Of a DNA stretch of 64,000 bases, positions 1 to 64,000 are shown one piece after another. Below the pieces are notes generated by a model that saw nothing but the letters and a program-made list of their open reading frames with translations, did not search any database and was not told the origin of the DNA. A program made the position numbers and the translations under genes. This stretch comes from Pseudomonadota bacterium (GTDB lineage Bacteria; Pseudomonadota; Gammaproteobacteria; Burkholderiales; JBFMAC01). Every line of letters starts with the position of its first letter. Position 1 is the stretch's first letter. The stretch lies in the NCBI GenBank assembly GCA_040756015.1, contig JBFMAC010000001.1, positions 150,475-214,474 on the forward strand, in the 5' to 3' direction.

Positions 1-85
1 TCTGGGCTGCGGGGCGGCGCTCCTGCGCGTGGGCCATCGTGGTCAGCAGTGCCGCTGCGGTGGCGACAACAAGGGTGCGGTTCAT
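1..85 (-). CDS. ICE secreted protein, N-terminal fragment (gene continues beyond window start)
   Basis: ATG at 83-85 overlaps the TGA (82-84) of the upstream SLT gene (ATGA coupling). It reads MNRTLVVATAAALLTTMAHAQE..., a Sec-type signal peptide. Too short for the ORF track. Confidence 0.35.
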   Translation of the reverse strand, partial: MNRTLVVATAAALLTTMAHAQERRPAAQ

Positions 86-681
86 GGCGTGGAACTCCGG
101 GCAACGGGAAGTGAGCTGCCTGATCCGAGCACGCGGGTCAGGTGCAGGTGGACGCTGCGGCGATAACGGGCCGCCGGCGCCCCGCCCGCGGGTCGGTGAT
201 AGCGGCCGATGGCGACCAGCCAGTCCTCGCCGGGGGTGTGCTGCTCCCGCAGGATTTCCGCAGCGATGGCGAGGTTGCGATAGGGGTCGAGCAGATCGCA
301 GGGGTGCGCGTAGCGGTGCGTGTGGTAGCCGAGGTTGACCTGGCCGAGGCCGGCGTCGATGCGGTTGGCGGGTGTGCGGGCGAGTGCCCGGCGGATACCC
401 GCGCAGGCCTCGGCCTGTGTGGCGTAGCGTTCCGCTCGGCCGGCGACGTTGAGCGTCCAAGGCCAAGGGATCAGCCGGCCGCGCAGCCGTGAGCCGCTCT
501 CTTGCAGCGCCACCGCGTACAGCACCGGAGATGGCACGCCCGCCTGTTGCGCAGCAAGCTGGTAGGCGGGAGGCGGCACTTCCAGGGCAAAGGCGAAGGC
601 TGCGCAGGCATAAAGCCCGAGGGCCACGGCCGTCAGCCCCGCGCGCCGAGCCCAAGTCGATGCCGTTACTGCCGCTGCCAT
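82..681 (-). CDS. lytic transglycosylase (SLT domain), conjugation-associated
   Basis: 199-aa ORF with a hydrophobic N-terminus. LYAVALQESGS...GLGQVN resembles the SLT catalytic-Glu region. Overlaps both neighbours, suggesting an operon. Confidence 0.8.
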   Translation of the reverse strand: MAAAVTASTWARRAGLTAVALGLYACAAFAFALEVPPPAYQLAAQQAGVPSPVLYAVALQESGSRLRGRLIPWPWTLNVAGRAERYATQAEACAGIRRALARTPANRIDAGLGQVNLGYHTHRYAHPCDLLDPYRNLAIAAEILREQHTPGEDWLVAIGRYHRPAGGAPAARYRRSVHLHLTRVLGSGSSLPVARSSTP

Positions 682-1397
682 TGGCCGTTGACCTCGCGCA
701 CGACGGCGGGCAGATCGCCGGGCAGGCCGAGCGACAGCCAGCGCCCGGCGTCATGGTTGAGCGTGATGGTGCGCGAGCGGACACGGCCGGCATCGATGCC
801 GGCCTGCGTCGCCCATTGACGGATGCGGGCGTCTTCCTGGCGGCTGCCGACCATGTAGAGGTCGAAGGCAGTGCCGGCCGCCTGCAACTGGCGCACGCGC
901 TGCTCGCACGGCGCGCATTCGGCCTTTACGAAGACGGCCAGTCGGCCCGAACCCTTGTTGCCGGCGCCCGGCGCTTTCGCGCCCGGCATGTTCACCCGCT
1001 GCTGGCCGGGATAGAGTCGCTTCCAGGCCGCGTCGTAGGCCCGCTGGTAGGCCAGCGTCTTGCCCACGCGCTTCGATTCCGCCTGCACCTGCAGCTCCGC
1101 ATAGCGGCTGCGTTCCTCGTCGCTGCGCGCCTCGATGCCAAGCGCCGTGAGTGGATCAAGGTTTGGGGAGTAGATGCCCAGTGGCCCCTGCATCAGTTGG
1201 CGGTAGCGTGCCCACTCTTCAGATCGCAGGCCCCAATCGCGCGCCAGGCGCTCGTCCAGCGCGGCGTCGTTGCTGTTCTGCACCTGGGCAGGAACGGTGC
1301 GCGAGGACGCGATCGGCGCCGACTGCGCCGAGGCCGTGCCTGCGGTTCCTGCGATAGCAGCAAGGATGGTGACGAAGCAGATCGCGGGGCGCTTCAT
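666..1397 (-). CDS. ICE periplasmic thioredoxin-fold protein (TIGR03759-like)
   Basis: 243 aa with signal peptide MKRPAICFVTILAAIAGTAGTASA and a CxxC motif (ECAPCEQ). Sits next to SLT, as in PFGI-1-class ICEs (from memory). Confidence 0.7.
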   Translation of the reverse strand: MKRPAICFVTILAAIAGTAGTASAQSAPIASSRTVPAQVQNSNDAALDERLARDWGLRSEEWARYRQLMQGPLGIYSPNLDPLTALGIEARSDEERSRYAELQVQAESKRVGKTLAYQRAYDAAWKRLYPGQQRVNMPGAKAPGAGNKGSGRLAVFVKAECAPCEQRVRQLQAAGTAFDLYMVGSRQEDARIRQWATQAGIDAGRVRSRTITLNHDAGRWLSLGLPGDLPAVVREVNGQWQRQ

Positions 1398-1406
1398 GGC
1401 CGGCTC

Positions 1407-2051
1407 CTACGGCAGCGCGATGCGCTGGGTCTGCCCATCCACGCTGAACACGGCGGCGTGGGCCTCGATCGCCTGCAGATGCCACGCACCCACGGCGTCG
1501 CCTTCGCGCAGCAGCCGAACGTCCCGTACAGAAGATGCCTTGGGGGCTGCCACTGACAGGAAGCGCTCGCCGCCGCGCAGTTCCACGCCCACGACGTCGA
1601 ACGGCGGTGCAGGAACTTTGGGCTTGGCCGACTCGGCGGCACGACGGGGCGCCGCAGAAGACGCGGCGGTTCTTTTGATGCGGGCTTCGATGTCAGCCAC
1701 GCGCGCCTGAAGCGCCTGCAGGTCACCGGCGCGGGCGTCGGTGGCCTGGGCCTGCTCCACCTGCGCCAGGCGTTCGTCCAGCGCCTTGCGTGCAGTGTCG
1801 AAATCGGGCTGGGTGACGGGCTTGGGCTGCGTCTTGGAGGCCGCCGACTGCTGTTCGAGTTCGGCGACGCGCGTGTTGAGCGCCTGCACGTGCGCATCCT
1901 GGGCACTGGCCTGGCTCTGCTCGGTCAGGCGCGACAGGCCCACGCTGTTGACCACGGCCAGGATGCTCACGAGCAGCAGCCAGACCGTCGCTGCGATCTT
2001 CAACCAGCGCGCACGGCCGGCGTTCTCGTCGGGAAGCTGCGGGATGGTCAT
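1407..2051 (-). CDS. membrane-anchored coiled-coil ICE protein, function unknown
   Basis: 214 aa with one N-terminal TM (WLKIAATVWLLLVSILAVV) and an Ala/Gln-rich helical middle. Has a 4-nt overlap with the upstream gene. Confidence 0.6.
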   Translation of the reverse strand: MTIPQLPDENAGRARWLKIAATVWLLLVSILAVVNSVGLSRLTEQSQASAQDAHVQALNTRVAELEQQSAASKTQPKPVTQPDFDTARKALDERLAQVEQAQATDARAGDLQALQARVADIEARIKRTAASSAAPRRAAESAKPKVPAPPFDVVGVELRGGERFLSVAAPKASSVRDVRLLREGDAVGAWHLQAIEAHAAVFSVDGQTQRIALP

Positions 2052-2659
2052 GGCTGGGTCTCCTCAGGCACTTTGGGATTGGCGGGGTCAGCGGCAGGCG
2101 CGCTCGATGCCGGCGTTGCGGCAACGGGGCTTGCGCTCGGAGCACGCACGACGGCCACGCGCGCAAAGCACACCGCACGTGCCACGTCATCGACAGACAA
2201 CTCCCAGGCCGGGCCGGCCAGCGCCAACAAGGCATCACGCAGCGGCAGCGGCCCGAGCCGCAGATGCGCTGCCGGCAACGGCAAGGCGAACAGCGATGCG
2301 GCGTCCGGCGCGTCGCAAAGGCGATAGCCGGTGCGCAGCAACACGTGCCGCAGGGCGTCGCCGACGTTGGCGTCGAGGGCCGGCGGAATCGAAATCTCGA
2401 TCACCTGTCGCAGCAGGTCGCGCTGCGCAGGCTCAGTCACCATCTCGACCAGCGTGTAGCGCCCGTAGCGGGCCACCGGGACAAGGCTCGGCTCGGGTTC
2501 CGGGTCGATGGTCCTGACCAACACCGCAGGTTTGGGAAGCGAGTCATGGGCAGCCGGGGTGCTCGCCGTGCCCGTCGCGGCGCAGCCGGTGATGAGCACG
2601 CAACCGGCCAACACGACAGGCACAGCCAGGCGATGAACGACGCAGATGAGTGGTGGCAT
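2048..2659 (-). CDS. PilL-like ICE lipoprotein
   Basis: 203 aa with a lipobox (LAGCVLITGCA). The block ARYGRYTLVE...QRDLL...VGDALRHVLLRTGYRLC is one I recognise from PilL N-terminal domains of PFGI-1/PAPI-1-type elements. Confidence 0.6.
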   Translation of the reverse strand: MPPLICVVHRLAVPVVLAGCVLITGCAATGTASTPAAHDSLPKPAVLVRTIDPEPEPSLVPVARYGRYTLVEMVTEPAQRDLLRQVIEISIPPALDANVGDALRHVLLRTGYRLCDAPDAASLFALPLPAAHLRLGPLPLRDALLALAGPAWELSVDDVARAVCFARVAVVRAPSASPVAATPASSAPAADPANPKVPEETQP

Positions 2660-2773
2660 GGGGCAAGTCCCTGGAACACGGAGCCCTCACCATCGCCGCC
2701 GCGAAGCGTTTGGGCAGCAAACAAAGGGAACTGGCAGGCGCCCGACTTCATGACCTGCCGTCGATGCGCGGAC

Positions 2774-2808
2774 AAAAAAAGAAGCCGGCGCCCCGAAGGG
2801 CAGCCGGC
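2774..2808 (-). terminator. rho-independent terminator after the helicase gene
   Basis: Minus strand reads GCCGGCTGCCCttcgGGGCGCCGGC followed by TTCTTTTTTT, 14 nt after the stop at 2822. Confidence 0.75.
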
Positions 2809-2821
2809 ATGGGTGGGCGGA

Positions 2822-5104
2822 TCAGGCCGCGACGAGTTGCCGGGCCAGTGCCACCTCGACGGAATCACCGTCCTGGTTCAGCACGTCCAGTCCCGATTCG
2901 GGCACGTCTCCTGACGTACTTTGCGAGACCATGATCTTGCGGGCCATCAGCCCCAGGCAGGTCATCTGCGAGGAAGCCGCGTAGCCGAGGTAGATCACGC
3001 GCACCGGCAGCTTCTGGCCGATGCGCCAAGAGCGCCGGGCCGCCTGCTGCAGGCTGTAGACGTTGTAGCCGCTCTGGAGAAACACGATCGTCGGAAACTC
3101 CAACAGGTCCAGGCCGGTTTTCACCAGCTCGGGGTTCGTGATGAGCACGTCGATGCCGCGGTCCAACTGCTCGGCGATCCAGTCCTCGCGACGGCTGGCA
3201 TCCACGCTTGCGCGCAACACCGCCACCTTGAAGCCTTCCTGCTCCAGCAGCACCTTCAAACGCGACGTGGTGTCGCGCGTTCCGGTGTAGACCGAATAGA
3301 CCAGCGTCCTGCGACCCGCAGCCTTCTCCTGCTTGCAGATCTCGATCAGCTCGCGTTCCTTGGGCATCAACTCCAGCTCGTTGAACTGAGCCGGAACGAA
3401 CGCCAAGGTCTGGCGCGTGCGCGGATGCACCACCGTCTCCGACCGGAAACAGCAATCCGGCCAGGCCAGCAGCACATTGAGGACCACGCCGAGCAGCGTC
3501 GTGTCGCGCTTGGCCAGCGCCTGTTTCAGGGCCGAGGTCAGACGAAACGACAGGTCGCGATAGGCCGCGTCTTGCGCCGTGTCCATCGCCACCTCGCGGA
3601 ACTCCTCGTCATACGCCGGCAGCACATTGCCACCGATGTCCTTGAGCTTGAGGAAGACCGTGAACGGCAGGACGCAACGCAGCACGCCCTTCGGGCCGAA
3701 GCCCGGCGCCTTGACCGTGCGCACCGATACCTTGGTGCCCTTGGCCGTTTTGTGCGCCGTGCCGGTGCTCTCGGAATAGATGTCCTTGAGGATGCCGTGA
3801 TCGCGCATGAACGCCATCGCGGCCGAGGTCATGCTGCCGCTCTTGGTCGGGCGGTAGCCGTCTTCGATCATTCGCCCAGGCAGGGCTCGGAACAGCAGGT
3901 GGAACAGATCGTCGCCGTATCCGCCCATCAGCGTGCCGGTGAGCAGCAAGGTCTTGCGTGCCTTTGCTGCGAGCACACCCATGGCCTGGCCTTGGGCACT
4001 GCCACCGTTCTTGTACTCGTGCGCCTCGTCGGCGATGAGCAGGTCGAACGTGCCTTGCGGCAGGTAGCGCTTGATGTACTCGCTAGGCTGATACCCACCC
4101 TCGCCGAAACCGAACTCCATGTTCGCCATCGCCCGCTCCATGCGGTGCGCCTGACGATCCGAGAACACCAGTTCGCCGTTGGCATCCATGAGGTTGATGA
4201 ACTCGTGGATGTTGTCGCCGAGCATGGACGCGAGGAACGAGTCGCCGAACTTCTTCATCAGCTTCTGCGCCGTGACTTCCCCGATGGTCGGGATGCGTTG
4301 CAAGGCTTTGAAGACGGCCGTGGACTGGTCGCTGGCGGAGAGGCTGCGCGGTCGCATCAGCGTCCACAGCGGCGCAGCGCAATGGCTGCACCGGCGGCGG
4401 TAGTCCTCGGCTTCGAGTTCGACCGGGTTGATCGGCTCGCCGTCGAGGTTGGTGATGACCTGGCCGCAGTCCGGGCATGCGCCCACGTCGCCATGCTTCG
4501 TGCGCCGCGCGTTGAAGACGGGCTTCCAGTGGAAACCCATGCGCATGCGCACACGCCCGAGCACGTAGAACTCCTGGCCGCGCACCGGCACGCCCAACTG
4601 TTCGCGCAGCTTGATGAGCTTGACCAAGGTGTCCGGGCCATTGAGCACCCAGACCTTGGCGCCGGCCACGGTCTCCTGGATTTCCCGGCGCCACTTGTAG
4701 ACCAGGTGTGGCGGCGAGAGCACCAGCGTGCGGCGGTAGCCTTCGGCGTGCAGCGCGGCCGCCGTGGCGATGCCAACGGTGGTCTTGCCGCAGCCCATCT
4801 CGCCGTTGACGATCGCGGCGCGTTCACCACGGTCGGCCAGCAGCTCGGTGACGGCATGCACCACCTCGGCTTGCGCGCCGAACAGCTTGCGCTTGAGACT
4901 TGCCAGCACAAGTTGGCGATGCGGTCGAGCCTGGCAGGTGTAGACGGGAGGGTTGGCGCGGTTGAGCGAGTCCAGCAGCTCGTCGCCGAATTCGGCAACG
5001 AAGTCCTGAAGGCTCATCGCCAGGGGAGAAGCAGCCGCTTCGAGCAGGTCGCCCTGGACGGGCGTGCCATCGGCGGCGGGAACAACGTCGGTATCGAGGG
5101 ACAT
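2822..5104 (-). CDS. SNF2/DEAD-like superfamily-2 helicase
   Basis: Walker A GEMGCGKTT, DEAH-type LLIADEAHEYKN, C-terminal helicase block QQAARRSWRIGQ, and an internal Cys4 ribbon (CPDCG...CSHCAAP). Start trimmed to ATG 5102-5104, which follows GGAG. The longer ORF-track start has no SD. Confidence 0.85.
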   Translation of the reverse strand: MSLDTDVVPAADGTPVQGDLLEAAASPLAMSLQDFVAEFGDELLDSLNRANPPVYTCQARPHRQLVLASLKRKLFGAQAEVVHAVTELLADRGERAAIVNGEMGCGKTTVGIATAAALHAEGYRRTLVLSPPHLVYKWRREIQETVAGAKVWVLNGPDTLVKLIKLREQLGVPVRGQEFYVLGRVRMRMGFHWKPVFNARRTKHGDVGACPDCGQVITNLDGEPINPVELEAEDYRRRCSHCAAPLWTLMRPRSLSASDQSTAVFKALQRIPTIGEVTAQKLMKKFGDSFLASMLGDNIHEFINLMDANGELVFSDRQAHRMERAMANMEFGFGEGGYQPSEYIKRYLPQGTFDLLIADEAHEYKNGGSAQGQAMGVLAAKARKTLLLTGTLMGGYGDDLFHLLFRALPGRMIEDGYRPTKSGSMTSAAMAFMRDHGILKDIYSESTGTAHKTAKGTKVSVRTVKAPGFGPKGVLRCVLPFTVFLKLKDIGGNVLPAYDEEFREVAMDTAQDAAYRDLSFRLTSALKQALAKRDTTLLGVVLNVLLAWPDCCFRSETVVHPRTRQTLAFVPAQFNELELMPKERELIEICKQEKAAGRRTLVYSVYTGTRDTTSRLKVLLEQEGFKVAVLRASVDASRREDWIAEQLDRGIDVLITNPELVKTGLDLLEFPTIVFLQSGYNVYSLQQAARRSWRIGQKLPVRVIYLGYAASSQMTCLGLMARKIMVSQSTSGDVPESGLDVLNQDGDSVEVALARQLVAA

Positions 5105-5125
5105 GGTGATGCTCCAAATGAAAAG

Positions 5126-5162
5126 AGGCATGCACCTCCCCTGCGGGGCGATGGCATGCCCC
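5126..5162 (-). terminator. terminator-like hairpin abutting the helicase RBS
   Basis: Minus strand reads GGGGCATGCcatcgCCCCgcaGGGGaggtGCATGCCTC, then TTTTCATTT, GGAG, 8 nt and ATG. Confidence 0.5.
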
Positions 5163-5206
5163 GGAGTGGGAAGAAAAGAACGGCGCGCGGCCACGGTGGA
5201 TGAAGC

Positions 5207-5512
5207 TCAGTATTCGCTGGGCAGCAGCAGCGTGGTCACGCTGCGATCCCATTCGGTGATGATCCAGAGCTTCAGGTCGGGCGCGACCTGGTAAGACGAG
5301 AACAGCCGGTCCTCGCCGGAGCGCAGCGCGGCATCGTTCTGCCGCCGGTCGCTGTCGTCGAGATCGCCCCAATCGCCATTGAGATGGCGGCAGAGGAACG
5401 GGGTCGGGTTGAGCCGGCCCTGCCGGACCAGCGCGTCGATGCCGCAGGTCATGACCAGGTGCCCAGGGGCAAAGCGTGCTTGCGACGCCACGTTGAGAAC
5501 TGCGAGTGCCAT
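5207..5512 (-). CDS. small acidic ICE protein, function unknown
   Basis: 101 aa with a strong SD (GAAGGAG) before the ATG. Ends ...WIITEWDRSVTTLLLPSEY. Sits between the methyltransferase and helicase genes. Confidence 0.7.
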   Translation of the reverse strand: MALAVLNVASQARFAPGHLVMTCGIDALVRQGRLNPTPFLCRHLNGDWGDLDDSDRRQNDAALRSGEDRLFSSYQVAPDLKLWIITEWDRSVTTLLLPSEY

Positions 5513-5538
5513 GATGTTTCTCCTTCAGAAAAAAGAGA

Positions 5539-5570
5539 GGGCCACGGCACCCCGCGGGGTGACATGGCCC
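5539..5570 (-). terminator. terminator-like hairpin abutting the RBS of the 5207-5512 gene
   Basis: Minus strand reads GGGCCAtgtCACCCCGCGGGGTGccgTGGCCC, then TCTCTTTTTTCT, GAAGGAG and ATG. Confidence 0.5.
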
Positions 5571-5625
5571 CGTTGGGTGGATGAGTTGATGAATGAAGCG
5601 ACGGCGAACCGTCAGGGAACAGCGA

Positions 5626-6744
5626 TCAGCGAATGGTCAGCACCTCGCCACAGGTCAGCGAGCCCGGTGTCATGTCCCAAGCGCGGATGACTGGCACGAA
5701 CTTGTCGGTCAGGATGCGCGTCTCGGCCACGCTGCCGTCGTCGCGCTCGGTGTATTCCGTCTGCAAGGTCTTCTCCTTGTGGGTGTCGCCCTTGACGACG
5801 AGCACACGGCCCGTCTTGGACTTCACCACGCCGGAGATCGCGCCTGCGGCCAAGGCCAGGGCGAGATGCCAGTGAGACAAGGCCCGCGCCGGAGGCCGCA
5901 GCGACTGCTGCGCGGCACCCAGGTGCGTGTCGAGCGTCGGCCAGAGCCCTTGCAGCCGGCCGACTTCGTCGGCGAACTGCTCGGGTTCCATCGTCACGCG
6001 GTAGAAGTGCTCCGGCTCGGCCGGGCTGGCAGGCACCGTGTACGGCAGGAACGGCCATTCAACCGGCAGTTCCTCCGCTTCGGCGTCGCCTTGCCCGATC
6101 TGCAACAGCAGCGCGCGCGTGGCCTTCACCGAATCCGATACCTGGTCGCGCTGGCGAACCTTGCGACCGAAGATCACGACCTGCTTGAACTGCGCTTCCA
6201 CCGCGCGGTAGATGCGCAGCTCGGCGAAATGCCGAGTCAGCCATCCGACCAATTCGGCATCAAGCACGTAGTGCGGCAGGATGTAGACCAGCACGCCGCC
6301 GTACTGCAGCAGCGGAAGCGCCTTCTGATAGAACAGCTTTTCCAGCCTGGCGCGGCCCTGACCCTGGTAGCCGATGTTGCCATTGGCATCCTTGGCCAGG
6401 TCGCCATACGGCGGGTTGAGCCACAGCAGGCCGAAGCTCTGCCGACTGATCAGCGTGTCCATCAGGTCGCCGTGGATGCAGCGATCGACCAGTTGCCGGG
6501 CATGGCGTGCGCGCTCGGCGTCGTACTCGACGGCGAAGGCCAGGACCTGCTCGCGCCCGAGGGCGTGGGCGGCTTCGGCGATCGCCACGCCTTCGCCGGC
6601 GCAGGGATCGAGGATGCACAACGGCCCGGCTGAGGGGGCGGCGGGCGCCAGTGCGGCGAGTGCTCTTTCGAGCGTGGGTTCATCCGTGGGGAAGTACCCG
6701 TTCTTGACGAAGTTGCGGGCGAGCCGCGGGAACATGAGGGCCAT
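5626..6744 (-). CDS. N6-adenine DNA methyltransferase (orphan, no cognate nuclease seen)
   Basis: Motif I LDPCAGEG and motif IV NPPYG. Start set at ATG 6742-6744, preceded by CAGGAG. Confidence 0.8.
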   Translation of the reverse strand: MALMFPRLARNFVKNGYFPTDEPTLERALAALAPAAPSAGPLCILDPCAGEGVAIAEAAHALGREQVLAFAVEYDAERARHARQLVDRCIHGDLMDTLISRQSFGLLWLNPPYGDLAKDANGNIGYQGQGRARLEKLFYQKALPLLQYGGVLVYILPHYVLDAELVGWLTRHFAELRIYRAVEAQFKQVVIFGRKVRQRDQVSDSVKATRALLLQIGQGDAEAEELPVEWPFLPYTVPASPAEPEHFYRVTMEPEQFADEVGRLQGLWPTLDTHLGAAQQSLRPPARALSHWHLALALAAGAISGVVKSKTGRVLVVKGDTHKEKTLQTEYTERDDGSVAETRILTDKFVPVIRAWDMTPGSLTCGEVLTIR

Positions 6745-6814
6745 GGGAATCTCCTGGCGGTAGATGAATGGAAGGGAGCGGACACGCGGGGCGTGCATGT
6801 CCGGTGCGAGAACC

Positions 6815-7471
6815 TCAAGCCGCCGCTTCGAGCAGTTGTGCCGAGGGGATGCGGCCGGCGGGCGTGTCGGCGACGAGCGTGCCGCTGCGGATCAGGCCGC
6901 CCAGCACCTGGGTCAGCGTCGGCACGTCGATAGCGAGCCGATGGCCTTCCAGGGGACCGAGTGCGAACGGCAGGCGCGTCAGCATCGACTTCGCCTGCAG
7001 CAGTTCCAGCACGGGTTCGCGCCAGGGATCGAGAAGCGGCAACGGGCAGGTGTCCCTCACCAGCTTCCACAGCCGGTCGAGCCGGTGCGTGGAATCGCGG
7101 GGCAAGAGCGCCAGCGCGCTGGCATTGGCCTTGTCGGGCTTGACGCAGCGCCGATCGAACAGCCAGATGTTGGTCAGCGAGCCGAACAGCGTGCGCCGGT
7201 AGGCACGTGCGCTGCGCTTTTCCAGGTTCTCGACGTTGCCGACGAAGACCGGGACGCTCGCACCTTGCTCGGTGATGATGTGAAACTGATCCAGTCCCTG
7301 TTCATCCCGGCCCAGGGTGAGACGGGCCAGGAATTCCTGGACGGCGGTGTCGCGTGCCCAGAGGGAGATGAAAACCAGGTTGCCGTTCTCGTCACCCACG
7401 AGGCCATCGGCCATCAGGTCGGGGCACTCGTCGATGCGATAGAGCGTCTTGGGGGAAGCAGGTACAGGCAT
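6815..7471 (-). CDS. hypothetical ICE protein
   Basis: 218 aa from ATG 7469-7471 (GAGGA SD). First gene after structured element A. I recognise no motif. Confidence 0.6.
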   Translation of the reverse strand: MPVPASPKTLYRIDECPDLMADGLVGDENGNLVFISLWARDTAVQEFLARLTLGRDEQGLDQFHIITEQGASVPVFVGNVENLEKRSARAYRRTLFGSLTNIWLFDRRCVKPDKANASALALLPRDSTHRLDRLWKLVRDTCPLPLLDPWREPVLELLQAKSMLTRLPFALGPLEGHRLAIDVPTLTQVLGGLIRSGTLVADTPAGRIPSAQLLEAAA

Positions 7472-7574
7472 GGTGATGTCCTCGAAGTGAGTCGAGGCAG
7501 CACCACCCGAGGGCAATCACTGCCCCAAGGGGATGGAAGAAGACGCGGTGAGCGTCGTGGCAAAGAATCGGACC

Positions 7575-7647
7575 GTGCGTCGCAACGCACCGTAGCCTTG
7601 AAGGTCTGGGCTACCTGGGCATGTTGTCGGCAACGCCGACGGACATG
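7575..7647 (-). promoter_or_regulatory. three-hairpin conserved leader element, copy A
   Basis: Plus strand: GTGCG-tcgcaa-CGCAC c GTAGCC-ttgaaggtctg-GGCTAC ctgggCATG tt GTCGGC-aac-GCCGAC gga CATG. Lies 104 nt upstream of ATG 7471. Confidence 0.6.
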
Positions 7648-7783
7648 GGCCGTAGCCTGCGCCGGACGTGTGTGATGCGGGAGCGAAAAACCGACCCAGC
7701 GCTCCACCCGGTTTCTGCGGAGAGGGAATTGAGCACGAACCCCGTGTCACCAACGGCAGCGTCTTACGGGCACCGAAAGAAAA

Positions 7784-7806
7784 CCGCCCCGGGGACACCG
7801 GGGCGG
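7784..7806 (-). terminator. hairpin terminator (A/T tracts on both sides)
   Basis: CCGCCCCGG-ggaca-CCGGGGCGG, flanked by GAAAGAAAA on one side and AAAAAG on the other. Confidence 0.55.
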
Positions 7807-7938
7807 AAAAAGACTGCGTGGCTCAGGGAGGTGAAGCCAGGGAGGATGCAGCCTCGAATCGATTGTCGCCGACGCGGTGAAACCGTAAAGCCGGTATGCA
7901 TGGCCCCGGAGTCCCCAAAGTCGGGTGCATGCTGAGAC

Positions 7939-7977
7939 GGAAAACAAAGCCGATCACGTCTTCCGACGTGATCGGCT
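7939..7977 (-). terminator. rho-independent terminator after the DUF932 gene
   Basis: Minus strand reads AGCCGATCACGTC-ggaa-GACGTGATCGGCT then TTGTTTTCC. Starts 7 nt after the stop at 7984. Confidence 0.8.
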
Positions 7978-7983
7978 GTTGGC

Positions 7984-8811
7984 TCAGGCTTTGAGCTGAC
8001 GCAGGCCATCGGCGAGCAGCCACAGCGCCCGGTTGAGCCAGACGTTCTGATCGATGCCCTGTACCGGTCGCGTGCGCTGATGACGCCCGTTGGCGGCGCG
8101 GCCGCTCAGGCCGCCCTTGACCAAGTTCTCCTGCACTCGGTTGAAGACGGACCACAGATCGCCGCGGTTGTCGTCGAAACGACGGGGTCGCAGAATTTGA
8201 GTCTCCGTGATCGGCAAGGCCTTACCGGAGTCGTCGTACTTCAAGGTTAGCGCCGATCGGGCGAAGACTTCGGCCTCGCCGTTGTCCAGCGTGATGACTC
8301 GCATGGCGTCACGAGAGTCCTGCACACGGTCGAAGCCGTGCAGCACTTCATAAGCACCTTCGATAACATGATCGGTGACGTTGCCCTTGTGGGGCACGCG
8401 CACATCGGCGAAGGTGTCGCCGCACACCAGGCCGTTGTGGCAGACGAATCTGAACAAGCCCGCGAGCATCTGGTAGCTGCTGCTGCCGTCGTGCGAGTTG
8501 AGCAGGATGATTTCGTTCGCCTCAGCGCCATTGATCTGGCTGGCATGGCGAAGCCGCAGCATGTGCTTGGTGTAGTCGCGGCGATCCTCGTGTCGCACAC
8601 GGGTCTGGCACACCATGAACGGCTGGAAGCCTTCCTTGCGCAGTTCGGTCAGCACAGCCGCCGTGGGGATGTAGCTGTACCGCTCGGAGCGGCTTTCGTG
8701 CGGGGTGTCCGCGAAGATGGACGGGGCCACGGTGTGAATCTGATCGTCCGACAACGGATGGTCAGAGCGTAGCACCGGGGAGCGAGAGGCGAAGCGGGAT
8801 GCGAGTTGCAT
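7984..8811 (-). CDS. DUF932 (DUF945) family protein
   Basis: 275 aa from ATG 8809-8811 (AAGGAG SD). SERYSYIPT...LLNSHDGSSSYQ...VCHNGLV is typical of DUF932 proteins of ICEs and plasmids. Confidence 0.8.
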   Translation of the reverse strand: MQLASRFASRSPVLRSDHPLSDDQIHTVAPSIFADTPHESRSERYSYIPTAAVLTELRKEGFQPFMVCQTRVRHEDRRDYTKHMLRLRHASQINGAEANEIILLNSHDGSSSYQMLAGLFRFVCHNGLVCGDTFADVRVPHKGNVTDHVIEGAYEVLHGFDRVQDSRDAMRVITLDNGEAEVFARSALTLKYDDSGKALPITETQILRPRRFDDNRGDLWSVFNRVQENLVKGGLSGRAANGRHQRTRPVQGIDQNVWLNRALWLLADGLRQLKA

Positions 8812-8950
8812 GATGATCTCCTTGCGGAATGGAGCAATCGGCATCCAGCGGCCGAGGCCGGATGCGCGCGATTGCGTGGGACGAAGAAAAGCCCTGCTGA
8901 ACAGGGTCTGATGAAAGGGGTGAAGCAGCGAGCGCAGCGTGACAGCCGGC

Positions 8951-9220
8951 CTACGGAGCCGAGACCGGCTCCCACCCGCGGGTATGCGGGTTGAAGCACA
9001 GTACTTCCTGGCCTTTGGTGATCGGCGTGAAGCCGTCGAGGAAGACGTGGCGCAGGTACAGCGCGCGGTAGGTCAGTGCCTGCCACGCCTGGTCTTCGCT
9101 CAGGCCGTTGGCGATGAAGTGCTCGCGCAGTTCGTCGTCGTCGGAAACCTCGTTGTTGGCCAACTGGTCTTCGACGAAGCGCAGCAGCTCGGGCGGCAAG
9201 GACGACAGGATGGTGTCCAT
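8951..9220 (-). CDS. small hypothetical ICE protein
   Basis: 89 aa from the internal ATG (MDTILSSLPPELL...). The upstream gene stops at 9228. Confidence 0.55.
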   Translation of the reverse strand: MDTILSSLPPELLRFVEDQLANNEVSDDDELREHFIANGLSEDQAWQALTYRALYLRHVFLDGFTPITKGQEVLCFNPHTRGWEPVSAP

Positions 9221-9227
9221 GTGCGCC

Positions 9228-9623
9228 TCACTGGGTGGCTGCATCGCCGGTCGCACTGCGGGTCGGCTGCTGTTGGTGGAAGGCATGCACCCGTGCGCGC
9301 CAGGTGGCGCAGCGCTGCGGCGCCATGTTCAGATAGCGCAGCGGGCACGAGTAGTAGTACGGGTGCTCGGCCTCGACCAGGGACTTGTAGCCCCATTCGC
9401 GGCCCTCGCTTTCCAACAGATGGCAGCCGATCAAGGTGGCCGACTCGCCGGGCGCGAGACCCAGAACGCCGGCCTGCTTGGCGGTGATGCGCACCACCGT
9501 CCACAATACGTTGCTGACCAGCGTGTGGTCGATGACCTCAATGCGGGACCGCTCGGTGTCCTCGGTTGCGGTCAGCTCGCGGATCAACTGATCGCGCGTC
9601 ATACGAACGAATGTCCAGCCCAT
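9228..9623 (-). CDS. hypothetical ICE protein
   Basis: 131 aa from ATG 9621-9623 (AGGAG SD), reading MGWTFVRMTRDQL...HPYYYSCPLRYL. The long ORF-track N-terminus is Arg/Pro/Ser-rich and overlaps the next gene. Confidence 0.6.
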   Translation of the reverse strand: MGWTFVRMTRDQLIRELTATEDTERSRIEVIDHTLVSNVLWTVVRITAKQAGVLGLAPGESATLIGCHLLESEGREWGYKSLVEAEHPYYYSCPLRYLNMAPQRCATWRARVHAFHQQQPTRSATGDAATQ

Positions 9624-9732
9624 GGAATGGCTCCTGTGAAAAGGGCCGGAGTCCTCCCGCCGGGGAAGGAGCCCCGGCGGGTGGTGAAAGCCGCACGAAT
9701 GCGGCGTAGAGCGGCGTGGAACCGCGGTCGGC

Positions 9733-10362
9733 TCAGACCCTGGCGAGGTGCCAGTCCTGGGACAGCGGAGCGAACTCGTAGCCCAGGTCGCCGAGGCGGT
9801 CGCGCTGCTGACGCAGCACGCGCCGATCCACGGTGGCATCGAGCTTGACGGGATCGCCCAGCGGCCAGAGTGGGCCGAACAGCGCCGCGTCGTCGGCGTC
9901 GTCCGCCTGGGCCAAAGCCTCGGTAGACGCAGCAGCCGGCTCATTGCCGAACGGCGTGGTATCGACCAGCGGGTCGCGCGAACTGCGCGCCTTCTTCCGG
10001 CCGGCCGCCTTGGGGGCGGTCGTCGGCGTCGGCGCGGGAGCTTGTGCTTCCTCGTCGATCGGATCGACTTCCTGCGGACTCAGCCGGCTGGCGTCGTCGC
10101 GGCTCAGGGCGTCGATGGCTGACAAGGTCATGCCGCCCAGCAAGGCGCGGATCTCGATGACCATGCGGCCGTTGGCGGTGTACGTGGACGGGCGAATCTC
10201 CGCGATGGCGAAATCGCCCTCGTACTTGCCTTCGGTGTACTGATCGAGTTCGGCGCTCTTCACGACGAACTCGCCGATGGAGGTCGCGAGGCGGCCGACG
10301 TTGAAGTCGCCGTTGCGGCCGTGGATGGTCTTGATGGCCAATTGGCCGGGAATGGTGATCAT
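9733..10362 (-). CDS. DUF3275 family protein
   Basis: 209 aa. The N-terminus MITIPGQLAIKTIHGRNGDFNVGRLATSIGEFVVK...YEGDF matches my memory of DUF3275. Confidence 0.75.
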   Translation of the reverse strand: MITIPGQLAIKTIHGRNGDFNVGRLATSIGEFVVKSAELDQYTEGKYEGDFAIAEIRPSTYTANGRMVIEIRALLGGMTLSAIDALSRDDASRLSPQEVDPIDEEAQAPAPTPTTAPKAAGRKKARSSRDPLVDTTPFGNEPAAASTEALAQADDADDAALFGPLWPLGDPVKLDATVDRRVLRQQRDRLGDLGYEFAPLSQDWHLARV

Positions 10363-10433
10363 GAAGAACTCCTGCGGACGAAGCTGCGATCGCGCACACG
10401 GCCGTCATGGCGACGGTCAGGTGCGGATGCAAG

Positions 10434-10468
10434 TGAGAAGAAGACAAGGCCCCGAGGAACGGGGCCTT
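10434..10468 (-). terminator. rho-independent terminator after the DUF3577 gene
   Basis: Minus strand reads AAGGCCCCG-ttcct-CGGGGCCTT then GTCTTCTTCTC. Confidence 0.65.
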
Positions 10469-10473
10469 GCGGA

Positions 10474-11022
10474 TCAGAACGACTCGGCAACTTCCAATGC
10501 GGGGGCATCGGCAGCGGCTTCATCGGCAGCTTCGGCGGCGGGCTCGGACGCAGCGGCTTGCGGTTCGGCGGAAGTCTTGAGGACATCCGTGTCGCGCACG
10601 TCGCTTTCGTCGCGGTCTTCAGTCGGCTTGGGCTCGGCCTTGTAGACGAGCTTGCCGTCGACCTTGATCCAACTGACGAACAGCAGGCGGGCTTTGAAGC
10701 TCACCCCCTGCTCACCGGCACGCTTGCCCTTGGAGTAGGTGAAGGTGTCGGCCCACAGGTCGCCCAGACGGAAGCCGATCATCACCTTCTTCTCGGCATC
10801 GACCGCTTGGATGCAGCGGCGCACCAGGTGCTGCGCTTCGGAGCCGGAAACGCGCGTGTCGAAACGCACGTAAGCCACGTCATCGCTGGGGCCGTTGAGT
10901 GCCGCGATGTCGCAGGCCAGGAACGCATCGCCTTTCTTGGGCTTCACTTCGCGGATACGATTGAGATACCCGAGGCCGGTGATGTGCAGGTCGAAGTAGG
11001 ACTTGTCGGTGGAAGTGGTCAT
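10474..11022 (-). CDS. DUF3577 family protein
   Basis: 182 aa from ATG 11020-11022 (CAGGAG SD). YFDLHITGLGYLNRIREVKPKKGDAFLACDIAAL is typical of DUF3577. Has an acidic Ala/Glu-rich tail. Confidence 0.75.
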   Translation of the reverse strand: MTTSTDKSYFDLHITGLGYLNRIREVKPKKGDAFLACDIAALNGPSDDVAYVRFDTRVSGSEAQHLVRRCIQAVDAEKKVMIGFRLGDLWADTFTYSKGKRAGEQGVSFKARLLFVSWIKVDGKLVYKAEPKPTEDRDESDVRDTDVLKTSAEPQAAASEPAAEAADEAAADAPALEVAESF

Positions 11023-11180
11023 GGTGAATCTCCTGAGAACAAAGAGGCGGAGACACACCCGACCCAAGGCGGGGAAGGTGTGGAACCCCCGCGTGGGTTG
11101 AAGGAACAGCTTGGGTGGCATCACCATCGGGAGAGCCGATGGTCGTTCGCGCTGGGATGCCGGTGCGAACTGGTTGATCA

Positions 11181-11259
11181 ATGCGGTCGGAACCGCATCG
11201 CAGTCTTGAAGATCGAGACTGCCTGGGCATGCTGCTGACGGGCGTCAGCGGAACATGCC
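11181..11259 (-). promoter_or_regulatory. three-hairpin conserved leader element, copy B
   Basis: Plus strand: ATGCGG-tcggaa-CCGCAT c GCAGTC-ttgaagatcga-GACTGC ctgggCATG ct GCTGAC-gggc-GTCAGC ggaa CATGCC. Lies 159 nt upstream of ATG 11022. Confidence 0.6.
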
Positions 11260-11352
11260 TGCAGCGTGGCGCCAGACCCGCGCCCGCGCGAGTGGCAATC
11301 GGCACCGGCGGCCGTCCGCATTGCTGGCTGGCGTGAGTTGAGGGGCCGCCCG

Positions 11353-11381
11353 GAAAAGAGAAAAGCCCCCGTGAGGGGGCT
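11353..11381 (-). terminator. rho-independent terminator after the DUF3085 gene
   Basis: Minus strand reads AGCCCCC-tcac-GGGGGCT then TTTCTCTTTTCC. Confidence 0.75.
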
Positions 11382-11395
11382 GGAAAGCAGGACGA

Positions 11396-11761
11396 TCAGT
11401 GGCCGACCGGCGCAGCGGGCACCGGCTGCATCGACAGGTGCGTGGCCGTGGCCGACACTTCGAGGTCGTCCTCGCTGTGCAGGATGCGGGCGAACATCCG
11501 TTCCTGCAGGTCGAAGAACTCGCCGAAGTCGTCGCCGCCGAACTCGGCGCGCGCCAGTTCCCACCAGTCATCGAACGCATCGACGTCGGGGTTGCAACCC
11601 ACGGCGTAGGCGATGGTCTTGCGCCGCCCATCGGGCCGGCTCTCGCCGCGCTCGGCCATGAAATACACGCCCTGGTCCTTGACCAGGATGACGCGGCACT
11701 GGTTAGCCGCTGCCTCGGCGAGCACGGGCCGAAGCGCGGTGCCTTTGAATCGAACAGTCAT
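11396..11761 (-). CDS. DUF3085 family protein
   Basis: 121 aa from ATG 11759-11761 (GGAG SD), reading MTVRFKGTALRPVLAEA...VILVKDQGVYFMA... Confidence 0.65.
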   Translation of the reverse strand: MTVRFKGTALRPVLAEAAANQCRVILVKDQGVYFMAERGESRPDGRRKTIAYAVGCNPDVDAFDDWWELARAEFGGDDFGEFFDLQERMFARILHSEDDLEVSATATHLSMQPVPAAPVGH

Positions 11762-11838
11762 GGAAGTGATCTCCAACGGGGAATGCGAAGAAGGCTTCCC
11801 GCCGCGAGGACGGGAAGCCGCTGGGGGACGTGAGGGGA

Positions 11839-12636
11839 TCAGTGCTGGACGGGCTTGCGACCGGACAGACGCTGCACGCGGATGAGGCGCCAGCTCCCGT
11901 CGTCGATCAGCCGCTCCAGCACCTGGCCCAAGGAGTCGAAGAACACTTCATCGACTCGCTCGACCGGTTCGCCGTCGCGGTGCAGTTCCACCGCGTAGGT
12001 GTCGACGCCGCGTTCGTAGAGCACGGTGACGCGCCCCTGGAACTTCGCCGAAGCAACGGTGAAGCCAATGGCCGGCGGCGTGGCGATGATGTTGCCGGGG
12101 CTCGGATCGACCACCGTGAAGTCCCGCGCGCCGGCATCCACCAGCAAGTGCGTGATGCGCCGGAAGCCATCGGGCGCGGGCAACTGCTCCAGTTGGCGGA
12201 CCAGCTCCTGCAACTCGGGGCACTGCGGCTCGGCGATCGGCAGCTTGGCCGGAGCCGAACCCAGGATGAGCCGCTTCACCGTGTAGGCTTGGCCGCCAGC
12301 GGTGAACTCGGTGCTTTCTTCGGGCGTGTCCGCGCGCAGGCCGTCGAAGCGGCGCCGCGCGTAGGGTGCTACCTGCACCTTGGCGCCTTCGTCGGGCACG
12401 TCGGTGACGAGCGCCTTGTCGAGCACAGCGAACTCGGCCCGCCCCGTCTTGACGACGATGGCCTCATCGGTGGTGGCGATGACCTTGCCCTCGAAGGGCT
12501 TGGGATCGACGTGGAAGCCAAGCGCTGAAACCTTGGGCTGGCCGTCGAAGATGTTGAACTTGAAGCTGCGGACGTTGGAAGGCACGTGGCCGCGAACCAG
12601 CGTCGGCATTTGTGCGCGGATGGCTTGGGTATCCAT
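11839..12636 (-). CDS. hypothetical ICE protein
   Basis: 265 aa from ATG 12634-12636 (AAGGAG SD). The ORF-track N-terminal extension covers the leader and element C and is not credible. Confidence 0.6.
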   Translation of the reverse strand: MDTQAIRAQMPTLVRGHVPSNVRSFKFNIFDGQPKVSALGFHVDPKPFEGKVIATTDEAIVVKTGRAEFAVLDKALVTDVPDEGAKVQVAPYARRRFDGLRADTPEESTEFTAGGQAYTVKRLILGSAPAKLPIAEPQCPELQELVRQLEQLPAPDGFRRITHLLVDAGARDFTVVDPSPGNIIATPPAIGFTVASAKFQGRVTVLYERGVDTYAVELHRDGEPVERVDEVFFDSLGQVLERLIDDGSWRLIRVQRLSGRKPVQH

Positions 12637-12748
12637 GGGAAAGCTCCTTGTGGCAAACCAAGGAACTTCCGCCCACAATGGAGGCATGTCCCTTGGGGGT
12701 GAGGTGGATGGACGCGACATGCGCCCGGAGAAGGATGAACAACCAGCA

Positions 12749-12820
12749 CGGCGAACCGCGCCGCAGCCTCGAAGGTCTCGGCTGCCTGGGCATGCTTGCC
12801 GGCAACGCCAGCGAACATGC
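12749..12820 (-). promoter_or_regulatory. three-hairpin conserved leader element, copy C
   Basis: Plus strand: CGGCG-aaccg-CGCC GCAGCC-tcgaaggtctc-GGCTGC ctgggCATG ctt GCCGGC-aac-GCCAGC gaa CATGC. Lies 113 nt upstream of ATG 12636. Confidence 0.6.
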
Positions 12821-12890
12821 GAGCAGCGTGCGTCAGGCGCAGGCCGGCGTCGCACAGGAATCGGCATTGCGCCGCCACCGGCTTGGGCCA

Positions 12891-12917
12891 GAAATGAAAC
12901 GAGCCCCGCGGGGGCTC
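12891..12917 (-). terminator. rho-independent terminator after the 12929-13645 gene
   Basis: Minus strand reads GAGCCCC-cgc-GGGGCTC then GTTTCATTTC. Confidence 0.7.
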
Positions 12918-12928
12918 GAAAGGTGGTG

Positions 12929-13645
12929 TCACTCGTCGTAGATCGTCAATCCGTCCAGCACTTGCGCATCGGCATCGAAGACCAGCATACGCACGTCGGC
13001 GAGCGCGGCCAGGTGCAGTACCTGCACCAGGGATTCCGGCATGCCCTTCTTGCGGTGCTCCTGCATCAGCCGCTTGGCCGTGATGCCTTCGACTGCGCGC
13101 AGGTTCTCGTCGGTCCAGGGCGTGGCGATCAGCTTCAACCCGATGGCCGGGCTGTACGGGATACGGAAGGCGATGAACAGGAACAGCGTCGGCGTGGCGA
13201 TGTCGGCCAGCTCGGCGAGGAAGCGATGCGCCTCGGCGTCGAGGTGCGCGCTGCTGATCTCCCAGCATCGGCTGTAGAAGCCGGTTTCATAGCGCAAGCG
13301 GCGCACCACATCGCGGGCTGCTTCCTCGGAGTAGGTATCGCCCACGTGCAGCGGCTTGCCCTCTTCCTCGGCCATCACAGCGTAGACCACGTTGCGGGCA
13401 AGCCCGTGGCTGCGGCATTGCGCCTGCAGTTCATCGGGAACCGCCTGGTCTTCGGTGATCAGGACGAAGTCGTCCGAAAAGATACAGGCCCGCCGTTCGA
13501 CCTGGCTGTCCGGCAGATGCGACTGCGAGGGATGCAGCGGCAGGTAGGTCAGCGGGCAATCGTCGTCGTAGGAGACGGCGAGCAGCCGCTGGACGGACAG
13601 GCCGTCGTAGCCGCGGACAAAGGGATTGTTGTTCGAGTAGGACAT
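12929..13645 (-). CDS. hypothetical ICE protein
   Basis: 238 aa from ATG 13643-13645 (GGAGAAA SD), reading MSYSNNNPFVRGYDG... The 413-aa ORF-track version is an Arg/Pro-rich artefact upstream of this start. Confidence 0.6.
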   Translation of the reverse strand: MSYSNNNPFVRGYDGLSVQRLLAVSYDDDCPLTYLPLHPSQSHLPDSQVERRACIFSDDFVLITEDQAVPDELQAQCRSHGLARNVVYAVMAEEEGKPLHVGDTYSEEAARDVVRRLRYETGFYSRCWEISSAHLDAEAHRFLAELADIATPTLFLFIAFRIPYSPAIGLKLIATPWTDENLRAVEGITAKRLMQEHRKKGMPESLVQVLHLAALADVRMLVFDADAQVLDGLTIYDE

Positions 13646-13791
13646 GGGATTTCTCCAGCAGAGGATGGCCGAGGCAATCCCCTGCTGGGGATTGAACCCC
13701 AGCGGGTGGAAAAACGTGAAGCAGCGGCCCGCCGGTGAGCGGCGGGAGAAACTGCCGTTCGATTTGGGCGGGCGTGCCCGGAGAAGAAAGA

Positions 13792-13822
13792 GGGACATGG
13801 CCGCGGGTGCGGCGCATGTCCC
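13792..13822 (-). terminator. terminator-like hairpin after the 13867-14259 gene
   Basis: Minus strand reads GGGACATG-c-GCCGC-accc-GCGGC-CATGTCCC then TCTTTCTTCTC. Confidence 0.55.
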
Positions 13823-13866
13823 TCGTTGGGGGCGAGGATGGAGGCGTTGGTGCGCCGCAGCGCAGC

Positions 13867-14259
13867 TCACCAGCCGTTGTAGTTCAGCGTTAGGTCGGCG
13901 ATGACCTTGCGCCGTTCCAGGTCGAGGCCGCCCAGGTCGGACAGACCCTCGAAGCCGCAACGCTTGAGCATCGCGCCGCCCTCGCGGGCGTTGTAGAAGC
14001 TCACCATCGCGGACAGAAACATCCGCTGGCCGCTGCTCAGCACGCCGAGGGCGTCGTTGAGCATCAGCAGCTTCGGCCGCAGATCCCACTTGGTGGTGGC
14101 ACGCTGCAAGCCCTCGCGAGTTCCGTCGCCGAACTATTCGGTTCCGGCGATGTGGACGCCGCGTTTCCACGCCTCGAAGAAGGCTTGGGGCGCGGCGGCG
14201 AAGTGCTGGTGTTCCAGCTCGATCTGATCAAGTACCTCTTGAGGCAGGGCACGGTTCAT
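13867..14259 (-). pseudogene. small ICE gene interrupted by one in-frame TAG (or two tiny ORFs)
   Basis: ATG 14257-14259 (AGGAG SD) opens MNRALPQEVLDQIELEHQHFAAAPQAFFEAWKRGVHIAGTE. A TAG follows at 14134-14136. The same frame then continues FGDGTREGLQRATTKWDL...NYNGW to 13867. Confidence 0.5.
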
Positions 14260-14284
14260 GACATGGGCTCCTGGTGGTTGGACA

Positions 14285-14536
14285 TCACGGGTGGAGGCGC
14301 TGCTGCCAGCGGCCCGTTTGCAGGGCGTGCTCGGCGGCGTGGAGCGAGCGGAAGTAGCTGACCGACTCGCGCGAGACCGGGCCGTCCGCATCGGCGGTGC
14401 CGATGTAGTGACCGGCCGCGCTGCACAGCACCTGCAGGCGTAGGCGCTTGCCGACGTAGGCCAGGGCCTGGTAGCCGATGGATTCGGCGCGGGCCTGTTC
14501 AGCACTGAAAGGTGCCGATGCGAACGCAAGGGACAT
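14285..14536 (-). CDS. small hypothetical ICE protein
   Basis: 83 aa from ATG 14534-14536 (CAGGAG SD), reading MSLAFASAPFSAEQ...GHYIGTADADGPVSRESVSYF. Confidence 0.6.
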   Translation of the reverse strand: MSLAFASAPFSAEQARAESIGYQALAYVGKRLRLQVLCSAAGHYIGTADADGPVSRESVSYFRSLHAAEHALQTGRWQQRLHP

Positions 14537-14676
14537 GGTTTTCTCCTGGTGGTTGAAGACCGGGAGCACCACGCCCTGACGGGAGCGGAAGACTCCCGAG
14601 GGGTTGAACATCGAAAGCACCCGCGTCGTGGCGACGTGCGTCCGCGGTGGTCGGTGCGAAGCGGACTGGATCGGTC

Positions 14677-14753
14677 AACGCGGTGAAGCGCGTTGCAGCC
14701 TTGAAGACCGGGGCTGCCAGGGCATGGTGCTGACGACCGTCAGCGACACATGC
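14677..14753 (-). promoter_or_regulatory. three-hairpin conserved leader element, copy D
   Basis: Plus strand: AACGCG-gtgaag-CGCGTT GCAGCC-ttgaagaccgg-GGCTGC cagggCATG gt GCTGAC-gacc-GTCAGC gaca CATGC. Lies 141 nt upstream of ATG 14536. Confidence 0.6.
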
Positions 14754-15341
14754 GGGAAGGATGGAAGCGCGGCAGTGCGCCGTCGCCGATCAAACGGAAC
14801 CGCCCGCCGTCCGGTTTGGCCTGGGCGCTACCGCCCGCGGCGATGCACGATCCGTCTGCCCACGACAAAGGCGCCGAAGTCCAAAAGGACTTCGGCTGGA
14901 GAGGAACCAATCCACCTGTGGGCTGCAAGCAGGCCAGGCCGTCGTCAAAGCCATTCGCTGCGTCAGCAATCTCACCCGGCCCGTTTCGTGGCTGGGGCCG
15001 GCATCCTCTGGCATGTATCCACACACAAAGGGAACCCGTTGTTTCGCCGGCGGGCACCGGCACCGAATACCGTCGACCGCAAGCGGTCTCCTGGCACCTC
15101 GAAGCCTTGCGGGCCAAGGCGTCAGGAGATCGCTCGCGGATGGACGCAAGCACCTCGATCAACAGAACCGCGACAAGCGCGATTTGATGGAGCAATGACC
15201 TTCTCGTCCTGCAGCCGTGATCGGCCTGTGCAGGACGCGCACACCGTTGCAGAAGGGAACGCGCGCTGGGGAGTCCCGCGGGGCGCGGGAGGTTTGCCCC
15301 GCCGTCGGCAGCAGCCGGCGTGGCAGAGGGAGACGTGGGCG

Positions 15342-17384
15342 TCAGTTCGCCCTGGGGCGCCGACGCGGTGTGCCGGATGTGTGGCCGGAAGTACGGCTGG
15401 ACGGGCCGCGCTTGGCTGCCGCGGCGTCTTCGACCGGCTGCGTACCCTTGCAGTCCGGGTAACGGCTGCAAGACCAGAACGCGCCGCTCTTGCCGGTGCG
15501 TTGGCGCATCGGGGCGCCGCACTGCGGGCAGCTCGGTGCGGGCGGCAGCTTAATGGCGAGCGTGACGCCGCGGTACTGCTGCACGAGCTGGGCGACCCAG
15601 CTCGACTGCTTGGCGATGAAGGTGTCCAGCGTCATCTGGCCGGCCTCAATCATGTCCAGCGCCTGCTCCCACACCGCCGTGGTGCCGGGATCGGCGATGG
15701 CCGCCGGCACCGCGTCGATCAACGTGAAGGCCGCATCCGATGCGCGGATGGCGCGGCCTTTCTTCAAGAGATAGCCGCGGGCCAGCAGCCCGCTGATGAT
15801 GTTCGCACGCGTGGCCTCGGTGCCGATGCCGGTGGTGTCCTTGAGCTTCTGCTTCAGGCGCGGGTCGGTCACGAGCTTGGCGACGCCCTTCATGGCCTTG
15901 ACCAGCTCGCCCTGCGTGTATGGCTTGGGCGGCAGCGTCTTCAACGCCTTCAGTTCGACCTGGCCGACCTGGCAGGCGACACCAGCCTGCAGCGGCGGCA
16001 ACACCTGGCCGCGCTGCGCGTCCTCGCCATCACCGTCTTCGGGCTCCGGCACCGCCAGCACCTGGCGCCATCCGGCCACCGCGATCTGCTTGCCGACTGC
16101 GACCAGCGACTGCCCACCGCACATGAGCTGCGCCACCGTCCGGTCGAACTCGTGATGCGGCAGGAACTGTGCGAGGTAATGGGCGCGGATCAGCCGGTAG
16201 ACGGCCAGCTCCTTGTCGCTCATCGCCGAGAGGTTGGCCGGCTCCAGCGTGGGAATGATGCCGTGGTGCGCTGTGACCTTGCCGTCGTTCCAGGCCCGCG
16301 AACGCTGGTTGCGGTCCAGGCGGTCGATCAGTGGCCGCTGGCTGGGATCGGTCTTGACCAGGCTATCGAGCACGGCCGGCACCTCGGCTAGCATGCTCTC
16401 GGGCAAGTAGCCCGAATCCGAGCGCGGATACGTCGTTGCCTTGTGCGTCTCGTACAGCGCCTGGGCAATGTCCAGCGTTTCCTGCACGTCGAGGCCCAAC
16501 TGCTTGGAACACACCTCCTGCAAGGTGCCGAGGTCGAACGGCAGCGGCGGGCCTTCGCGCACGCGCTCGGTCTCCACCGACAGCACCTGGGCAGTGCCGC
16601 CCGCGCGCAGCCGTTCAGAGGCTTGCTGCGCCACCGGCTGCTGCAAGCAGCGGCCGGCGTCGTCGGTGCTGCCCTGTGGCGGCATCCAGTTGGCGACGAA
16701 GGACTGGCCCGCATGCGACAGCGCCACCTCGATGGCCCAGAACGGCACGGAGACGAAACGCGCGATCTCGCGATCACGGTCCACGACCAGCTTGAGCGTC
16801 GGCGTCTGCACCCGTCCGACCGACAGCACGCCGTTGTAGCCGGCCTGCCGGCCCAGCAGCGTGAACAGGCGGCTCAGGTTCATCCCGATCAGCCAGTCGG
16901 CGCGGGATCGGGCGAGCGCGGAGAAATACAGCGGCAGCGTCTCGGCCGATGGCTTGAGCGAACCCAACGCCTTGCGGATGGACGCATCGTTGAGCGCCGA
17001 CAGCCACAGTCGCTGGATCGGGCCGCGGTAGCCGCACAGCTCGACGATCTCGCGGGCGATCATCTCGCCCTCGCGATCAGCGTCGGTGGCGATCACCAGC
17101 TCGCCCGCCTTGGCGACGAGCTGCTGCACGACCTTGAACTGCGCCGCGGTCGCCGCCTTGGGCTCGACACGCCAGCGCTCGGGAAGAATGGGCAATTGCT
17201 CGATGGCCCAGCGCTTGTATTGCTCGCCGTAGCCTTCGGGCGGAACCGCCTCGACCAGATGTCCGATGCACCAGGTAACGACGACACCCGCACCGCTGTA
17301 GCAGCCGTTGCCGCGTTGGCCGGCGCCCAGCACACGGGCAATGTCCTTGCCCTGGGACGGCTTTTCGCACAGGAACACGCGCAT
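15342..17384 (-). CDS. topB: DNA topoisomerase III
   Basis: 680 aa with Toprim N-terminus MRVFLCEKPSQ, active-site region ATTYPRSDSGYLP, and a C-terminal Zn finger CPQCG...CSRYPDCKG. GGAGG SD. Confidence 0.92.
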   Translation of the reverse strand: MRVFLCEKPSQGKDIARVLGAGQRGNGCYSGAGVVVTWCIGHLVEAVPPEGYGEQYKRWAIEQLPILPERWRVEPKAATAAQFKVVQQLVAKAGELVIATDADREGEMIAREIVELCGYRGPIQRLWLSALNDASIRKALGSLKPSAETLPLYFSALARSRADWLIGMNLSRLFTLLGRQAGYNGVLSVGRVQTPTLKLVVDRDREIARFVSVPFWAIEVALSHAGQSFVANWMPPQGSTDDAGRCLQQPVAQQASERLRAGGTAQVLSVETERVREGPPLPFDLGTLQEVCSKQLGLDVQETLDIAQALYETHKATTYPRSDSGYLPESMLAEVPAVLDSLVKTDPSQRPLIDRLDRNQRSRAWNDGKVTAHHGIIPTLEPANLSAMSDKELAVYRLIRAHYLAQFLPHHEFDRTVAQLMCGGQSLVAVGKQIAVAGWRQVLAVPEPEDGDGEDAQRGQVLPPLQAGVACQVGQVELKALKTLPPKPYTQGELVKAMKGVAKLVTDPRLKQKLKDTTGIGTEATRANIISGLLARGYLLKKGRAIRASDAAFTLIDAVPAAIADPGTTAVWEQALDMIEAGQMTLDTFIAKQSSWVAQLVQQYRGVTLAIKLPPAPSCPQCGAPMRQRTGKSGAFWSCSRYPDCKGTQPVEDAAAAKRGPSSRTSGHTSGTPRRRPRAN

Positions 17385-17591
17385 GAAGCCTCCTTGGAAG
17401 TGTGCGGTTCATCGGATGGCCCTAGCTTGGCCGGGCCAGCGGATGACGGCAGCAAGGAAGCCGATTGGCACAGACACCGCTTTGTGATCCGCGTGCGATC
17501 CGCTGTCGCAGCAGTGCGCGCAGACCGCAACGGCTGGCGCAGCAGGAGCGTCGTTTCGAGAGAGCGGCTGGAACTCGGTGGAACACCCTGG

Positions 17592-17612
17592 AGCTATCCC
17601 CTGGGGATAGCT
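17592..17612. promoter_or_regulatory. perfect 21-bp palindrome AGCTATCCCCTGGGGATAGCT (copy 1)
   Basis: Lies in the ssb-topB intergenic region. Identical to the copy at 19607-19627. Confidence 0.6.
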
Positions 17613-17681
17613 GGTGCATGGCGGGCGTGTGACGGCTGCTACAGCCGCCCTCGGGCGACGCGGTGCCGGGCAATGGGGGAG

Positions 17682-18065
17682 CTACTGCCCGCCGGCCGGC
17701 TTGGCGCTGAGCGTCACGGACTCGATGCGGTACGGCAGGATGCCGACACGCCGGGCCTCGATCTTGAACGTCGTGCGCTCGTTGTCATCGGCATCCTCCC
17801 ACTCGTCCTTCACCGCGCGGCCTTCGACTAGCACGCGCATGCCTTTCTGGTACAGGTCTTTCCAGTGGTCGGCGTCGCGGTGCCACAGTTCCACCGGCGC
17901 CCAGAAGCCGCCGCGGTCCTCGAATTCGCCGTCCTTCTTCGGGATCGGGTTGTCGAAGTAGACGTTCAGGCGCAGCAGCCGGCGCGGCTCGTCGTTGCCG
18001 TTGGGGAATTCACGGTAGTCCGGCGCAGAACCGATGTTGCCCTCGCCGACGAAGTGCGTGCTCAT
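17682..18065 (-). CDS. ssb: single-stranded DNA-binding protein (ICE type, no acidic C-terminal tip)
   Basis: 127 aa from ATG 18063-18065 (AAGGAG SD; ATGA overlap with the upstream gene). OB-fold-like GNIGSAPDYREF...WAPVELWHRDADHW...RVLVEGR. Ends ...SAKPAGGQ rather than a DDDIPF-like tail. Confidence 0.8.
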   Translation of the reverse strand: MSTHFVGEGNIGSAPDYREFPNGNDEPRRLLRLNVYFDNPIPKKDGEFEDRGGFWAPVELWHRDADHWKDLYQKGMRVLVEGRAVKDEWEDADDNERTTFKIEARRVGILPYRIESVTLSAKPAGGQ

Positions 18066-18622
18066 GGTGACTCCTTGGGGGTGGTGGTGAAGGGAGATGG
18101 AACGGACACGGAATGCCTGTGCGCACGCCGCAGGTAAGCCGCTTCGGCCTGCGCGGCCTTGCTGGCGCACTCCTGGGCCTGGCGGCCCAGCGTGTGAAGA
18201 AGGCTGATCTGCATGTTCAGCGCGATGCGTTGCAGCTCCATCGCGTACAGGTCGTCGATCAGCGAGGCCGGCGTCGTCGGGCGGTCCAGCAGCGATTCCC
18301 ACAGCGCCACGCCCATGGAAGAACGGTCGTGGTTGCGCCAGCGCAGGAAGGTCGTGCCTGCGCCAGTGGTCTGCTGGGCCAGTTGCACGTCGAGCAGCGA
18401 GAAGGGATAGGCCCGCGCTTGTAGCAGCACGCGCCGCTGCGCCAGGCCGATCAAGTCGTCGCGCAGCGCCGTGCATTGGTTGGCCCAGGCCTCCAGACTC
18501 CCCTTACCTTTAAAAGGCTGTAAAAGGCCTTTTAGGTAGGGGCCGTGTTCCAGGCGCTGGAAGTCCGCCTGTTCCAGCGGCAGGAAGCGCGCCGGTTGGT
18601 CGGTGGAAGACGATGCCGTCAT
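18062..18622 (-). CDS. DUF3158-like ICE protein
   Basis: 186 aa, translationally coupled at both ends (ATGA overlaps). In the position of the small regulator genes of the ICEclc ssb/inrR operon (from memory). Confidence 0.6.
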   Translation of the reverse strand: MTASSSTDQPARFLPLEQADFQRLEHGPYLKGLLQPFKGKGSLEAWANQCTALRDDLIGLAQRRVLLQARAYPFSLLDVQLAQQTTGAGTTFLRWRNHDRSSMGVALWESLLDRPTTPASLIDDLYAMELQRIALNMQISLLHTLGRQAQECASKAAQAEAAYLRRAHRHSVSVPSPFTTTPKESP

Positions 18623-19398
18623 GCCTTCGCGCCTTCGCCGCCATGCTCGTGGTCGTCGTCCGCCACGTCGGCTGCGCCAGCGCTGTGTGCGGCATCGGGG
18701 GCTGCACCAGCCTTGCCCGCCCGCCGCGCGATCGGTGGCGCGAAGCGCGAGCGGCGCGTGCCTTCGAGCACGTCCTGCGGCAGCTCGCCGAACTTCTCCA
18801 GCGCCGCCCGCGCCACCGCGTTCTTCGAGGCGAAGTCGTCGCGCGTCGCGCCGGAGTAGCGGTACTGCTGTGCCAGCGAGAACAGGCTGCGCAGCGCATG
18901 CGCGCCGTCGTTGAGCCAGCGTTCCAGCGTGCTGCGGTCGATCAGCGCGGTGTGATGCGCGAGGATCAGCTTGCGCGCCAGGTCGTCGTAGTCGGCCAGA
19001 AGGTACACCGCCATGAAGCCGAGCTGCGCATTGACGAACAGCGGCAGCTTCACCGGCTGCACGTTCATGTTCTCGCCCAGCGTCAGCGCGGGCGGCACGT
19101 CGGCCAGCGCCTGGTCCACCTGCTCGCGCAGCGCCTGCAGGCAGGCCTTGGTCTGCATCAGTTTGTCCTCGATGCGCAGCATCCAGGAATCCGAGTAGGG
19201 ATCGTCCTGCTCGGCGCCGCGCTTCATCTTGTTCATCACGCTGATGTAGCCGTTCAGGCCGATGATCCCGGGCCGGTCCTCGGCGGGCGCTCGGCCATGC
19301 CAGATGCGTGAAGCGTGGTGGGTGTGCAGCGTCAGCGACATCGCGCTGCGCAGCGATCCGAGGTTCAACTGCAGGGGCTGCTGGGATTCGTTGGCCAT
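18619..19398 (-). CDS. TIGR03761-like (PFL_4669-class) ICE protein
   Basis: 259 aa. First gene of the ssb operon, as in PFGI-1/ICEclc-type elements. Confidence 0.65.
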   Translation of the reverse strand: MANESQQPLQLNLGSLRSAMSLTLHTHHASRIWHGRAPAEDRPGIIGLNGYISVMNKMKRGAEQDDPYSDSWMLRIEDKLMQTKACLQALREQVDQALADVPPALTLGENMNVQPVKLPLFVNAQLGFMAVYLLADYDDLARKLILAHHTALIDRSTLERWLNDGAHALRSLFSLAQQYRYSGATRDDFASKNAVARAALEKFGELPQDVLEGTRRSRFAPPIARRAGKAGAAPDAAHSAGAADVADDDHEHGGEGAKA

Positions 19399-19517
19399 GG
19401 TGACGACTCGCGGTAAGGGAACGAGCCGCCAGCATCGGCATCGCCCGGAAGGGCGTCAGTCAACAAACCGCAGCGGGTGCACTCCCGGTTGTCGTTCGGG
19501 AAGGCTGCGTGTTCTAT

Positions 19518-19534
19518 CTATCCCCTGGGGATAG
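19518..19534. promoter_or_regulatory. palindrome CTATCCCCTGGGGATAG (copy 2, 17-bp core)
   Basis: 120 nt upstream of ATG 19398, with the same core as the 21-bp palindromes. Confidence 0.55.
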
Positions 19535-19606
19535 TTCCGCGCTCCGGGCTTCGACGGTGCGACCCATGGCAGAACCGAAGCCGATGGCTGGAAGACTTCG
19601 TATCCC

Positions 19607-19627
19607 AGCTATCCCCTGGGGATAGCT
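19607..19627. promoter_or_regulatory. perfect 21-bp palindrome AGCTATCCCCTGGGGATAGCT (copy 3)
   Basis: Lies 2 nt after the stop (19630) of the STY4528-like gene and 91 bp centre-to-centre from copy 2. Confidence 0.6.
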
Positions 19628-19629
19628 GC

Positions 19630-20871
19630 TCAGGAATCGCCGAGCGTCGAACGCAGCTTCGCCAGGTATGCCCGCGCCGCTTCGCGGCCGGGGCCGTTCG
19701 GTGCGGGCGGTGGCGATGCAGAAGGAGTCGGTGCGGGTGGTCGTGGCGGCAGCGCAGGCGGCGTCGAAGATGAACCGCCTTCGCCGGCCCAAGCCTTGAA
19801 CTCGCCGCGGATCGCCTTCTGGATGATGCCGAACAGGTAGCCGGCCGGGTTCCGCACCGCGCTGTTGCGGCAGCGGGCATCCCATTCGTCCAGCACCGCC
19901 TGCCGCTGCGACTCGTCCACCTGCTGCAAGGCCACCATCGCGCCGCTCTGCTGCTCGTCCTTCAAGCGCAGCAGGCGCTCGGGCAGGCGCAGGTGCTGCA
20001 ACGCCTTCGCGCGCGGTACTGTACGTACTTGATATATATGATCCATACGTACAGTACGGTCCTCCTTCGGATTCCGAAGTGAGCCGTCTGGCGCAGGTTT
20101 CAGCCCTGCTTCGGAATCCGAAGACGGGCCATCGAGATTCCGAAGCAGGCCGTCCTGGCCTTCTTCGGATTCGTGATCCACAGGCGCTTGTGGATAACTC
20201 GCATCGGTCCATTCGTTGCGCGCCATACGCTGTGCCAGCACCTGCAAGCGCGTGGGCAGCGTACGGCCGTTGAGCATCGGGTCTTCGGCGATCTCGCGCA
20301 GGGTGTTCATGCCGACGATCTGCACCGCCTTTGCGGCATGGGTCAGCGCCTGGCTGACCAGGCCCAGGTAGTCGGGGTCGAGCTGCATCGCCTCAAAGGG
20401 CGTCAGCGGTTCGTCGTGCAGCACGTAGAGGTTGCCCAGGATGCGCCCGGTCTTCGGGTCGCGGCGCCGTCGCACCAGGCTCAGCCAGCGCGTCAGGCGC
20501 AGCAGCGTCAGGGCGCGCGCCACCGTCTCGTGCGAGGCCTGCGCCGCGCATGGCATTGAGGCGAGATAGGGCCGGAGCTGGTCGTAGGTCGGGAACGCCG
20601 TCACGCCGTCGCTCTGGAGTTGCAGGCGGAATACCTGCCAGGCATTGCGCTCCAGTGGCGTCAGGCGCCGGTCGAGGAACAGCGCACGCGGTACGCTCTC
20701 GTGCCGGTTGCCGCTGTAGAGGAAGCCGTCACTGACCGGCGCGGCCTGCGTAGCAGGAGCAGCGCCGCGCGGGGCTGGCGGTGCCGGTGGCACCAGTTCC
20801 CGCAGCGCGTCGTCGAACAATGCCGACAGCGCCACGGGGCCATCACGCCGGGGTGCGCCGCCGGTCGCCAT
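19630..20871 (-). CDS. STY4528-family pathogenicity-island 'replication' protein
   Basis: 413 aa. LFLDRRLTPLERNAWQVFRL...RWLSLVRRRRDPKTGR is typical of this ICE family. Contains the embedded DNA repeat cluster at 20016-20176. Confidence 0.7.
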   Translation of the reverse strand: MATGGAPRRDGPVALSALFDDALRELVPPAPPAPRGAAPATQAAPVSDGFLYSGNRHESVPRALFLDRRLTPLERNAWQVFRLQLQSDGVTAFPTYDQLRPYLASMPCAAQASHETVARALTLLRLTRWLSLVRRRRDPKTGRILGNLYVLHDEPLTPFEAMQLDPDYLGLVSQALTHAAKAVQIVGMNTLREIAEDPMLNGRTLPTRLQVLAQRMARNEWTDASYPQAPVDHESEEGQDGLLRNLDGPSSDSEAGLKPAPDGSLRNPKEDRTVRMDHIYQVRTVPRAKALQHLRLPERLLRLKDEQQSGAMVALQQVDESQRQAVLDEWDARCRNSAVRNPAGYLFGIIQKAIRGEFKAWAGEGGSSSTPPALPPRPPAPTPSASPPPAPNGPGREAARAYLAKLRSTLGDS

Positions 20872-20874
20872 GGC

Positions 20875-21435
20875 CTACACCAGCCCCTGGTCGATCCAGT
20901 TGCGTATCGCCGACCAGATCACCGACATCGGCAGGCTCAAGGCCTCGGCCAGGTCCATGGTCAGCGCCAGCATCGCCACCTCGTCGTCCAGCGCCATGCC
21001 GCGCTCCGTGACGCCGGCCTTCCATTGCTTCCACAGCGCCGTGTCCTGCGCCTCGTCCAGCACCGGATGCCGCCCCTTGCGCTTGGGCAGGCCGAGGATG
21101 TCACGACGCAGGGCTACCTCCTGGTGCGTCAACCCGTAGAAGCGGCTGACCATCTCCGTGCTGGCGCCCAGGCGCAGCATGCGGTCGACCGTCGCGATCT
21201 CGCGCTCCACGTCGTGCACCTGGCTCAGCAATCGCTTGAGCACTTCGCGGTTGACCGACACCGAGCACCACGAGACGGTGGCATTGATCAGCATGCTCAC
21301 GAGTTCGGGGTGTTTCAGCGCATCGAGTTCTTCCTCGCCGAAGCCCATGGCCTTGCAGCGTCGCAGTTGCCCGTTGCGCAGGTCGTGCAGCGCCTGCGCG
21401 ATGACGGCCTGGTTGAGCGGGTGCGGTGCGGACAT
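20875..21435 (-). CDS. DUF2857-like ICE protein
   Basis: 186 aa from ATG 21433-21435 (GGAGA SD). Directly downstream of parB, as in related ICEs. Confidence 0.65.
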   Translation of the reverse strand: MSAPHPLNQAVIAQALHDLRNGQLRRCKAMGFGEEELDALKHPELVSMLINATVSWCSVSVNREVLKRLLSQVHDVEREIATVDRMLRLGASTEMVSRFYGLTHQEVALRRDILGLPKRKGRHPVLDEAQDTALWKQWKAGVTERGMALDDEVAMLALTMDLAEALSLPMSVIWSAIRNWIDQGLV

Positions 21436-21448
21436 GGCTGGTCTCCGC

Positions 21449-23125
21449 TCAGACGCCGTGGCCGAGGGCGGCGCTGGTGCCCGCGCCGGATTCCAGATCC
21501 ACAAGCCGCCGCGCCAAGCGCAGCAGCCGGAACAGTTTGACCAGCCCGGCATCGCTCAGGCGCGGGTGGGCGCTGCCGTCGTACAGCAGGGGCGCCAGGT
21601 CGTCGGCCAGCCGGGCGCGATCGAGCCCGCCTGCGGCACCTGCGGCGCACAGCGCCTGCAGCAGCGTCAGCACCGCCAGCGCGAACGGTGGCATCGCGCG
21701 AGCAGCCGGCGACGCCACGCAAGCGAAGCCGATCCCGCCGTCGCTGGGCTCGACCTGTTCGGCCACGCCGGCTTCCTCCGCGATCTCGCGCGCGAACTGC
21801 GCGATGTGCACGCGCAGCCGGTCCGGCACGTCCAAGCCGGGCTCGATGTACCAGACGTCGGAGATGGGATAGAGCCCGCCCGCCTGCACGGGAATGGCAC
21901 GCAGCGCGTCGGCCTCGAAGTCGGGCAGCTTGTCGCCCATCTGGTCGGCAACCATGCGCTGGATGGATTGCAGGCGCTCGGTGGTCGGCGCCGGCGACAC
22001 GATGTGACCCTGCAAGCGTTCATCGCGCTGGTCTTCGCCCCGTTGTTCGCCTTCGGCGGCAACACCCGACGCAGCCGTTCCCGTTGGCGCGGACGAACCG
22101 GGCTCCGACGATTGCACAGAAGCAGGAGCAGCCGGCGACGAAGGCCGCTGCGGCTCGGGGGCAGGTGCAGGCGCCAGCGGCGCCCCAGGTCGCGCCGCTG
22201 GCGGTGCCGGATCACTGGTCAGCGCACGCTGCCGGCTCTCCGTGTCGTCAATCTCCAGCGCCAACGTGTCGTAGTCTGCTTCCAGCAGCTCGGCCATTTG
22301 GCCGACCAACTCGTCCTGCACGCGCTGCGGCGAGAAGTTGTCCGGCTGCGAGTCGAACTGCGCGAGCACGTCCTGGAACAGGGTCGCGAAGTCCACCGAC
22401 AAGCTGCGGCCCAGTGCACGGCGTTCCCAGGTGCGTTCGCACGCCTTGCGCAGCACTGCGAGCCGTTCCACCTGGTGCCGGCCGAGCCCGCCATACAGCA
22501 GGTTCGGGATCACCGGCAGAAGGTAGTGCACCGCGTCCTGCATGCGGCTGATGTGCGACTGCGGCAGTGGAAAGCCATCGGACGTGAGTCGGCGTGCCAG
22601 CTCGCTCTGTGACAGCGGCTGGCCGCTGTCACGCCCGCCCTCCTGCTCGTAGAACTCGCGCGCCTTCTCCACGCCCAGGGCTCTCTCAATGAAGCTCAAC
22701 CCGCCGCGCAACTCGTTCTCGGCCAGGTGGCCGGTCAGCATCACAACCTCGCCGCGCTGCGGCCAGGGGCGGAACAGGCAGGGGATGCGGAAGAAGCGTT
22801 CGTCCTTGGTTTCGCTCCACAGCTCGCGCAGGATCGCCAGGCGCGTGTTTCCGCCGTTGCGGATGATGTAGTGCGGCTCGCCGGGCCGGCGCGTGATCGC
22901 AGGCGGCGCGTCCAGGCCGCGCTCGCGGATGGAAGCCTTGATGTCCTCGTAGGCCGGGTTGCGCGTCACGCGCGGGTCGTGGTCATACGGGCGCAACTGG
23001 TCCAGCGTCACCACCATCGGCGTGTCGGCGATCGGGTCGGTCAAGGACGCGGCAGAAGGGCCGCTGCGCTCGAAGCCCGAGGCCAGCAGCTGGGCGGCCA
23101 TGTCGTCCGGCGTCATGTCAGCCAT
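21449..23125 (-). CDS. parB: ParB-family partition/nuclease-like protein (PFGI-1 class)
   Basis: 558 aa from ATG 23123-23125. ParB/Srx-like N-terminal block ITRRPGEPHYIIRNGGNTRLAILREL. Long Pro/Ala-rich linker. Confidence 0.8.
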   Translation of the reverse strand: MADMTPDDMAAQLLASGFERSGPSAASLTDPIADTPMVVTLDQLRPYDHDPRVTRNPAYEDIKASIRERGLDAPPAITRRPGEPHYIIRNGGNTRLAILRELWSETKDERFFRIPCLFRPWPQRGEVVMLTGHLAENELRGGLSFIERALGVEKAREFYEQEGGRDSGQPLSQSELARRLTSDGFPLPQSHISRMQDAVHYLLPVIPNLLYGGLGRHQVERLAVLRKACERTWERRALGRSLSVDFATLFQDVLAQFDSQPDNFSPQRVQDELVGQMAELLEADYDTLALEIDDTESRQRALTSDPAPPAARPGAPLAPAPAPEPQRPSSPAAPASVQSSEPGSSAPTGTAASGVAAEGEQRGEDQRDERLQGHIVSPAPTTERLQSIQRMVADQMGDKLPDFEADALRAIPVQAGGLYPISDVWYIEPGLDVPDRLRVHIAQFAREIAEEAGVAEQVEPSDGGIGFACVASPAARAMPPFALAVLTLLQALCAAGAAGGLDRARLADDLAPLLYDGSAHPRLSDAGLVKLFRLLRLARRLVDLESGAGTSAALGHGV

Positions 23126-23372
23126 GGCCGCGCTCCTGCGGCGATGCCTCGGCCGCCTGCGCCTGGCGGTCGGCGCGGCGAAGTTGCGCACGGGCATTGC
23201 GCTCGGCGCGGTGGTCGCTGGCCGTCGAGCTGGTGTAGATCGGGGCGCAGCCCGGCTTCGTGAACAGTAGGTGCCCGCCGCGGGTTCGCACCACCTTCCA
23301 GCCCTCGCCCAGGGCGAACTCGATCAGCGCTCGCAGCCGCTTGCGGCCGCTTGCGGCCGCGCGCCAGTTCAT
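23118..23372 (-). CDS. small Shi/HicA-like protein between parA and parB
   Basis: 84 aa, with ATGA overlap with the parA stop. GWKVVRTRGGHLLFTKPG resembles the HicA/YcfA fold. Sits where shi lies in ICEclc (from memory). Confidence 0.55.
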   Translation of the reverse strand: MNWRAAASGRKRLRALIEFALGEGWKVVRTRGGHLLFTKPGCAPIYTSSTASDHRAERNARAQLRRADRQAQAAEASPQERGHG

Positions 23373-24235
23373 GCGCGCTGGCCATGGCCGGCACCTCCTG
23401 CGTTTCCTCGGCCGGTGACGAGCGCGAAGCGCTCCTGCCACGCGGGGAACAGTTCGCCCGCGAGGGCGCGCATGGTGTCCAGCGCAGTCGGTGCCGAGCG
23501 GCCCGCCGGCTGCCGGTACTCCACGCGATGCACGGGCAGGCCGCGCGTCGCCGCGCGCGGATACGCCTCGATCGCCGGCACGTCGGTATCGAGCACGCGC
23601 ACGCCGGCTTGACCCTGGAACACCTGACGCAGCGCCTGCTGGATCAGCCGCGCGTTCGACGACACCGGATGCACGCGGTTGATGAGCAGGTGCAGTGGCG
23701 GCGGTTCGATGCCCAGGTGCCGGTACGGCGCGATGTCCTCTATGAGTTGCAAGGTGCCGCGCCGCAGCTCGCGGGCCGCGAGGATTTCCGGTGTCACTGG
23801 CGACAGCGCCAGGTCCGAGGCCAGTACCGCCATTTCCAACAGTACGCTGCGCGCGCCCTGGGTGTCGATCAGCAGCAGGTCGTAGCGCGGCGCGAGCGTC
23901 GGCAGCAGGTGGCGCAGCCGCAATCTGCCATCCGGTGCATGCAGCAGCAGCGTGTTGAGTTCGCCCCGGTCGTCGTTCGACAGCACCAGGTCCAGCCCGG
24001 CGATGGCGGTGCGCGATACCAGTTGTTCCGCGCGCTGCTCGTTGTAGGCCAGCATCTCGTAGATGCCCGCCGGCGCGCGCTCGGCCAGCGTGAAGTAGCT
24101 CGACAGCGTGGGCTGCACGTCCAGGTCCAGCAGCAGCACGCGCAGCCCGGCGTCGGCCGCGAAGCCGCCCAGGTTGGCCGCCGTCGTGGTCTTGCCCACG
24201 CCGCCCTTGGTCGAAATGATGGACACCACCTGCAT
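23369..24235 (-). CDS. parA: ParA/Soj partition ATPase
   Basis: Deviant Walker A STKGGVGKTTTAANLG. Start at ATG 24233-24235 after GGGAGAAGG. Confidence 0.9.
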   Translation of the reverse strand: MQVVSIISTKGGVGKTTTAANLGGFAADAGLRVLLLDLDVQPTLSSYFTLAERAPAGIYEMLAYNEQRAEQLVSRTAIAGLDLVLSNDDRGELNTLLLHAPDGRLRLRHLLPTLAPRYDLLLIDTQGARSVLLEMAVLASDLALSPVTPEILAARELRRGTLQLIEDIAPYRHLGIEPPPLHLLINRVHPVSSNARLIQQALRQVFQGQAGVRVLDTDVPAIEAYPRAATRGLPVHRVEYRQPAGRSAPTALDTMRALAGELFPAWQERFALVTGRGNAGGAGHGQRA

Positions 24236-24274
24236 GGCCTTCTCCCGGTTGATTGGCATGTGCCGGAAGAGGCG

Positions 24275-24496
24275 TCAGGCGCGCTCGTTGAGGCGGTCAG
24301 CGATCCATTGCTCGATCTCCACCGAGTCCCAGCCCACGGCGCGCACGCCCAGGCGCAGCGCCTTAGGGAACTTGCCTTCCTTCATGAGCGAATAGATGTG
24401 GGCGCGCTTGAAGCCCGTCTTAGCCTCGACTTCAGCGCGGCGCAGGATGCGGTGCTCGGCTGCCGGTGCGGCCGGCACGGTGGTCTGCGAAGACAT
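24275..24496 (-). CDS. alpA: AlpA-family transcriptional regulator
   Basis: 73 aa from ATG 24494-24496 (AAGGAG 8 nt upstream). The HTH ILRRAEVEAKTGFKRAHIYSLMKEGKFPKALRLG is characteristic. Confidence 0.85.
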   Translation of the reverse strand: MSSQTTVPAAPAAEHRILRRAEVEAKTGFKRAHIYSLMKEGKFPKALRLGVRAVGWDSVEIEQWIADRLNERA

Positions 24497-24572
24497 GAGA
24501 GACACTCCTTGACGCTCACTGGCGCTGTTCGGAAAGTGCCTCGTATTGAATAGACTGCCGCTGCCGGAATCA

Positions 24573-24605
24573 CTGCAATTGCAGAAGGTGCGACTGCAAC
24601 TGCAG
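24573..24605. promoter_or_regulatory. two tandem palindromic boxes upstream of alpA
   Basis: CTGCAATTGCAG (24573-24584, perfect) and CTGCAACTGCAG (24594-24605), 21 bp centre-to-centre. Box 1 overlaps a TTGCAG -35-like hexamer on the minus strand. Confidence 0.45.
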
Positions 24606-24623
24606 GGCGCGGGCGCGCGCAGG

Positions 24624-25382
24624 TCAGCGCGACGCTTCGAGGTGGCGTCGCGCTTGCGCGAGCTTGCTCCACAAGGTGCGCTCGCTCAGCCCCGGCCGGC
24701 CCTCGTGGTGCGCGAGCAGTGCGCTCACCACGGCATCCATGCTGTGGAACGACGAATAGGCCATGCCCGAGGGCGACTTGCCCAGCAGCAGCGTCAGCAG
24801 CCCGCCGATGATGTTGAGATAGGTCGTCTCGCTGCGCAGGCCAGGCTCGCGCGCGGTGTCGTTGGCCTCGCCGCGCGCCGCTTGCTCCTTCGCCAGGGCT
24901 TCATGCGCGATGCGCAGCGCCTCGTGCACCTGCGAGAGTTCGGCGAGCTGCACCTTCGTCGCCTCGCGGTCGGCCAGCAGGATGTTGAGCGTGTCCACGT
25001 TCACCACCGGATGCACCGATCGTTCAATGTCGTCAAACAAAAAATCCGGCCGCTCGCCGGGGTAGTAGTGGGCCATCCACGCTTTGAGGTCCACGTGGCG
25101 CACGGTGAGTTGCGGATCGTCGAGTTCTGGCCTTTGCCCGTCCAGCACGATGCCGGCGGTGCCGCCGGCCAGTTCGCCATGCGTCAGCGCGTCGAAGATG
25201 CGTTCGGCATGCAGGCGCAGCAGCGGCCAGCGCGGGAACTCACCGGGTTCCGTCATCGCGCGCTGTCCCAGGGTTTCGAGGATGCGCTGCTCGAAGCGCA
25301 GCAGCCCGCACCAGCGGATCGCCGCCTCCATCGGGCGGTAGTAGGTTTTGGTGCCAAAGGCAAGGCTGTTCGATTTCGGCAT
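24624..25382 (-). CDS. hypothetical protein, last ICE-like gene before the compositional break
   Basis: About 252 aa from ATG 25380-25382 (weak SD), reading MPKSNSLAFGTKTYYRPMEAAIRWCGLL... The start is uncertain. Confidence 0.5.
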   Translation of the reverse strand: MPKSNSLAFGTKTYYRPMEAAIRWCGLLRFEQRILETLGQRAMTEPGEFPRWPLLRLHAERIFDALTHGELAGGTAGIVLDGQRPELDDPQLTVRHVDLKAWMAHYYPGERPDFLFDDIERSVHPVVNVDTLNILLADREATKVQLAELSQVHEALRIAHEALAKEQAARGEANDTAREPGLRSETTYLNIIGGLLTLLLGKSPSGMAYSSFHSMDAVVSALLAHHEGRPGLSERTLWSKLAQARRHLEASR

Positions 25383-25917
25383 ATCGCGCTGTTCCCATAG
25401 TCGGATCGACACATGGCAAGCGCGCACGGCCCAACGAGGGCGCGTCGATTGCCCAGAACCCGATGAAGCGCGGGCCGGCCGGGACATGGTGCACGTCGCG
25501 TCGGCGCTGACGCCGAGCGTTGCATAAGGGGCAAACACTTCTTGCTATGCCCAATAAGCCTCCACCATAATGCCCCTGCGAAAAACCTTGTTACCGGCGC
25601 AACTGTTTGAAAAGTTGCGCACCCAAAGCAGGGATGCCGCGCTTAACCGGAAAACCAGGGCAAAGTCTTCCGTAGGCAAACGGGCAGGGTAAAGCACCAA
25701 TGCGTCAGCCGGGTGAGCCAGTTTGCATCCAGGCTAGGCGCATGCGTTCTGCGTTAGTGCATTGACCTGGATGAGCTTACGCGCAGGGTCTTTCATGCCA
25801 TGTAGATCAGCCGAGCAATCGCCGCGACCTCCATCACGTAAATAGGAGGCCAAGCGGCGATGCAAATTGGGTCTGACGTTAGACCAAAAAAGAATCGCTC
25901 GATCCGAATTTCCCGCA

Positions 25918-26826
25918 TCACGCCAGGCGTTGATTGTCGTTTTGCACGCGCCCCACACGCTCCACACGGTCGATGAACTGCCGGAGCGGTTCCGTGATTT
26001 CGCCTTCGGGTCGCAGAAGAAAGGTAGTTAGCGAGGCGACCTTATCGACCAGTGGACGAACCACAACGTTGGTCTGATGAAAACCCGCCAGGTGCGCCGT
26101 GCTCGAAAAGCCCACCCCGTAGCCTGCGGCCACGAGGGCCAGCATCAAGGAATGGGTGCTGACGTACTCGGCCACCGTCGGCTGCACATTCACCGTGCGG
26201 AACAGCCGTTCGCGTTGCCGGCCGCAAACTTCGCAGACCTCGGGATCGCACAGCACCAGCGGATAGCTTGCCACCTCCTCCAGCGGCACTTCCTTGAAAG
26301 CCAGTAGCGGGTGCCTGGCGGACAGAGCCACTACCAGCTGGTCTCGCCACACGGGCATGGCGACGACGCCAGCCTCTACTTCACCGGCCAATGCAAGACC
26401 CGCGTCATACAAGTCGTTGCGCAGCCCAGTCACCAACTGCGCCAGTGGCGCTTCAGATATCCGAATGCCGACCTGTGGCGCCTCCTCGCGGCAAAGCGCA
26501 AGCAACGTCGACAAGCGGGCCTGCCCCATGTCACCCGATAGCGCGATGCGCAGCGTGTTCCGCTGGTTCGCTGCGGCGCGCGCCCTACTTTGAGCTTGCT
26601 CGAAAGCCAGCAGCACGCGTCTGGCATCTTCTAGGAAGGCCTGTCCCGCCAACGTGAGACTGACGCTACGCGGCGAACGGTCGAGCAGCGACACTCCAAG
26701 ATGCGCTTCCATTTGGCGGATCGTACGCGACAGCGGGGACTGTTCGATATGCAGCCGTCGAGCAGCTCGGCCGAAGTGCAACTCTTCAGCCACGGCGATG
26801 AAGCACCGAAGATGGCGTAAGTTCAT
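25918..26826 (-). CDS. LysR-family transcriptional regulator
   Basis: 302 aa with N-terminal HTH MNLRHLRCFIAVAEELHFGRAARRLHIEQSPLSRTIRQME. Confidence 0.9.
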   Translation of the reverse strand: MNLRHLRCFIAVAEELHFGRAARRLHIEQSPLSRTIRQMEAHLGVSLLDRSPRSVSLTLAGQAFLEDARRVLLAFEQAQSRARAAANQRNTLRIALSGDMGQARLSTLLALCREEAPQVGIRISEAPLAQLVTGLRNDLYDAGLALAGEVEAGVVAMPVWRDQLVVALSARHPLLAFKEVPLEEVASYPLVLCDPEVCEVCGRQRERLFRTVNVQPTVAEYVSTHSLMLALVAAGYGVGFSSTAHLAGFHQTNVVVRPLVDKVASLTTFLLRPEGEITEPLRQFIDRVERVGRVQNDNQRLA

Positions 26827-27025
26827 GTTTTCTCCCTACTAATGCGATCAGTCCATATGATCGTAGGGAGCCGCACTGGTACGGAAAAAATGCATTTGCA
26901 TCCGATTTATGGCCATCCCGTAGGGCTAGGGCGGCGCTCTGATACAGATGCAAGTTAAACGAAGCTTCAAACGCTTTTTCGGTAGTTCCTTACAACACTC
27001 ATGTCACCAGCCGCCATCTCGCTCC

Positions 27026-27433
27026 TCAGGCGCCATGCAGCGCGTCGATCAGTGGACACGACACCTGACCGTTCTGCGCGCAGCACTCGGCCACCAGCTG
27101 CGACAGTACGGCCTCCATCCGAGTGAGGTCCGCTAGACGGGCGCGCACGTCAGCCAGCCGCAGGGCCGCGAGTTCGGCCGCCTCGCTGCAATGGGAGCCA
27201 TCCTCCAGCTCCAATAGCTCGGCAATCTCGTCCAGGCTAAAGCCCAGTCGCTGAGCCGACTTCACAAATTTCACCCGCGCCACGTCGGCCGCACCATAGC
27301 GACGGATGCTACCGTAGGGCCGGTCCGGTTCCAGCAGCAAGCCCTTGCGCTGATAGAAGCGGATCGTCTCGACATTGACCCCGGCGGCCTTGGCAAAGGC
27401 TCCGATGGTCAGGTTCTCCAAAAAATTTTCCAT
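27026..27433 (-). CDS. merR: Hg(II)-responsive MerR regulator
   Basis: 135 aa. Has a MerR HTH and the metal-binding Cys residues (HCSEA...CC...SCP). Divergent from merT. Confidence 0.9.
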
Positions 27434-27438
27434 TTCGC

Positions 27439-27469
27439 TTGACTCCGTACTTAACTACGGAAGTAAGGT
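27439..27469 (+). promoter_or_regulatory. mer operator/promoter
   Basis: TTGACT (27439-44), a 19-bp spacer containing the dyad TCCGTAC-ttaa-CTACGGA, then TAAGGT (27464-69). This is the classic MerR-distorted promoter. Confidence 0.85.
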
Positions 27470-27504
27470 TACAGCATCAAGCGAAACCTCGAAAGGAGAA
27501 CTGC

Positions 27505-27855
27505 ATGTCGGAGTCGCAAAACGGGCGCGGAGCCCTGGCCGCAGGCGGTCTGGCCGCCATCCTCGCGTCCACCTGCTGCCTGGGGCCGCTGGTTCTGGTT
27601 GCCTTGGGTTTCAGCGGAGCCTGGATTGGTAACCTGACCGCGCTGGAACCGTATCGGCCGATCTTTATCGGCGCGGCGCTGGTGGCGCTGTTCTTCGCTT
27701 GGCGACACATCTTCCGGCCGACGCACGCCTGCAAGCCGAGCGAAGTCTGCGCGATTCCGCAGGTTCGCACGACCTACAAGCTGATTTTCTGGATCGTGGC
27801 CGCGCTGGTTCTGGTCGCGCTCGGTTTCCCCTATGTGTTGCCCTTTTTCTACTGA
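27505..27855 (+). CDS. merT: mercuric ion transporter MerT
   Basis: 116 aa from ATG 27505 (AGGAGAA SD), with a CC pair in TM1 (ASTCCLGP). Confidence 0.9.
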   Translation: MSESQNGRGALAAGGLAAILASTCCLGPLVLVALGFSGAWIGNLTALEPYRPIFIGAALVALFFAWRHIFRPTHACKPSEVCAIPQVRTTYKLIFWIVAALVLVALGFPYVLPFFY

Positions 27856-27868
27856 TCAGGAGTTCGCC

Positions 27869-28153
27869 ATGAAACAGTTGTTTGCCGCCATTGCCCTTGC
27901 CGCCGTCGTTGCCCCCGCCTGGGCCGCCACGCAAACCGTCACGCTGTCCGTGCCCGGCATGACCTGCGCCGCCTGCCCGATCACCGTCAAGAAGGCTCTC
28001 TCGAAGGTTGACGGCGTCAGCCAGGTGCAGGTGGCCTTCGAGAAGCGGGAAGCGGTCGTGACCTTCGACGACGCCAAGGCCAATGTCGAAGCGCTGACGC
28101 GCGCCACCACCAACGCCGGTTATCCGTCAACGGCCAAGGAGAAAAGACAGTGA
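27869..28153 (+). CDS. merP: periplasmic mercury-binding protein MerP
   Basis: Signal peptide plus the HMA motif GMTCAAC. Confidence 0.9.
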   Translation: MKQLFAAIALAAVVAPAWAATQTVTLSVPGMTCAACPITVKKALSKVDGVSQVQVAFEKREAVVTFDDAKANVEALTRATTNAGYPSTAKEKRQ

Positions 28154-28380
28154 ACGGTGTCATCCTCGAATCCACCTTGACCTGCCCTCAGTGCGGCCAC
28201 GCGAAGATCGAAACCATGCCGACGGACGCCTGTCAGTGGCATTACGAATGTGAAGCGTGCCATGCGGTTCTGCGTCCAAAGCCGGGCGATTGCTGTGTGT
28301 TCTGCTCCTATGGATCAGTACCTTGCCCGCCGATCCAGTTGCAAGATGACGGAGCCGGATGCTGTGCGGGGACGGAGTAG
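28150..28380 (+). CDS. GDCCVxC-domain small Cys-rich protein
   Basis: 76 aa with a GTG start overlapping the merP stop. Motifs CPQCGH...CEAC...GDCCVFCSYG. Confidence 0.8.
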   Translation: MNGVILESTLTCPQCGHAKIETMPTDACQWHYECEACHAVLRPKPGDCCVFCSYGSVPCPPIQLQDDGAGCCAGTE

Positions 28381-28415
28381 CCATGCCGTCCGCCCGTTAC
28401 AACCGCCGCAGGTAC

Positions 28416-28530
28416 TATTGATCCGGCACGGTTTATTGCAGAGTCCCGATGCCGTTCAACTTGAGCCCGTCGAGGGGCTTCGACACCTCAGCCCGAGCAA
28501 GGTTTACGAATAAAGCCTGCCGGATCAATA
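28416..28530. repeat. 115-bp IR-bounded MITE-like element, copy 1
   Basis: Termini TATTGATCCGGCA (28416-28) and TGCCGGATCAATA (28518-30) are perfect 13-bp inverted repeats. The interior is related to 60706-60823. Confidence 0.6.
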
Positions 28531-28538
28531 TCGTGTAA

Positions 28539-29024
28539 ATGCATGACGCGGTAACTGGAGTCCTCATGAGTTGGTACAAGCACAAGAGTTCCTGGTCATT
28601 TATCCTCGCGCGTTTCCTGCCGCGCCTGCTTCTTTTGAGTCTGGCCTGGGAGATCCTGCAGCTACCGCTTTATACCCTGGCGTCCGAACCCCGGGTCGCA
28701 TGGGTTGCATACGCCATCGCGCATTGCACTGTGGGCGATGCAATGATCGGAACGGCTGCATTGGTCGGTGCGCTGACGATCTGCCAAGCCAACGAACCAG
28801 CCCGCTGGCCGCGAGCAAAAATCGTCGTTTGGATGACTCTATTGACTGTTTCCTACACGATCTTGAGCGAACGCTACAACGTCGCACGCGGCAGTTGGGC
28901 CTATTCCTCGTGGATGCCCATCATTCCCTTGATTGGCGTTGGCTTGTCGCCGCTGCTGCAATGGCTGCTCATCCCGATTGCCGCGTGGCGATGGGCTCAA
29001 AACAAAAAAGACCCGTGTAGTTGA
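28539..29024 (+). CDS. hypothetical integral membrane protein
   Basis: 161 aa with about 4 predicted TM helices. The start may be the internal ATG at 28566. Lower GC than its neighbours. Confidence 0.55.
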   Translation: MHDAVTGVLMSWYKHKSSWSFILARFLPRLLLLSLAWEILQLPLYTLASEPRVAWVAYAIAHCTVGDAMIGTAALVGALTICQANEPARWPRAKIVVWMTLLTVSYTILSERYNVARGSWAYSSWMPIIPLIGVGLSPLLQWLLIPIAAWRWAQNKKDPCS

Positions 29025-29184
29025 AGCGGATGACCGGTTCACAAACCGTCACCGTGGTCAGTGCATGCGTTCTTGATCTTCACCCTTGCGATTTTCCGCA
29101 TCCTTTCGACGTGCCGAAAGGAACGCACCTGTCGGCAACGACACCCGCTGCCAACAGGGATTGAACGAACGCAAGACAGCCTCG

Positions 29185-32100
29185 TCACTCGCTGGAGTCC
29201 TCGCTCGATTGTTGCGGCCTGTGGCGCGGCTGACGCATCAGCCGATATGCCGCCGGAATCACGAACATGGACAGCAGCGGCGCGGTGATCATCCCACCCA
29301 CCATCGGCGCAGCAATGCGGCTCATCACCTCGGAGCCGGTACCGCTGCCGAGCAGGATGGGCAGGAGACTGACGAGGATCACCGCTACCGTCATCGCCTT
29401 GGGGCGCACGCGCAGCGCCGCTCCCTGACGGATGGCCTGGTCGAGGACGTGCTCGCTCATCGCCATACCATGCTCTTCACGTTCAGCGATGGCCTGCTTG
29501 AGGTACAGCAGCATCACCACGCCGAATTCCGCTGACACGCCCGCCAGGGCGATGAAGCCCACGCCGGTGGCCACCGACAGGTTGTAGCCGGCCAGATAGA
29601 GGAACCACACGCCACCCACCAGCGCGAACGGCAGGGTCGCCATGATCAGCAGCGCGTCGTCGAAGCGCCGGAATGTCAGGTACAGCAACACGAAGATGAT
29701 CAGTAAAGTAGCAGGCACCACCAGTTTCAATCGCGCATTGGCGCGCTCCATGTACTCGAACTGCCCGGAATAGGCCAGACTCATCCCCGCTTGCAGCTTC
29801 ACTTTGTCAGTGACGGCGGCGCGCAGATCGGCCACCACCGAAGCCAGGTCGCTCCCGCGCACGTCCACGTACACCCAGCCCGAAGGGAGGGCGTTTTCGC
29901 TCTTGAGCATAGGCGGCCCCTCGCTGACCCGGACATTGACGACCGTGCTCAAAGTGATCTGCTGCCCCATGTCGGTCAGGATCGGCAGGCTGCGCAAGCC
30001 ATCCAGCGAATCACGCAGCTCGCGCGGGTAGCGCACGCTGATCGGATAACGTGCCAGTCCTTCAACCGTTTCCCCGACGTTCTCGCCGCCGATGGCGGAC
30101 GAAACGATGGACTGCACGTCGGCGATATTGAGGCCATAGCGCGCGGCGGCCGCGCGGTTGATCTCGACATCGACATAACGCCCACCTGTCAGTCGCTCGG
30201 CCAGCGCCGAGCTGACACCGGGCACCGTCTTGGCGACTTGCTCGACCTGTTGCGCCACCTGGTCGATTTCAGCCAGATTGGTGCCGGACACCTTGACCCC
30301 AATCGGGCTCTTGATGCCGGTGGCCAGCATGTCGATGCGGTTTCGGATCGGCGGTACCCAGATGTTGGCCAAGCCCGGTACCTTGACCACGCGGTCCAGC
30401 TCATCGACGAGCCTGGCGGGCGTCATGCCGGGACGCCACTGCTCGCGCGGTTTGAACTGGATCGTCGTCTCGAACATTTCCATCGGCGCGGGATCGGTCG
30501 CGCTTTCGGCACGACCGGCCTTGCCGAATACGCTCTCGACCTCGGGCACGGTCTTGATCAGCCGGTCTGTCTGCTGCAACAGCTCACCCGCCTTGGCTGC
30601 CGACAGCCCTGGCAGTGCGGAAGGCATGTACAACAAATCTCCCTCATCCAGCGGCGGCATGAATTCGCCTCCGAGCCGGGTGCCCGGCCACGCCGTGGTC
30701 AGCAGGGCCAATCCGGCGGCGACGAGCGTAATCTTGGGATGACGCAGCACGGCATCGAGCAAGGGGCTGTAGCGACGGATCAACCAGCGGTTGAGCGGAT
30801 TTTTGTGTTCATCCGGGATGCGCCCTCGTATCCAGTACCCCATCAGCACCGGGATCAAGGTCACCGACAGCCCCGCTGCTGCCGCCATCGCGTAGGTCTT
30901 GGTCAAGGCCAGCGGCCCGAACAAGCGGCCCTCCTGGGCCTGCAAGGTGAACACCGGAATGAAAGACAGGGTGATGATCAGTAGCGAGAAGAACAGCGCC
31001 GGGCCGACCTCGGCCGCCGCCTCGCCCATCACGCGCCAATGGGCATCGCCGTGCAGGCGTTCGCCAGGATGCTGATGTCGCCACGCCTCGATGCGTTTGT
31101 GGGCGTTCTCGATCATGACGACGGCCGCATCGACCATGGCGCCGATGGCGATGGCAATCCCGCCCAGCGACATGATGTTGGCGTTGACGCCCTGATAGCG
31201 CATCACGATGAAGGCCATCATCACGCCCAGCGGCAAGGACACGATGGCCACTAGTGCCGAGCGCAGATGCCACAGGAAGATGCCGCAGACGATGGCGACC
31301 ACTAGGAATTCTTCGAGCAGCTTGTGCGAGAGGTTGTCGATGGCGCGGTCGATCAACTGGCTGCGGTCATAAGTTGACACGACCTCGACGCCAGCAGGCA
31401 GGCTTTTTTGCAGTTCGGCGAGCTTGGCCTTGACCGCCGCGATGGTTTCGCGGGCATTCTTGCCCGAGCGCAGGATCACCACGCCGCCGGCCACCTCGCC
31501 TTGACCATTCAATTCGGTAATACCGCGCCGCATCTCCGGCCCGAGTTGGATCGTCGCCACGTCGCCCAGCGTGACTGGGACACCGGCTTGCACCGTAGCG
31601 AGTGGGATGGCCCGGAAATCATCCAGCGTCTTCAGGTAGCCCGCAGCCCGCACCATGAACTCGGTTTCCGCCAGTTCCAGCACCGAGCCGCCGGTCTCCT
31701 GGTTGGCTTTCTGGATCGCGGCTATCACCTTGGCCTGCGGGATACGGTAGGCCGCCAGTTTCACGGGATCGAGCACCACCTGATACTGCTTGACCATGCC
31801 GCCGATGGCGGCGACCTCCGACACATTGGGCAGGCTCTTCAACTCGTACTTCAAAAACCAGTCCTGCAAGCTGCGTAGTTGCGACAGATCGTGCTGTCCC
31901 GTCTTGTCGATCAGCGCGTACTGGTAAATCCAGCCGACGCCGGTGGCGTCCGGCCCGAGCGAGGCACGCGCCGCTGCCGGAAGTCGGCCTTGCACCTGGT
32001 TCAGGTATTCCAGTACGCGCGAACGCGCCCAGTACAGATCGGTGCCGTCCTCGAACAGCACATAGACGAAGGAGTCGCCAAAGAACGAGTAGCCGCGCAC

Positions 32101-32343
32101 CGTCTTGGCCCCCGGCACCGACAGCATGGTGGTTGCCAGCGGGTAGGTGACCTGGTTCTCGACGATCTGCGGTGCCTGGCCGGGATAGCTGGTGCGGATG
32201 ATGACCTGCACGTCCGACAGGTCGGGCAGCGCATCGACTGGTGTGGTCTTCACGGCCCAGACGCCCCAGGCCACCAGGAATAGTGTCGCGAGCAGCACCA
32301 GGAAGCGATTAGCAATCGACCAGTGGATCAGTTTCTCGATCAT
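29185..32343 (-). CDS. cusA: heavy-metal efflux RND pump, CusA-like
   Basis: 1052 aa. [21 protein letters not shown] is CusA/SilA-like rather than CzcA-like. Confidence 0.9.
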
Positions 32344-33857
32344 GGCGCGCTCCCGGTCTTGCTGATCTGCTCGATGACGTAGCTGCCATCACCCTGCCGG
32401 AAGCCGAAATGCACGCGGTCACCGGGCTTGATCCCAGTCGAGAGATCCGGCCGCGCGAGCTGGAATGGCATCGTCATTGCACCCCAGCCTAAGGACTTGA
32501 CCGGCCCATGCGAGAGCGTGATTTCATTGCCGGAGATGGATTCGACCTTGCCATCGACTTCATGGAGGGGGCTGGCATCAGCCGCTGCGGGTTGCGTTAC
32601 TGGCAAGACCTTGCCGCCTTCGGACAAGCGCGCCAACACGCCTTTCAAGCTGGCTTCTGAGTCGATCAGGAACTGCCCGGAGGCAACGACGCGCTGTCCC
32701 TCACGCAAACCACCGAGCACGGCAATCTTTCCCCCGGCCTCCTGACCGAGCTTGACCTCGACCGGCTGGAAGCGTCCACCGTCCAAGGACAACAGCACGA
32801 CATTCCGTGTGCCTGTACGAATCACCGCTTCGCTCGGCACCAACAAGGCTTCGGCACCGGTGTCCGCCATCAGACTGATCTGCGCAAACATGCCAGCGCG
32901 CAGACGCCCGTCATGGTTGGCCAGTTCGACGCGGACACGCACGGTACGGCTGTCGGGGTTGGTCTCGGGCAGCACCGTGATGACCTTGCCAGTCAGCCGT
33001 TGACCGGGATAGGCCGCCAGCGCGGCGCTGACCGGGGTACCTACCTCGACCTTGCCCGCTAGTGCCTCAGGAACCGCTGCTTCGAGCCAGACCGGATCAA
33101 GGCCGTTGATCTTCGCTAATGGCATGCCTGCTGCGAGCGACATACCGGCACGCACGTCCAGGCTCTGAATGACGCCGGGGATGGGCGCGGTGACTGTGAA
33201 CAGTGGGTATACCTGGCTCGTAGCTTCGACCTGTGCGATCAACTCGGACGGCATGCCAAGGAGCTTCAGCCGCTCGCGTGCCGCCTGCGTCAACGCCGCG
33301 TCGCCCGTGCGGCGCAGCGCCAGAAATTCGGTCTGTGCCCCAGCCCAATCCGGCACCAGCAGCTCTGCCAACGGCGCACCCTTGGTAATCACATCACCCG
33401 GCGCGCGCCCATAGACACGCTCCACGAATCCGGCCGTGCGGGTTTGCACCACGGCGACCTGGCGCTCGTTCCATTGCACGTTGCCAACCGCAACCACGGG
33501 CGCGGCCAGTGCGCCTCGTTCCACCTTCGCCAGCCGCAGCCCCAAGTTCTGCGCCACGCCGGGGTCGATCTTGACGCTGGCCACGTCACCGCCTTCGTCG
33601 GCGTACCTGGCGACCAGTTGCATGTCCATGAAAGGCGACTTGCCCGGCTTGTCGAAATGCTGGTTCGGCACCATCGGGTCGTACCAGTACAGCACCTTGC
33701 GGCCATTCGCGGCGTTTGCTGCTGGATCGGCCATTGCTGCCGTTCCCTCGGTGCCGGCTCGATGCGCGGCCAGCCAATAACCTGCGCCTGTGCCGACACC
33801 GGCAAACAGCAGCGCCACCATCGCAAGCGCCAGCAGGGATCGTTGGTTTGTGCTCAT
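32340..33857 (-). CDS. cusB: RND periplasmic adaptor CusB-like with C-terminal CusF-like domain
   Basis: 505 aa. [26 protein letters not shown] is a CusB/SilB hallmark. The C-terminal ~80 aa ([30 protein letters not shown]) looks like a fused CusF metallochaperone. Confidence 0.85.
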
Positions 33858-35095
33858 GGCTTGTCCTCCCCATAGGCGTAGTGCAAGCGTGCGGCAGCGC
33901 GGGCCCGTCCGGCTTCCAGTTCGACGATGCGCAAGCGTTGATCGACGCGTTCTCGGCGTGCCGTCAGCACCGCCGACAAATCGCTCTTGCCAGCTTGGTA
34001 ACTGGCGGTTTGCAGTAACACTTTTTGCTCCACCAGCGGCAGCGAGGTCTGCTCGGCACGTTCAAGCTGGCGAGCGAGCGTGGCGTATTCGGCCAGCAGG
34101 TTTTCCAACTCGGCGGTGTGGTCGCGCACCATGCCGTCGCGCTCGGCATCGACGCGCTCCAGTTCGCGCTGCTTGGCGGCAATCAGCGGGTCTTGCCGCA
34201 TGGCCGGTGACACCGGTAAGTCGAAGGTGAACTGGATCGACACCATGTTGCCGAATTGCGGCGCGCGGCGTTGATAAGCCAGCTCGACACCCCAATCGGA
34301 CTTCTTCATGGACTGGGCTTCCGTGACCTCGGCTCCGGCCTTGCGCGTCGCGGCCGCGAAGGCCAGCAAATCCGGGTGCTGATGTAAATATCCGCGCAGG
34401 CGATTCGCGTCCACCTCGAATGCGGGCGGATCGCCGACCAAGCCGTCGTCGGCACGGCCGCCGACGAACTGACGCAGCTTTGCACTGGCCTGCGCCAGGT
34501 CACGCGCCAAGTCGTCGCGGCGGTCAGCCAGTTGGGCGGCTTCTTGTTTGGGAGCCACCGCGTCGGCGGCCTGGGCTCGACCACTGCTGATCTGCGCCTG
34601 AACGATTTGCGCCAACAGGCTGTTTTCGTGGTCAAGTTCGGCAAGCAGCGCTTGCTTACGTTGCTGGTAGTACAGATCGAGCCAGGCCAGGGCAGCGTCG
34701 CGACGCACCGTGAGACGATCCACGCGCCGCTGGGCAGACGCCACATCCACGCTCGCGGCAGCCACCGCCTCGCGGGCGCGTCGCTTGTCCGCATTGGGTA
34801 TCTCCTGCATCACGCCGATCTTCTGCATCGTCATGAAATCGGCTTGCAAGCGCCCCGCATCGGGGCCAGACACCGGGAAGTTGTCGATGCCGACGAAGAC
34901 CTTGGGATCGGGCAGGGCTCCGGCCGGGATGGCCGCCGAGCGGGCGGCATCGATAGCGGCGGCGTTTGCCGCCAGCTTGGGGGATAGTCGCTCAGCAAGA
35001 TCGAGCGCCGAGGTAAAACTCAAAGGGGCGGCCTGAGCAAGGCTCGCCAGTCCGGCCAACACGGGCAGGACGGTTCTTCGTATGAGGGAATACAT
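33854..35095 (-). CDS. cusC: outer-membrane efflux factor (TolC/CusC family)
   Basis: About 413 aa with signal peptide MYSLIRRTVLPVLAGLASLAQA. Coupled to cusB (4-nt overlap). Confidence 0.85.
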   Translation of the reverse strand: MYSLIRRTVLPVLAGLASLAQAAPLSFTSALDLAERLSPKLAANAAAIDAARSAAIPAGALPDPKVFVGIDNFPVSGPDAGRLQADFMTMQKIGVMQEIPNADKRRAREAVAAASVDVASAQRRVDRLTVRRDAALAWLDLYYQQRKQALLAELDHENSLLAQIVQAQISSGRAQAADAVAPKQEAAQLADRRDDLARDLAQASAKLRQFVGGRADDGLVGDPPAFEVDANRLRGYLHQHPDLLAFAAATRKAGAEVTEAQSMKKSDWGVELAYQRRAPQFGNMVSIQFTFDLPVSPAMRQDPLIAAKQRELERVDAERDGMVRDHTAELENLLAEYATLARQLERAEQTSLPLVEQKVLLQTASYQAGKSDLSAVLTARRERVDQRLRIVELEAGRARAAARLHYAYGEDKP

Positions 35096-35175
35096 CTCCA
35101 ACTCCATGACAGATCAGTGCGCATCAGCGCACGAACACCCTGTCGGCCAAGCCGCAGGGTTACCAAGTCAGGGGA

Positions 35176-35529
35176 TTAGAGTGAGCGGGGAGGTCGCCAC
35201 AACCCGCGCGGGTCGTGGGAGGGAAACGAAGAATCCGGCAATGCCACGACCAATTGCGTCGCATCTGGGAAAGGATGCGCAGCCACAGCTGCAGCAACCA
35301 CTGCACAGGCACTGCACACCTTGCAGTCTTGACCAGGCTTGCAGGCGTGGGGCTTGGCCTTGTCAGGCATGTTGTGGTCGCAGCAGTCGTGCATGGTCAT
35401 CGCGGCCATGCTGTTGTTGCTCGATTGCATCGGGCATTCGGTCGCCATGGATGTGATGACTCCTGCCGTTGCCCCGAAGGGAACGGCAAGCGATATCAGC
35501 ACAACCAAGATAAACCGAATGAATACCAT
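35176..35529 (-). CDS. small secreted Cys/His/Met-rich protein, putative metal-binding
   Basis: 117 aa with a signal peptide. MHDCCDHNMPDKAKPHACKPGQDCKVCSAC. First gene of the cus cluster. Confidence 0.6.
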   Translation of the reverse strand: MVFIRFILVVLISLAVPFGATAGVITSMATECPMQSSNNSMAAMTMHDCCDHNMPDKAKPHACKPGQDCKVCSACAVVAAAVAAHPFPDATQLVVALPDSSFPSHDPRGLWRPPRSL

Positions 35530-35559
35530 ACTCGTCTATAAAGACTGCATCTTAAAAAT

Positions 35560-36619
35560 GGCGGATTCAAGTACGAAGCGCAACAAAGATGAACCCGGTG
35601 ACGGGTGGCTGAGGATGCCAAGGCATCATGGCCGCTCAAACCGCCAAGTCCAAGTTGCCCGATGTACAAGCACCTCAGCCGAGAAGAACGATACCAAATC
35701 CACAGTCTCTTGAAAGCCAATCACACCATCAGCGAGATTGCCCGCCTGCTGGGTCGAAGCCGCAGCACCATCAGCCGCGAATTGAACCGCGGTCGTGGTC
35801 AGCGCGGGTACCGCGCTGAGCAGGCGTGCCGCAAGGCAGCCCAACGAGCGCAGCGCAGCCGCAACGCCCGACGCGTGAGTGCTCAGGTCTGGGGCGATGT
35901 AGTGTTCTACCTTGGACTGCAATGGAGTCCTGAGCAGATTGCCCAGAAGGTTGCAGTCAGCCACGAGAGCGTGTACCTGCGTGTCTATGCGGACAAGGCC
36001 GCTGGTGGCAAGCTGCACCAGAACCTGCGCAGTCAAAAACCTCGGCGCAAACGCTATCTACACGGCCGCGACAGACGCGGGCAAATCCCCAACAGACGCC
36101 CGATCAGCGAGCGGCCAGGCCATATTGAAGAGCGCAAGCAGGTAGGCCACTGGGAGGGCGACACCGTCATTGGCGCAGCACACAAGCAGGCCATCGTGAC
36201 TTTGGTAGAGCGCAAGAGCGGCTATGCCGTTTTGGCCAAGGTCAGCAACAAGACCGCTGATCTGGTGGGCCAAGCCATTGAGGACAAACTGGGGCCCTTG
36301 GCTGCGCGGGTGAAGACGTTGACGGTGGACAACGGAAAGGAGTTTGCCAACCACCAGGCCATCGATCAGGCCTTGGGCATCCAGACCTACTTTGCCGATC
36401 CGTATTGCAGCTGGCAGCGCGGAAGCAACGAGAACTTCAATGGGCTGCTGCGCCAGTACATCCCAAAGAAGCGGCGCATGGAAACCGTGACGGATGAAGA
36501 GCTGGCTATGATCCAAAACAGATTGAATCACAGACCTCGAAAGCGGCTCGGATTCAAGACACCCCACGAGGTGTTTCACGCCTCGTTAAACCGTGTTGCA
36601 CCTCGTACTTGAATCCGCC
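35560..36619 (+). mobile_element. IS30-family insertion sequence
   Basis: The 26-bp terminal IRs are GGCGGATTCAAGTACGAAGCGCAACA and the complement of TGTTGCACCTCGTACTTGAATCCGCC (22/26 match). Flanked by AAT/AAT (3-bp TSD, if the IR starts at G35560). Confidence 0.85.
35662..36612 (+). CDS. IS30-family transposase
   Basis: MYKHLSREERYQIHSLLKANHTISEIARLLGRSRSTISRELNRG is the IS30 HTH. A DDE region follows. Confidence 0.9.
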   Translation: MYKHLSREERYQIHSLLKANHTISEIARLLGRSRSTISRELNRGRGQRGYRAEQACRKAAQRAQRSRNARRVSAQVWGDVVFYLGLQWSPEQIAQKVAVSHESVYLRVYADKAAGGKLHQNLRSQKPRRKRYLHGRDRRGQIPNRRPISERPGHIEERKQVGHWEGDTVIGAAHKQAIVTLVERKSGYAVLAKVSNKTADLVGQAIEDKLGPLAARVKTLTVDNGKEFANHQAIDQALGIQTYFADPYCSWQRGSNENFNGLLRQYIPKKRRMETVTDEELAMIQNRLNHRPRKRLGFKTPHEVFHASLNRVAPRT

Positions 36620-36633
36620 AATAGATATTTGTT

Positions 36634-37955
36634 CAGTAGTGTCCGGTTAAAAGTCGAAGAGAAACAACTGTCTGGGTGAATTGCCGGGGTTTTCGGAAGA
36701 TGCCGATGTCGTAAAGGCTTGCTGCAAGGGCATCTTCTCGAAGAGGGTGACCGAGAGAATCTGTAGCAACGTGTAGAGCGAGGCGTCCAGGTTCAAGCGC
36801 TTCCTGACGATGGCGACGAGGACATATACGGACACGGCGATCCAAATCTGCGACTTGACTGCGTTTTCCGAGGTGCCGAAGAAGCGTTTGATCCGAAGAT
36901 GCTGCTTGATCCACTTGAAAAACAGCTCGACCTGCCAGCGGCTCTTGTGGAGCGCGCAGATGGTCAGCGCAGGCAAGGTCATCTGATTGGTGAGGAAGAC
37001 CAGCGTCTTGCCGGATTCGGCGTCCTTGAAACGGATGCGGCGCAGATGCTCGGGATAATCCTGGCGGGTGTAGAAGCCGTCGAGCGCGATGGTCTGGTCG
37101 CAGATGACGCCGGTACTGCGATCCGTGCTCGCCGAATAGACCCGATGAGCATCCAGGTTCGACTTGGCGCGGGTGACGAAGAAACTGCCGGCCAGATGCA
37201 GGACATGCAAACGAGCGAAATCGACGTAGCCGCGATCCATGACGTAGATGGCTCCCGCCTCGGGAATCAGCAGATCGAGGGCATGAACGTCGTGGAGCTT
37301 GCCGTCGGAGACATGGATGAAGCTCGGAATGCTGCCGCGCAGATCGAGCAGCGTATGCATCTTGACGGCGGCCTTGGTCGAGCGGAAATGCGCCCACGGG
37401 AACACCGACAAGCACAGATCGATGGTCGTCGAGTCCAGCGCATAGACGGTATTCGACAACTCCAGACCGAGATCCTCGCCGGCATACAGCTTCCTTGCCT
37501 GATCGATCAAACGTTGGGCGAAGTCTGCATAGATGCGCCAGTCGCGGCCCTCGTTGGCATCGGCCAGCGTCGAACGCCGCACCGGTTCGCGCAATCCCAT
37601 GTGGTAGAGCTTGCCAGCTTGTGCTGTCAGGCAGGCTTCGATATCCCTCAAGCTCTCCCGGTAGGTCAGTTGTGCAAACGCCATGATGCGGAACTGCTCG
37701 GCACAGGGCAGGGTGCGCACGCCACGGTCGCCGCCATAGCGCTTCACGTACCGGGCAAACGTGCTCCAGGGCAGAAAGTCCATGAGCTGAGCGAACAGGG
37801 TCTTGCCGGTGTTCATGGCAATCTCCGGGGGAAAACCCGGAAGACTGCCCGAATTGGCATTCGCCGTTCAAATCGACATCACCCTTCATCGCTCGGAATC
37901 CCGCTTCAGTCATGGCATGCAGCGATTCAACCCTTCATTTAACCGGACAGCAGTG
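36634..37955 (-). mobile_element. IS4-family insertion sequence
   Basis: Imperfect terminal IRs with a ...TGTCCGGTTAAA core. Has a 9-10-bp direct repeat, (G)ATATTTGTT, at 36624-36633 and 37955-37964. Confidence 0.8.
36647..37816 (-). CDS. IS4-family DDE transposase (DUF4372-type N-terminus)
   Basis: 389 aa, reading MNTGKTLFAQLMDFLPWSTFARYVKRYGGD... Confidence 0.85.
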   Translation of the reverse strand: MNTGKTLFAQLMDFLPWSTFARYVKRYGGDRGVRTLPCAEQFRIMAFAQLTYRESLRDIEACLTAQAGKLYHMGLREPVRRSTLADANEGRDWRIYADFAQRLIDQARKLYAGEDLGLELSNTVYALDSTTIDLCLSVFPWAHFRSTKAAVKMHTLLDLRGSIPSFIHVSDGKLHDVHALDLLIPEAGAIYVMDRGYVDFARLHVLHLAGSFFVTRAKSNLDAHRVYSASTDRSTGVICDQTIALDGFYTRQDYPEHLRRIRFKDAESGKTLVFLTNQMTLPALTICALHKSRWQVELFFKWIKQHLRIKRFFGTSENAVKSQIWIAVSVYVLVAIVRKRLNLDASLYTLLQILSVTLFEKMPLQQAFTTSASSENPGNSPRQLFLFDF

Positions 37956-38019
37956 ATATTTGTTGCCAAATTAGGGCAACGCTTATTATCACATGCTACC
38001 CCAGCGCGATCCAGACAGT

Positions 38020-39099
38020 TCATAGGGCCAGACTCATTGCCCATGCCACACTAGCAGCCAGCGGTAAGGTCAAAACCCAGGACAGCAAGACATTGCGCAG
38101 TGCATGCCAATCCAGCTTGCGCGCGCTGGCCCCCACCCCGGCAATTGCGCCGACCGAAACGTGCGTGGTCGAAACTGGCAGCCCGAGCTTGCTGGCAAAC
38201 AGCACGAGTGAGGCGGTGATCAGGTTGGCGGCGAGTCCCGAGGTGTGATCCATCCGGGTGACGCGCTGGCTCATGGTTTGCGCCACCTTCCTCGCGAACA
38301 GCACGCCGCCCAAGGCCATGGCCAATGCAACCAAGACCACCGATCCTTGAGAAGCGCCAAGACCCTGCGCCAACAGCAGCAAGGCGACCAGCTTCGGTGT
38401 GTCGTTCACGCCGCGTGCAAGGCAAATGGCCATCGCCGACCCGACATGCAGGCGATCGAGATATTTGCTGATCGAAAGACGCACCGGCATCGCCGCGCGT
38501 TCACATTCGCTGGCCTGGTCGATAACGACGATGGGGAGCATGGCCGACACCTGTTGCGCAGAAGCCGTCGCAGGTAGCGCAACAGGCTCCAGCGCAACGC
38601 AGGCGCAATCCTTCTCGACCGGTCTCACTTTGAGCAGGCGATAGGCGACGACGCCCAGCGCGGCCGCGAGCAGGGGGCTGACCAGAAGCGGCAAAAGAAA
38701 GGTGTCGAACAGCTTGGCGAAATGCACACCCCCTGCCTGTGCCGCGCCAGCGCCGACCAGCCCGCCGATGAGCGCATGCGTCGTTGAAATGGGGAAGCCC
38801 AGTCGGGTTGCGAGGAAGACGGTCACTGCCGCGCCCATGGCCACGCTGGCGATAAAGGGCAGGCTCTGTGTCGCATCGCTGGCCACCAGTCCCTTGCCCG
38901 AGAACTGCTGCACCAAGCCATCTGCCAACAGCCACGACAAGAGGCTGCCCACAATGGTCGCGATGGTCGCCAAGATCAGCGCCTGGCGGTATTCGAGCGT
39001 GCCAGACCCCCACACGGTGGCGAAGCCCTTGAAGTTGTCGTTAGCGCCGTTGGCGAAGGCGAGAAAGGTCGCCGCGATAATCAGTAGCCATTCCATCAT
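38020..39099 (-). CDS. PiT-family inorganic phosphate (possibly arsenate) transporter
   Basis: 359 aa with the GANDNFKGFATVWG signature. Last gene of the ars/rSAM operon (ATGA overlap with arsC). Confidence 0.85.
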   Translation of the reverse strand: MMEWLLIIAATFLAFANGANDNFKGFATVWGSGTLEYRQALILATIATIVGSLLSWLLADGLVQQFSGKGLVASDATQSLPFIASVAMGAAVTVFLATRLGFPISTTHALIGGLVGAGAAQAGGVHFAKLFDTFLLPLLVSPLLAAALGVVAYRLLKVRPVEKDCACVALEPVALPATASAQQVSAMLPIVVIDQASECERAAMPVRLSISKYLDRLHVGSAMAICLARGVNDTPKLVALLLLAQGLGASQGSVVLVALAMALGGVLFARKVAQTMSQRVTRMDHTSGLAANLITASLVLFASKLGLPVSTTHVSVGAIAGVGASARKLDWHALRNVLLSWVLTLPLAASVAWAMSLAL

Positions 39100-39644
39100 T
39101 GTTCTCCTCTATTCGATACCGCCTGCAAAGCCTCCGCGACCAGATATTTGCTCAGGCGCTCAAACGGCAATTCCATCAGGAAGGCAATGCGTGTGCGCAT
39201 CTCGGAGAACGTCGCGGCGAATGCGGCGCGGATCTCATCCACACTCCCCAACGCGGCGGCCGGATCGGCAAACTCCCAATGCACCCGCAGCGCATCACCG
39301 GGGAACACCGGACAAGGTTCTTGCGTGGCGTTCGCGCAGACGGTTAAAACGATATCGACTGGCTCGTCCGAATGCGTTTTGGCAAACTTTTCCCAGCTCT
39401 TGCTGCGATAGACCGAACCCTCGTCATTCAAGTGTGTGCGGATCTGGTCAATGGCAAACGGATTGACTTGACCAACGGGGTGACTTCCGGCGCTGACCGC
39501 CCGAATCCATGGCTTGCCCAGATGATTGAACAGCGCCTCGGCCATGATGCTGCGCGCCGAGTTGCCGGTGCAGAGCACCAGAATGGTTAAAGAACTGACC
39601 GGCGTTGAAACTACCGTTTGTCTGGCGTGTTCGTTCAGCAACAT
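39096..39644 (-). CDS. arsC: arsenate reductase, LMW-PTPase type
   Basis: Has the CTGNSARS P-loop. Confidence 0.85.
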   Translation of the reverse strand: MLLNEHARQTVVSTPVSSLTILVLCTGNSARSIMAEALFNHLGKPWIRAVSAGSHPVGQVNPFAIDQIRTHLNDEGSVYRSKSWEKFAKTHSDEPVDIVLTVCANATQEPCPVFPGDALRVHWEFADPAAALGSVDEIRAAFAATFSEMRTRIAFLMELPFERLSKYLVAEALQAVSNRGEQ

Positions 39645-40678
39645 GCGCCACCTCCCGATGTGCCATTGGCCGCCTCATCGAAAGGCAGGCTGCTGCCACA
39701 GCCCTCGAACAGGCCAAAGTGCCGATCAAAATCGCCAATAAATTCGAAATGTGGGGCGAAGCGGGTTTCGTTCAACATGCGCCAGGTGTTGCCGCAGACC
39801 GGGAATACTTTTCCGGTCGCGATGTCGTGATGCTTGTCCAGTACAAAACGATGCGGATGCTCAGCGATCGTGCCACGATAAATCACGGCCTGGCCGTAGT
39901 CCTCACAAGCACTTTCCAACGCGTCGAGCTTGAACAGGCGATAGGTCGCCGAATAGAAGCGCAGGTTGCCGACCCGCTCGGCCAGACTGGGGTCGGTGAT
40001 CGCCAGCGGCCGGTCTTCGACCAGGCGCGGATCGGCAAAACCCGTATCTTTGGCCAAGCGCAGAAAGTCGTTCCAGTACAGTGCGCCGCCAAGGCACTCG
40101 CCATACAACACCGGGTCGTTGCGCACCGACTCGGGCACCCGGCGATCCGCATACACATCCGAAAAATAGAGCTCGCCACCCGGCTTGAGCAGACGCTGCA
40201 CACCCCGCAGCACCGCTGCTTTGTCGGGCGAGAGATTCACCACGCAGTTGGAGACGATGACATCGAAGCTGCCCGGCTCCAGATCGAGCTCGTCGAGACG
40301 CTCGATATACCCTTTGAGGAAGCGCACGTTGTCGAAGCCAAAGCCTTGCGCGTGAAACGCATGATGGGTTCGCGCGACGGCGAGCTGCTCGTCGGTCATA
40401 TCGACGCCGACGACCTGACCTTCCGACCCAGCCAGTTGCGCCAGCGCATACACATCGCGCCCGGAGCCGCAGCCCAGATCCAGCACGCGGCAGCCCGCCA
40501 ACTGTTGCGGGCTCACGAGTCCGCAGCCGTAATAGCGCGAAAGCACCTCGGGATGAATGCGCGAAAGCAGCGGCTTGAGCCAGTCCGGCATTTGGCTGGC
40601 GTCGCAACACGCGCTGGTTTTGAGGTCTTGCGAGCTTTGCAGCTGCTTTCCGTAATAGTCTTGAACGACGGCATGCAT
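39635..40678 (-). CDS. arsM: arsenite S-adenosylmethionine methyltransferase
   Basis: 347 aa from ATG 40676-40678. SAM motif VLDLGCGSGRD, conserved Cys pairs (ACCD, CGNT) and a C-terminal ...GGGACC. Confidence 0.85.
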   Translation of the reverse strand: MHAVVQDYYGKQLQSSQDLKTSACCDASQMPDWLKPLLSRIHPEVLSRYYGCGLVSPQQLAGCRVLDLGCGSGRDVYALAQLAGSEGQVVGVDMTDEQLAVARTHHAFHAQGFGFDNVRFLKGYIERLDELDLEPGSFDVIVSNCVVNLSPDKAAVLRGVQRLLKPGGELYFSDVYADRRVPESVRNDPVLYGECLGGALYWNDFLRLAKDTGFADPRLVEDRPLAITDPSLAERVGNLRFYSATYRLFKLDALESACEDYGQAVIYRGTIAEHPHRFVLDKHHDIATGKVFPVCGNTWRMLNETRFAPHFEFIGDFDRHFGLFEGCGSSLPFDEAANGTSGGGACC

Positions 40679-40739
40679 GGCGAACGGTCTCCAGATAAAG
40701 AATGGGCTTATCCCTGAGTCGGTTCGCCAGCGCGATTTC

Positions 40740-41183
40740 TTACACTTGAATACCCGGCACCCCACGCTCGCCCTTGAGCCAGCGCCAACTGTCCAAGGCG
40801 TCGAAGATGAGGCTGATGCCGTTCACCACCAGCACCAACCCAACATAGGCCGCTTCAAGCTCTGCCATGCCCCCGGACGCCTGGCGCATATGCCAAAGCA
40901 AAAGGATTTCCAGCGCCCCCCAGATGAACAGATGGGGCACGGCCATCAGCCGGGTCATACCATGCGCCCACAGCATGATCGGAAGGTTGCTCACCACCAC
41001 AAGTAGCGCCGCGACGGCAGTGGCGCGGCCAGACCAAGTGTCCAGCAGGGCAAATGAAGCGGCGTTGACTGGCAGCAGAATCCCACCAACCCAGATCTGA
41101 ACCCAAACCGGCAAAGCACGAAACGAGTGCCAGCTACAGCGCCAGCGTGATGCCGGTGGAGAAGGCAATGCCTTTTCGTTCAT
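40740..41183 (-). CDS. small integral membrane protein
   Basis: About 147 aa with 4 TM helices. Start coupled to the upstream stop (ATGA at 41180-83). Confidence 0.6.
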   Translation of the reverse strand: MNEKALPSPPASRWRCSWHSFRALPVWVQIWVGGILLPVNAASFALLDTWSGRATAVAALLVVVSNLPIMLWAHGMTRLMAVPHLFIWGALEILLLWHMRQASGGMAELEAAYVGLVLVVNGISLIFDALDSWRWLKGERGVPGIQV

Positions 41184-41770
41184 GCGTGTTTCCCCGCCTG
41201 CCAACCGTTTGCCGACAACAGATCAGTGGCATGCGCCACAGCCGCTGGCTCCAAGGTCGTGCCCATGGCATCGTTCCAGCGGTTGAGGAATCCGAACAAA
41301 CTGATGACGGCCAACAACTCGACGACTTCGCCGTCATCCCAGTGCTGCCGCAGAGTTTCGGCAATACGCTCGTCCACGGCGCATGGCACACTGGCGGCGG
41401 CCAGCGCGAACTCCAGAGCCGCTTTCTCGGCGGCGTCGAACAACTCGCTTTCGCGGAAACGCCACAACGCTTCCAGCCGTTCGCGGCTGGCTCCGTAGCG
41501 GCTGGCCGCCAGCGCCGTGTGCGCCTGACAATAGCGACAGCCCTGCGCGCTGCTCGCGATCAGCGCGACCAGCCGCTTGAGCTCACTGCCGACGCGGCCA
41601 TGATTGGTCATGACCGCCCGGTTGAGCGCGATGAAGGCCTGGGCAATGGCTGGCCGGCGTTGCATCGTCAGCACGCTGTTCGGCGTGAAACCCAGCGTTT
41701 CCTGATACAGCTCGGCCAGTGCGGCGACTTCCGGGTCGTGGTTGACAGGCAGCGGTGGAACAAGTGGCAT
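41180..41770 (-). CDS. AhpD-like / carboxymuconolactone decarboxylase-family protein
   Basis: 196 aa with a CxxC (GCRYCQAH) in an AhpD-type context. Confidence 0.75.
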   Translation of the reverse strand: MPLVPPLPVNHDPEVAALAELYQETLGFTPNSVLTMQRRPAIAQAFIALNRAVMTNHGRVGSELKRLVALIASSAQGCRYCQAHTALAASRYGASRERLEALWRFRESELFDAAEKAALEFALAAASVPCAVDERIAETLRQHWDDGEVVELLAVISLFGFLNRWNDAMGTTLEPAAVAHATDLLSANGWQAGKHA

Positions 41771-41771
41771 C

Positions 41772-42524
41772 TCAGGGCTCCGTTGTGGTGTGCAGTGCAG
41801 GAAATCGGCACGGGTCATCGCGGCCGACAAAATGAAAATCAGCGAAGCCCGCGTGCGCGGCTTCACCGGTGTTGTCGGTATCGCTGGCCACCGCAAGCTG
41901 CGCGGTCGTGAGCTGATCGGTGCTGAATAGCCGACTGGCGTCGACCAGTACGTTGCGGCGCTCTTCGACCCATCGTTGGGCGCGGGCAGCCCCCGATTCG
42001 AGCACCACCATTCGGGTCAGATCGGTGTAGGCATTGGGCGCCTCGAAGCCGATGGAATGCGTGTTGTCCCAGACGTAGTTGACGGCGGCATCGGGTACCT
42101 GATTGCCGTATAACCCGCGCGCCACACCTAACTTGATCCGTTGCCCAAGCGTCAGCGCCGCCGTATCCATCGAAAAGGCGATGTAGACCCGGGCCGCGAA
42201 GTCGTCGCCCGATTTCTTTGTCAGGTCGGCGGTGCGCAGCGGCGCATCGATACGCCAGCGCCAGCACAGCACCGGCGTTTTGGTCAGGTCTACGCGCAGC
42301 GGGCGCGCCAGCATCGCCATGCTGGCCTGGGCTGTCGCTTCGATGGCGGTTACACCGTCCCAGTCACGCAATAGGTAGCGTGTCGGGGGCACTTTTTCCG
42401 AGGGCCTGACGATTTGCCAAGGAGCAGGGATCTCCGTCATCCCGGCAGCAAACCGACCGACGTCAAGCGCCTGTCCGCTGACCGTTGCCGAGCACAGCAA
42501 GACTAGAATGGGCGTGCGCTTCAC
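41772..42524 (-). CDS. DUF3047-family protein
   Basis: 250 aa from a GTG (GTGA overlap with the upstream stop). Signal peptide, then WDGVTAIEA...DDFAARVY. Confidence 0.65.
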   Translation of the reverse strand: MKRTPILVLLCSATVSGQALDVGRFAAGMTEIPAPWQIVRPSEKVPPTRYLLRDWDGVTAIEATAQASMAMLARPLRVDLTKTPVLCWRWRIDAPLRTADLTKKSGDDFAARVYIAFSMDTAALTLGQRIKLGVARGLYGNQVPDAAVNYVWDNTHSIGFEAPNAYTDLTRMVVLESGAARAQRWVEERRNVLVDASRLFSTDQLTTAQLAVASDTDNTGEAAHAGFADFHFVGRDDPCRFPALHTTTEP

Positions 42525-43138
42525 GACGCCAGCCAGCCCGGCGGCAAGGCCACCAAATCGGCAGGTTCGTCGATGTCGCGCAACATCGGTAGCTGCGCCA
42601 CCGTCCATCCCAAAGCACCGATCTGGCACAGCGTCTCAAACGCGACCGTGTCGGTGCTCCACGATATCCCTTGGAATACGCGAGGGCGATATTGCGTTAG
42701 ACCAAGCAATACGTAGCCGCCGTCCGTGCTGGGAATGATCACTGCGTCGTGTGACTGGAGTCGCACAGCGGCTTCCCGCAGTTGATCACGGGTTAGCCCA
42801 GGGCAGTCCGTGCCGATCAATAGAACAGCGTCCCGTTCGGCAAGACCACGCCGGGTAGCCCTTGCCAGTCGCGCTCCCAAATCGCCGTCCCCCTGGGGTT
42901 GCCATTCCACTGTCCAGGCGGGATCACGCCAGGCTTGCCATTCGGGTGCATTCGGCGCTGGCGTCACGCATAACTCCACCTCACCCACCTCGGCCGCCAA
43001 GGCCTCCGTGACGGTATGGCGCAGCATGCGCGCGGCCAGCTGAGCCGTGCCTTCCTCACCCAACGCCGGAATAAGGCGGGTCTTGGCGAGACCCGCCAAT
43101 GGGGCCTTGGCGAAGATCACGATCCGGATGGAACTCAT
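42521..43138 (-). CDS. DUF2064/TIGR04282-like transferase (rSAM-associated 'transferase 1')
   Basis: 205 aa, reading IVIFAKAPLAGLAKTRL...LIGTDCPG. Confidence 0.7.
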   Translation of the reverse strand: MSSIRIVIFAKAPLAGLAKTRLIPALGEEGTAQLAARMLRHTVTEALAAEVGEVELCVTPAPNAPEWQAWRDPAWTVEWQPQGDGDLGARLARATRRGLAERDAVLLIGTDCPGLTRDQLREAAVRLQSHDAVIIPSTDGGYVLLGLTQYRPRVFQGISWSTDTVAFETLCQIGALGWTVAQLPMLRDIDEPADLVALPPGWLAS

Positions 43139-43803
43139 CGGTAAGCCCTCGCAATGTCCTCCACCGGCGTACCCAGCCAGTAACGCCAACGCAACCACCA
43201 CATGAGCGCGATGGTGCGCCACACGCCGCGCTGCTCCCAGCGACGGCCCGAGGTGACGACTTGCAGCGCCAAACAGGCGGGCTTCCCTCCGGTTTTGAGT
43301 GCTCGGCAGATGTCGATGTCTTCCATCAGCGGTTGATCCGCAAATCCGCCGACTGCTTCAAACGCCTCACGCGTCATGAAAAGACCCTGATCGCCGGTGG
43401 CGATCCCGGAGAGGCGTGAACGCCAATTCATCAGGGCCGAGACCATGCGCAAAGCCATCGGTTTCCCGGCGATGCGCACATCGAAGCGTCCCCACTGATG
43501 GCTGCGCAGCGCCTGTGCGATGGCGATCATGGCCCCCGGCGGCAGCCGCGTGTCGGCATGCAAAAAAAGTAGGACGTCGCCGCTGCTCGCCGCCGCGCCC
43601 GCATTCATTTGGCGTGCCCGACCCGCTGCGCTCGTCAGAACACGAAACCCGGCTGCGCGTGCAATGGCTTCTGATCCATCCTGACTGCCGCCATCAACAA
43701 AAATGATTTCCACACCTGATCGGGCGAGTAGCACCAAGTGCTCGCACAAATCGGGCAGGCCTGTCGACTCATTGAGCATGGGGACTACGATGCTGAACTT
43801 CAT
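43135..43803 (-). CDS. family-2 glycosyltransferase, TIGR04283-like (rSAM-associated 'transferase 2')
   Basis: 222 aa, reading MKFSIVVPMLNE...FVDGGSQDGS...LFLHADT. Confidence 0.75.
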   Translation of the reverse strand: MKFSIVVPMLNESTGLPDLCEHLVLLARSGVEIIFVDGGSQDGSEAIARAAGFRVLTSAAGRARQMNAGAAASSGDVLLFLHADTRLPPGAMIAIAQALRSHQWGRFDVRIAGKPMALRMVSALMNWRSRLSGIATGDQGLFMTREAFEAVGGFADQPLMEDIDICRALKTGGKPACLALQVVTSGRRWEQRGVWRTIALMWWLRWRYWLGTPVEDIARAYR

Positions 43804-43805
43804 GC

Positions 43806-44636
43806 TTACCTCCGGCCGTCATTGAGACGCCAGTCGTAATCGCCAAAGCGGATCGCCAGCCTTCCACCGCGCAGATCGTTCGCTTGCCCGGCGTTCAGTC
43901 CGGCCACACCGGCATAACGCGCCAGAAAATCCGGCAACGCCTTATCGCCACGGAAGCCTTGCTCGAAATCCTCGCGGTACCACTTGAAGATGGGGGAAAC
44001 CTCCAGCGCATCGTCCGCGATCCGGTTTCGCGTCCGGTCGCCCAAGAAGCGCTTGGTCTGGTCTTCGAGTTGCTCGTCAAGTTTTTCCGCGCCATAGGCG
44101 TCGGGTCGTAGCGCCGGACAGCCGATGCTGGCGCAATTGACCGCAAAATGGATACGCGGATCACGATAGCGCCCCGACCCGCGAATCAATCCGTGTTCAA
44201 TGTCATCCAGCGAACGGGTTTGCCCGAGCAGGGACACAAACGGCTTCTTCCAGGGGGACTGGATGAAGGAACCCAGATCCTTGATGGACTTCAAATCCGG
44301 GTATCGGGTCAGAATCAACTGCACCGTGAAGGCGTTGTAGGCATTGATCAGAAACGCCAACTGTGCCTCCCGCGACCAACCATCGAAGCTCTGGCGCGAT
44401 ACGGCTGACAGGGTTGTCAAATAGCTCTGCAACTTATCCCTGTCGGTCGCCATACCCTGATAGTTCACGGTGCTCGCATGGCCGTCGCCAGTCCAGCGCA
44501 CATGTCGCTGAAGCAGATGGTTCCATGCGCCGTGATCGAAGCCCTGTGGCGTTTGGGCGTAGGCCGTCGCCGCCCCCAAGGAGAACGTAATGGCGACGGC
44601 CAGTCTGCGCAGCCAAACTTTCATCGTTGAAACCAT
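43806..44636 (-). CDS. DUF547-family protein
   Basis: 276 aa with a signal peptide. AFLINAYNAFTV...HFAVNCASIGCP is typical of DUF547. Confidence 0.75.
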   Translation of the reverse strand: MVSTMKVWLRRLAVAITFSLGAATAYAQTPQGFDHGAWNHLLQRHVRWTGDGHASTVNYQGMATDRDKLQSYLTTLSAVSRQSFDGWSREAQLAFLINAYNAFTVQLILTRYPDLKSIKDLGSFIQSPWKKPFVSLLGQTRSLDDIEHGLIRGSGRYRDPRIHFAVNCASIGCPALRPDAYGAEKLDEQLEDQTKRFLGDRTRNRIADDALEVSPIFKWYREDFEQGFRGDKALPDFLARYAGVAGLNAGQANDLRGGRLAIRFGDYDWRLNDGRR

Positions 44637-44640
44637 AGTC

Positions 44641-46797
44641 TTATCCCCTCATCCAGCGGTGATAGGCTTCCACCCATCCCAATACCCGCTGCGGTGCGTG
44701 GGCGCGCTTCCATTCCCCAGCCGCATATTTATTGGCCTCAGCCCAGGTGGGATACGGGTGGATCGTGGCCAGGATTTTGTTCAGCCCCAGCCCGTGCTTC
44801 ATGGCCAGCACGAACTCGGAGAGCAATTCCCCGGCATGCGCGCCGACAATCGTGACGCCCAAAATGCGATCCTTGCCCGGCTCGGTCAGCACCTTGATCC
44901 AGCCCTCGGCATGACCTTCGGCAATCGCGCGATCCAAGTCGTCCAGGCCATAGCGGGTTACCTCAAACGCGATGCCTTTCTCCCTAGCCTCGCGCTCATT
45001 GAGGCCCACCCGCGCAATTTCCGGATCGACGAAGGTCACCCACGGAATCACCGAATAGTCCACCTTGAAGCGTTTGAAGCGACCAAACAGCGCATTCACC
45101 GCCGCGTACCAAGCCTGGTGGGCGGCGGTATGGGTGAACTGATACGGGCCGGCCACATCGCCCGCCGCGTATATGTTGGGATAGAGCGTTTCGAGGTAAT
45201 CATTGGTCTGGATCGTGCGTTGCACCGGGATGCCCAGCTCTTCCAGTCCATAACCTTCCAGCCGCGCCTGGCGTCCGACCGCGACTACGATATCGTCGAA
45301 GGCGATGCGCCGCTCGCCGCCCGCCGCCGCTACGACCAGAACCTTGTCGTCGCCCTCGCGTTCGACGCGCAGCGCGCGATGCTCGACCAGCACCTCGACT
45401 CCATCGGCTTGCAAAGCACGGCGTGCGAAATCGGATACCTCATCGTCCTCACGCACCATTAGCCTGGGCGCCATTTCCACCTGAATGACAGCGGAACCGA
45501 GACGGGCAAAGCTCTGCGCCAACTCGCAGCCGATGGGGCCGCCGCCGAGCACGATGAGCCGCCCAGGAGCGCTGTCGCGATTCTTGAGGCGATCCCACAG
45601 CGTGTCCGAGGTGAGGTATTCGACCTTACCCAAACCCGGCAGCGGCGGTACAAACGGGCGAGCACCGGTGGCCAGCACGATGCTGCGGGCGCTCAGGCGT
45701 TCGGTTTTGCCTTGGGCGTCAGAGATCTCGACCGTCCACGGATCGACCAGCCGAGCCTTTCCCTGCCGGACATCCACACCGAGACCGGTATAGCGTTCGA
45801 TGCTGTCATGCGGCGCCACCGCGCCGATCACCTCATGCACCCGTGCCATCACCCGCTTGAACGAGAAGGTCGGCGCAGTGGATTCGAGACCAAAGTGGCC
45901 AGCATGGCGCATCTGATGCGCCGCTTTTGCGCTACGGATCAGTGCCTTGCTCGGCACACAACCGTAGTTGAGGCAATCGCCGCCCATCTTGTGGGCCTCG
46001 ATCAAGGTTACCTTGGCCTTGACCGCCGCAGCGATATAGGACGTTACGAGACCGGCAGCGCCAGCGCCTATCACGATCAGGTTACGGTCAAAACGGGTCG
46101 GACGCTGCCAACGCGCATACACGCGCCGCTGTTGCAACGCACGCAGTGCGCCTTTGGCGACCCAGGGGAATACTGCCAGCAGCGCGAACGAGCCCAGTAA
46201 GGCTAGGGACAAAATGTCGCTAGGCCGCTCGATCTGCGCCAGGCGGGTGCCGGCATTCACGTAGACCAACGTGCCCGCCAGCATTCCGAGCTGGCTCACC
46301 CAGTAAAACGTCCGAGCCCGCATCCTGGTCAGACCCAGCAAAAGATTGATCAAGAAAAACGGAATCACCGGCACCAGCCGCAAGGTGAACAGATAAAACG
46401 GCCCCTCTCGATTCACCCCCTCATTAATCGCCGTAAGCCGGGTGGCAAACCGCTGCTCGACCCAATCACGTAATAGATAGCGCGCCACCAGAAACGCCAG
46501 CAGCGCACCGAGGCTGGAGGCGAACGACACCAACACGGTGCCTTGAATCAGCCCAAACAATGCGCCGGCGGCCAGGGTCATCACGACCGCGCCCGGCAAG
46601 GACAGTGCCGCTACCGCGACATAGAGCAGAAAGAAGCCCGCCATCATCGACAATGGGTGTGCAGCTTGCCAGGCTTGAACGCGAGCGAGCTCAGCCTTCA
46701 GGGCTGCGAAGGTCAGCCATTGCGCACCGCCAAAATAAAAGAACAACCCAGCCAATGAAGCAATAGCCAGCAGCAAAATGATTTTTGTCTGTTTCAT
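44641..46797 (-). CDS. fusion of a DedA/TVP38-type membrane domain and a pyridine-nucleotide-disulfide oxidoreductase
   Basis: About 718 aa. The N-terminal ~220 aa are polytopic (RLVPVIPFFLINLLLG). The C-terminal part is a flavoprotein with the redox-active pair GGDCLNYGCVPSK. Confidence 0.8.
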   Translation of the reverse strand: MKQTKIILLLAIASLAGLFFYFGGAQWLTFAALKAELARVQAWQAAHPLSMMAGFFLLYVAVAALSLPGAVVMTLAAGALFGLIQGTVLVSFASSLGALLAFLVARYLLRDWVEQRFATRLTAINEGVNREGPFYLFTLRLVPVIPFFLINLLLGLTRMRARTFYWVSQLGMLAGTLVYVNAGTRLAQIERPSDILSLALLGSFALLAVFPWVAKGALRALQQRRVYARWQRPTRFDRNLIVIGAGAAGLVTSYIAAAVKAKVTLIEAHKMGGDCLNYGCVPSKALIRSAKAAHQMRHAGHFGLESTAPTFSFKRVMARVHEVIGAVAPHDSIERYTGLGVDVRQGKARLVDPWTVEISDAQGKTERLSARSIVLATGARPFVPPLPGLGKVEYLTSDTLWDRLKNRDSAPGRLIVLGGGPIGCELAQSFARLGSAVIQVEMAPRLMVREDDEVSDFARRALQADGVEVLVEHRALRVEREGDDKVLVVAAAGGERRIAFDDIVVAVGRQARLEGYGLEELGIPVQRTIQTNDYLETLYPNIYAAGDVAGPYQFTHTAAHQAWYAAVNALFGRFKRFKVDYSVIPWVTFVDPEIARVGLNEREAREKGIAFEVTRYGLDDLDRAIAEGHAEGWIKVLTEPGKDRILGVTIVGAHAGELLSEFVLAMKHGLGLNKILATIHPYPTWAEANKYAAGEWKRAHAPQRVLGWVEAYHRWMRG

Positions 46798-47762
46798 GCC
46801 GGGTCTCCATTTTTCAGCGCGCCACCACAACTGCTACCACAACCGGCTGTGCAACCGAAACAGTGATCGGCCACGCGGATCGGTGTGCCGTTCGGATCGT
46901 TCTGCAGCAAGTCGCGCAGATGCCGACGCCCGCCAGGCATCGGCAAACCCAACTGCTGGTTGAAGTCGCAGTCGTACAAATACCCTTGCCAATCCACGCT
47001 CACCAGGCTGCGGCACATCACGGAAGCGAGGTTTTCATTGCGATGATTGTTCTTGAGCAGGGTCATGTAGCCGTTGAACTGACCCTTCGAGATCAACCAG
47101 GAGCCGAAGCGGTTGATCGGCATGTTGGCCAGCGCGAACAATTGATTGAACACGATGCCGAAGTGCTCGAAAAGCTCGCGCTTGTAGGCCGCTTCCAGCG
47201 AAGCCTGATTTGGCGGCAAGCTGGGACCCTGCGGGTTGTAAACCAGGTTGAGGGTCAAACCGCTGCCGGACTGTCCGTAACCCAGCGCATTGAGTTTCTG
47301 CAAAGCGGCGATGCTCTTGTCGAACACGCCCTTACCGCGCTGCTTGTCCACGTTGTCCGCGCTGTAGCACGGTAGTGAGGCCACCACTTCCACTTGGTGG
47401 GCGGCGAGGAACTCGGCCAGATCCTCTTGGCCTGGCTCAAACAGGATGGTGAGGTTGCAGCGGTCGATGACATGCACGCCCAATTCATTAGCGGAGCGCA
47501 CCAGCGCACGGAACCCGCCGTGCAGTTCCGGGGCACCGCCAGTCAGATCCAAGGTCTTGATGCCTCTTGCTCGCAACACCTGCGGAATGAGCGCCAGCGT
47601 TGCCTCGCTCATCATTTCCTTGCGGGTCGGCCCGGCGTTGACATGGCAGTGCACGCAGGACTGATTGCAACGATATCCGAGGTTGACCTGCAGGGTCGTG
47701 AGGGTGTCGCGGGCAATGGCGGGAAAGTCGCCGACTTCCAGCAAGGGCAACGTGGCATGCAT
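46794..47762 (-). CDS. arsS: radical-SAM/Cys-rich protein, ArsS-type (arsenosugar biosynthesis family, TIGR04167-like)
   Basis: 322 aa from ATG 47760-47762 (AAGGAG SD). Has CNQSCVHC (CxxxCxxC) and a C-terminal Cys-rich tail HCFGCTAGCGSSCGG. Confidence 0.75.
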   Translation of the reverse strand: MHATLPLLEVGDFPAIARDTLTTLQVNLGYRCNQSCVHCHVNAGPTRKEMMSEATLALIPQVLRARGIKTLDLTGGAPELHGGFRALVRSANELGVHVIDRCNLTILFEPGQEDLAEFLAAHQVEVVASLPCYSADNVDKQRGKGVFDKSIAALQKLNALGYGQSGSGLTLNLVYNPQGPSLPPNQASLEAAYKRELFEHFGIVFNQLFALANMPINRFGSWLISKGQFNGYMTLLKNNHRNENLASVMCRSLVSVDWQGYLYDCDFNQQLGLPMPGGRRHLRDLLQNDPNGTPIRVADHCFGCTAGCGSSCGGALKNGDPA

Positions 47763-47912
47763 AAAAGGACTCCTTAGGCGAATGGCTAGGGGTTTCATCC
47801 CCCTCATAGGCCCTCAGTCGTCAGCTTTCGCCCATTTCTTACACAGAACAGCGTTGATCTGGGTGTAAGAACCAGGTCGTGGGCTACGACCAAGCTTCAC
47901 CAACCTCAACCC

Positions 47913-48494
47913 ATGGAGTCCATCATGACGCAACATTTCGTCGCGAAAGCCCTCAACCCCATCACGCTGGATACCGCTGACGCTGAGCAGAAGGCCGTAC
48001 TCGACGCCGCGCAGCAAGCTGTCGGTTTTATTCCCAACATGTACGCCAATATGGTCAATGTGCCCGGCGTGCTATCGACCTATTTGCATGGATATGCCGC
48101 TTTTCGTCAGAAGTCTGGCTTTAGCCCGGCCGAGCAAGAGGTCGTGTTTCTTGCCATCAGCCAATTCAACGGCTGCAACTACTGCACGGCGGCGCACAGC
48201 ATGCTGGCCGACAAGATGTCTGGCGTGCCCGCTCCGGTTCTGGCAGCGATCCGCGCCCACCAACCCATTCCAGATGCGAAATTGCAAGCGCTTTACAGCT
48301 TTGCTCAAGAAATGGTGAAGACTGGCGGCAAGCCGAGCCAGTCAACCGGTGAAGCCTTCCTTGCCGCTGGGTACACGGAAAACCACGCGTTGCAAGTGGT
48401 GCTGGCGTGCGCCGTCAAAACCTTGTCGAACTACAGCAACCATCTGTTTCAGACAGAGGTCGACGACAAGTTCGCAGCTTACAAGGTGGTCTGA
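47913..48494 (+). CDS. carboxymuconolactone decarboxylase (AhpD-like) family protein
   Basis: 193 aa with CxxC (GCNYCTAAH). Divergent from arsS. Confidence 0.75.
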   Translation: MESIMTQHFVAKALNPITLDTADAEQKAVLDAAQQAVGFIPNMYANMVNVPGVLSTYLHGYAAFRQKSGFSPAEQEVVFLAISQFNGCNYCTAAHSMLADKMSGVPAPVLAAIRAHQPIPDAKLQALYSFAQEMVKTGGKPSQSTGEAFLAAGYTENHALQVVLACAVKTLSNYSNHLFQTEVDDKFAAYKVV

Positions 48495-48529
48495 TGCAAT
48501 CGGTCCGGGTTGGTGAAAGAAGGCCAAGC

Positions 48530-48706
48530 ATGTCGGTACGCGCCTTTCTTCTCGACACCCTGACAAGAATCGGTTCTTCGATTTTTGCTGGCACGCTCGT
48601 ATCGTGTTTGATCGTAGAAAGACTGGAGCCTGTTCATTTGATTTTGATGGGGGTGGGGCTGATCTTCATGCTGAGCTCTTGGCCCCGCCAAGGAGAAAGT
48701 CCGTGA
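48530..48706 (+). CDS. small hydrophobic protein (tentative)
   Basis: 58 aa, MSVRAFLLDTLTRIGSSIFAGTLVSCLIVERLEPVHLILMGVGLIFMLSSW... Its end overlaps the grx GTG start. Confidence 0.35.
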   Translation: MSVRAFLLDTLTRIGSSIFAGTLVSCLIVERLEPVHLILMGVGLIFMLSSWPRQGESP

Positions 48707-48963
48707 AAACTGTCACCCTCTATAGCACCGACTGGTGCCCGTTCTGTGTGCGCGCCGAACAGTTGCTGGCGCGTAAGGGCGTGATGCCGGAAAAGATCAA
48801 CGTCGGCACGGCGCCTCATTTGCGGGAAGAAATGGTGAGCAAAAGCGGCGGGCGACGCAGCGTACCGCAGATTTTCATCGGAGAAACGCACGTTGGCGGG
48901 TTTGACGACCTGGCCGAATTGGATCGTCAAGGGCACCTGGATGCACTGCTTTCTGCCCCCTGA
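48703..48963 (+). CDS. grxC: glutaredoxin 3
   Basis: 86 aa from GTG 48703 (AGGAGAAAG SD). [19 protein letters not shown]...[15 protein letters not shown]. Confidence 0.85.
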
Positions 48964-49096
48964 TAGGAGCCACTGTAAGAATCTGCGGAGCTTTAACGAC
49001 TATGGCTTGTCTGGCGCGAGAAGTCCGTGTCATTTGAGACCGAAGCGCCAGAAGTCAATGCGGTCCGCCGCACTTTTCACTCAACAGGAGATCACC

Positions 49097-49399
49097 ATGA
49101 GCAAACGCACTACAGCTACCGCACTCACACTCGCCCTCGGCGCAGCACTCGCCACCGCCGCACTGCCGACCTTTGCCGCCGACGACATGATGGCCGGCAA
49201 GGAGAAGTGTTTCGGCGTCGCTCTGAAAGGCAAGAACGACTGCAAGGCCGGAGCGGGTACCACCTGCGCAGGCACGGCGAAGAAGGACTATCAGGGCAAT
49301 TCGTTCAAGCTGGTTCCCGCCGGCACTTGCGAGAAAACCGCATCGCCGACTTCGCCCACGGGCAAGGGCCAGCTTCAGGAATTCAAGGAAAAGGCCTGA
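49097..49399 (+). CDS. bufA: DUF2282 / BufA1-type bufferin precursor peptide
   Basis: 100 aa from ATG 49097 (CAGGAG SD). Sec signal peptide and four conserved Cys ([24 protein letters not shown]...AGTCEK). Confidence 0.8.
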
Positions 49400-49402
49400 G
49401 GA

Positions 49403-50317
49403 ATGGGGAGCCGTGCGATGACGAACTATCTTCAGATTGATCCTTCGCCTCGCACGGCACTCCCCCTGCGCGCCGGTCTCGGGCTCAAGCCCGAGCATTT
49501 CCGCGACATTCTCGACGCCCAGCCCTCCTTGGGTTTCTTCGAGGTTCACGCAGAGAACTACATGGTGGCAGGCGGCCCCTTTCACCACTACCTGACGAAA
49601 ATCCGCGAGCGCTTCGCGCTCTCAATTCACGGTGTCGGACTCTCCATCGGCGGCGAAGCGCTGCTGGATCGCGCCCACCTCGAACGGCTCAAGACACTAC
49701 TCGACCGCTATCAGCCGGAGTCTTTTTCTGAACATCTGGCTTGGTCGAGTCATGGGCAAAATTTCTACAACGACCTGCTGCCAGCTCCGTATACCGACGC
49801 CACGCTGCGTCGAGTTTGCGAGCACATCGACCAAACCCAGTCCGCACTCAAGCGCTCGATGCTGCTGGAGAACCCGGCCACCTATGTCGAGTTCGAGGCT
49901 TCCACCTGGAACGAGGCCGATTTCATTGCCGAGATTGTCCAGCGAACAGGCTGCGGGTTGCTATTGGACGTCAACAATGTCTTTGTGAGCGCCGTCAACC
50001 ACCAGCGCGACGCCATTGCTTACATCGACAGTTTGCCGTTGGCAGCGGTCGGCGAGATCCATCTGGCCGGGTTTGCCGAGGACGTCGACGCGGCGGGCGC
50101 GAGGCTGCTCATCGACAGTCATGGCGCCCCGGTAGCCGAGGCCGTCTGGGCGCTGTACGAGCACACGATCCGGCGTCTCGGACCTACACCCACCCTGATC
50201 GAGCGCGATCAGAACATCCCGCCATTCGGCGTGTTGCTGGCCGAAGCGCGGGCCGCTGAACGCATCATGGGCACGGTCGGTACGCGGCATGCCCATGCAC
50301 TGCTGGAGGACGTGTGA
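49403..50317 (+). CDS. bufB: DUF692 (MbnB-like) iron enzyme, BufB
   Basis: GLGLKPEHF...FFEVHAENY...HGVGLSIGG...SEHLAW is the DUF692 signature. The start could be 49403 or 49418. Confidence 0.85.
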
Positions 50318-51072
50318 TGGAAGCCTTCGCTAAACCGTTGCTCGATCCCGGATTGCCCCCGCCAACGGGCCTCAAGGCGTGGAACGGCTCCGACCCGGCG
50401 GCGCGCTACGCGGTGTATCGCAACAACGTCGTGATCTCGCTGATCGACGCTCTGGCCGATACTTTCCCGGTCGTGCGGCAACTCGTCGGCGAGGACTTTT
50501 TTCATGTCATGGCGCGTGAGCACGCCTGCAAGCATCCCCCCACCTCGCCGGTACTGGCATTCTACGGGCAGAATTTCCCCGATTTCATTGCCAACTTCGA
50601 GGCCGCTGCCAGCCTGCCATATTTGGCCGATGTCGCTCGACTGGAATGGGCCTACGTATGCGCCTTTCACGCGGCCGATGCGCAAAGCCTGGCACCCCAG
50701 GCTCTGTCCGGTCTATTGAGCCAGCCCGAGCGCTTAAGTCTGGCCCGTTTGCACTTCGCCCCAGCCGTGCGCCTGATTCGCTCGCGCCATGCCATCGTCT
50801 CGCTCTGGCAGGCCCACCAAAGCGAAGCAGATTGGTCAGGCATCGACCCAAGTCGTGCCGAATCGGTGCTCGTCGTGCGTCCGGAACTCAGCGTGCAGCT
50901 CATCCCTTTGAATGGGTCAGCCGCCGATTTTCTGGGCGAAATGATGGCGGGCCGTAGTCTGGCAGAGGCTTACGAGTGCTGTGCGCTGGACGACCCGCCA
51001 GACATCGCCGCCATTTTTTCCTTGCTGCTGCAGACGCATGCGCTCACGGCGCTGTCATTGATTGATGGATGA
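50314..51072 (+). CDS. bufC: DUF2063 partner protein, BufC
   Basis: 252 aa with a 4-nt overlap with buf[21 protein letters not shown]...[11 protein letters not shown]. Confidence 0.8.
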
Positions 51073-51082
51073 GGAGACCGCC

Positions 51083-51598
51083 ATGTCAACACTAAGAACT
51101 TCTTTTCCAGCCCAAGCCCTTAGCTGGGCCATCGATATGCTTTCCCGAATTCCGCACTCGCTCATCGCCTTTGTCGGGCGGTTTGCCATTGCGGCGGTGT
51201 TCTGGAAATCGGGACAAACCAAGATCGAGGGTTTGGCTATCGATCTGATCGGCGGCGAATTTCACTGGGGCTGGCCGCATTTATCGGATAGCGCGCTGGA
51301 ACTTTTTCGCACCGAATACCGCCTGCCGCTGCTGCCGCCGGAACTCGCGGCGCCGATGGCCGCGTTTGCCGAGCATCTGTTTCCGCTACTGCTGCTGCTT
51401 GGCCTGGCCACGCGCTTTTCGGCGGCGGCCTTGTTGGGCATGACTGCGGTCATCCAGATTTTTGTTTACCCGGACGCCTATCCGACCCACGGCACCTGGG
51501 CCGCCGTTTTGCTGTACCTGATGGCTAAGGGCCCGGGCGTCTTTTCTCTGGATCATCTGATCGCCCGGCGTTGCACAACGCTCATCGCCACCAAGTGA
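51083..51598 (+). CDS. DoxX-family membrane protein
   Basis: 171 aa from ATG 51083 (GAGGAG SD), reading FVGRFAIAAVFWKSGQTKI. Confidence 0.8.
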   Translation: MSTLRTSFPAQALSWAIDMLSRIPHSLIAFVGRFAIAAVFWKSGQTKIEGLAIDLIGGEFHWGWPHLSDSALELFRTEYRLPLLPPELAAPMAAFAEHLFPLLLLLGLATRFSAAALLGMTAVIQIFVYPDAYPTHGTWAAVLLYLMAKGPGVFSLDHLIARRCTTLIATK

Positions 51599-51605
51599 GC
51601 GCGCA

Positions 51606-52394
51606 ATGAATGCGCTGCTGAACCGGTTCGGAGCTGCACTTGCCACCTACCTGTCCCGACCGGTTCACGTTCATAGCACGGCACCTGCCGTCACCGGCGA
51701 ACGTCTGTTGGCCGTCTTGCAGCCTGGCGACGTGCTGCTCGTTGAAGGCAACAGCCGTATCAGCTCGGCCATCAAGTACCTGACGCAATCGACCTGGTCG
51801 CACGCCGCGCTGTTTGTCGGATTCGATGCGCTGCGCCAAGTCGGGCGCGCCTCATCGCATTGCTTTGTCGAGGCGGATACCGTTGAAGGGGTGCGCAGCG
51901 TCGGCATCGAAGAATTTGACGGACTGCACACGCGGATCTGCCGCCCCATGGGACTGCGGAAACCAGATACACAACGACTCATCGAGCACGTCATCCAACG
52001 CTTGGGGCATCGCTATGACTTGCGCAATGTCTTCGACCTGGCGCGTTATCTGCTGCCCACCCCGCCGGTGCCACTTGGCCTACGCCGCAGGCTGATCCAG
52101 CTCGGCAGCGGCGATCCGACACGCGCGATCTGCTCCACATTGATTGCGCAGGCGTTTCAAGCTATCCAATACCCGATCCTGCCCATTGTCGAACACCATT
52201 CGGCAGAACGACCGGATTGCCCGGCCTGTATCGAGGAAATTCTGCGTGTGCGCCACCACAGTCTGTTTGCACCGCGCGACTTTGACGTCTCACCCTATTT
52301 TGCTGTCGTAAAACCCACGTTGGCGGAAGGATTCGACTACAAGCACCTGCACTGGCTGCACCGCGAGCCAGATCCGGATCAACGCGCGTCCTGA
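51606..52394 (+). CDS. permuted-papain (YiiX/NlpC-P60-like) family protein (tentative)
   Basis: 262 aa. LQPGDVLLVEGNSRISSAIKYLTQSTWSHAALFVG resembles this family. The function is not established here. Confidence 0.5.
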   Translation: MNALLNRFGAALATYLSRPVHVHSTAPAVTGERLLAVLQPGDVLLVEGNSRISSAIKYLTQSTWSHAALFVGFDALRQVGRASSHCFVEADTVEGVRSVGIEEFDGLHTRICRPMGLRKPDTQRLIEHVIQRLGHRYDLRNVFDLARYLLPTPPVPLGLRRRLIQLGSGDPTRAICSTLIAQAFQAIQYPILPIVEHHSAERPDCPACIEEILRVRHHSLFAPRDFDVSPYFAVVKPTLAEGFDYKHLHWLHREPDPDQRAS

Positions 52395-52600
52395 TCGTCC
52401 CGGTCCGGCGTCGTTGCCGACTCATCAGCGCCTTCTGCATAGGCGCGCACGATGCGACGCAGAACATGCATTTGGTCGCCAAAGTTGCGGCAACCGCTGC
52501 ACATCATCACGTGCATCTTGAGTGAGAGTTTTTCTCCCAATTTGAGTGGGTGCTCCTGTGCTTCCGACATCAGGCGGGTGGCCTCGCGACAGTTCAGCAT
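52379..52600 (-). CDS. zf-HC2 anti-sigma factor
   Basis: 73 aa from ATG 52598-52600, overlapping the sigma stop. MLNCREATRLMSE...HVMMCSGC. Confidence 0.75.
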   Translation of the reverse strand: MLNCREATRLMSEAQEHPLKLGEKLSLKMHVMMCSGCRNFGDQMHVLRRIVRAYAEGADESATTPDRDDQDAR

Positions 52601-53235
52601 GACTCGCCCTCCAGAAACCAGCGATTCTCCAAACACTCTCTCAGACGCAGTCGGGCACGGTGCAGCATGACATTCACGTTGCTCACGGTGAGGTCGAGCG
52701 CGGCGCAGATTTCGCTCGTTTCCAGCTCCACAAATTCGCGCATCATGAAAACGCGCCCCTGTTGGCCTGGCAAATGATCGAGACATGCCTCAAACACCCG
52801 CCAGAATTGCGCATTCTTGATCGTTGCCTCTGGGTCGGCCCATGCCTGCGGACGCTCATCGGCTTGCCAAAAACCTTTGCGATCAAAAAGCTCGTGAAAG
52901 TCCTCATCCTCCTCGTCAGAATGCAGGAGCTGACTGACCTCAACCAAGCGATGGCGTTGCCGCAGGGTATCGGCAATCTTGTTTTTGAGAATCGCAAAAA
53001 CCCAGGTCTTGAACGCAGCACGACCGGCAAATTTCTGCGCGTTCTTCATGGCACCGATCAACGCCTCCTGAACGGCATCTTCTGCCAAGTGCGTATCCGA
53101 CAATTGCAGTGAGGCAAACTTCACCATTTGACGACGCAAATCATCCAGAAATGCCGCGTCACGCATCCAACCATCATGGTTTGATCGGCGTATTCCGCCA
53201 TCATCGGCGGGCAGTGTTATTGCCTCATTATTCAT
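52594..53235 (-). CDS. ECF (sigma-70 family) RNA polymerase sigma factor
   Basis: 213 aa. Region 2 AEDAVQEALIGAM...FKTWVFAILKNK and a region 4 HTH. Confidence 0.88.
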   Translation of the reverse strand: MNNEAITLPADDGGIRRSNHDGWMRDAAFLDDLRRQMVKFASLQLSDTHLAEDAVQEALIGAMKNAQKFAGRAAFKTWVFAILKNKIADTLRQRHRLVEVSQLLHSDEEDEDFHELFDRKGFWQADERPQAWADPEATIKNAQFWRVFEACLDHLPGQQGRVFMMREFVELETSEICAALDLTVSNVNVMLHRARLRLRECLENRWFLEGESC

Positions 53236-53452
53236 TCCGACCCCTGTTCAGTTCATTGCGGACAGCCGAGTAACTTGAAACCAAATAAGGTACCAGATAA
53301 TTCAGCCCGAGTCGCCACCAGTCCACATTGTGACCACTGAATATGGCTTCCCCCTGATTGATAATGTTCAGCATCGTTCCGACGAACAAGGCGATCCTGA
53401 TCGCGCTGGTGGCAATGCGCGATGAAAACCACAGTCTGATTCCGCGCGTCAT
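53228..53452 (-). CDS. NrtS-like small membrane protein
   Basis: 74 aa from ATG 53450-52 (ATGA overlap with the HD-GYP stop). ALFVGTMLNIINQGEAIF...YLVPYLVSSYS. Confidence 0.6.
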   Translation of the reverse strand: MTRGIRLWFSSRIATSAIRIALFVGTMLNIINQGEAIFSGHNVDWWRLGLNYLVPYLVSSYSAVRNELNRGRNE

Positions 53453-54402
53453 CGTTTGCTCGGCACCGGCATGGCACAAGCCTTGAGCAGGTCCTGCGCC
53501 GGTAGCGCTGCGACAGCAGCCCGGACTGTTCGTGCGATCAACGTCGTATCGATGTCGGGCTCCAGGTCCGCAGGGCCGCCCTTACCACCGGAGGGAAAGG
53601 CCATCAGCCCTTCGACTGCGTCCTTGAGCTCAAATTCCCCGGTGCAATTGCGGCAATACACGTGGTCACCTGCGTGGTGTTCGCGCCTGAGCACCAAGGT
53701 CGGTCCGCACATCGGGCATTCGCGTAGCGGAATCCCTTCATCGCTGTGGCTGATAACGTGGTCGAAGACACCCTGTCCGCCCATTTGCAGAAAGGTGTCG
53801 GCAACGTGCCGGTCAAACTGCACGCCGCTCACTTCGCCAATGACGGACAAGGCGCGATCTCGATGCATCCCGGCTCGATAGGGTCGATGGCTGGTCATCG
53901 CGTCGAAGGCATCGCAGACCCCGACGATGCGCGCCATTGGCGGAATAACTTCACCGGCCAATCCCAGCGGATACCCTCGTCCATCCGGGCGCTCGTGATG
54001 CAACAGCACGGCATCTTGCACCAAGTCGGCCAAAGGGTGCCCTGCCAATAAGCGACGGCCGACATCGGGATGGGTCTTGATGACGGCGTATTCGTCATCG
54101 CTCAATGGGCCAGGCTTGCGCAAGATGGCGTCCGGCACGGCGATCTTGCCCAAGTCGTGCAGGAAGCCGCCCAGGCTGACACGTGCAGCATCGGCTTCGC
54201 TGTAGCCCAACCGGTCTGCCACCAGTCGCGCGTAGCACGATACCCGCCACAGATGCCCGCCGGTGTAGGGGTCGCGCGCCTCGACGGCCCAAGCCATGGT
54301 CATCAGGCTGGCCAAGAGGTGCGCCGCATGGGTCGTGGCATCTGCGGGGTCAAGACAATCTTCATTCGAGAACCACCGACTCAGTGAAGGTATTAAGGAC
54401 AT
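53449..54402 (-). CDS. HD-GYP domain phosphodiesterase with C-terminal Cys4 ribbon
   Basis: HDLGK...HHERPDGRGYP motifs, then CPMCG...CRNC near the C-terminus. Confidence 0.8.
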   Translation of the reverse strand: MSLIPSLSRWFSNEDCLDPADATTHAAHLLASLMTMAWAVEARDPYTGGHLWRVSCYARLVADRLGYSEADAARVSLGGFLHDLGKIAVPDAILRKPGPLSDDEYAVIKTHPDVGRRLLAGHPLADLVQDAVLLHHERPDGRGYPLGLAGEVIPPMARIVGVCDAFDAMTSHRPYRAGMHRDRALSVIGEVSGVQFDRHVADTFLQMGGQGVFDHVISHSDEGIPLRECPMCGPTLVLRREHHAGDHVYCRNCTGEFELKDAVEGLMAFPSGGKGGPADLEPDIDTTLIARTVRAAVAALPAQDLLKACAMPVPSKR

Positions 54403-54425
54403 GGCATCGCTCCTCCATTATGTGA

Positions 54426-55532
54426 TTAGGCCGCCTGAAGCGTATGGCGCGCGATGAAGCGGCGATCAATGGCGTCTTTCCAACGCCAAACCCAACGCCC
54501 CTCGGCGCTGAAACCACCCCAGGATGCGATGGCTTGCCGCTCGCCGCTGCGTAGTAAATACAAGGACTTCTTCCTCGGTCGGTAGGCGCGCAATGGCTTA
54601 CCCGAAAGCACAGCCAAGAGGTTATGTGCCAGCACCGGGCCAGCGTGAACCGCATGCACACCGGATCGCGCCATTACAACGTCCATGCGCGCACAGATGT
54701 CGCCCGAGGCGAAAACCTGTGGATGCGACAAGGAGCGATGAAAAGCATCCACCGCAACGTGTCCGTGTTCATCCAGCGCCAACTTGGCAAGCTTCAGCCA
54801 GCAAGGCGCGCGTGCACCAGTGGCGGCCAACACGATGTCGGGATGCAACTCGCGCCCATCGGCCAGCATCACGCCACCGGGAATGCCAACCGCTCGCTGC
54901 GCGTGGACGGTGATGCCCGCCTCTTTCAAGCAGCGCGTTGCCCGCCGACGCACGTCCAGCCCATGTTCTGGCAGCAGTCCAGAGGCCCCTACAACCAGAT
55001 GCAGGTCAGCACGCCCAACTCCGCGCAGCGCTTCGTGCACCGCCATCACCAACTCGAAACCCGCCGCGCCACCACCCACGACAACGGCTTGGGCACTGTG
55101 ACTGCCCTGAGCTTTGGCAATCCACGTCGACCAACGCTCGGCAAAGCCGTCCAACGGCTTGACTGGCAGCAGCTTGGGGCCAACCTCTTCAAACCAGGCG
55201 CAATCCGTTTCGGAGCCCGTGTCCAGCGACAAAAGATCGTAGTCCAGGTGACGCCCATTCGGCAGACCGACGCATCGCCGCTCCGCATCCATGCCGACGA
55301 CCGTCGATTCGATCAGTTCGACGCCTGCAGCCGCGCAGAGCGGACGCAGATCGATGCTCATCGCGCTCAAGGGGTAAGTCCCGGCCATCCAGCCCGGCAA
55401 CATGCCGGAATAGCGCTGATAGGCTGAAGGGGTCACCAGCACGGCAGACAGCCCTGTTGGACGCTGACGCGCCAACTGGCGTAATACCGCCAGATGAGCG
55501 TGCCCCCCTCCTGCGAGAATCAGTCTTTTCAT
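54426..55532 (-). CDS. FAD-dependent pyridine-nucleotide-disulfide oxidoreductase family protein
   Basis: 368 aa with the dinucleotide fold MKRLILAGGGHAHL. Confidence 0.75.
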   Translation of the reverse strand: MKRLILAGGGHAHLAVLRQLARQRPTGLSAVLVTPSAYQRYSGMLPGWMAGTYPLSAMSIDLRPLCAAAGVELIESTVVGMDAERRCVGLPNGRHLDYDLLSLDTGSETDCAWFEEVGPKLLPVKPLDGFAERWSTWIAKAQGSHSAQAVVVGGGAAGFELVMAVHEALRGVGRADLHLVVGASGLLPEHGLDVRRRATRCLKEAGITVHAQRAVGIPGGVMLADGRELHPDIVLAATGARAPCWLKLAKLALDEHGHVAVDAFHRSLSHPQVFASGDICARMDVVMARSGVHAVHAGPVLAHNLLAVLSGKPLRAYRPRKKSLYLLRSGERQAIASWGGFSAEGRWVWRWKDAIDRRFIARHTLQAA

Positions 55533-55993
55533 CAGCGCAGCCCGAAATGACGGCGCACCGCTTGTAACGCTTGTTGTCGGGTTATCGCGTTTGCCAGATC
55601 GTCCTTACTCAGGTACAGCAGCGCTGACGCGCTCCCCAACTCAGCTTGGTGAACGCCTCCATCCTCCAATCCCGATACCTTTGCGGTCAGTCCAGCTTGT
55701 CGCCCGACGCGATCCAAACTGTCTTTGATCTTGGCGTAAGGCAAAAGGGCGGCAAATAGCAATGGCATCTTTGCGTTTGCCTCTCTCAGGCGCTTGACGA
55801 CATCTTCTGGAGACACCTCCATGGAGGAACTCACCGCAAGCGAAATCACGGCACCGGCACAAGCTCGCGACAAATCAGTCAGGTCAGCGGGCCTTTCAGC
55901 CTTGATCACCTTGAATCCGGCCTCTTCGAGAAAAGGCTTCATCTCGGAAACGATGAATGTGTGTGGCCGCGCCAGCAAGACTGAAGTGCTCAT
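55532..55993 (-). CDS. hypothetical protein
   Basis: 153 aa, coupled to the downstream oxidoreductase by an ATGA overlap. Confidence 0.55.
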   Translation of the reverse strand: MSTSVLLARPHTFIVSEMKPFLEEAGFKVIKAERPADLTDLSRACAGAVISLAVSSSMEVSPEDVVKRLREANAKMPLLFAALLPYAKIKDSLDRVGRQAGLTAKVSGLEDGGVHQAELGSASALLYLSKDDLANAITRQQALQAVRRHFGLR

Positions 55994-56135
55994 GCGATGT
56001 TCTCCTGTTGAATCGATGCGGGTTTGTCGTGCAGGCAGGCCAGGTTCTTACAGATCGCCTCCAACAAGTTGAAGGTGTAAGAAGCAGAAGCCTCGGAGCG
56101 ACTAAATGTCATCTTTCAACTTTTTGGACTAAGAC

Positions 56136-57002
56136 ATGAGCGACGCATTGATTGGCATCCTTGGTGGCAGCGGCCTGTATCAACTGGATGCCCTTGCACA
56201 AGTCCGTGAGGAGCGCGTCGAGACGCCCTATGGTGCGCCATCGGACGTGATCATGACTGGCACCCTGGACGGCATCCGCGTTGCCTTTCTGGCGCGCCAC
56301 GGACGCGGCCATCGCCTGCTGCCATCCGAAGTGCCCTATCGGGCCAACATTTATGCGTTCAAGCAACTTGGCGTGCGTTACCTCTTGTCATTCTCTGCGG
56401 TGGGGTCACTACGAGAGGACGTGGCTCCCTTGGATTTCGTCTTGCCGGATCAGTACATCGACCTGACCCGTCGGCAAGAAAGCACTTTTTTTGGAAATGG
56501 CGTGGTGGCTCACGTCTCCATGGCACAACCGGTTTGCCCAGTGACCCGAGAGGTTTTGGCGCGCGCGGTGCACGGCTCCTTGGGTGCTGACGCCCCGCGC
56601 CTGCATCAGGGGGGTACCTATGTCTGCATTGAAGGACCTCAGTTTTCCAGTCTGGCCGAATCCAACTGGTATCGCAGCATGGGCGCCAGCGTCATCGGCA
56701 TGACCAATATGCCGGAAGCGAAATTGGCGAAGGAAGCGCAAATGGCCTATGCCAGCTTGGCCATGGTGACCGACTACGATTGCTGGCACCCTCGGGAGGC
56801 CCACGTTACAGCCGACATGGCTATCGCCAATCTCATGACGAATGCAGAACGCGCCAAGTTGGTGGCGGCCGAAGCGATCCGGGTCTTAGGTGCCGAAAGA
56901 CCTGATTCTCCTGCGCATAACGCCCTACAGAGCGCTGTGGTTACGCCCGCCGAAGCCATTCCGGAAACGCTGAAACGGCAGCTTGCCGTTCTACTTCGCT
57001 AG
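56136..57002 (+). CDS. mtnP: S-methyl-5'-thioadenosine phosphorylase
   Basis: 288 aa. IGILGGSGLY...FLARHGRGH...VIGMTNMPEAKLAKEA. Confidence 0.88.
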   Translation: MSDALIGILGGSGLYQLDALAQVREERVETPYGAPSDVIMTGTLDGIRVAFLARHGRGHRLLPSEVPYRANIYAFKQLGVRYLLSFSAVGSLREDVAPLDFVLPDQYIDLTRRQESTFFGNGVVAHVSMAQPVCPVTREVLARAVHGSLGADAPRLHQGGTYVCIEGPQFSSLAESNWYRSMGASVIGMTNMPEAKLAKEAQMAYASLAMVTDYDCWHPREAHVTADMAIANLMTNAERAKLVAAEAIRVLGAERPDSPAHNALQSAVVTPAEAIPETLKRQLAVLLR

Positions 57003-57204
57003 GTATGGAAGATGGCCTTGGTCCACCTCCAATTGCCGTGCTGTTGGAATTAGAGAATGGCACCCACTGCAGCGAACTCACAGCCGTGCGACTGAATGAC
57101 TAAACGACAAGAGTCATATGCCGCGAGTCTGTCACGTGCGGCCCCGCGTAAGCGAAGGGGGCGGCTTCCCTTCGCCACGCGAAAACGCCGAGTAGGAGCC
57201 CGCA

Positions 57205-58119
57205 TTGGAGCTTAGACTACTGCGCTACTTCGTCGCGGTTGCAGAAGAATTGCATTTTGCGCGTGCGGCCGAGCGCCTTGGCATTGAGCAATCGCCTGTG
57301 TCGCGCGCTATGCGTCATCTTGAAACCAGGCTCGACGTGCAGTTGTTCGACCGCAGTGCAAACCAGACGCGACTGACCTGGGCCGGCCAAGTGTTCCTCG
57401 GAGAGTGCCGGCGCGTGCTAGACACCGTGGAGCAGGCGGTGAGTGCAACAAAGGCTGCGGCGCAGGGCTATCAGGGGTATCTGCGCATTGCCATCTGCGA
57501 CACCTTGGCGCAGCCCCACATTGCCACCTTGCTGGCGCGAAGCCGCGAAGAAGAACCGGAACTGGAGATTCGCGTCTTCGAGCTGCCTTTCTCGCAGCAG
57601 CTCAAAGGCCTCCACAACGATCTGCTGGACATCGGCTTTGCACTCTCGGATGCGGTGAATGATGGCCTCGTCGCCGAGCCCGTGTGGACCGATCCGCTGT
57701 CAGTGATCGTGCCCGTGCGCCACCCCTTGCTGGTGCACACGGAGGTGCCGCTGGATGAAGCCTTGAAGTTTCCGCTGGTGCTGTGCCATCCGAACGCGGG
57801 ATCGGGCTGCCACCATCAAATCCAGGCTGTGCTTCAAGGCGCGTCCTTGCCGCTCAAGCTGGCAGACCAAGTGACGAGCTTAGGCGTGATGCTGACCCTG
57901 GTCGGTGCGGGCTACGGCATCGGTTTCGCTATTGCTTCGCACGTGCAGACCCTGAACCGCCCCGACATAGCCGTCCGTCCCTTGGCAGGCACGCCCATGC
58001 TATCCACCTACTTGCTGCGCCGTCTGGGCGAGCCATCCGAGCCGATAAAGCGGTTCCTGCTGCGTGCACGCGAGGAGTTCCTGCCGAAGGGAGATGATGG
58101 ACTGGCCGTGTGGCGTTGA
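57205..58119 (+). CDS. LysR-family transcriptional regulator
   Basis: 304 aa (TTG start in the ORF track), reading ELRLLRYFVAVAEELHFARAAERLGIEQSPVSRAMRHLE. Confidence 0.88.
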   Translation: MELRLLRYFVAVAEELHFARAAERLGIEQSPVSRAMRHLETRLDVQLFDRSANQTRLTWAGQVFLGECRRVLDTVEQAVSATKAAAQGYQGYLRIAICDTLAQPHIATLLARSREEEPELEIRVFELPFSQQLKGLHNDLLDIGFALSDAVNDGLVAEPVWTDPLSVIVPVRHPLLVHTEVPLDEALKFPLVLCHPNAGSGCHHQIQAVLQGASLPLKLADQVTSLGVMLTLVGAGYGIGFAIASHVQTLNRPDIAVRPLAGTPMLSTYLLRRLGEPSEPIKRFLLRAREEFLPKGDDGLAVWR

Positions 58120-58297
58120 GCGCTCAGGTACATCGACTATTGTCGGCAGTCCATGGCTCGCACTGGACCTACTCGGAGCGAGTGTTGCCCGAGAGTGGGT
58201 TTTCAGTCCATAATAACGTCTATCTCGGTTCGCCGAGTGCGGAAAACTCGTTATCAATCAACGAGTTGGGAACGCGATGATGTTCCCTTCACCCGCT

Positions 58298-58340
58298 CCA
58301 GAATAAAACAGCCCGTTATGTCCGGGCTGTTTTATTCTGG
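58298..58340. terminator. bidirectional hairpin terminator
   Basis: CCAGAATAAAACAGCCCG-ttatgtc-CGGGCTGTTTTATTCTGG. An 18-bp stem with T tracts in both orientations. Confidence 0.7.
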
Positions 58341-58555
58341 AATGTGATTGGGAAGCGAACCCTGGGGGTTCGACAGGCGGATGTCCGGCGGCCATCCGCC
58401 TGGACGCCGGCACGTACTGAGAGTGCCGGCGGTCGCGAGGCGCATTGCGCCGAGAGATGGCTGGATCGCCATCAGGCGAGCCAGACACATTCCCTCCGCC
58501 CGCTCCAGATTCTCATAGCCCACGGCAGCGCTGCCCAATAAGAAAAGGGAGCACC

Positions 58556-60670
58556 ATGAAAAAGATTCTCAAGTATCTATTGTGGACGGTTCTCGGTGTG
58601 GTGGTGCTGGCGGTGGCGGTCGTTGCCTATGTGGCTGCGACTTTCGACCCCAACGACTACAAGCCGCAGATCATCAAGCTGGTGAAGGAGCAGAAGCGCC
58701 GCGACCTGCAACTGGGCGACATCCAGCTCACGTTTTTCCCCAGCATCGGCGCGGAGGTCAGTCAGCTGGTGCTGTCAGAGCGCGACAGCAGTAAGGAGTT
58801 TGCCGCAGCCCAGCATGCGCGCGTGGAGCTCCAGTTGCTGCCGCTGTTCAGCAAGCAGGCAGTAGTGGATGCGGTCGAGCTTGACGGGGTGCGGGTAGCG
58901 CTGGTGCGGCGCAAAGATGGCAGCACCAACATCGATGACCTGCTCGGCAAGGGCGGGCAGGCGGTGGCGCAGGAGGGGGGCGGCAAGGTTGGTTTCGATA
59001 TCGGTCATGTCGCCATCAGCGACCTCAGCTTCACCTATCGTGACGAGCAATCCGGCGCCAAATACGAACTGGCGCACGCCAGCCTGAAGACCGGGCGCAT
59101 CGCCAGCGGCGTACCGGGCGAGATGGAACTGAGCCTTGCGGTGCAGGGCAACCAGCCCAAGCTCGCGCTCGATATCCAGGTTGGTGGCCGTTATACCTTC
59201 GATCTCGATGGGCAGCGCTATGGGTTGCGGGATTTGAAGCTGGAGGTGAAGGGTGAGGCGGCGGGCATCACGGACCTGGTGTTGGATGCCAGCGGCAACC
59301 TTGATTTCAACGGGCAAAGCAGTGAGTTTTCTGCGGCGGGAATGAACGTGGCGTTTTCCGGCAAGCGCGGTGGAGATAACCTCCTCGCCAAGCTGGATGC
59401 ACCCAAACTGTCTTTCGCGCATGGGCAGTTCGGCGGCGACAAGGCCACATTAAACCTTGAACTCGATGGCGGCGGCCGGGCGGTCGCGGCCAATCTGGTA
59501 CTGACCGATGTTGCGGGCAGCATGCAGGCTTTCAGGACGGCACTGGTGCTGAAACTTTCCGCGACGCTGCCGGATGCGCCGACGGTTTCCGGCGACATGC
59601 GCGGCAGCCTTGCCGTGGATCGCGCCAAGGAAAGCGTGCAGGCCAGCTTCGCCGGCACGCTGATGGAAAGCCAGGTCAGGGCCAAGGTGGGCATGAATGG
59701 CTTCACACAGCCGGTCTACAACTTCGATCTCGATATCGACAAGCTCGACGTGGACCGCCTGCTGCCGCCGAAGAAAGCGGCAACGCAGGCCAAGGCGGGG
59801 CCGGAGCAGCCGCTCGACCTGTCCGCGCTGAAGGGGCTGAACGCCAATGGCAACCTGCGTATAGCCGCGCTCATGGCTGCCAATATCCAGGCATCGCAGG
59901 TCAAGGTGGGCATCAAGGCGGCCAACGGCATGCTGGTGCTGAGTCCGCTGTCGGCCACCCTTTATCAGGGCACGCTCAACGGCTCGGCCACGGTCAGCGC
60001 GGCGGGGCCGCGCATCGCGTTGAAGCAGGATCTGGCGGGGGTGAGCATTGCGCCGTTGCTCAAGGACGTCGCCGGCAAGGATGTGCTGGAAGGCAAGGGG
60101 CGCATCGCGCTGGACGTTACCACGCAGGGCGCGACGGTGACGCAAATGAAAAAAGCGCTTAACGGCAGCCTGTCGGTCAACCTTGCCGACGGCGCCATCA
60201 AGGGCATCAACCTTGCTGCGACCCTGCGCTCGGCCAAGGCCAACCTGGGTGGGAAGGGTGAGCAGACCCAGGCGGCGAACACGGCGGAGAAAACCGACTT
60301 CTCCGAACTGAAGGCGAGCTTTGCCATCAGGAACGGTGTGGCGCACAACGAGGATTTGTCGCTCAAGTCGCCGCTGCTGCGCGTGGGCGGCAATGGCGAC
60401 ATCAATGTGGGCGAAGACAGCATCAACTACCTGGCCAAGGCGACAGTGGTAGCGACTGCCGCCGGGCAGGGCGGGGCGGAACTGGCACAGCTGAAAGGTA
60501 TGACCATCCCGGTGCGGGTAATGGGGCCTTATACCGCGTTGCAGTACAAGATCGACTTCGGCGCGATGGTGGGCGAGGTCGCCAAGCAGAAGGTCGAGGA
60601 GAAGAAAGAAGAGCTTAAATCCCGGTTGCAAGAGGAACTCAAGAGCGGGCTCAAGGGGTTGTTCCGCTAG
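58556..60670 (+). CDS. asmA: AsmA-family outer-membrane assembly protein
   Basis: 704 aa from ATG 58556 (AAAAGGGAG SD). N-terminal TM anchor and a long beta-rich repeat body. Confidence 0.8.
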   Translation: MKKILKYLLWTVLGVVVLAVAVVAYVAATFDPNDYKPQIIKLVKEQKRRDLQLGDIQLTFFPSIGAEVSQLVLSERDSSKEFAAAQHARVELQLLPLFSKQAVVDAVELDGVRVALVRRKDGSTNIDDLLGKGGQAVAQEGGGKVGFDIGHVAISDLSFTYRDEQSGAKYELAHASLKTGRIASGVPGEMELSLAVQGNQPKLALDIQVGGRYTFDLDGQRYGLRDLKLEVKGEAAGITDLVLDASGNLDFNGQSSEFSAAGMNVAFSGKRGGDNLLAKLDAPKLSFAHGQFGGDKATLNLELDGGGRAVAANLVLTDVAGSMQAFRTALVLKLSATLPDAPTVSGDMRGSLAVDRAKESVQASFAGTLMESQVRAKVGMNGFTQPVYNFDLDIDKLDVDRLLPPKKAATQAKAGPEQPLDLSALKGLNANGNLRIAALMAANIQASQVKVGIKAANGMLVLSPLSATLYQGTLNGSATVSAAGPRIALKQDLAGVSIAPLLKDVAGKDVLEGKGRIALDVTTQGATVTQMKKALNGSLSVNLADGAIKGINLAATLRSAKANLGGKGEQTQAANTAEKTDFSELKASFAIRNGVAHNEDLSLKSPLLRVGGNGDINVGEDSINYLAKATVVATAAGQGGAELAQLKGMTIPVRVMGPYTALQYKIDFGAMVGEVAKQKVEEKKEELKSRLQEELKSGLKGLFR

Positions 60671-60705
60671 TGTGGTTGGTGTTTTCTTCGGGAAGGTCTG
60701 ACCAA

Positions 60706-60823
60706 TATTGATCCGGCACGAATGGAAATTACATTCCGTTCGGCCCGAGCCTGTCGAAGGCCATGTAGCCTTCATGTTTATGACAAGCTCGACACGAACG
60801 GCTTCATACGTGCCGAATCTATA
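60706..60823. repeat. 118-bp IR-bounded MITE-like element, copy 2
   Basis: Termini TATTGATCCGGCACG (60706-20) and CGTGCCGAATCTATA (60809-23) match 13/15 as inverted repeats. The interior folds into a long hairpin. Confidence 0.55.
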
Positions 60824-60885
60824 ATCAGGCCGCCAGCCCGCCTGAATTGACCTTTGCAGGGTGTCACGGTATAGTCTCGCCCTCT

Positions 60886-60962
60886 CGGGGTGTAGCGTAG
60901 CCTGGTAGCGCGCCTGGTTTGGGACCAGGATGTCGGGAGTTCAAATCTCTCCACCCCGACCA
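60886..60962 (+). tRNA. tRNA-Pro (TGG)
   Basis: Acceptor CGGGGTG/CACCCCG, anticodon loop tTTGGGa, T-arm GGGAGTTCAAATCTCTC, encoded CCA. 77 nt. Confidence 0.9.
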
Positions 60963-60984
60963 GGAATTGGACGGTTTGGGTTTG

Positions 60985-61061
60985 GTGCCCGTAGCTCAAC
61001 CGGATAGAGCACCAGCCTTCTAAGCTGGGGGTTACAGGTTCGATTCCTGTCGGGCACGCCA
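60985..61061 (+). tRNA. tRNA-Arg (TCT)
   Basis: Acceptor GTGCCCG/CGGGCAC, anticodon stem CCAGC/GCTGG with loop CTTCTAA, T-arm CAGGTTCGATTCCTG, CCA. 77 nt. Confidence 0.9.
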
Positions 61062-61094
61062 AAAAATGCGCGCCCGGCTGTCGATTTTTCTAGT

Positions 61095-61171
61095 GGTGGT
61101 CGTAGCTCAGTTGGTAGAGTCCCGGATTGTGATTCCGGTTGTCGTGGGTTCGAGTCCCATCGACCACCCCA
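61095..61171 (+). tRNA. tRNA-His (GTG)
   Basis: Has the extra G-1, acceptor GTGGTCG/CGACCAC, anticodon loop TTGTGAT, T-arm TGGGTTCGAGTCCCA, CCA. 77 nt. Confidence 0.9.
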
Positions 61172-61398
61172 TATCACTCGCGTTCCCGCGAGAGTCATCA
61201 CTAACATCTGAAGATGGTGTGGTGGAATCGTGAGGGACGTGTTCTCGGCATGGCGCGCGATGTATCCTGGAGCGAGGTGGGCGTGGCGCGGCACCATGAC
61301 CATGTCGGCCCATCCTCCCAGGGAAACGCTGATTTATTCCCCCAGTCATACTGAATTTTGAGGAAATTCCGGCAAGCCAACAAACAAGGAACAGCTGG

Positions 61399-61871
61399 AT
61401 GCAGGCGAGTTTTTCCGAACTGGGGTATGCCAGCAAGAAGAAACAAATCCGGCGGGATCGGTTTCTCGACGAGATTGAAGTGACCGCCCCGTGGGACGTA
61501 CTGATTGCTGTGATTGCGCCACACTACCCGGTCAACGATGAGCACGCACGGCTGACCACGCCGTTGGGATCATCCTGCGCATGTACATTGCGCAGCAATG
61601 CTTTGGGCCCTCCGACGAAGGGATAGAGGATGCGCTGTATGACAGCCAGGCGATTCGCTGTTTTGTAGGTATAGACCTGGGCCGTCAATCGGCACCGGAC
61701 GCCACCACGCTGCTCAAGTTCCGCCGTCTGCTGGAAGCTCACCAGCTGACGGGTGCCATCTTCTCGGCCATCAACGCCCATCTGGTGGCGCGAGGACTGT
61801 TCATGCGCGTCGGCACGATCGTCGCGCCACCCTGGTTGCTGCGCCGTCCTCGACCGGGTGCAGTAACGTGA
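61399..61871 (+). pseudogene. IS5-family transposase remnant (N-terminal third, frameshifted, truncated)
   Basis: Two ORFs in different frames. MQASFSELGYASKKKQIRRDRFLDEIEVTAPWDVLIAVIAPHYP and ...EGIEDALYDSQAIRCFVGIDL...TTLLKFRRLLEAHQL match the IS5 N-terminus. A further shift occurs at GTIV, and nothing follows ~61870. Confidence 0.75.
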
Positions 61872-61879
61872 GTGCCCCC

Positions 61880-64000
<2,121 letters not shown>

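Follow-up and report, generated by a model that had tools for sequence, protein, structure and literature searches.

Four radC RNA leaders in an ICEclc-type element

The four repeats between the accessory genes of this region are copies of an already catalogued motif, the radC RNA (Rfam RF01754), and are not new; this structured mRNA leader stands here at the front of four cassettes of accessory genes in an integrative conjugative element (ICE) of the ICEclc type. Within the window, the 64,000-nucleotide stretch analysed, a permissive scan found exactly four copies. In the Rfam model search all four segments matched RF01754 over the full ~150 nt on the minus strand, at 90-124 bits against a gathering score of 40:

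Copy D: 14617..14762, minus strand, radC RNA, 113.5 bits, model positions 1-149
Copy C: 12669..12829, minus strand, radC RNA, 91.2 bits
Copy B: 11118..11267, minus strand, radC RNA, 124.2 bits, E 2.5e-23
Copy A: 7505..7657, minus strand, radC RNA, 90.3 bits

These matches, far beyond chance, confirm the four homologous segments of the original prediction at 7575-7647, 11181-11259, 12749-12820 and 14677-14753, aligned as described and with correctly quoted stem sequences. The unit was set too short, however: the ~75 nt recognized were only the 5' half of a ~150-nt element, without the pseudoknot and the 3' domain. Nor is the motif uncatalogued, or its sharing by four different cassettes an extension, since Weinberg et al. 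(2010, Genome Biol 11:R31) already described radC RNA ahead of a number of mutually unrelated classes of DNA-related genes. No other Rfam family matched the four copies even at E<=10, which sets aside the motifs named after DUF3577 or DUF3085 that had been mentioned. Other genomes, too, often have three or four consecutive cassettes that each carry a copy. The window's cassettes are as follows:

Cassette D, led by copy D, minus strand: 83-aa ORF 14285-14536; small ORFs; DUF5983 C-terminal-domain gene 12929-~13798
Cassette C, led by copy C, minus strand: 265-aa gene 11839-12636, weak KfrB-like match; DUF3085 gene 11396-11761
Cassette B, led by copy B, minus strand: DUF3577/STY4534-family gene 10474-11022; DUF3275 gene 9733-10362; small ORFs; DUF932 gene 7984-8811
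Cassette A, led by copy A, minus strand: 218-aa ORF 6815-7471; DUF6094 methyltransferase 5626-6798; 101-aa ORF; SNF2-type helicase 2822-5194

The first ATGs lie at 7471, 11022, 12636 and 14536, each with an SD, and the distances of 104-159 nt first given from segment end to ATG are correct. Among homologues, an SD-preceded ORF begins 48-180 nt after the 91-nt core in 143 of 150 copies. A terminator scan returned 14 candidates where 5.8 were expected. The terminators and terminator-like hairpins around the four cassettes are:

Intrinsic terminator, end of cassette D: 12900..12918, minus strand
Terminator, end of cassette C: 11364-11381, minus strand
Terminators, end of cassette B: 7948-7977 and 7784-7806, minus strand
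Terminator-like hairpin after topB, upstream of copy D: 14873-14896, minus strand
Terminator-like hairpins inside cassette B: 10444-10470 and 8892-8906

The claim that each copy follows the terminator of the previous cassette therefore stands for copies A, B and C, and copy D has the terminator-like hairpin after topB in that place.

Fold, covariation and strand

The hairpins originally proposed were found but their order was not: in the transcript they run P2, junction, P1, P0 (P1, junction, hairpin 2 and hairpin 3 of the radC RNA), followed by a 3' domain with further helices. The proposed stem covariation holds in a wider alignment of 105 distinct homologues from other genomes, in which hairpins and pseudoknot covary strongly: standard pairs fill 97.6% of cells, both partners vary at 16 of 24 pairs, and none of 500 shuffles reached the observed covariation values. 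The 11-nt loop of hairpin 2 divides into an invariant UUCRA and the 4-nt arm of a pseudoknot; its bases 3-6 pair with the 4 nt just 3' of hairpin 3, itself a variable tetraloop hairpin. This 4-bp pseudoknot, already present in the 2010 alignment (Weinberg et al. 2010), is 98.6% paired, with two covarying pairs (AU:64/GC:35 and UA:61/CG:41). In the 3' domain, helix a:a' is 100% paired with two compensatory positions, and the alignment supports a 6-bp helix, GUUCGC:GCGAAC, that competes with the invariant 3-bp outer P4 pairing of Rfam. The corresponding elements of the window, all on the minus strand, are:

Copy D, substructure: P1 14723-14752; hairpin 2 14695-14717; hairpin 3 14677-14694
Copy D, pseudoknot: GGUC 14706-14709 with GACC 14673-14676
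Copy D, helix a:a': GUCCGC 14661-14666 with GCGGAC 14640-14645
Copy C, pseudoknot: GACC 12774-12777 with GGUU 12741-12744, including one G:U
Copy B, pseudoknot: GAUC 11211-11214 with GAUC 11176-11179
Copy B, helix a:a': 11165-11170 with 11145-11150
Copy A, pseudoknot: loop GACC 7603-7606 with GGUC 7571-7574, partner placed by hand, one base off the model register

The folded molecule is RNA, or at least has mRNA polarity, as follows from this covariation together with pair asymmetry and loop type. On the gene-sense strand of the homologue alignment G:U pairs number 168 against 16 A:C, in an alignment fitted to a sense-strand model and so slightly favouring G:U; at one pair G:U is the commonest type (67 of 105 sequences). 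Hairpin-3 loops are of UNCG type in ~55 of 111 cases and GNRA in 14 of 111, together about 60%. The single C:A/G:U difference that had hinted at the mRNA-sense strand thus generalizes, and the data support reading the repeats as structured cis elements of the cassette leaders rather than as plain operators.

Promoter box and predicted transcription start

Each copy begins ~7 nt past a -10-like cAnnCT hexamer, itself preceded at a distance of 28 nt by a palindromic box, AA-N3-GG-N12-gCCGnTT. This promoter architecture is conserved across copies: relative to the first C of P1, CCGnTT falls at -45..-40 and cAnnCT at -11..-6, and the A2/T6 of the hexamer is in register in all 74 box-bearing copies.

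Promoter box, copy D: 14786..14823, minus strand, PWM 27.8; -10-like CATCCT 14758-14763
Promoter box, copy C: 12853..12890, minus strand, PWM 28.4; -10-like CACGCT 12825-12830
Promoter box, copy B: 11291..11328, minus strand, PWM 31.2, the window's best; -10-like CACGCT 11263-11268
Promoter box, copy A: 7682..7719, minus strand, PWM 23.3; -10-like CAGGCT 7654-7659, register -12

No sigma-70 consensus promoter was found in 7000-15500, and the cassette D terminator stem, ending at 12900 and ~10 nt upstream of the copy C box, leaves no space for a second promoter. Two Pseudomonas graminis copies (L042) carry a perfect TTGACA 17-18 nt upstream of the hexamer. A fifth box in the window, lacking a radC leader, precedes an AcaB-like gene with the same 28-nt spacing to TGCCGATGCT. 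From this geometry we infer that transcription starts at the first P1 base or a few bases away from it.

By analogy, the box is probably the BisC/BisDC activator site of ICEclc-family elements. The ICEclc papers (Sulser 2022; Antar 2025; Gaillard 2010) describe BisC ChIP peaks at these promoters, where a weak inverted repeat has a 12-bp spacing, and tabulate a promoter motif in which the P81655 and P58432 rows contain radC P1/junction sequence and other rows carry GCCGTTTCC, a match to the 3' half of the box. This link is drawn from the motif rows as printed and from loci that resemble ICEclc (e.g. L008, L028). In ICEclc, 5'-RACE upstream of ORFs 81655, 88400 and 58432 failed. The sole published hint of a start there, a primer-extension product described as 'very weak', maps ~250 nt upstream of ORF81655. 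It would lie ~25 nt upstream of the P1 position placed here, which counts against the start we propose.

Leader spacers and predicted SD pairing

Between the conserved RNA and the start codon, each leader class appears to carry its own anti-SD/SD platform; the elements are conserved within each class:

Leader D, anti-SD/SD pair: CUCCCG 14561-14566 with CAGGAGA 14542-14548
Leader C, anti-SD/SD pair: UCCUUG (within 12658-12665) with CAAGGA (within 12644-12650)
Leader B, platform: 11023..11082, minus strand; CACACC 11077-11082, GGUGUGUCUCC 11049-11059, GGAGAUUCACC 11023-11033
Leader A, anti-SD/SD pair: CCUCGA with UCGAGG

In leader B the middle element can pair with either flank, and the last, GGAGAUUCACC, spans the SD up to the base before AUG. 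SD occlusion was modestly above that of shuffled controls (mean z -0.85), with at most 10% of shuffles as occluded in 33 of 101 leaders. We looked for mutually exclusive pairing linking the conserved domain to the SD-occluding helices and found none.

Proposed function and alternatives

We consider it likely that the radC RNA is a cis-acting leader belonging to the transfer-competence regulon of the ICE and acts post-transcriptionally. Each cassette would form its own transcription unit, with the previous cassette's terminator followed by an ICE-specific promoter, a start at or near the beginning of P1, then the radC leader of ~150 nt, a spacer of 30-95 nt that is specific to the leader class, and the SD and start codon; leader and cassette genes would be transcribed together from the minus strand in transfer-competent donor cells. 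The RNA folds into the nested hairpin P1, the conserved junction CCCAGG, hairpin 2, tetraloop hairpin 3 and the 3' domain. The conserved pseudoknotted domain may then offer a platform that a trans-acting factor recognizes; this factor, more probably a protein than a small ligand or sRNA, would set translation and/or stability of the downstream establishment/anti-defence cassette mRNAs. The output would be post-transcriptional, and the regulator-binding platform of the original prediction is plausible. In its favour, post-transcriptional regulation was invoked by the ICEclc authors; against it, in the class preceding radC genes the motif lacks the promoter and overlaps the 3' end of a DsbA-like ORF. 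The searchable literature holds no experiments on radC RNA function.

A small-molecule riboswitch, in which the 5' pseudoknotted domain would be an aptamer controlling the class-specific SD-occluding helices, is unlikely. The fold is complex and conserved, with invariant unpaired nucleotides, anti-SD/SD arrangements occur in every leader class, and Weinberg et al. (2010) left 'switch?' open because of this complexity. However, the regulated genes lack a common metabolic theme, no conserved switching helix joins aptamer and platform, the SD lies at a variable distance (30-95 nt), and the occlusion statistics are weak.

Somewhat less probable again is a single-stranded DNA signal of sense polarity, such as a primase/PriA-type site that primes complementary-strand synthesis or a target of an ICE DNA-processing protein, which would come into use were the sense strand the one transferred or displaced. 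The sense-strand polarity, the tie to conjugative elements and DNA-processing genes, and repetition every 1.5-3.6 kb adjoining ssb/topB would suit it, and the authors of the motif catalogue note that their methods cannot tell ssDNA from RNA motifs. Yet RNA-type tetraloops, the pair at which G:U prevails, and the high RNA coverage of the ORF81655 leader in ICEclc speak against it, as does the fixed spacing to the -10 element and start codons, which a priming site does not need.

We give the same low weight to processive antitermination, by which nascent radC RNA would let RNA polymerase pass terminators in long ICE operons. The RNA stands at the start of multi-gene units, cassette B contains terminator-like hairpins, the unit beginning upstream of ORF81655 is the longest in ICEclc, and EAR has a pseudoknot too. 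But each cassette ends in a strong terminator with the next promoter box directly after, and no Rfam antiterminator family matches. The ICEclc transcript maps (Sulser 2022; Antar 2025; Gaillard 2010) also conflict with it: homologous cassettes yield individual transcripts that end at their terminators and show strong induction in stationary phase, and the radC-led units 85934-88400 and 83350-84835 are discrete 2.6-3.0 kb transcripts by Northern and RT-PCR, with 'absence of RNA readthrough' into the next unit.

An Frpo-like promoter, in which the transferred (template) strand would fold so that host RNA polymerase could read the cassettes in the recipient ahead of second-strand synthesis, is very improbable: one element ahead of each cassette, leading-region-like gene content (ssb/topB neighbourhood, methyltransferase, DUF5983; RadC in other genomes) and the missing sigma-70 consensus would fit, but the plus strand would have to fold, contrary to the sense-strand G:U excess and the RNA-type tetraloops, the stems covary freely, contain no -35/-10 hexamers and form no -35/-10 duplex, promoter elements of conventional layout precede them at a fixed distance, and homologous ICEclc cassettes are expressed in donor cells from BisDC-dependent promoters.

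Comparison with known systems

Frpo/ssi elements of the F and ColIb-P9 leading regions (Masai & Arai 1997; Samuel & Burstein 2024) likewise place a repeated structured element before each of several establishment-type cassettes; Frpo, however, is a long imperfect template-strand hairpin that rebuilds -35/-10 duplexes, whereas the window has short, freely covarying hairpins and pseudoknots of mRNA polarity with an ordinary promoter upstream. HK022 put, Bacillus EAR and pLS20 conAn are also structured RNAs near the start of long mobile-element operons, but have no sequence or structure match here in Rfam, and the homologous ICEclc units terminate normally.

With ICEclc the window shares an ICE_PFGI_1 ParB/BisD-like protein, DUF2857, an AcaB/DUF1845-like protein, ssb, topB and bisS-like sites. 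Its boxes resemble the published tc-promoter motif of the BisDC promoters P88400, P84835, P81655 and P58432 (Sulser 2022; Antar 2025; Gaillard 2010) and the BisC ChIP consensus as described, and TGCCGATGCT at the fifth box resembles the mapped PinR -10, TGTCGATCCT. The accessible portions of these papers differ in making no mention of a structured leader or radC RNA; in their motif table, MEME aligned activator box and radC P1 sequence with each other as though they formed a single motif.

The closest likeness is to RF01754 itself: the window copies have the nested P1 hairpin with CAUG...CAUG, the junction CCCAGG, the hairpin with an 11-nt loop ...CUUCAA, the tetraloop hairpin, the pseudoknot and the 3' hairpin, and like it they precede DNA-related genes of Proteobacteria in sense orientation. 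None of the four downstream genes is radC, and copies A and C match the model less closely in its 3' half; nothing essential differs.

Identity of the element with the radC RNA

Comparison of the window with Rfam 15 assigned all four copies of the predicted element to the radC RNA family (RF01754), each above the curated gathering score of 40 bits:

11267-11118, minus strand: radC copy B, RF01754, 124.2 bits, E 2.5e-23
14762-14617, minus strand: radC copy D, RF01754, 113.5 bits
12829-12669, minus strand: radC copy C, RF01754, 91.2 bits
7657-7505, minus strand: radC copy A, RF01754, 90.3 bits

All four cover model positions 1-149 of 149 and none is truncated. A permissive scan of the window revealed no radC copies beyond these, and no other Rfam family matched any of the four, even at E ≤ 10. 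The hallmarks of RF01754 are present, namely the nested P1 hairpin, the CCCAGG junction, a hairpin with an 11-nt loop ending in CUUCAA and a variable hairpin with a tetraloop, and the copies also fit the family's placement: sense-oriented, within potential 5′ UTRs of DNA-acting proteobacterial genes. The segments are as the original prediction described them and can be aligned with one another. The three hairpins were likewise recovered, but the proposed unit of ~75 nt is the 5′ half of a catalogued motif of ~150 nt, and the transcript reads it in the order nested hairpin (P2 of the prediction, P1 of the RNA), junction, hairpin 2 (formerly P1) and hairpin 3 (formerly P0).

The motif was published in 2010 from 167 sequences. 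Covariation, stems of variable length and stable tetraloops earned it the rating of a confident structured RNA; the genes whose potential 5′ UTRs hold it were given as radC, integrase and methyltransferase genes and an anti-restriction gene, and no function was assigned (Weinberg et al. 2010). No later functional study of radC RNA or RF01754, riboswitch studies included, was found in the searchable literature. The element had been thought to extend existing catalogues; it has been in Rfam since 2010 and is already known, hence the finding is not new and its discovery value is small. Motifs named after DUF3577 and DUF3085 were absent among the matches at E ≤ 10, in a copy of Rfam in which the presence of both models is unconfirmed, and the main text of the 2017 catalogue mentions neither these nor radC.

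Structure and covariation

A search of species-representative genomes with a degenerate pattern for the core yielded 119 loci, and a covariance model built from the four copies identified 174 radC copies in the window and 99 of these loci. Among 105 distinct sequences, standard pairs filled 97.6% of pair cells and both sides varied in 16 of 24 base pairs, whereas shifting the 3′ partners by 1-3 columns as a control lowered pairing to only 21-41%. The stem covariation seen in four copies therefore holds among the wider set of homologues. Folding of lone sequences recovered the hairpins with Z-scores of +1.0 to -4.8 across both strands, and was uninformative because GC-rich shuffles fold well too.

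Bases 3-6 of the hairpin-2 loop (GACC in copy A, GAUC in B, GACC in C and GGUC in D) are complementary to the four bases that follow hairpin 3, forming a pseudoknot that was 98.6% paired in the broad alignment, with middle pairs AU:64/GC:35 and UA:61/CG:41. The original 2010 alignment (radC.sto) labels the same pseudoknot, as a 4-column block followed after ~42 columns by a second block, and the pseudoknot seen here is the one annotated then. Within the 3′ domain, a 6-bp helix GUUCGC:GCGAAC was 100% paired in 48 distinct sequences, with two compensatory positions. It cannot form at the same time as the outer P4 of Rfam, which is an invariant 3-bp pairing. In combination with GCAUCC:GGAUGC, it would make a second pseudoknot. 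The 3′ part of the 11-nt loop is an invariant UUCAA or UUCGA (UUCRA), matching the T-loop consensus of tRNA T-arms, and could be a structural docking module.

Columns 92-97 with 113-118 of A5, the alignment of radC copies: helix GUUCGC:GCGAAC
11165-11170 with 11145-11150: helix of this type in copy B
14661-14666 with 14640-14645: helix of this type in copy D, GUCCGC:GCGGAC, a compensatory change
7598-7602, 11206-11210, 12769-12773 and 14701-14705, minus strand: invariant UUCRA

Genes and promoters around the copies

Every gene in the radC-bearing part of the window lies on the minus strand, and the gene set is the one conserved as a border cluster in ICEclc/PFGI-1/SPI-7-type elements, with the ICE_PFGI_1-type ParB as the equivalent of the ICEclc regulator BisD. 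Two inverted repeats upstream of the AcaB/DUF1845-like gene are near-perfect matches to the published ICEclc loading site (bisS) of the ParB-like BisD.

Gene order, minus strand: parA, ICE_PFGI_1-type ParB, DUF2857, STY4528-family protein, AcaB/DUF1845-like, ssb, topB, radC-led cassettes
Cassette D: 83-aa ORF through DUF5983 gene
Cassette C: KfrB-like gene and DUF3085
Cassette B: DUF3577/STY4534, DUF3275 and DUF932
Cassette A: 218-aa ORF, DUF6094 methyltransferase and SNF2 helicase
19606-19628: bisS-like inverted repeat, CAGCTATCCCCAGGGGATAGCTG
19518-19536: bisS-like inverted repeat, AACTATCCCCAGGGGATAG

The first gene 3′ of the motif, determined for 143 copies, was most often KfrB-like (43), DUF3577 (38) or RadC (24). 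PADLOC identified nothing among the cassette proteins besides the methyltransferase and the SNF2 helicase, and a PDB sequence search with the DUF3577 protein gave no match. Cassette B also contains terminator-like hairpins after the DUF3577 gene (10444-10470, minus strand) and before the DUF932 gene (8892-8906, minus strand), which may tune differential expression within the operon. Elsewhere in the window, three tandem tRNA genes occupy 60886-61168 (plus strand), and the long stretch with few high-GC3 ORFs at ~25.5-58 kb may be cargo or a different island.

With every copy aligned at the first C of P1, a hexamer cAnnCT became apparent at -11 to -6, with A2 and T6 as in a -10 element. A palindromic box, AA-N3-GG-N12-gCCGnTT with CCGnTT at -45 to -40, was found in 74 of 111 distinct copies, and the hexamer was in register in all 74. 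Two copies in a Pseudomonas graminis locus (5547-5634 and 6195-6286, plus strand), one of them preceding an 87-aa ORF without a Pfam match, lack the box; both instead have sigma-70 promoters, with a perfect TTGACA followed after 17-18 nt by CATTCT or AATGAT. From this spacing of TTGACA and hexamer, transcription is predicted to begin ~7 nt past the hexamer, where P1 starts. At copy C, the terminator stem of the previous cassette ends at 12900, ~10 nt upstream of the box at 12853-12890, and in many homologues the terminator T-tract reaches within a few bases of the box; the gap has no room for another promoter.

In a position-weight scan of the window the four radC boxes ranked first, and a fifth was found without a radC leader:

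19459-19496, minus strand: fifth box, upstream of the AcaB-like, ssb and topB genes

The fifth box is directly followed by TTGACT, with a 28-nt spacing to TGCCGATGCT as in the radC promoters. Its promoter resembles the mapped ICEclc promoter PinR, which has -35 TTGACT and -10 TGTCGATCCT (Gaillard et al. 2010). Because the fifth box lacks a radC leader and resembles PinR, the box is a DNA-level promoter element and does not belong to the RNA fold. A fifth RNA hairpin formed by this palindromic block was accordingly rejected, since the same block occurs at the AcaB-like promoter without radC and matches the published motif.

Correspondence with ICEclc promoters and transcripts

The published ICEclc promoter-motif table (S3 Fig) carries GCCGTTTCC-like sequences in the PalpA, PinR, P88400, P67231 and Pint rows, and its P81655 and P58432 rows read ...GACGTTGT...CGACATGCC(C)AGGTAGTCC (Sulser et al. 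2022). The former match the 3′ half of the window box. Comparison with four related loci (L008, L028, L031 and L060) suggests that the P81655 and P58432 rows are radC P1 plus junction, the others being the activator box, so the common motif that MEME printed apparently combines two distinct elements. For P81655, the table gives a distance of -195 bp, compatible with the 225-226-nt leader of ICEclc-like copies of the DUF3577 class. The printed P81655 string had no exact match in the fetched loci, where close variants exist; this may reflect an error of PDF text extraction or a real difference. In a later study, ChIP of BisC gave sharp peaks at 11 such promoters, one of them upstream of orf84835, and a 15-nt consensus that has a weak inverted repeat with 12-bp spacing (Antar et al. 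2025).

Transcript data from ICEclc also bear on processive antitermination, in which the radC RNA, like put, EAR or conAn RNAs, would give readthrough of terminators. In ICEclc, 85934-88400, 83350-84835, 68241-81655 and 53587-58432 were mapped as separate transcripts, the first three among those most strongly induced in stationary phase (Gaillard et al. 2010). Since these homologous radC-led units are discrete transcripts that stop at their terminators, with no readthrough, antitermination is indirectly argued against, and the antiterminator RNA families in Rfam did not match the copies. In the same study, 5′-RACE was unsuccessful upstream of ORFs 58432, 81655 and 88400, and primer extension gave no more than a very weak product, ~250 nt upstream of ORF81655 (Gaillard et al. 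2010). Another study places the ICE's top RNA-seq coverage upstream of ORF81655, where reporter output did not match and post-transcriptional regulation was suggested, and reports that cassette deletion left transfer to an isogenic recipient unaffected (Sulser et al. 2022). The ICEclc data are consistent with a leader RNA that is stable, highly structured and produced in transfer-competent donor cells.

Polarity of the fold

The gene-sense strand contained 168 G:U against 16 A:C pairs, or 101 against 13 once a position at which G:U is the most frequent pair is excluded; the opposite strand would turn the G:U pairs into A:C mismatches. Hairpin-3 loops were of the UNCG type in ~55 of 111 copies and GNRA in 14 of 111, and both kinds of tetraloop stabilise RNA. 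The G:U excess and the RNA tetraloops therefore give the folded molecule mRNA polarity, and it is most simply RNA. This speaks directly against a single-strand promoter of the Frpo/ssi type, in which the transferred template strand must fold and drive transcription; the stem that would rebuild a -35/-10 duplex was not found either, and the stem sequences covary freely. No sigma-70-type sites occurred on either strand of 7000-15500, and no relaxase or oriT was identified in the annotated part of the window. A sigma-54 promoter and a -35 element within a stem were set aside on inspection, since the spacing is wrong and the stems covary. A plasmid database search returned only 6 records with the motif, so it is mainly chromosomal or ICE-borne. 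The role first proposed therefore survives as a structured, sense-strand element acting in cis, without its single-strand-promoter and antiterminator variants.

Proposed mode of action

Behind the conserved 5′ domain, each copy has a class-specific spacer with sequences able to pair with the Shine-Dalgarno sequence (SD):

Leader A: CCUCGA:UCGAGG
Leader B: GGUGUGUCUCC against GGAGAUUCACC, with a CACACC competitor upstream
Leader C: UCCUUG:CAAGGA, with a CAAGGGA mimic upstream
Leader D: CUCC:GGAG, with a CGGGAG mimic

Comparable arrangements occur in the radC-gene leader class. Across 101 leaders, a partition-function test gave a median SD unpaired probability of 0.175; the excess of occlusion over dinucleotide shuffles was a modest signal (mean z -0.85), with at most 10% of shuffles equally occluded in 33 of the 101. 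These calculations suggest that translation could be controlled through SD occlusion.

The ~25 copies that precede radC genes have no promoter of their own, and their motif overlaps a coding 3′ end: in loci L018, L020, L034, L040, L062 and ~20 others, a DsbA-like ORF of 250-340 aa continues across P1 and ends at the UAG in CCCAGG-UAG-CC. The element is thus intercistronic in this class and able to act from that position as well, which was the reason for rejecting 5′-end protection as a general role.

We consider it probable that the radC element acts as a cis element at the RNA level. In our reading of this leader RNA, the pseudoknotted domain would be recognised by a trans-acting factor that sets translation and/or stability of the radC-led mRNA; our confidence in any one specific factor is much lower. 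More speculatively, and in our judgement unlikely as a whole, radC RNA might form the post-transcriptional layer in the transfer-competence regulon of ICEclc-family elements, combining a pseudoknotted sensor, gating of translation by SD helices and an ICE-encoded factor. The sensor domain would begin at +1 of BisDC-dependent promoters or sit intercistronically ahead of radC genes, and the class-specific SD-occluding helices would control whether establishment and anti-defence cassettes are translated. One candidate for the factor is free ssDNA-binding protein, in analogy to the way T4 gene 32 regulates itself at a 5′ pseudoknot; if the regulon-layer reading is true, cassette proteins would be made only while ICE ssDNA is being processed.

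An alternative candidate factor is a CCUCCC-type sRNA encoded beside copy A:

7780-7860, minus strand: candidate sRNA, between the cassette B terminator and the copy A promoter

Its hairpin carries two anti-SD-like CCUCCC motifs and precedes a strong terminator at 7784-7806; the folding z-score is -2.3. Its Rfam match to anti-hemB (RF02837) is sub-threshold (38.6 bits against 49.5, E 2.5e-6), those to mmgR/suhB and ncS54 being weaker still; near-identical elements occur in two of the fetched loci (L109 and L112).

Comparison with the ICEclc model

The role of radC RNA can now be tested with ICEclc in Pseudomonas putida, which is an established model. Three predictions follow from our analysis: that the leader begins at the transcription start of BisDC-dependent promoters, that the fold is RNA rather than transferred ssDNA, and that two rows of the published ICEclc promoter-motif table are the radC leader. 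A structured leader would offer an explanation both for failed 5′-RACE at ICEclc promoters and for the very high RNA coverage, relative to modest reporter output, upstream of ORF81655. What remains of value in the present observation is that an orphan Rfam motif is tied, in a testable way, to the BisDC regulon of ICEclc-family elements.

Follow-up and report, generated by a model that had tools for sequence, protein, structure and literature searches.

The window, a 64,000-nucleotide stretch of DNA from a Ralstonia-like bacterium, contains an eleven-gene arsS operon on the minus strand that runs from 47762 down to 38020. Rechecking gene order, strand and junctions confirmed the tight arrangement with mostly 4-nt start/stop overlaps given in a preliminary description. 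Gene starts were refined with Shine-Dalgarno sites and with the genes called on a Ralstonia pickettii contig of 94.5% identity, and the ten junctions in operon order are -4, +4, +2, -4, -4, +1, -4, +61, -10 and -4 nt. Small corrections place ArsS at 47762, AhpD2 at 47925 and the glutaredoxin at 48703. All family assignments were upheld by HMM or PDB comparison, including the proposed memberships of TIGR04167, TIGR04282, TIGR04283, DUF547 and DUF3047. For comparison we used 80 species-level Beta- and Gammaproteobacterial ArsS loci (cited by L numbers), with gene counts given out of 79. The operon comprises, in transcription order:

46794–47762, minus strand: ArsS, radical SAM adenosyltransferase for dimethylarsenite, 322 aa (TIGR04167, 469 bits, cutoff 300)
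44641–46797, minus strand: fusion of a DedA/VTT membrane domain and an FAD/NAD(P)H disulfide reductase, 718 aa (VTT_dom, Pyr_redox_2, Pyr_redox_dim)
43806–44636, minus strand: DUF547 protein, signal peptide, periplasmic (PF04784, 102 bits)
43135–43803, minus strand: GT2 glycosyltransferase (TIGR04283, 274 bits, cutoff 182)
42521–43138, minus strand: DUF2064 protein with a CofC/MobA-like nucleotidyltransferase fold (TIGR04282, 208 bits, cutoff 134)
41772–42524, minus strand: DUF3047 protein, signal peptide, periplasmic beta-jelly-roll (PF11249, 210 bits)
41180–41770, minus strand: AhpD/CMD-like CxxC protein 1 (PF02627, GCRYCQAH motif)
40740–41183, minus strand: small membrane protein ("4-TM"), 3-4 TM by hydrophobic segments
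39635–40678, minus strand: ArsM, As(III) SAM methyltransferase, 347 aa (PDB 5evj, 365 bits, full length)
39096–39644, minus strand: ArsC, LMW-phosphatase-type arsenate reductase (LMWPc domain)
38020–39099, minus strand: PiT/PHO4-family oxyanion transporter (PF01384, 228 bits)

ArsS combines a Radical_SAM with a DUF3641 domain, carries the cluster motif CNQSCVHC and a C-terminal CFGCTAGCGSSCGG, and is preceded by an AAGGAG Shine-Dalgarno site ahead of its ATG at 47762. An ArsS-family enzyme adenosylates DMAs(III) to give DDMAA (PMC13598754), a conversion that bioRxiv 10.1101/2022.09.23.509062 also credits to ArsS, citing Xue et al. 2019. ArsM and ArsC score under every NCBIfam cutoff; PDB comparison supports both. 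ArsM also matches PDB 4fr0 (307 bits) and retains all four of the conserved catalytic cysteines. ArsC has a CTGNSARS P-loop and a distal cysteine pair that aligns to C82/C89 of B. subtilis ArsC, and scores 65 bits against TIGR02691 (cutoff 174).

The DedA fusion has about five N-terminal TM segments, and its class-I pyridine-nucleotide disulfide reductase part contains the redox-active disulfide GGDCLNYGCVPSK. The DUF2064 protein additionally matches NTP_transf_3 and CofC. An invariant HFAxNCASxGCP motif supplies two cysteines in the DUF547 protein, whose AF2 model (pLDDT 88.8) found no match in a PDB fold comparison. Foldseek pairs the DUF3047 model (pLDDT 90) weakly with the jelly rolls of CBM4, GH11, GH12 and FAP20 (TM 0.4-0.5). 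Searches of Pfam and NCBIfam returned no match for the 4-TM protein; its 133 homologues are all unnamed, and elsewhere they adjoin a sigma/anti-sigma/DedA-FAD module or an HD_5 gene. AhpD-like protein 1 does not belong to TIGR04169 (17 bits, cutoff 120).

The divergent unit and the genes beyond it

The boundaries first assigned to the system (38020–48963) are too narrow. The conserved neighbourhood reaches 57002, with a common promoter motif, and we infer that 38020–57002 (about 19 kb) forms one regulon. The genes overlooked earlier include those for an MTAP homologue, the TIGR03169 flavoprotein and a pair of ECF sigma and zinc-finger anti-sigma factors, all conserved neighbours of ArsS:

47925–48494, plus strand: AhpD/CMD-like CxxC protein 2, AhpD2 (PF02627, TIGR00778 core domain, GCNYCTAAH motif)
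48494–48706, plus strand: small 2-TM ORF, 70 aa, translationally coupled to both neighbouring genes (junctions TGATG and GTGA)
48703–48963, plus strand: glutaredoxin 3 with CPFC (TIGR02181, 112 bits, cutoff 90)
49097–52394, plus strand: bufferin operon (BufA, MNIO BufB, DUF2063, DoxX) and a C92-like protein, assigned to the same regulon by motif
52379–52600, minus strand: small soluble zinc-finger (HxxxCxxC) anti-sigma factor (zf-HC2 in L081 and L084)
52594–53235, minus strand: ECF sigma factor (TIGR02943/PRK12544, 337 bits, cutoff 287)
53228–54402, minus strand: NrtS-like small membrane protein (NF038050, 40.6 bits, cutoff 25) and HD_5 phosphohydrolase (PF13487), in the sigma operon
54426–55532, minus strand: TIGR03169 pyridine-nucleotide disulfide oxidoreductase (333 bits, cutoff 310)
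55532–55993, minus strand: 153-aa protein (ORF153), first gene of the sigma operon
56136–57002, plus strand: S-methyl-5'-thioadenosine phosphorylase (MTAP) homologue (TIGR01694, 311.6 bits, cutoff 274.85)

Eight loci have AhpD2 homologues (36-65% identical) near ArsS. The membrane peptide, tentatively described before as 58 aa, is real and conserved: it is called as a gene in L082, and 51-70% identical copies occur in L009, L018 and L027. It has 70 aa if ATG 48494 is used, and 58 aa from the second Met. In the bufferin operon, BufB matches NF050167 (389 bits, cutoff 310), with PF09836 and DoxX matches for other members; the C92-like gene next to it (Peptidase_C92) is found in nine ArsS loci and BufB in five. 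ECF sigma orthologues (57-78% identity) are present in 13 ArsS loci, and nearly all 16 anti-sigma homologues keep the N-terminal cysteine and the H-x3-C-x2-C motif. The NrtS-like and HD_5 genes each occur in five loci. ORF153 gave no match in a family profile search and has one homologue, at the equivalent position in L018. TIGR03169 genes, mostly divergent from MTAP, are found in 28 ArsS loci. The MTAP homologue matches PDB 4glf (376 bits); copies 62-75% identical lie less than 10 kb from ArsS in 29/79 loci, and in ten loci a same-strand MTAP gene sits 6-39 nt directly upstream of ArsS.

No arsR, arsB/acr3 or arsA was found between 24 and 64 kb, in agreement with the earlier account. The regulon is located within a mer/cus metal-resistance region. 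Downstream of PiT and outside the system lies a double IS insertion that is missing from R. pickettii L081:

35560–37954, no strand assigned: IS30 transposase and DUF4372+DDE_Tnp_1 transposase

A shared promoter motif and recurrence in related loci

The sequence TGTAAGAA-N15-CGAC has six exact matches in the window, where 0.08 would be expected. All six point toward a first gene, 30-100 nt upstream of it:

47817–47843, minus strand: ECF-type promoter motif, arsS operon
40718–40744, minus strand: internal ECF-type promoter motif ahead of arsM
47864–47890, plus strand: ECF-type promoter motif, ahpD2-smallTM-grx
48974–49000, plus strand: ECF-type promoter motif, bufferin operon
56026–56052, minus strand: ECF-type promoter motif, ORF153-to-sigma/anti-sigma operon
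56076–56102, plus strand: ECF-type promoter motif ahead of MTAP

The arsS and ahpD2 copies together form a 9-nt inverted repeat. The divergent region has two predicted ECF-type promoters placed back to back, and no ArsR-type operator. The internal copy lies in the sole 61-nt gap of the minus-strand operon, between the 4-TM gene and arsM; the eleven-gene set stands, but with this motif ahead of arsM it probably does not form a single transcription unit.

Other genera keep the motif in corresponding positions. The related loci, 1.29 Mb in all, contain 69 copies with at most one mismatch, where about 6 are expected; 50 of the 69 lie upstream of family genes, 24 of them before ArsS, and in 24 loci the distance to ArsS is at most 75 nt. 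The copy preceding arsM is found at the matching position in L001, L009, L029 and L079, that preceding BufA in L009 and L017, and that preceding MTAP in five other loci. Motif pairs between MTAP and TIGR03169 recur in L001, L017, L018, L029 and L044. A search of the more distant loci L084 and L085 did not find the motif. Exact copies are present in 10/19 loci with a sigma gene in the flank versus 11/61 without, a co-occurrence that suggests action of the ECF sigma factor at these promoters. The sigma operon is predicted to be autoregulated.

Across the comparison set, the core consists of ArsS, DedA-FAD (68/79), GT2 (62/79) and DUF2064 (59/79), with DUF2064 coming after GT2 in every case. Accessory genes are ArsM (32), MTAP (29), TIGR03169 (28), DUF3047 (26), DUF547 (20), sigma (19), anti-sigma (16) and PiT (10), and ArsC also recurs. 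ArsM, 73-82% identical in 31-32 loci, comes after the core in roughly 40% of the 80 loci, and PiT after ArsM in ten; the linkage to both, singled out in the preliminary description as interesting, thus recurs elsewhere. Polaromonas-type operons (L058, L062, L078) have the order MTAP-ArsS-GT2-DUF2064-ArsM-PiT, and oxyanion transporters of Pst-like and PhnDE-like type are further recurrent neighbours of ArsS clusters. The complete eleven-gene set was found in no other species locus and is restricted to Ralstonia relatives. Because about 60% of loci have no ArsM inside 10 kb and ArsC is present in just 3-4 of 80, the core may use another substrate in some hosts.

A candidate organoarsenical pathway and its alternatives

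In NCBIfam, TIGR04167, TIGR04283 and TIGR04282 already carry "arsenosugar biosynthesis" in their names, and the basic reading is therefore not new. We consider it probable that the locus encodes a proteobacterial ArsM/ArsS organoarsenical (arsenosugar-type) pathway with a dedicated ECF sigma factor and cytoplasmic zinc-finger anti-sigma factor. The core pathway proposed earlier is consistent with all the evidence and with the NCBIfam names; its boundaries, the weight given to the linkage and the transcription structure are the parts that had to be revised.

In this pathway, PiT would import arsenate and ArsC would reduce it. ArsM would produce dimethylarsenite, onto whose arsenic ArsS would transfer a 5'-deoxyadenosyl group, giving 5'-deoxy-5'-dimethylarsinoyl-adenosine; the chemistry of both enzymes is established elsewhere. 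The co-regulated MTAP homologue may phosphorolyse this methylthioadenosine analogue to an arsenical ribose-1-phosphate, which the DUF2064 protein, with its CofC/MobA-like fold, may convert to an NDP-sugar. The TIGR04283 glycosyltransferase could then place the arsenoribosyl group on a glycerol-type or lipid-linked acceptor. Membrane or periplasmic steps might involve the DedA-flavoprotein fusion and the DUF547 and DUF3047 proteins, the roles given to the last two being guesses. The two AhpD-like proteins, the glutaredoxin and the TIGR03169 flavoprotein may hold arsenic and thiols reduced. The small anti-sigma factor would restrain the sigma factor until its own Cys/Zn site is attacked by arsenic(III), which is thiol-reactive, or by another soft metal. 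The gene set is larger than first described, with its own predicted stress-sensing switch, and supplies testable candidates for the later steps of arsenosugar synthesis.

That the regulon includes a bufferin (copper-peptide) operon speaks for a metal/thiol stress response wider than arsenic alone. A general thiol/soft-metal stress regulon whose sigma/anti-sigma pair would sense thiol-reactive stress (Cu, Au, Cd, Hg, As, oxidants), with the ArsS cluster as one of several detoxification branches and its product an arsenic waste form instead of a purposeful metabolite, is a tentative alternative that we regard as rather unlikely. It largely fits the pathway reading, differing in purpose and inducer specificity. 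The promoter motif shared with the bufferin operon, the mer/cus surroundings, the ZAS-type HxxxCxxC motif in the anti-sigma factor and the many thiol-redox proteins (two AhpD-like proteins, Grx, two flavoprotein reductases) agree with it, as does a Marinobacter-like locus in which the sigma, anti-sigma, C92 and DedA-FAD module accompanies a different radical SAM enzyme. However, a dedicated arsenate/phosphate importer (PiT here, Pst-like elsewhere) argues for deliberate arsenic acquisition over pure defence, and no ArsB, Acr3, ArsP, ArsK or ArsJ efflux pump was found among the regulon genes.

MTAP-type enzymes also cleave 5'-deoxyadenosine, in the DHAP shunt and in MTA salvage. The MTAP homologue could stand outside the pathway and clear this inhibitory radical SAM by-product, or reduce arsenate indirectly by arsenolysis, while GT2 and DUF2064 act on a non-arsenical substrate; it could even be a housekeeping enzyme, encoded by the only copy in the host. 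References in PMC12608789 describe arsenate reduction in vitro that is promoted by purine nucleoside phosphorylase. Also in favour of a role outside the pathway, ArsC is rare in these clusters and MTAP common. We nevertheless judge such a side role unlikely: MTAP, DUF2064 and GT2 make a logical series of phosphorylase, nucleotidyltransferase and glycosyltransferase, and at least ten genomes have them in a single operon together with ArsS. Most radical SAM clusters, to our knowledge, manage without a nucleosidase of their own.

Very improbable is a core of ArsS, DedA-FAD, GT2 and DUF2064 that natively serves another chalcogen or metalloid such as selenium, with ArsM, ArsC and PiT added in some lineages: ArsM is missing from most flanks, NCBIfam descriptions give selenoprotein forms for the TIGR04167, AhpD-like and Grx-like families and describe TIGR03169 as "N-terminal to SelD", but ArsM may sit outside the 10-kb flank in those genomes, such variants reflect Cys/Sec exchange in the enzyme and not its substrate, ArsM is the most conserved accessory, in the same operon and with its own regulon promoter motif, and DMAs(III) activity is demonstrated for an ArsS-family enzyme (PMC13598754).

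Operon organization and arsenic enzymes

The eleven minus-strand genes run from 47762 to 38020 in the window (arsS, DedA-flavoprotein, DUF547, GT2, DUF2064, DUF3047, ahpD1, a 4-TM protein gene, arsM, arsC and pit). With gene starts refined by Shine-Dalgarno sites and by the genes called on the Ralstonia pickettii contig L081 (94.5% nucleotide identity), the junctions measure, in gene order, -4, +4, +2, -4, -4, +1, -4, +61, -10 and -4 nt. These distances bear out the preliminary description of a compact operon in which genes overlap by 4 nt. Its family assignments to TIGR04167, TIGR04282, TIGR04283, DUF547 and DUF3047 were all confirmed by HMM search, the three TIGR models above cutoff, and neither arsR nor arsB/acr3 or arsA, which it had reported as absent, was found among the ORFs scanned (24-58 kb). 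Three genes divergent from the arsS operon are joined by translational coupling.

Genes divergent from the arsS operon
47925-48494, AhpD-like protein (AhpD2)
48494-48706, small 2-TM ORF
48703-48963, Grx

The small 2-TM ORF is called as a 70-aa gene in a locus from another genome (L082) and is kept in three other genera. The feature is genuine, its description accurate, and its headline reading already part of public annotation. NCBIfam names TIGR04167, TIGR04283 and TIGR04282 "arsenosugar biosynthesis", so the basic ArsM/ArsS arsenosugar reading is the database's own and no discovery in itself; genome papers reuse these names.

ArsS matches TIGR04167 with 469 bits (equivalog cutoff 300) and contains the PF04055 (Radical_SAM) and PF12345 (DUF3641) domains. 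Its translation carries the CX3CX2C cluster motif as CNQSCVHC and a Cys-rich C-terminal stretch, CFGCTAGCGSSCGG. The gene has no in-frame TGA and therefore encodes the Cys rather than the Sec form. According to PMC13598754, the Synechocystis enzyme adenosylates dimethylarsenite (DMAs(III)) to 5'-deoxy-5'-dimethylarsinoyl-adenosine (DDMAA), and the ArsS of the window is predicted to do the same. Synechocystis sp. PCC 6803 arsS and arsM are co-transcribed (Xue et al. 2019, as cited in bioRxiv 10.1101/2022.09.23.509062).

The likeness to that system lies in the pairing of ArsM with a TIGR04167 radical SAM enzyme. In contrast, the window ArsM is not of the cyanobacterial subtype (NF038099, 93 bits vs 400) and is closest to an algal-type ArsM, aligning end to end with the solved structure 5evj (365 bits, residues 2-345). 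Its four conserved catalytic Cys (in SACC, YGCG, SNCV and GECL) all align with characterized ArsM. It also falls below NF008823 (169 bits vs 263), and is a distinct subtype that escapes both models. The host is a heterotroph, and its cluster, under predicted ECF sigma control, adds DedA-flavoprotein, GT2, DUF2064, DUF547, DUF3047, MTAP (methylthioadenosine phosphorylase), ArsC and PiT.

ArsC, compared with the thioredoxin-coupled LMW-PTPase type, which like ArsM reaches no NCBIfam cutoff (TIGR02691, 65 bits vs 174), has a CX5R P-loop (CTGNSARS) and two distal Cys that align with C82 and C89 of 1jl3; its top PDB match is 8p5n, a protein of the LMW phosphatase family. PiT matches PHO4 with 228 bits. 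Canonical ars operons (arsRBC, arsRDABC, acr3) share ArsC and a metal-resistance setting with the window, which differs in having no ArsR, ArsB/Acr3/ArsA or any other efflux component, and instead an importer-like PiT and predicted ECF sigma regulation.

Partner proteins and conserved neighbours

The genes for GT2 (TIGR04283, 274 bits vs cutoff 182) and DUF2064 (TIGR04282, 208 vs 134) adjoin each other near ArsS in the window, as they do in 59-62 of 79 related loci. The pair is a candidate for a role in arsenosugar formation, its name being based on gene neighbourhood. DUF2064 has a CofC/MobA nucleotidyltransferase fold (NTP_transf_3 and CofC matches). DUF547 (PF04784, 102 bits) and DUF3047 (PF11249, 210 bits) both carry signal peptides. 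Across the DUF547 family a periplasmic HFAxNCASxGCP motif is invariant, with a Cys pair in NCASxGCP; the AlphaFold model of the protein is confident (pLDDT 88.8), and a Foldseek search against the PDB gave no similar fold (best E = 2.5). DUF3047 is modelled as a beta-jelly roll (pLDDT 90), weakly similar to carbohydrate-binding modules and GH11/12 (TM 0.4-0.5). The 718-aa fusion protein joins a VTT/DedA membrane domain to a class-I disulfide reductase with an intact CLNYGC redox centre. The searchable literature yielded no experiments on the GT2, DUF2064, DUF547, DUF3047 or DedA-flavoprotein partners, nor functional work on DUF3047, the TIGR accessions or a phosphorylase acting on dimethylarsinoyl-adenosine.

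Both CMD/AhpD-like proteins contain CxxC motifs. Neither belongs to TIGR04169, the AhpD-like member of the NCBIfam arsenosugar set (AhpD1, 17 bits vs 120; AhpD2, no match), and they are a different AhpD subfamily in an analogous neighbour role. Grx3 matches TIGR02181 (112 bits vs cutoff 90). The 4-TM protein belongs to no family, and none of its 133 homologues has a name.

Scanning a single genome for each species yielded at least 543 ArsS-encoding stretches. The best 80 of these, all from Beta-/Gammaproteobacteria and with ArsS 68-80% identical, were searched with the window proteins by tblastn, phmmer and all-against-all clustering.

Occurrence of window families among 79 related loci
DedA-flavoprotein, core, 68
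GT2, core, 62
DUF2064, core, 59
ArsM (73-82% identical), accessory, 32
MTAP, accessory, 29
TIGR03169 flavoprotein, accessory, 28
DUF3047, accessory, 26
DUF547, accessory, 20
ECF sigma, accessory, 19
Anti-sigma, accessory, 16
PiT, accessory, 10
C92-like protein, accessory, 9
AhpD2-like protein, accessory, 8
Bufferin maturase (BufB), accessory, 5
ArsC, accessory, 3-4

The linkage to ArsM and PiT that the preliminary description singled out is present, but the counts for these two genes make it recurrent in relatives rather than unique to the window. The full eleven-gene set occurs in none of the 80 species-level loci; only R. pickettii relatives carry it whole. Oxyanion ABC transporters of Pst-like and PhnDE-like type are likewise found repeatedly next to ArsS clusters, in support of a putative dedicated uptake function. 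PstB is found in 17 ArsS loci, along with PstS-like proteins and PstC, most just under the phosphate-transporter cutoffs; examples of the Pst-/PhnD/PhnE-like genes in other genomes are L027 10378-11211, L035 8591-10247, L013 13141-14049 and L033 4382-5260. A Marinobacter-like locus (L084, 4056-11375) shares a module of sigma factor, zf-HC2 anti-sigma, C92, DedA-flavoprotein and 4-TM protein, in which an Rv1681-like radical SAM enzyme replaces ArsS and an SSF transporter and an uncharacterised 319-aa protein are added.

The boundaries first drawn around the feature proved too narrow, as four recurrent ArsS neighbours (C92-like protein, the anti-sigma/sigma pair, TIGR03169 and MTAP) fall outside them.

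Recurrent ArsS neighbours
51606-52394, C92-like protein
52379-52600, small anti-sigma
52594-53235, ECF sigma (PRK12544, 337 bits vs cutoff 287; PF04542 and PF08281)
54426-55532, TIGR03169 oxidoreductase (333 bits vs cutoff 310)
56136-57002, MTAP homologue (TIGR01694, 311.6 bits vs equivalog cutoff 274.85)

The MTAP homologue can be aligned end to end with solved MTAPs (4glf, 376 bits; 1wta, 240 bits). In 29 of the 79 loci, a copy 62-75% identical to it stands no more than 10 kb from ArsS; ten of these loci have MTAP 6-39 nt upstream of ArsS on the same strand, and seven more have it adjacent in another orientation. By chance, a single-copy gene would be found in such a flank in well under 1% of genomes. 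A Polaromonas-type operon (L058, L062 and L078) has the order MTAP-ArsS-GT2-DUF2064-ArsM-PiT. The sigma operon also encodes ORF153, a family-less 153-aa protein (55532-55993, minus strand), and, at 53228-54402 (minus strand), a small NrtS-like membrane protein and an HD_5 phosphohydrolase whose C-terminus bears a Cys-rich ribbon.

Promoter motif and predicted sigma control

The divergent region between arsS and ahpD2 contains a perfect inverted repeat of 9 nt, whose repeated word is rare in the window (four copies observed, 0.1 expected) and appears again upstream of arsM and in the interval separating ORF153 from MTAP. A repressor operator was considered and dropped, since the same 8-mer, followed exactly 15 nt on by CGAC, stands in a single orientation before arsM, bufA, ORF153 and MTAP. 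The inverted repeat is a pair of predicted back-to-back promoters. CGAC lies exactly 15 nt downstream of TGTAAGAA at every aligned site, and six exact matches to TGTAAGAA-N15-CGAC occur in the window, where 0.08 would be expected, each facing the first gene of a transcription unit from 30-100 nt upstream.

Exact copies of the promoter motif in the window
47843 to 47817, arsS operon
40744 to 40718, arsM-arsC-pit
47864-47890, ahpD2-smallTM-grx
48974-49000, plus strand, bufA-bufB-DUF2063-doxX-C92
56052 to 56026, ORF153-TIGR03169-HD-NrtS-sigma-anti-sigma
56076-56102, MTAP

Such an arrangement of two blocks, with a short -10 element of CGxC type, is typical of ECF promoters. Across the related loci (1.29 Mb), 69 copies of the motif with no more than one mismatch were counted, where about 6 would be expected; 50 of the 69 stand just upstream of family genes, 24 of them before ArsS and others before MTAP, ArsM, C92-like, TIGR03169, BufA and sigma genes. 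The exact motif is present in 10 of 19 loci with a flanking sigma gene vs 11 of 61 without one, and was not found in the distant loci L084 and L085. An Rfam search of 38-57 kb gave no riboswitches or other RNA families.

The anti-sigma is soluble and about 73 aa long. In an alignment of 17 sequences, an N-terminal Cys and H-x3-C-x2-C are kept in nearly all of its 16 homologues, which is the signature expected of a zinc-containing anti-sigma (ZAS). The sigma factor has regions 2 and 4, its gene adjoins that of the HxxxCxxC anti-sigma, and the motif at 56052-56026 heads its own operon. We infer an autoregulated ECF/ZAS switch triggered by thiol-reactive species, with sigma dependence and zinc binding both predicted. 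Arsenic(III) species are obvious candidate triggers, and other soft metals may act as well, as the place of the bufferin operon in the predicted regulon suggests. ZAS systems such as SigR-RsrA pair a sigma factor with a small soluble anti-sigma bearing HxxxCxxC and an upstream Cys. The window pair resembles them in this anti-sigma and in its predicted autoregulation; it differs in the sigma group (TIGR02943/PRK12544), in the promoter motif and in a predicted regulon of organoarsenical and bufferin genes.

The bufferin operon, for a copper-binding RiPP, spans 49097-52394 (plus strand) and encodes BufA, the MNIO BufB, DUF2063, DoxX and the C92-like protein; BufB is co-localized with ArsS in five other genomes. 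Kinship with the RpoQ/gig control of bufferin in Cupriavidus was rejected, as RpoQ is an ECF16 factor with a membrane-bound anti-sigma and other motifs.

MTAP, TIGR03169, the sigma/anti-sigma pair and the promoter motif are absent from arsenosugar annotation in the libraries and searchable literature. By this measure three points are new: the system extends to MTAP and TIGR03169, it has a predicted dedicated regulon of ECF/ZAS type whose promoter motif is conserved, and the bufferin operon is a putative member of that regulon. The predicted sigma/anti-sigma pair might represent a new class of ArsR-independent, metalloid-responsive regulation, and together with the conserved motif offers a ready-made reporter for an inducer search.

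Proposed pathway and genomic setting

Arsenosugars and arsenolipids are the chief organic forms of arsenic in marine food webs, and to our knowledge only two steps of their biosynthesis, those of ArsM and ArsS, have been shown experimentally. The published chemistry comprises these two enzymes, and the later steps are drawn here from folds and gene order. Arsenate would be supplied by PiT or, elsewhere, by Pst-like systems. Because DDMAA is structurally analogous to methylthioadenosine (MTA), we propose that the co-operonic MTAP turns it into an arsenical alpha-ribose-1-phosphate. CofC/MobA-fold nucleotidyltransferases join a phosphate ester to an NMP, and DUF2064 could couple the ester in this way to give an NDP-sugar. 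Natural arsenosugars have the beta-riboside configuration, which an inverting GT2 would yield. The pathway may continue at the membrane or in the periplasm, as the DedA domain and the DUF547 and DUF3047 signal peptides suggest. The two flavoprotein reductases, two AhpD-like proteins and Grx plausibly hold arsenic trivalent and thiols reduced.

In a further-reaching reading, which is less likely than not, MTAP, DUF2064 and the TIGR04283 GT2 would perform the missing post-DDMAA steps (phosphorolysis, nucleotide activation and ribosyl transfer) and, with DedA-flavoprotein, DUF547 and DUF3047, lead to a membrane- or envelope-directed arsenosugar conjugate in heterotrophic Beta-/Gammaproteobacteria, with deliberate arsenate import and a new arsenic-/thiol-sensing ECF sigma/ZAS switch. 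A general soft-metal/thiol stress regulon with the arsenosugar as waste is a somewhat doubtful alternative, largely compatible with the main pathway proposed above. It is unlikely that MTAP only clears 5'-deoxyadenosine or promotes arsenolytic arsenate reduction. That the core acts on another element, with the arsenic genes added on, seems very improbable. Like the MTA/5'-deoxyadenosine salvage enzyme (MtnP), the window protein passes TIGR01694 and matches solved MTAPs over its full length, but its gene is embedded in, or predicted to be co-regulated with, a radical SAM/arsenic cluster, and its candidate substrate is an arsenical MTA analogue. The NCBIfam arsenosugar models, formerly "rSAM/selenodomain-associated", carry names resting on neighbourhood, not experiment.

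On the preferred arsenosugar reading, the locus and its approximately 80 relatives provide coherent candidates for the remaining steps (a phosphorylase, a nucleotidyltransferase-like protein and a glycosyltransferase), and the late arsenosugar steps, like their regulation, become directly testable. Minimal six-gene operons of this type could be expressed directly in E. coli. We know of no arsenosugar from such heterotrophic bacteria; the pathway seems to be widely spread among soil and water bacteria that do not photosynthesize, which would shift the presumed origins of organoarsenicals.

The host is, judging by its closest comparisons (DUF3047, 95% identical; the R. pickettii contig, at the identity stated for L081), a predicted close relative of R. 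pickettii; no database record matches the ArsS protein exactly. On one side of the regulon lies a mer/cus metal-resistance segment and on the other are genes of chromosomal appearance (AsmA, three tRNAs, KatG), with an ICE-like backbone further left of the mer/cus segment; a PLSDB search gave no near match that would indicate a plasmid origin. Just downstream of PiT, before a 117-aa ORF, a 2395-bp double IS insertion (35560-37954) carries IS30-family and DUF4372+DDE_Tnp_1 transposases; it is absent from L081 and interrupts no gene of the system. A 426-aa, family-less ORF at 36633-37913 was discarded as a wrong frame, the real gene being the DDE transposase at 36647-37816.

Other features of the window
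2822-5194, SNF2-type helicase, ICE-like backbone
5626-6798, DUF6094 methyltransferase, ICE-like backbone
7505-7657, 11118-11267, 12669-12829 and 14617-14762, minus strand, four strong radC RNA motifs (RF01754, 90-124 bits) within the ICE-like backbone
15342-17384, topoisomerase, ICE-like backbone
23369-24259, ParA, ICE-like backbone
27026-35529, merR/merT/merP-like genes, then a cusCBA-like RND efflux system
35176-35529, family-less Cys/His/Met-rich 117-aa ORF preceding the RND system
58445-60670, AsmA
60886-61168, plus strand, three consecutive tRNA genes
62008-63999, catalase-peroxidase

The region of the tRNA genes, AsmA and catalase-peroxidase looks like ordinary chromosome bordering the island.
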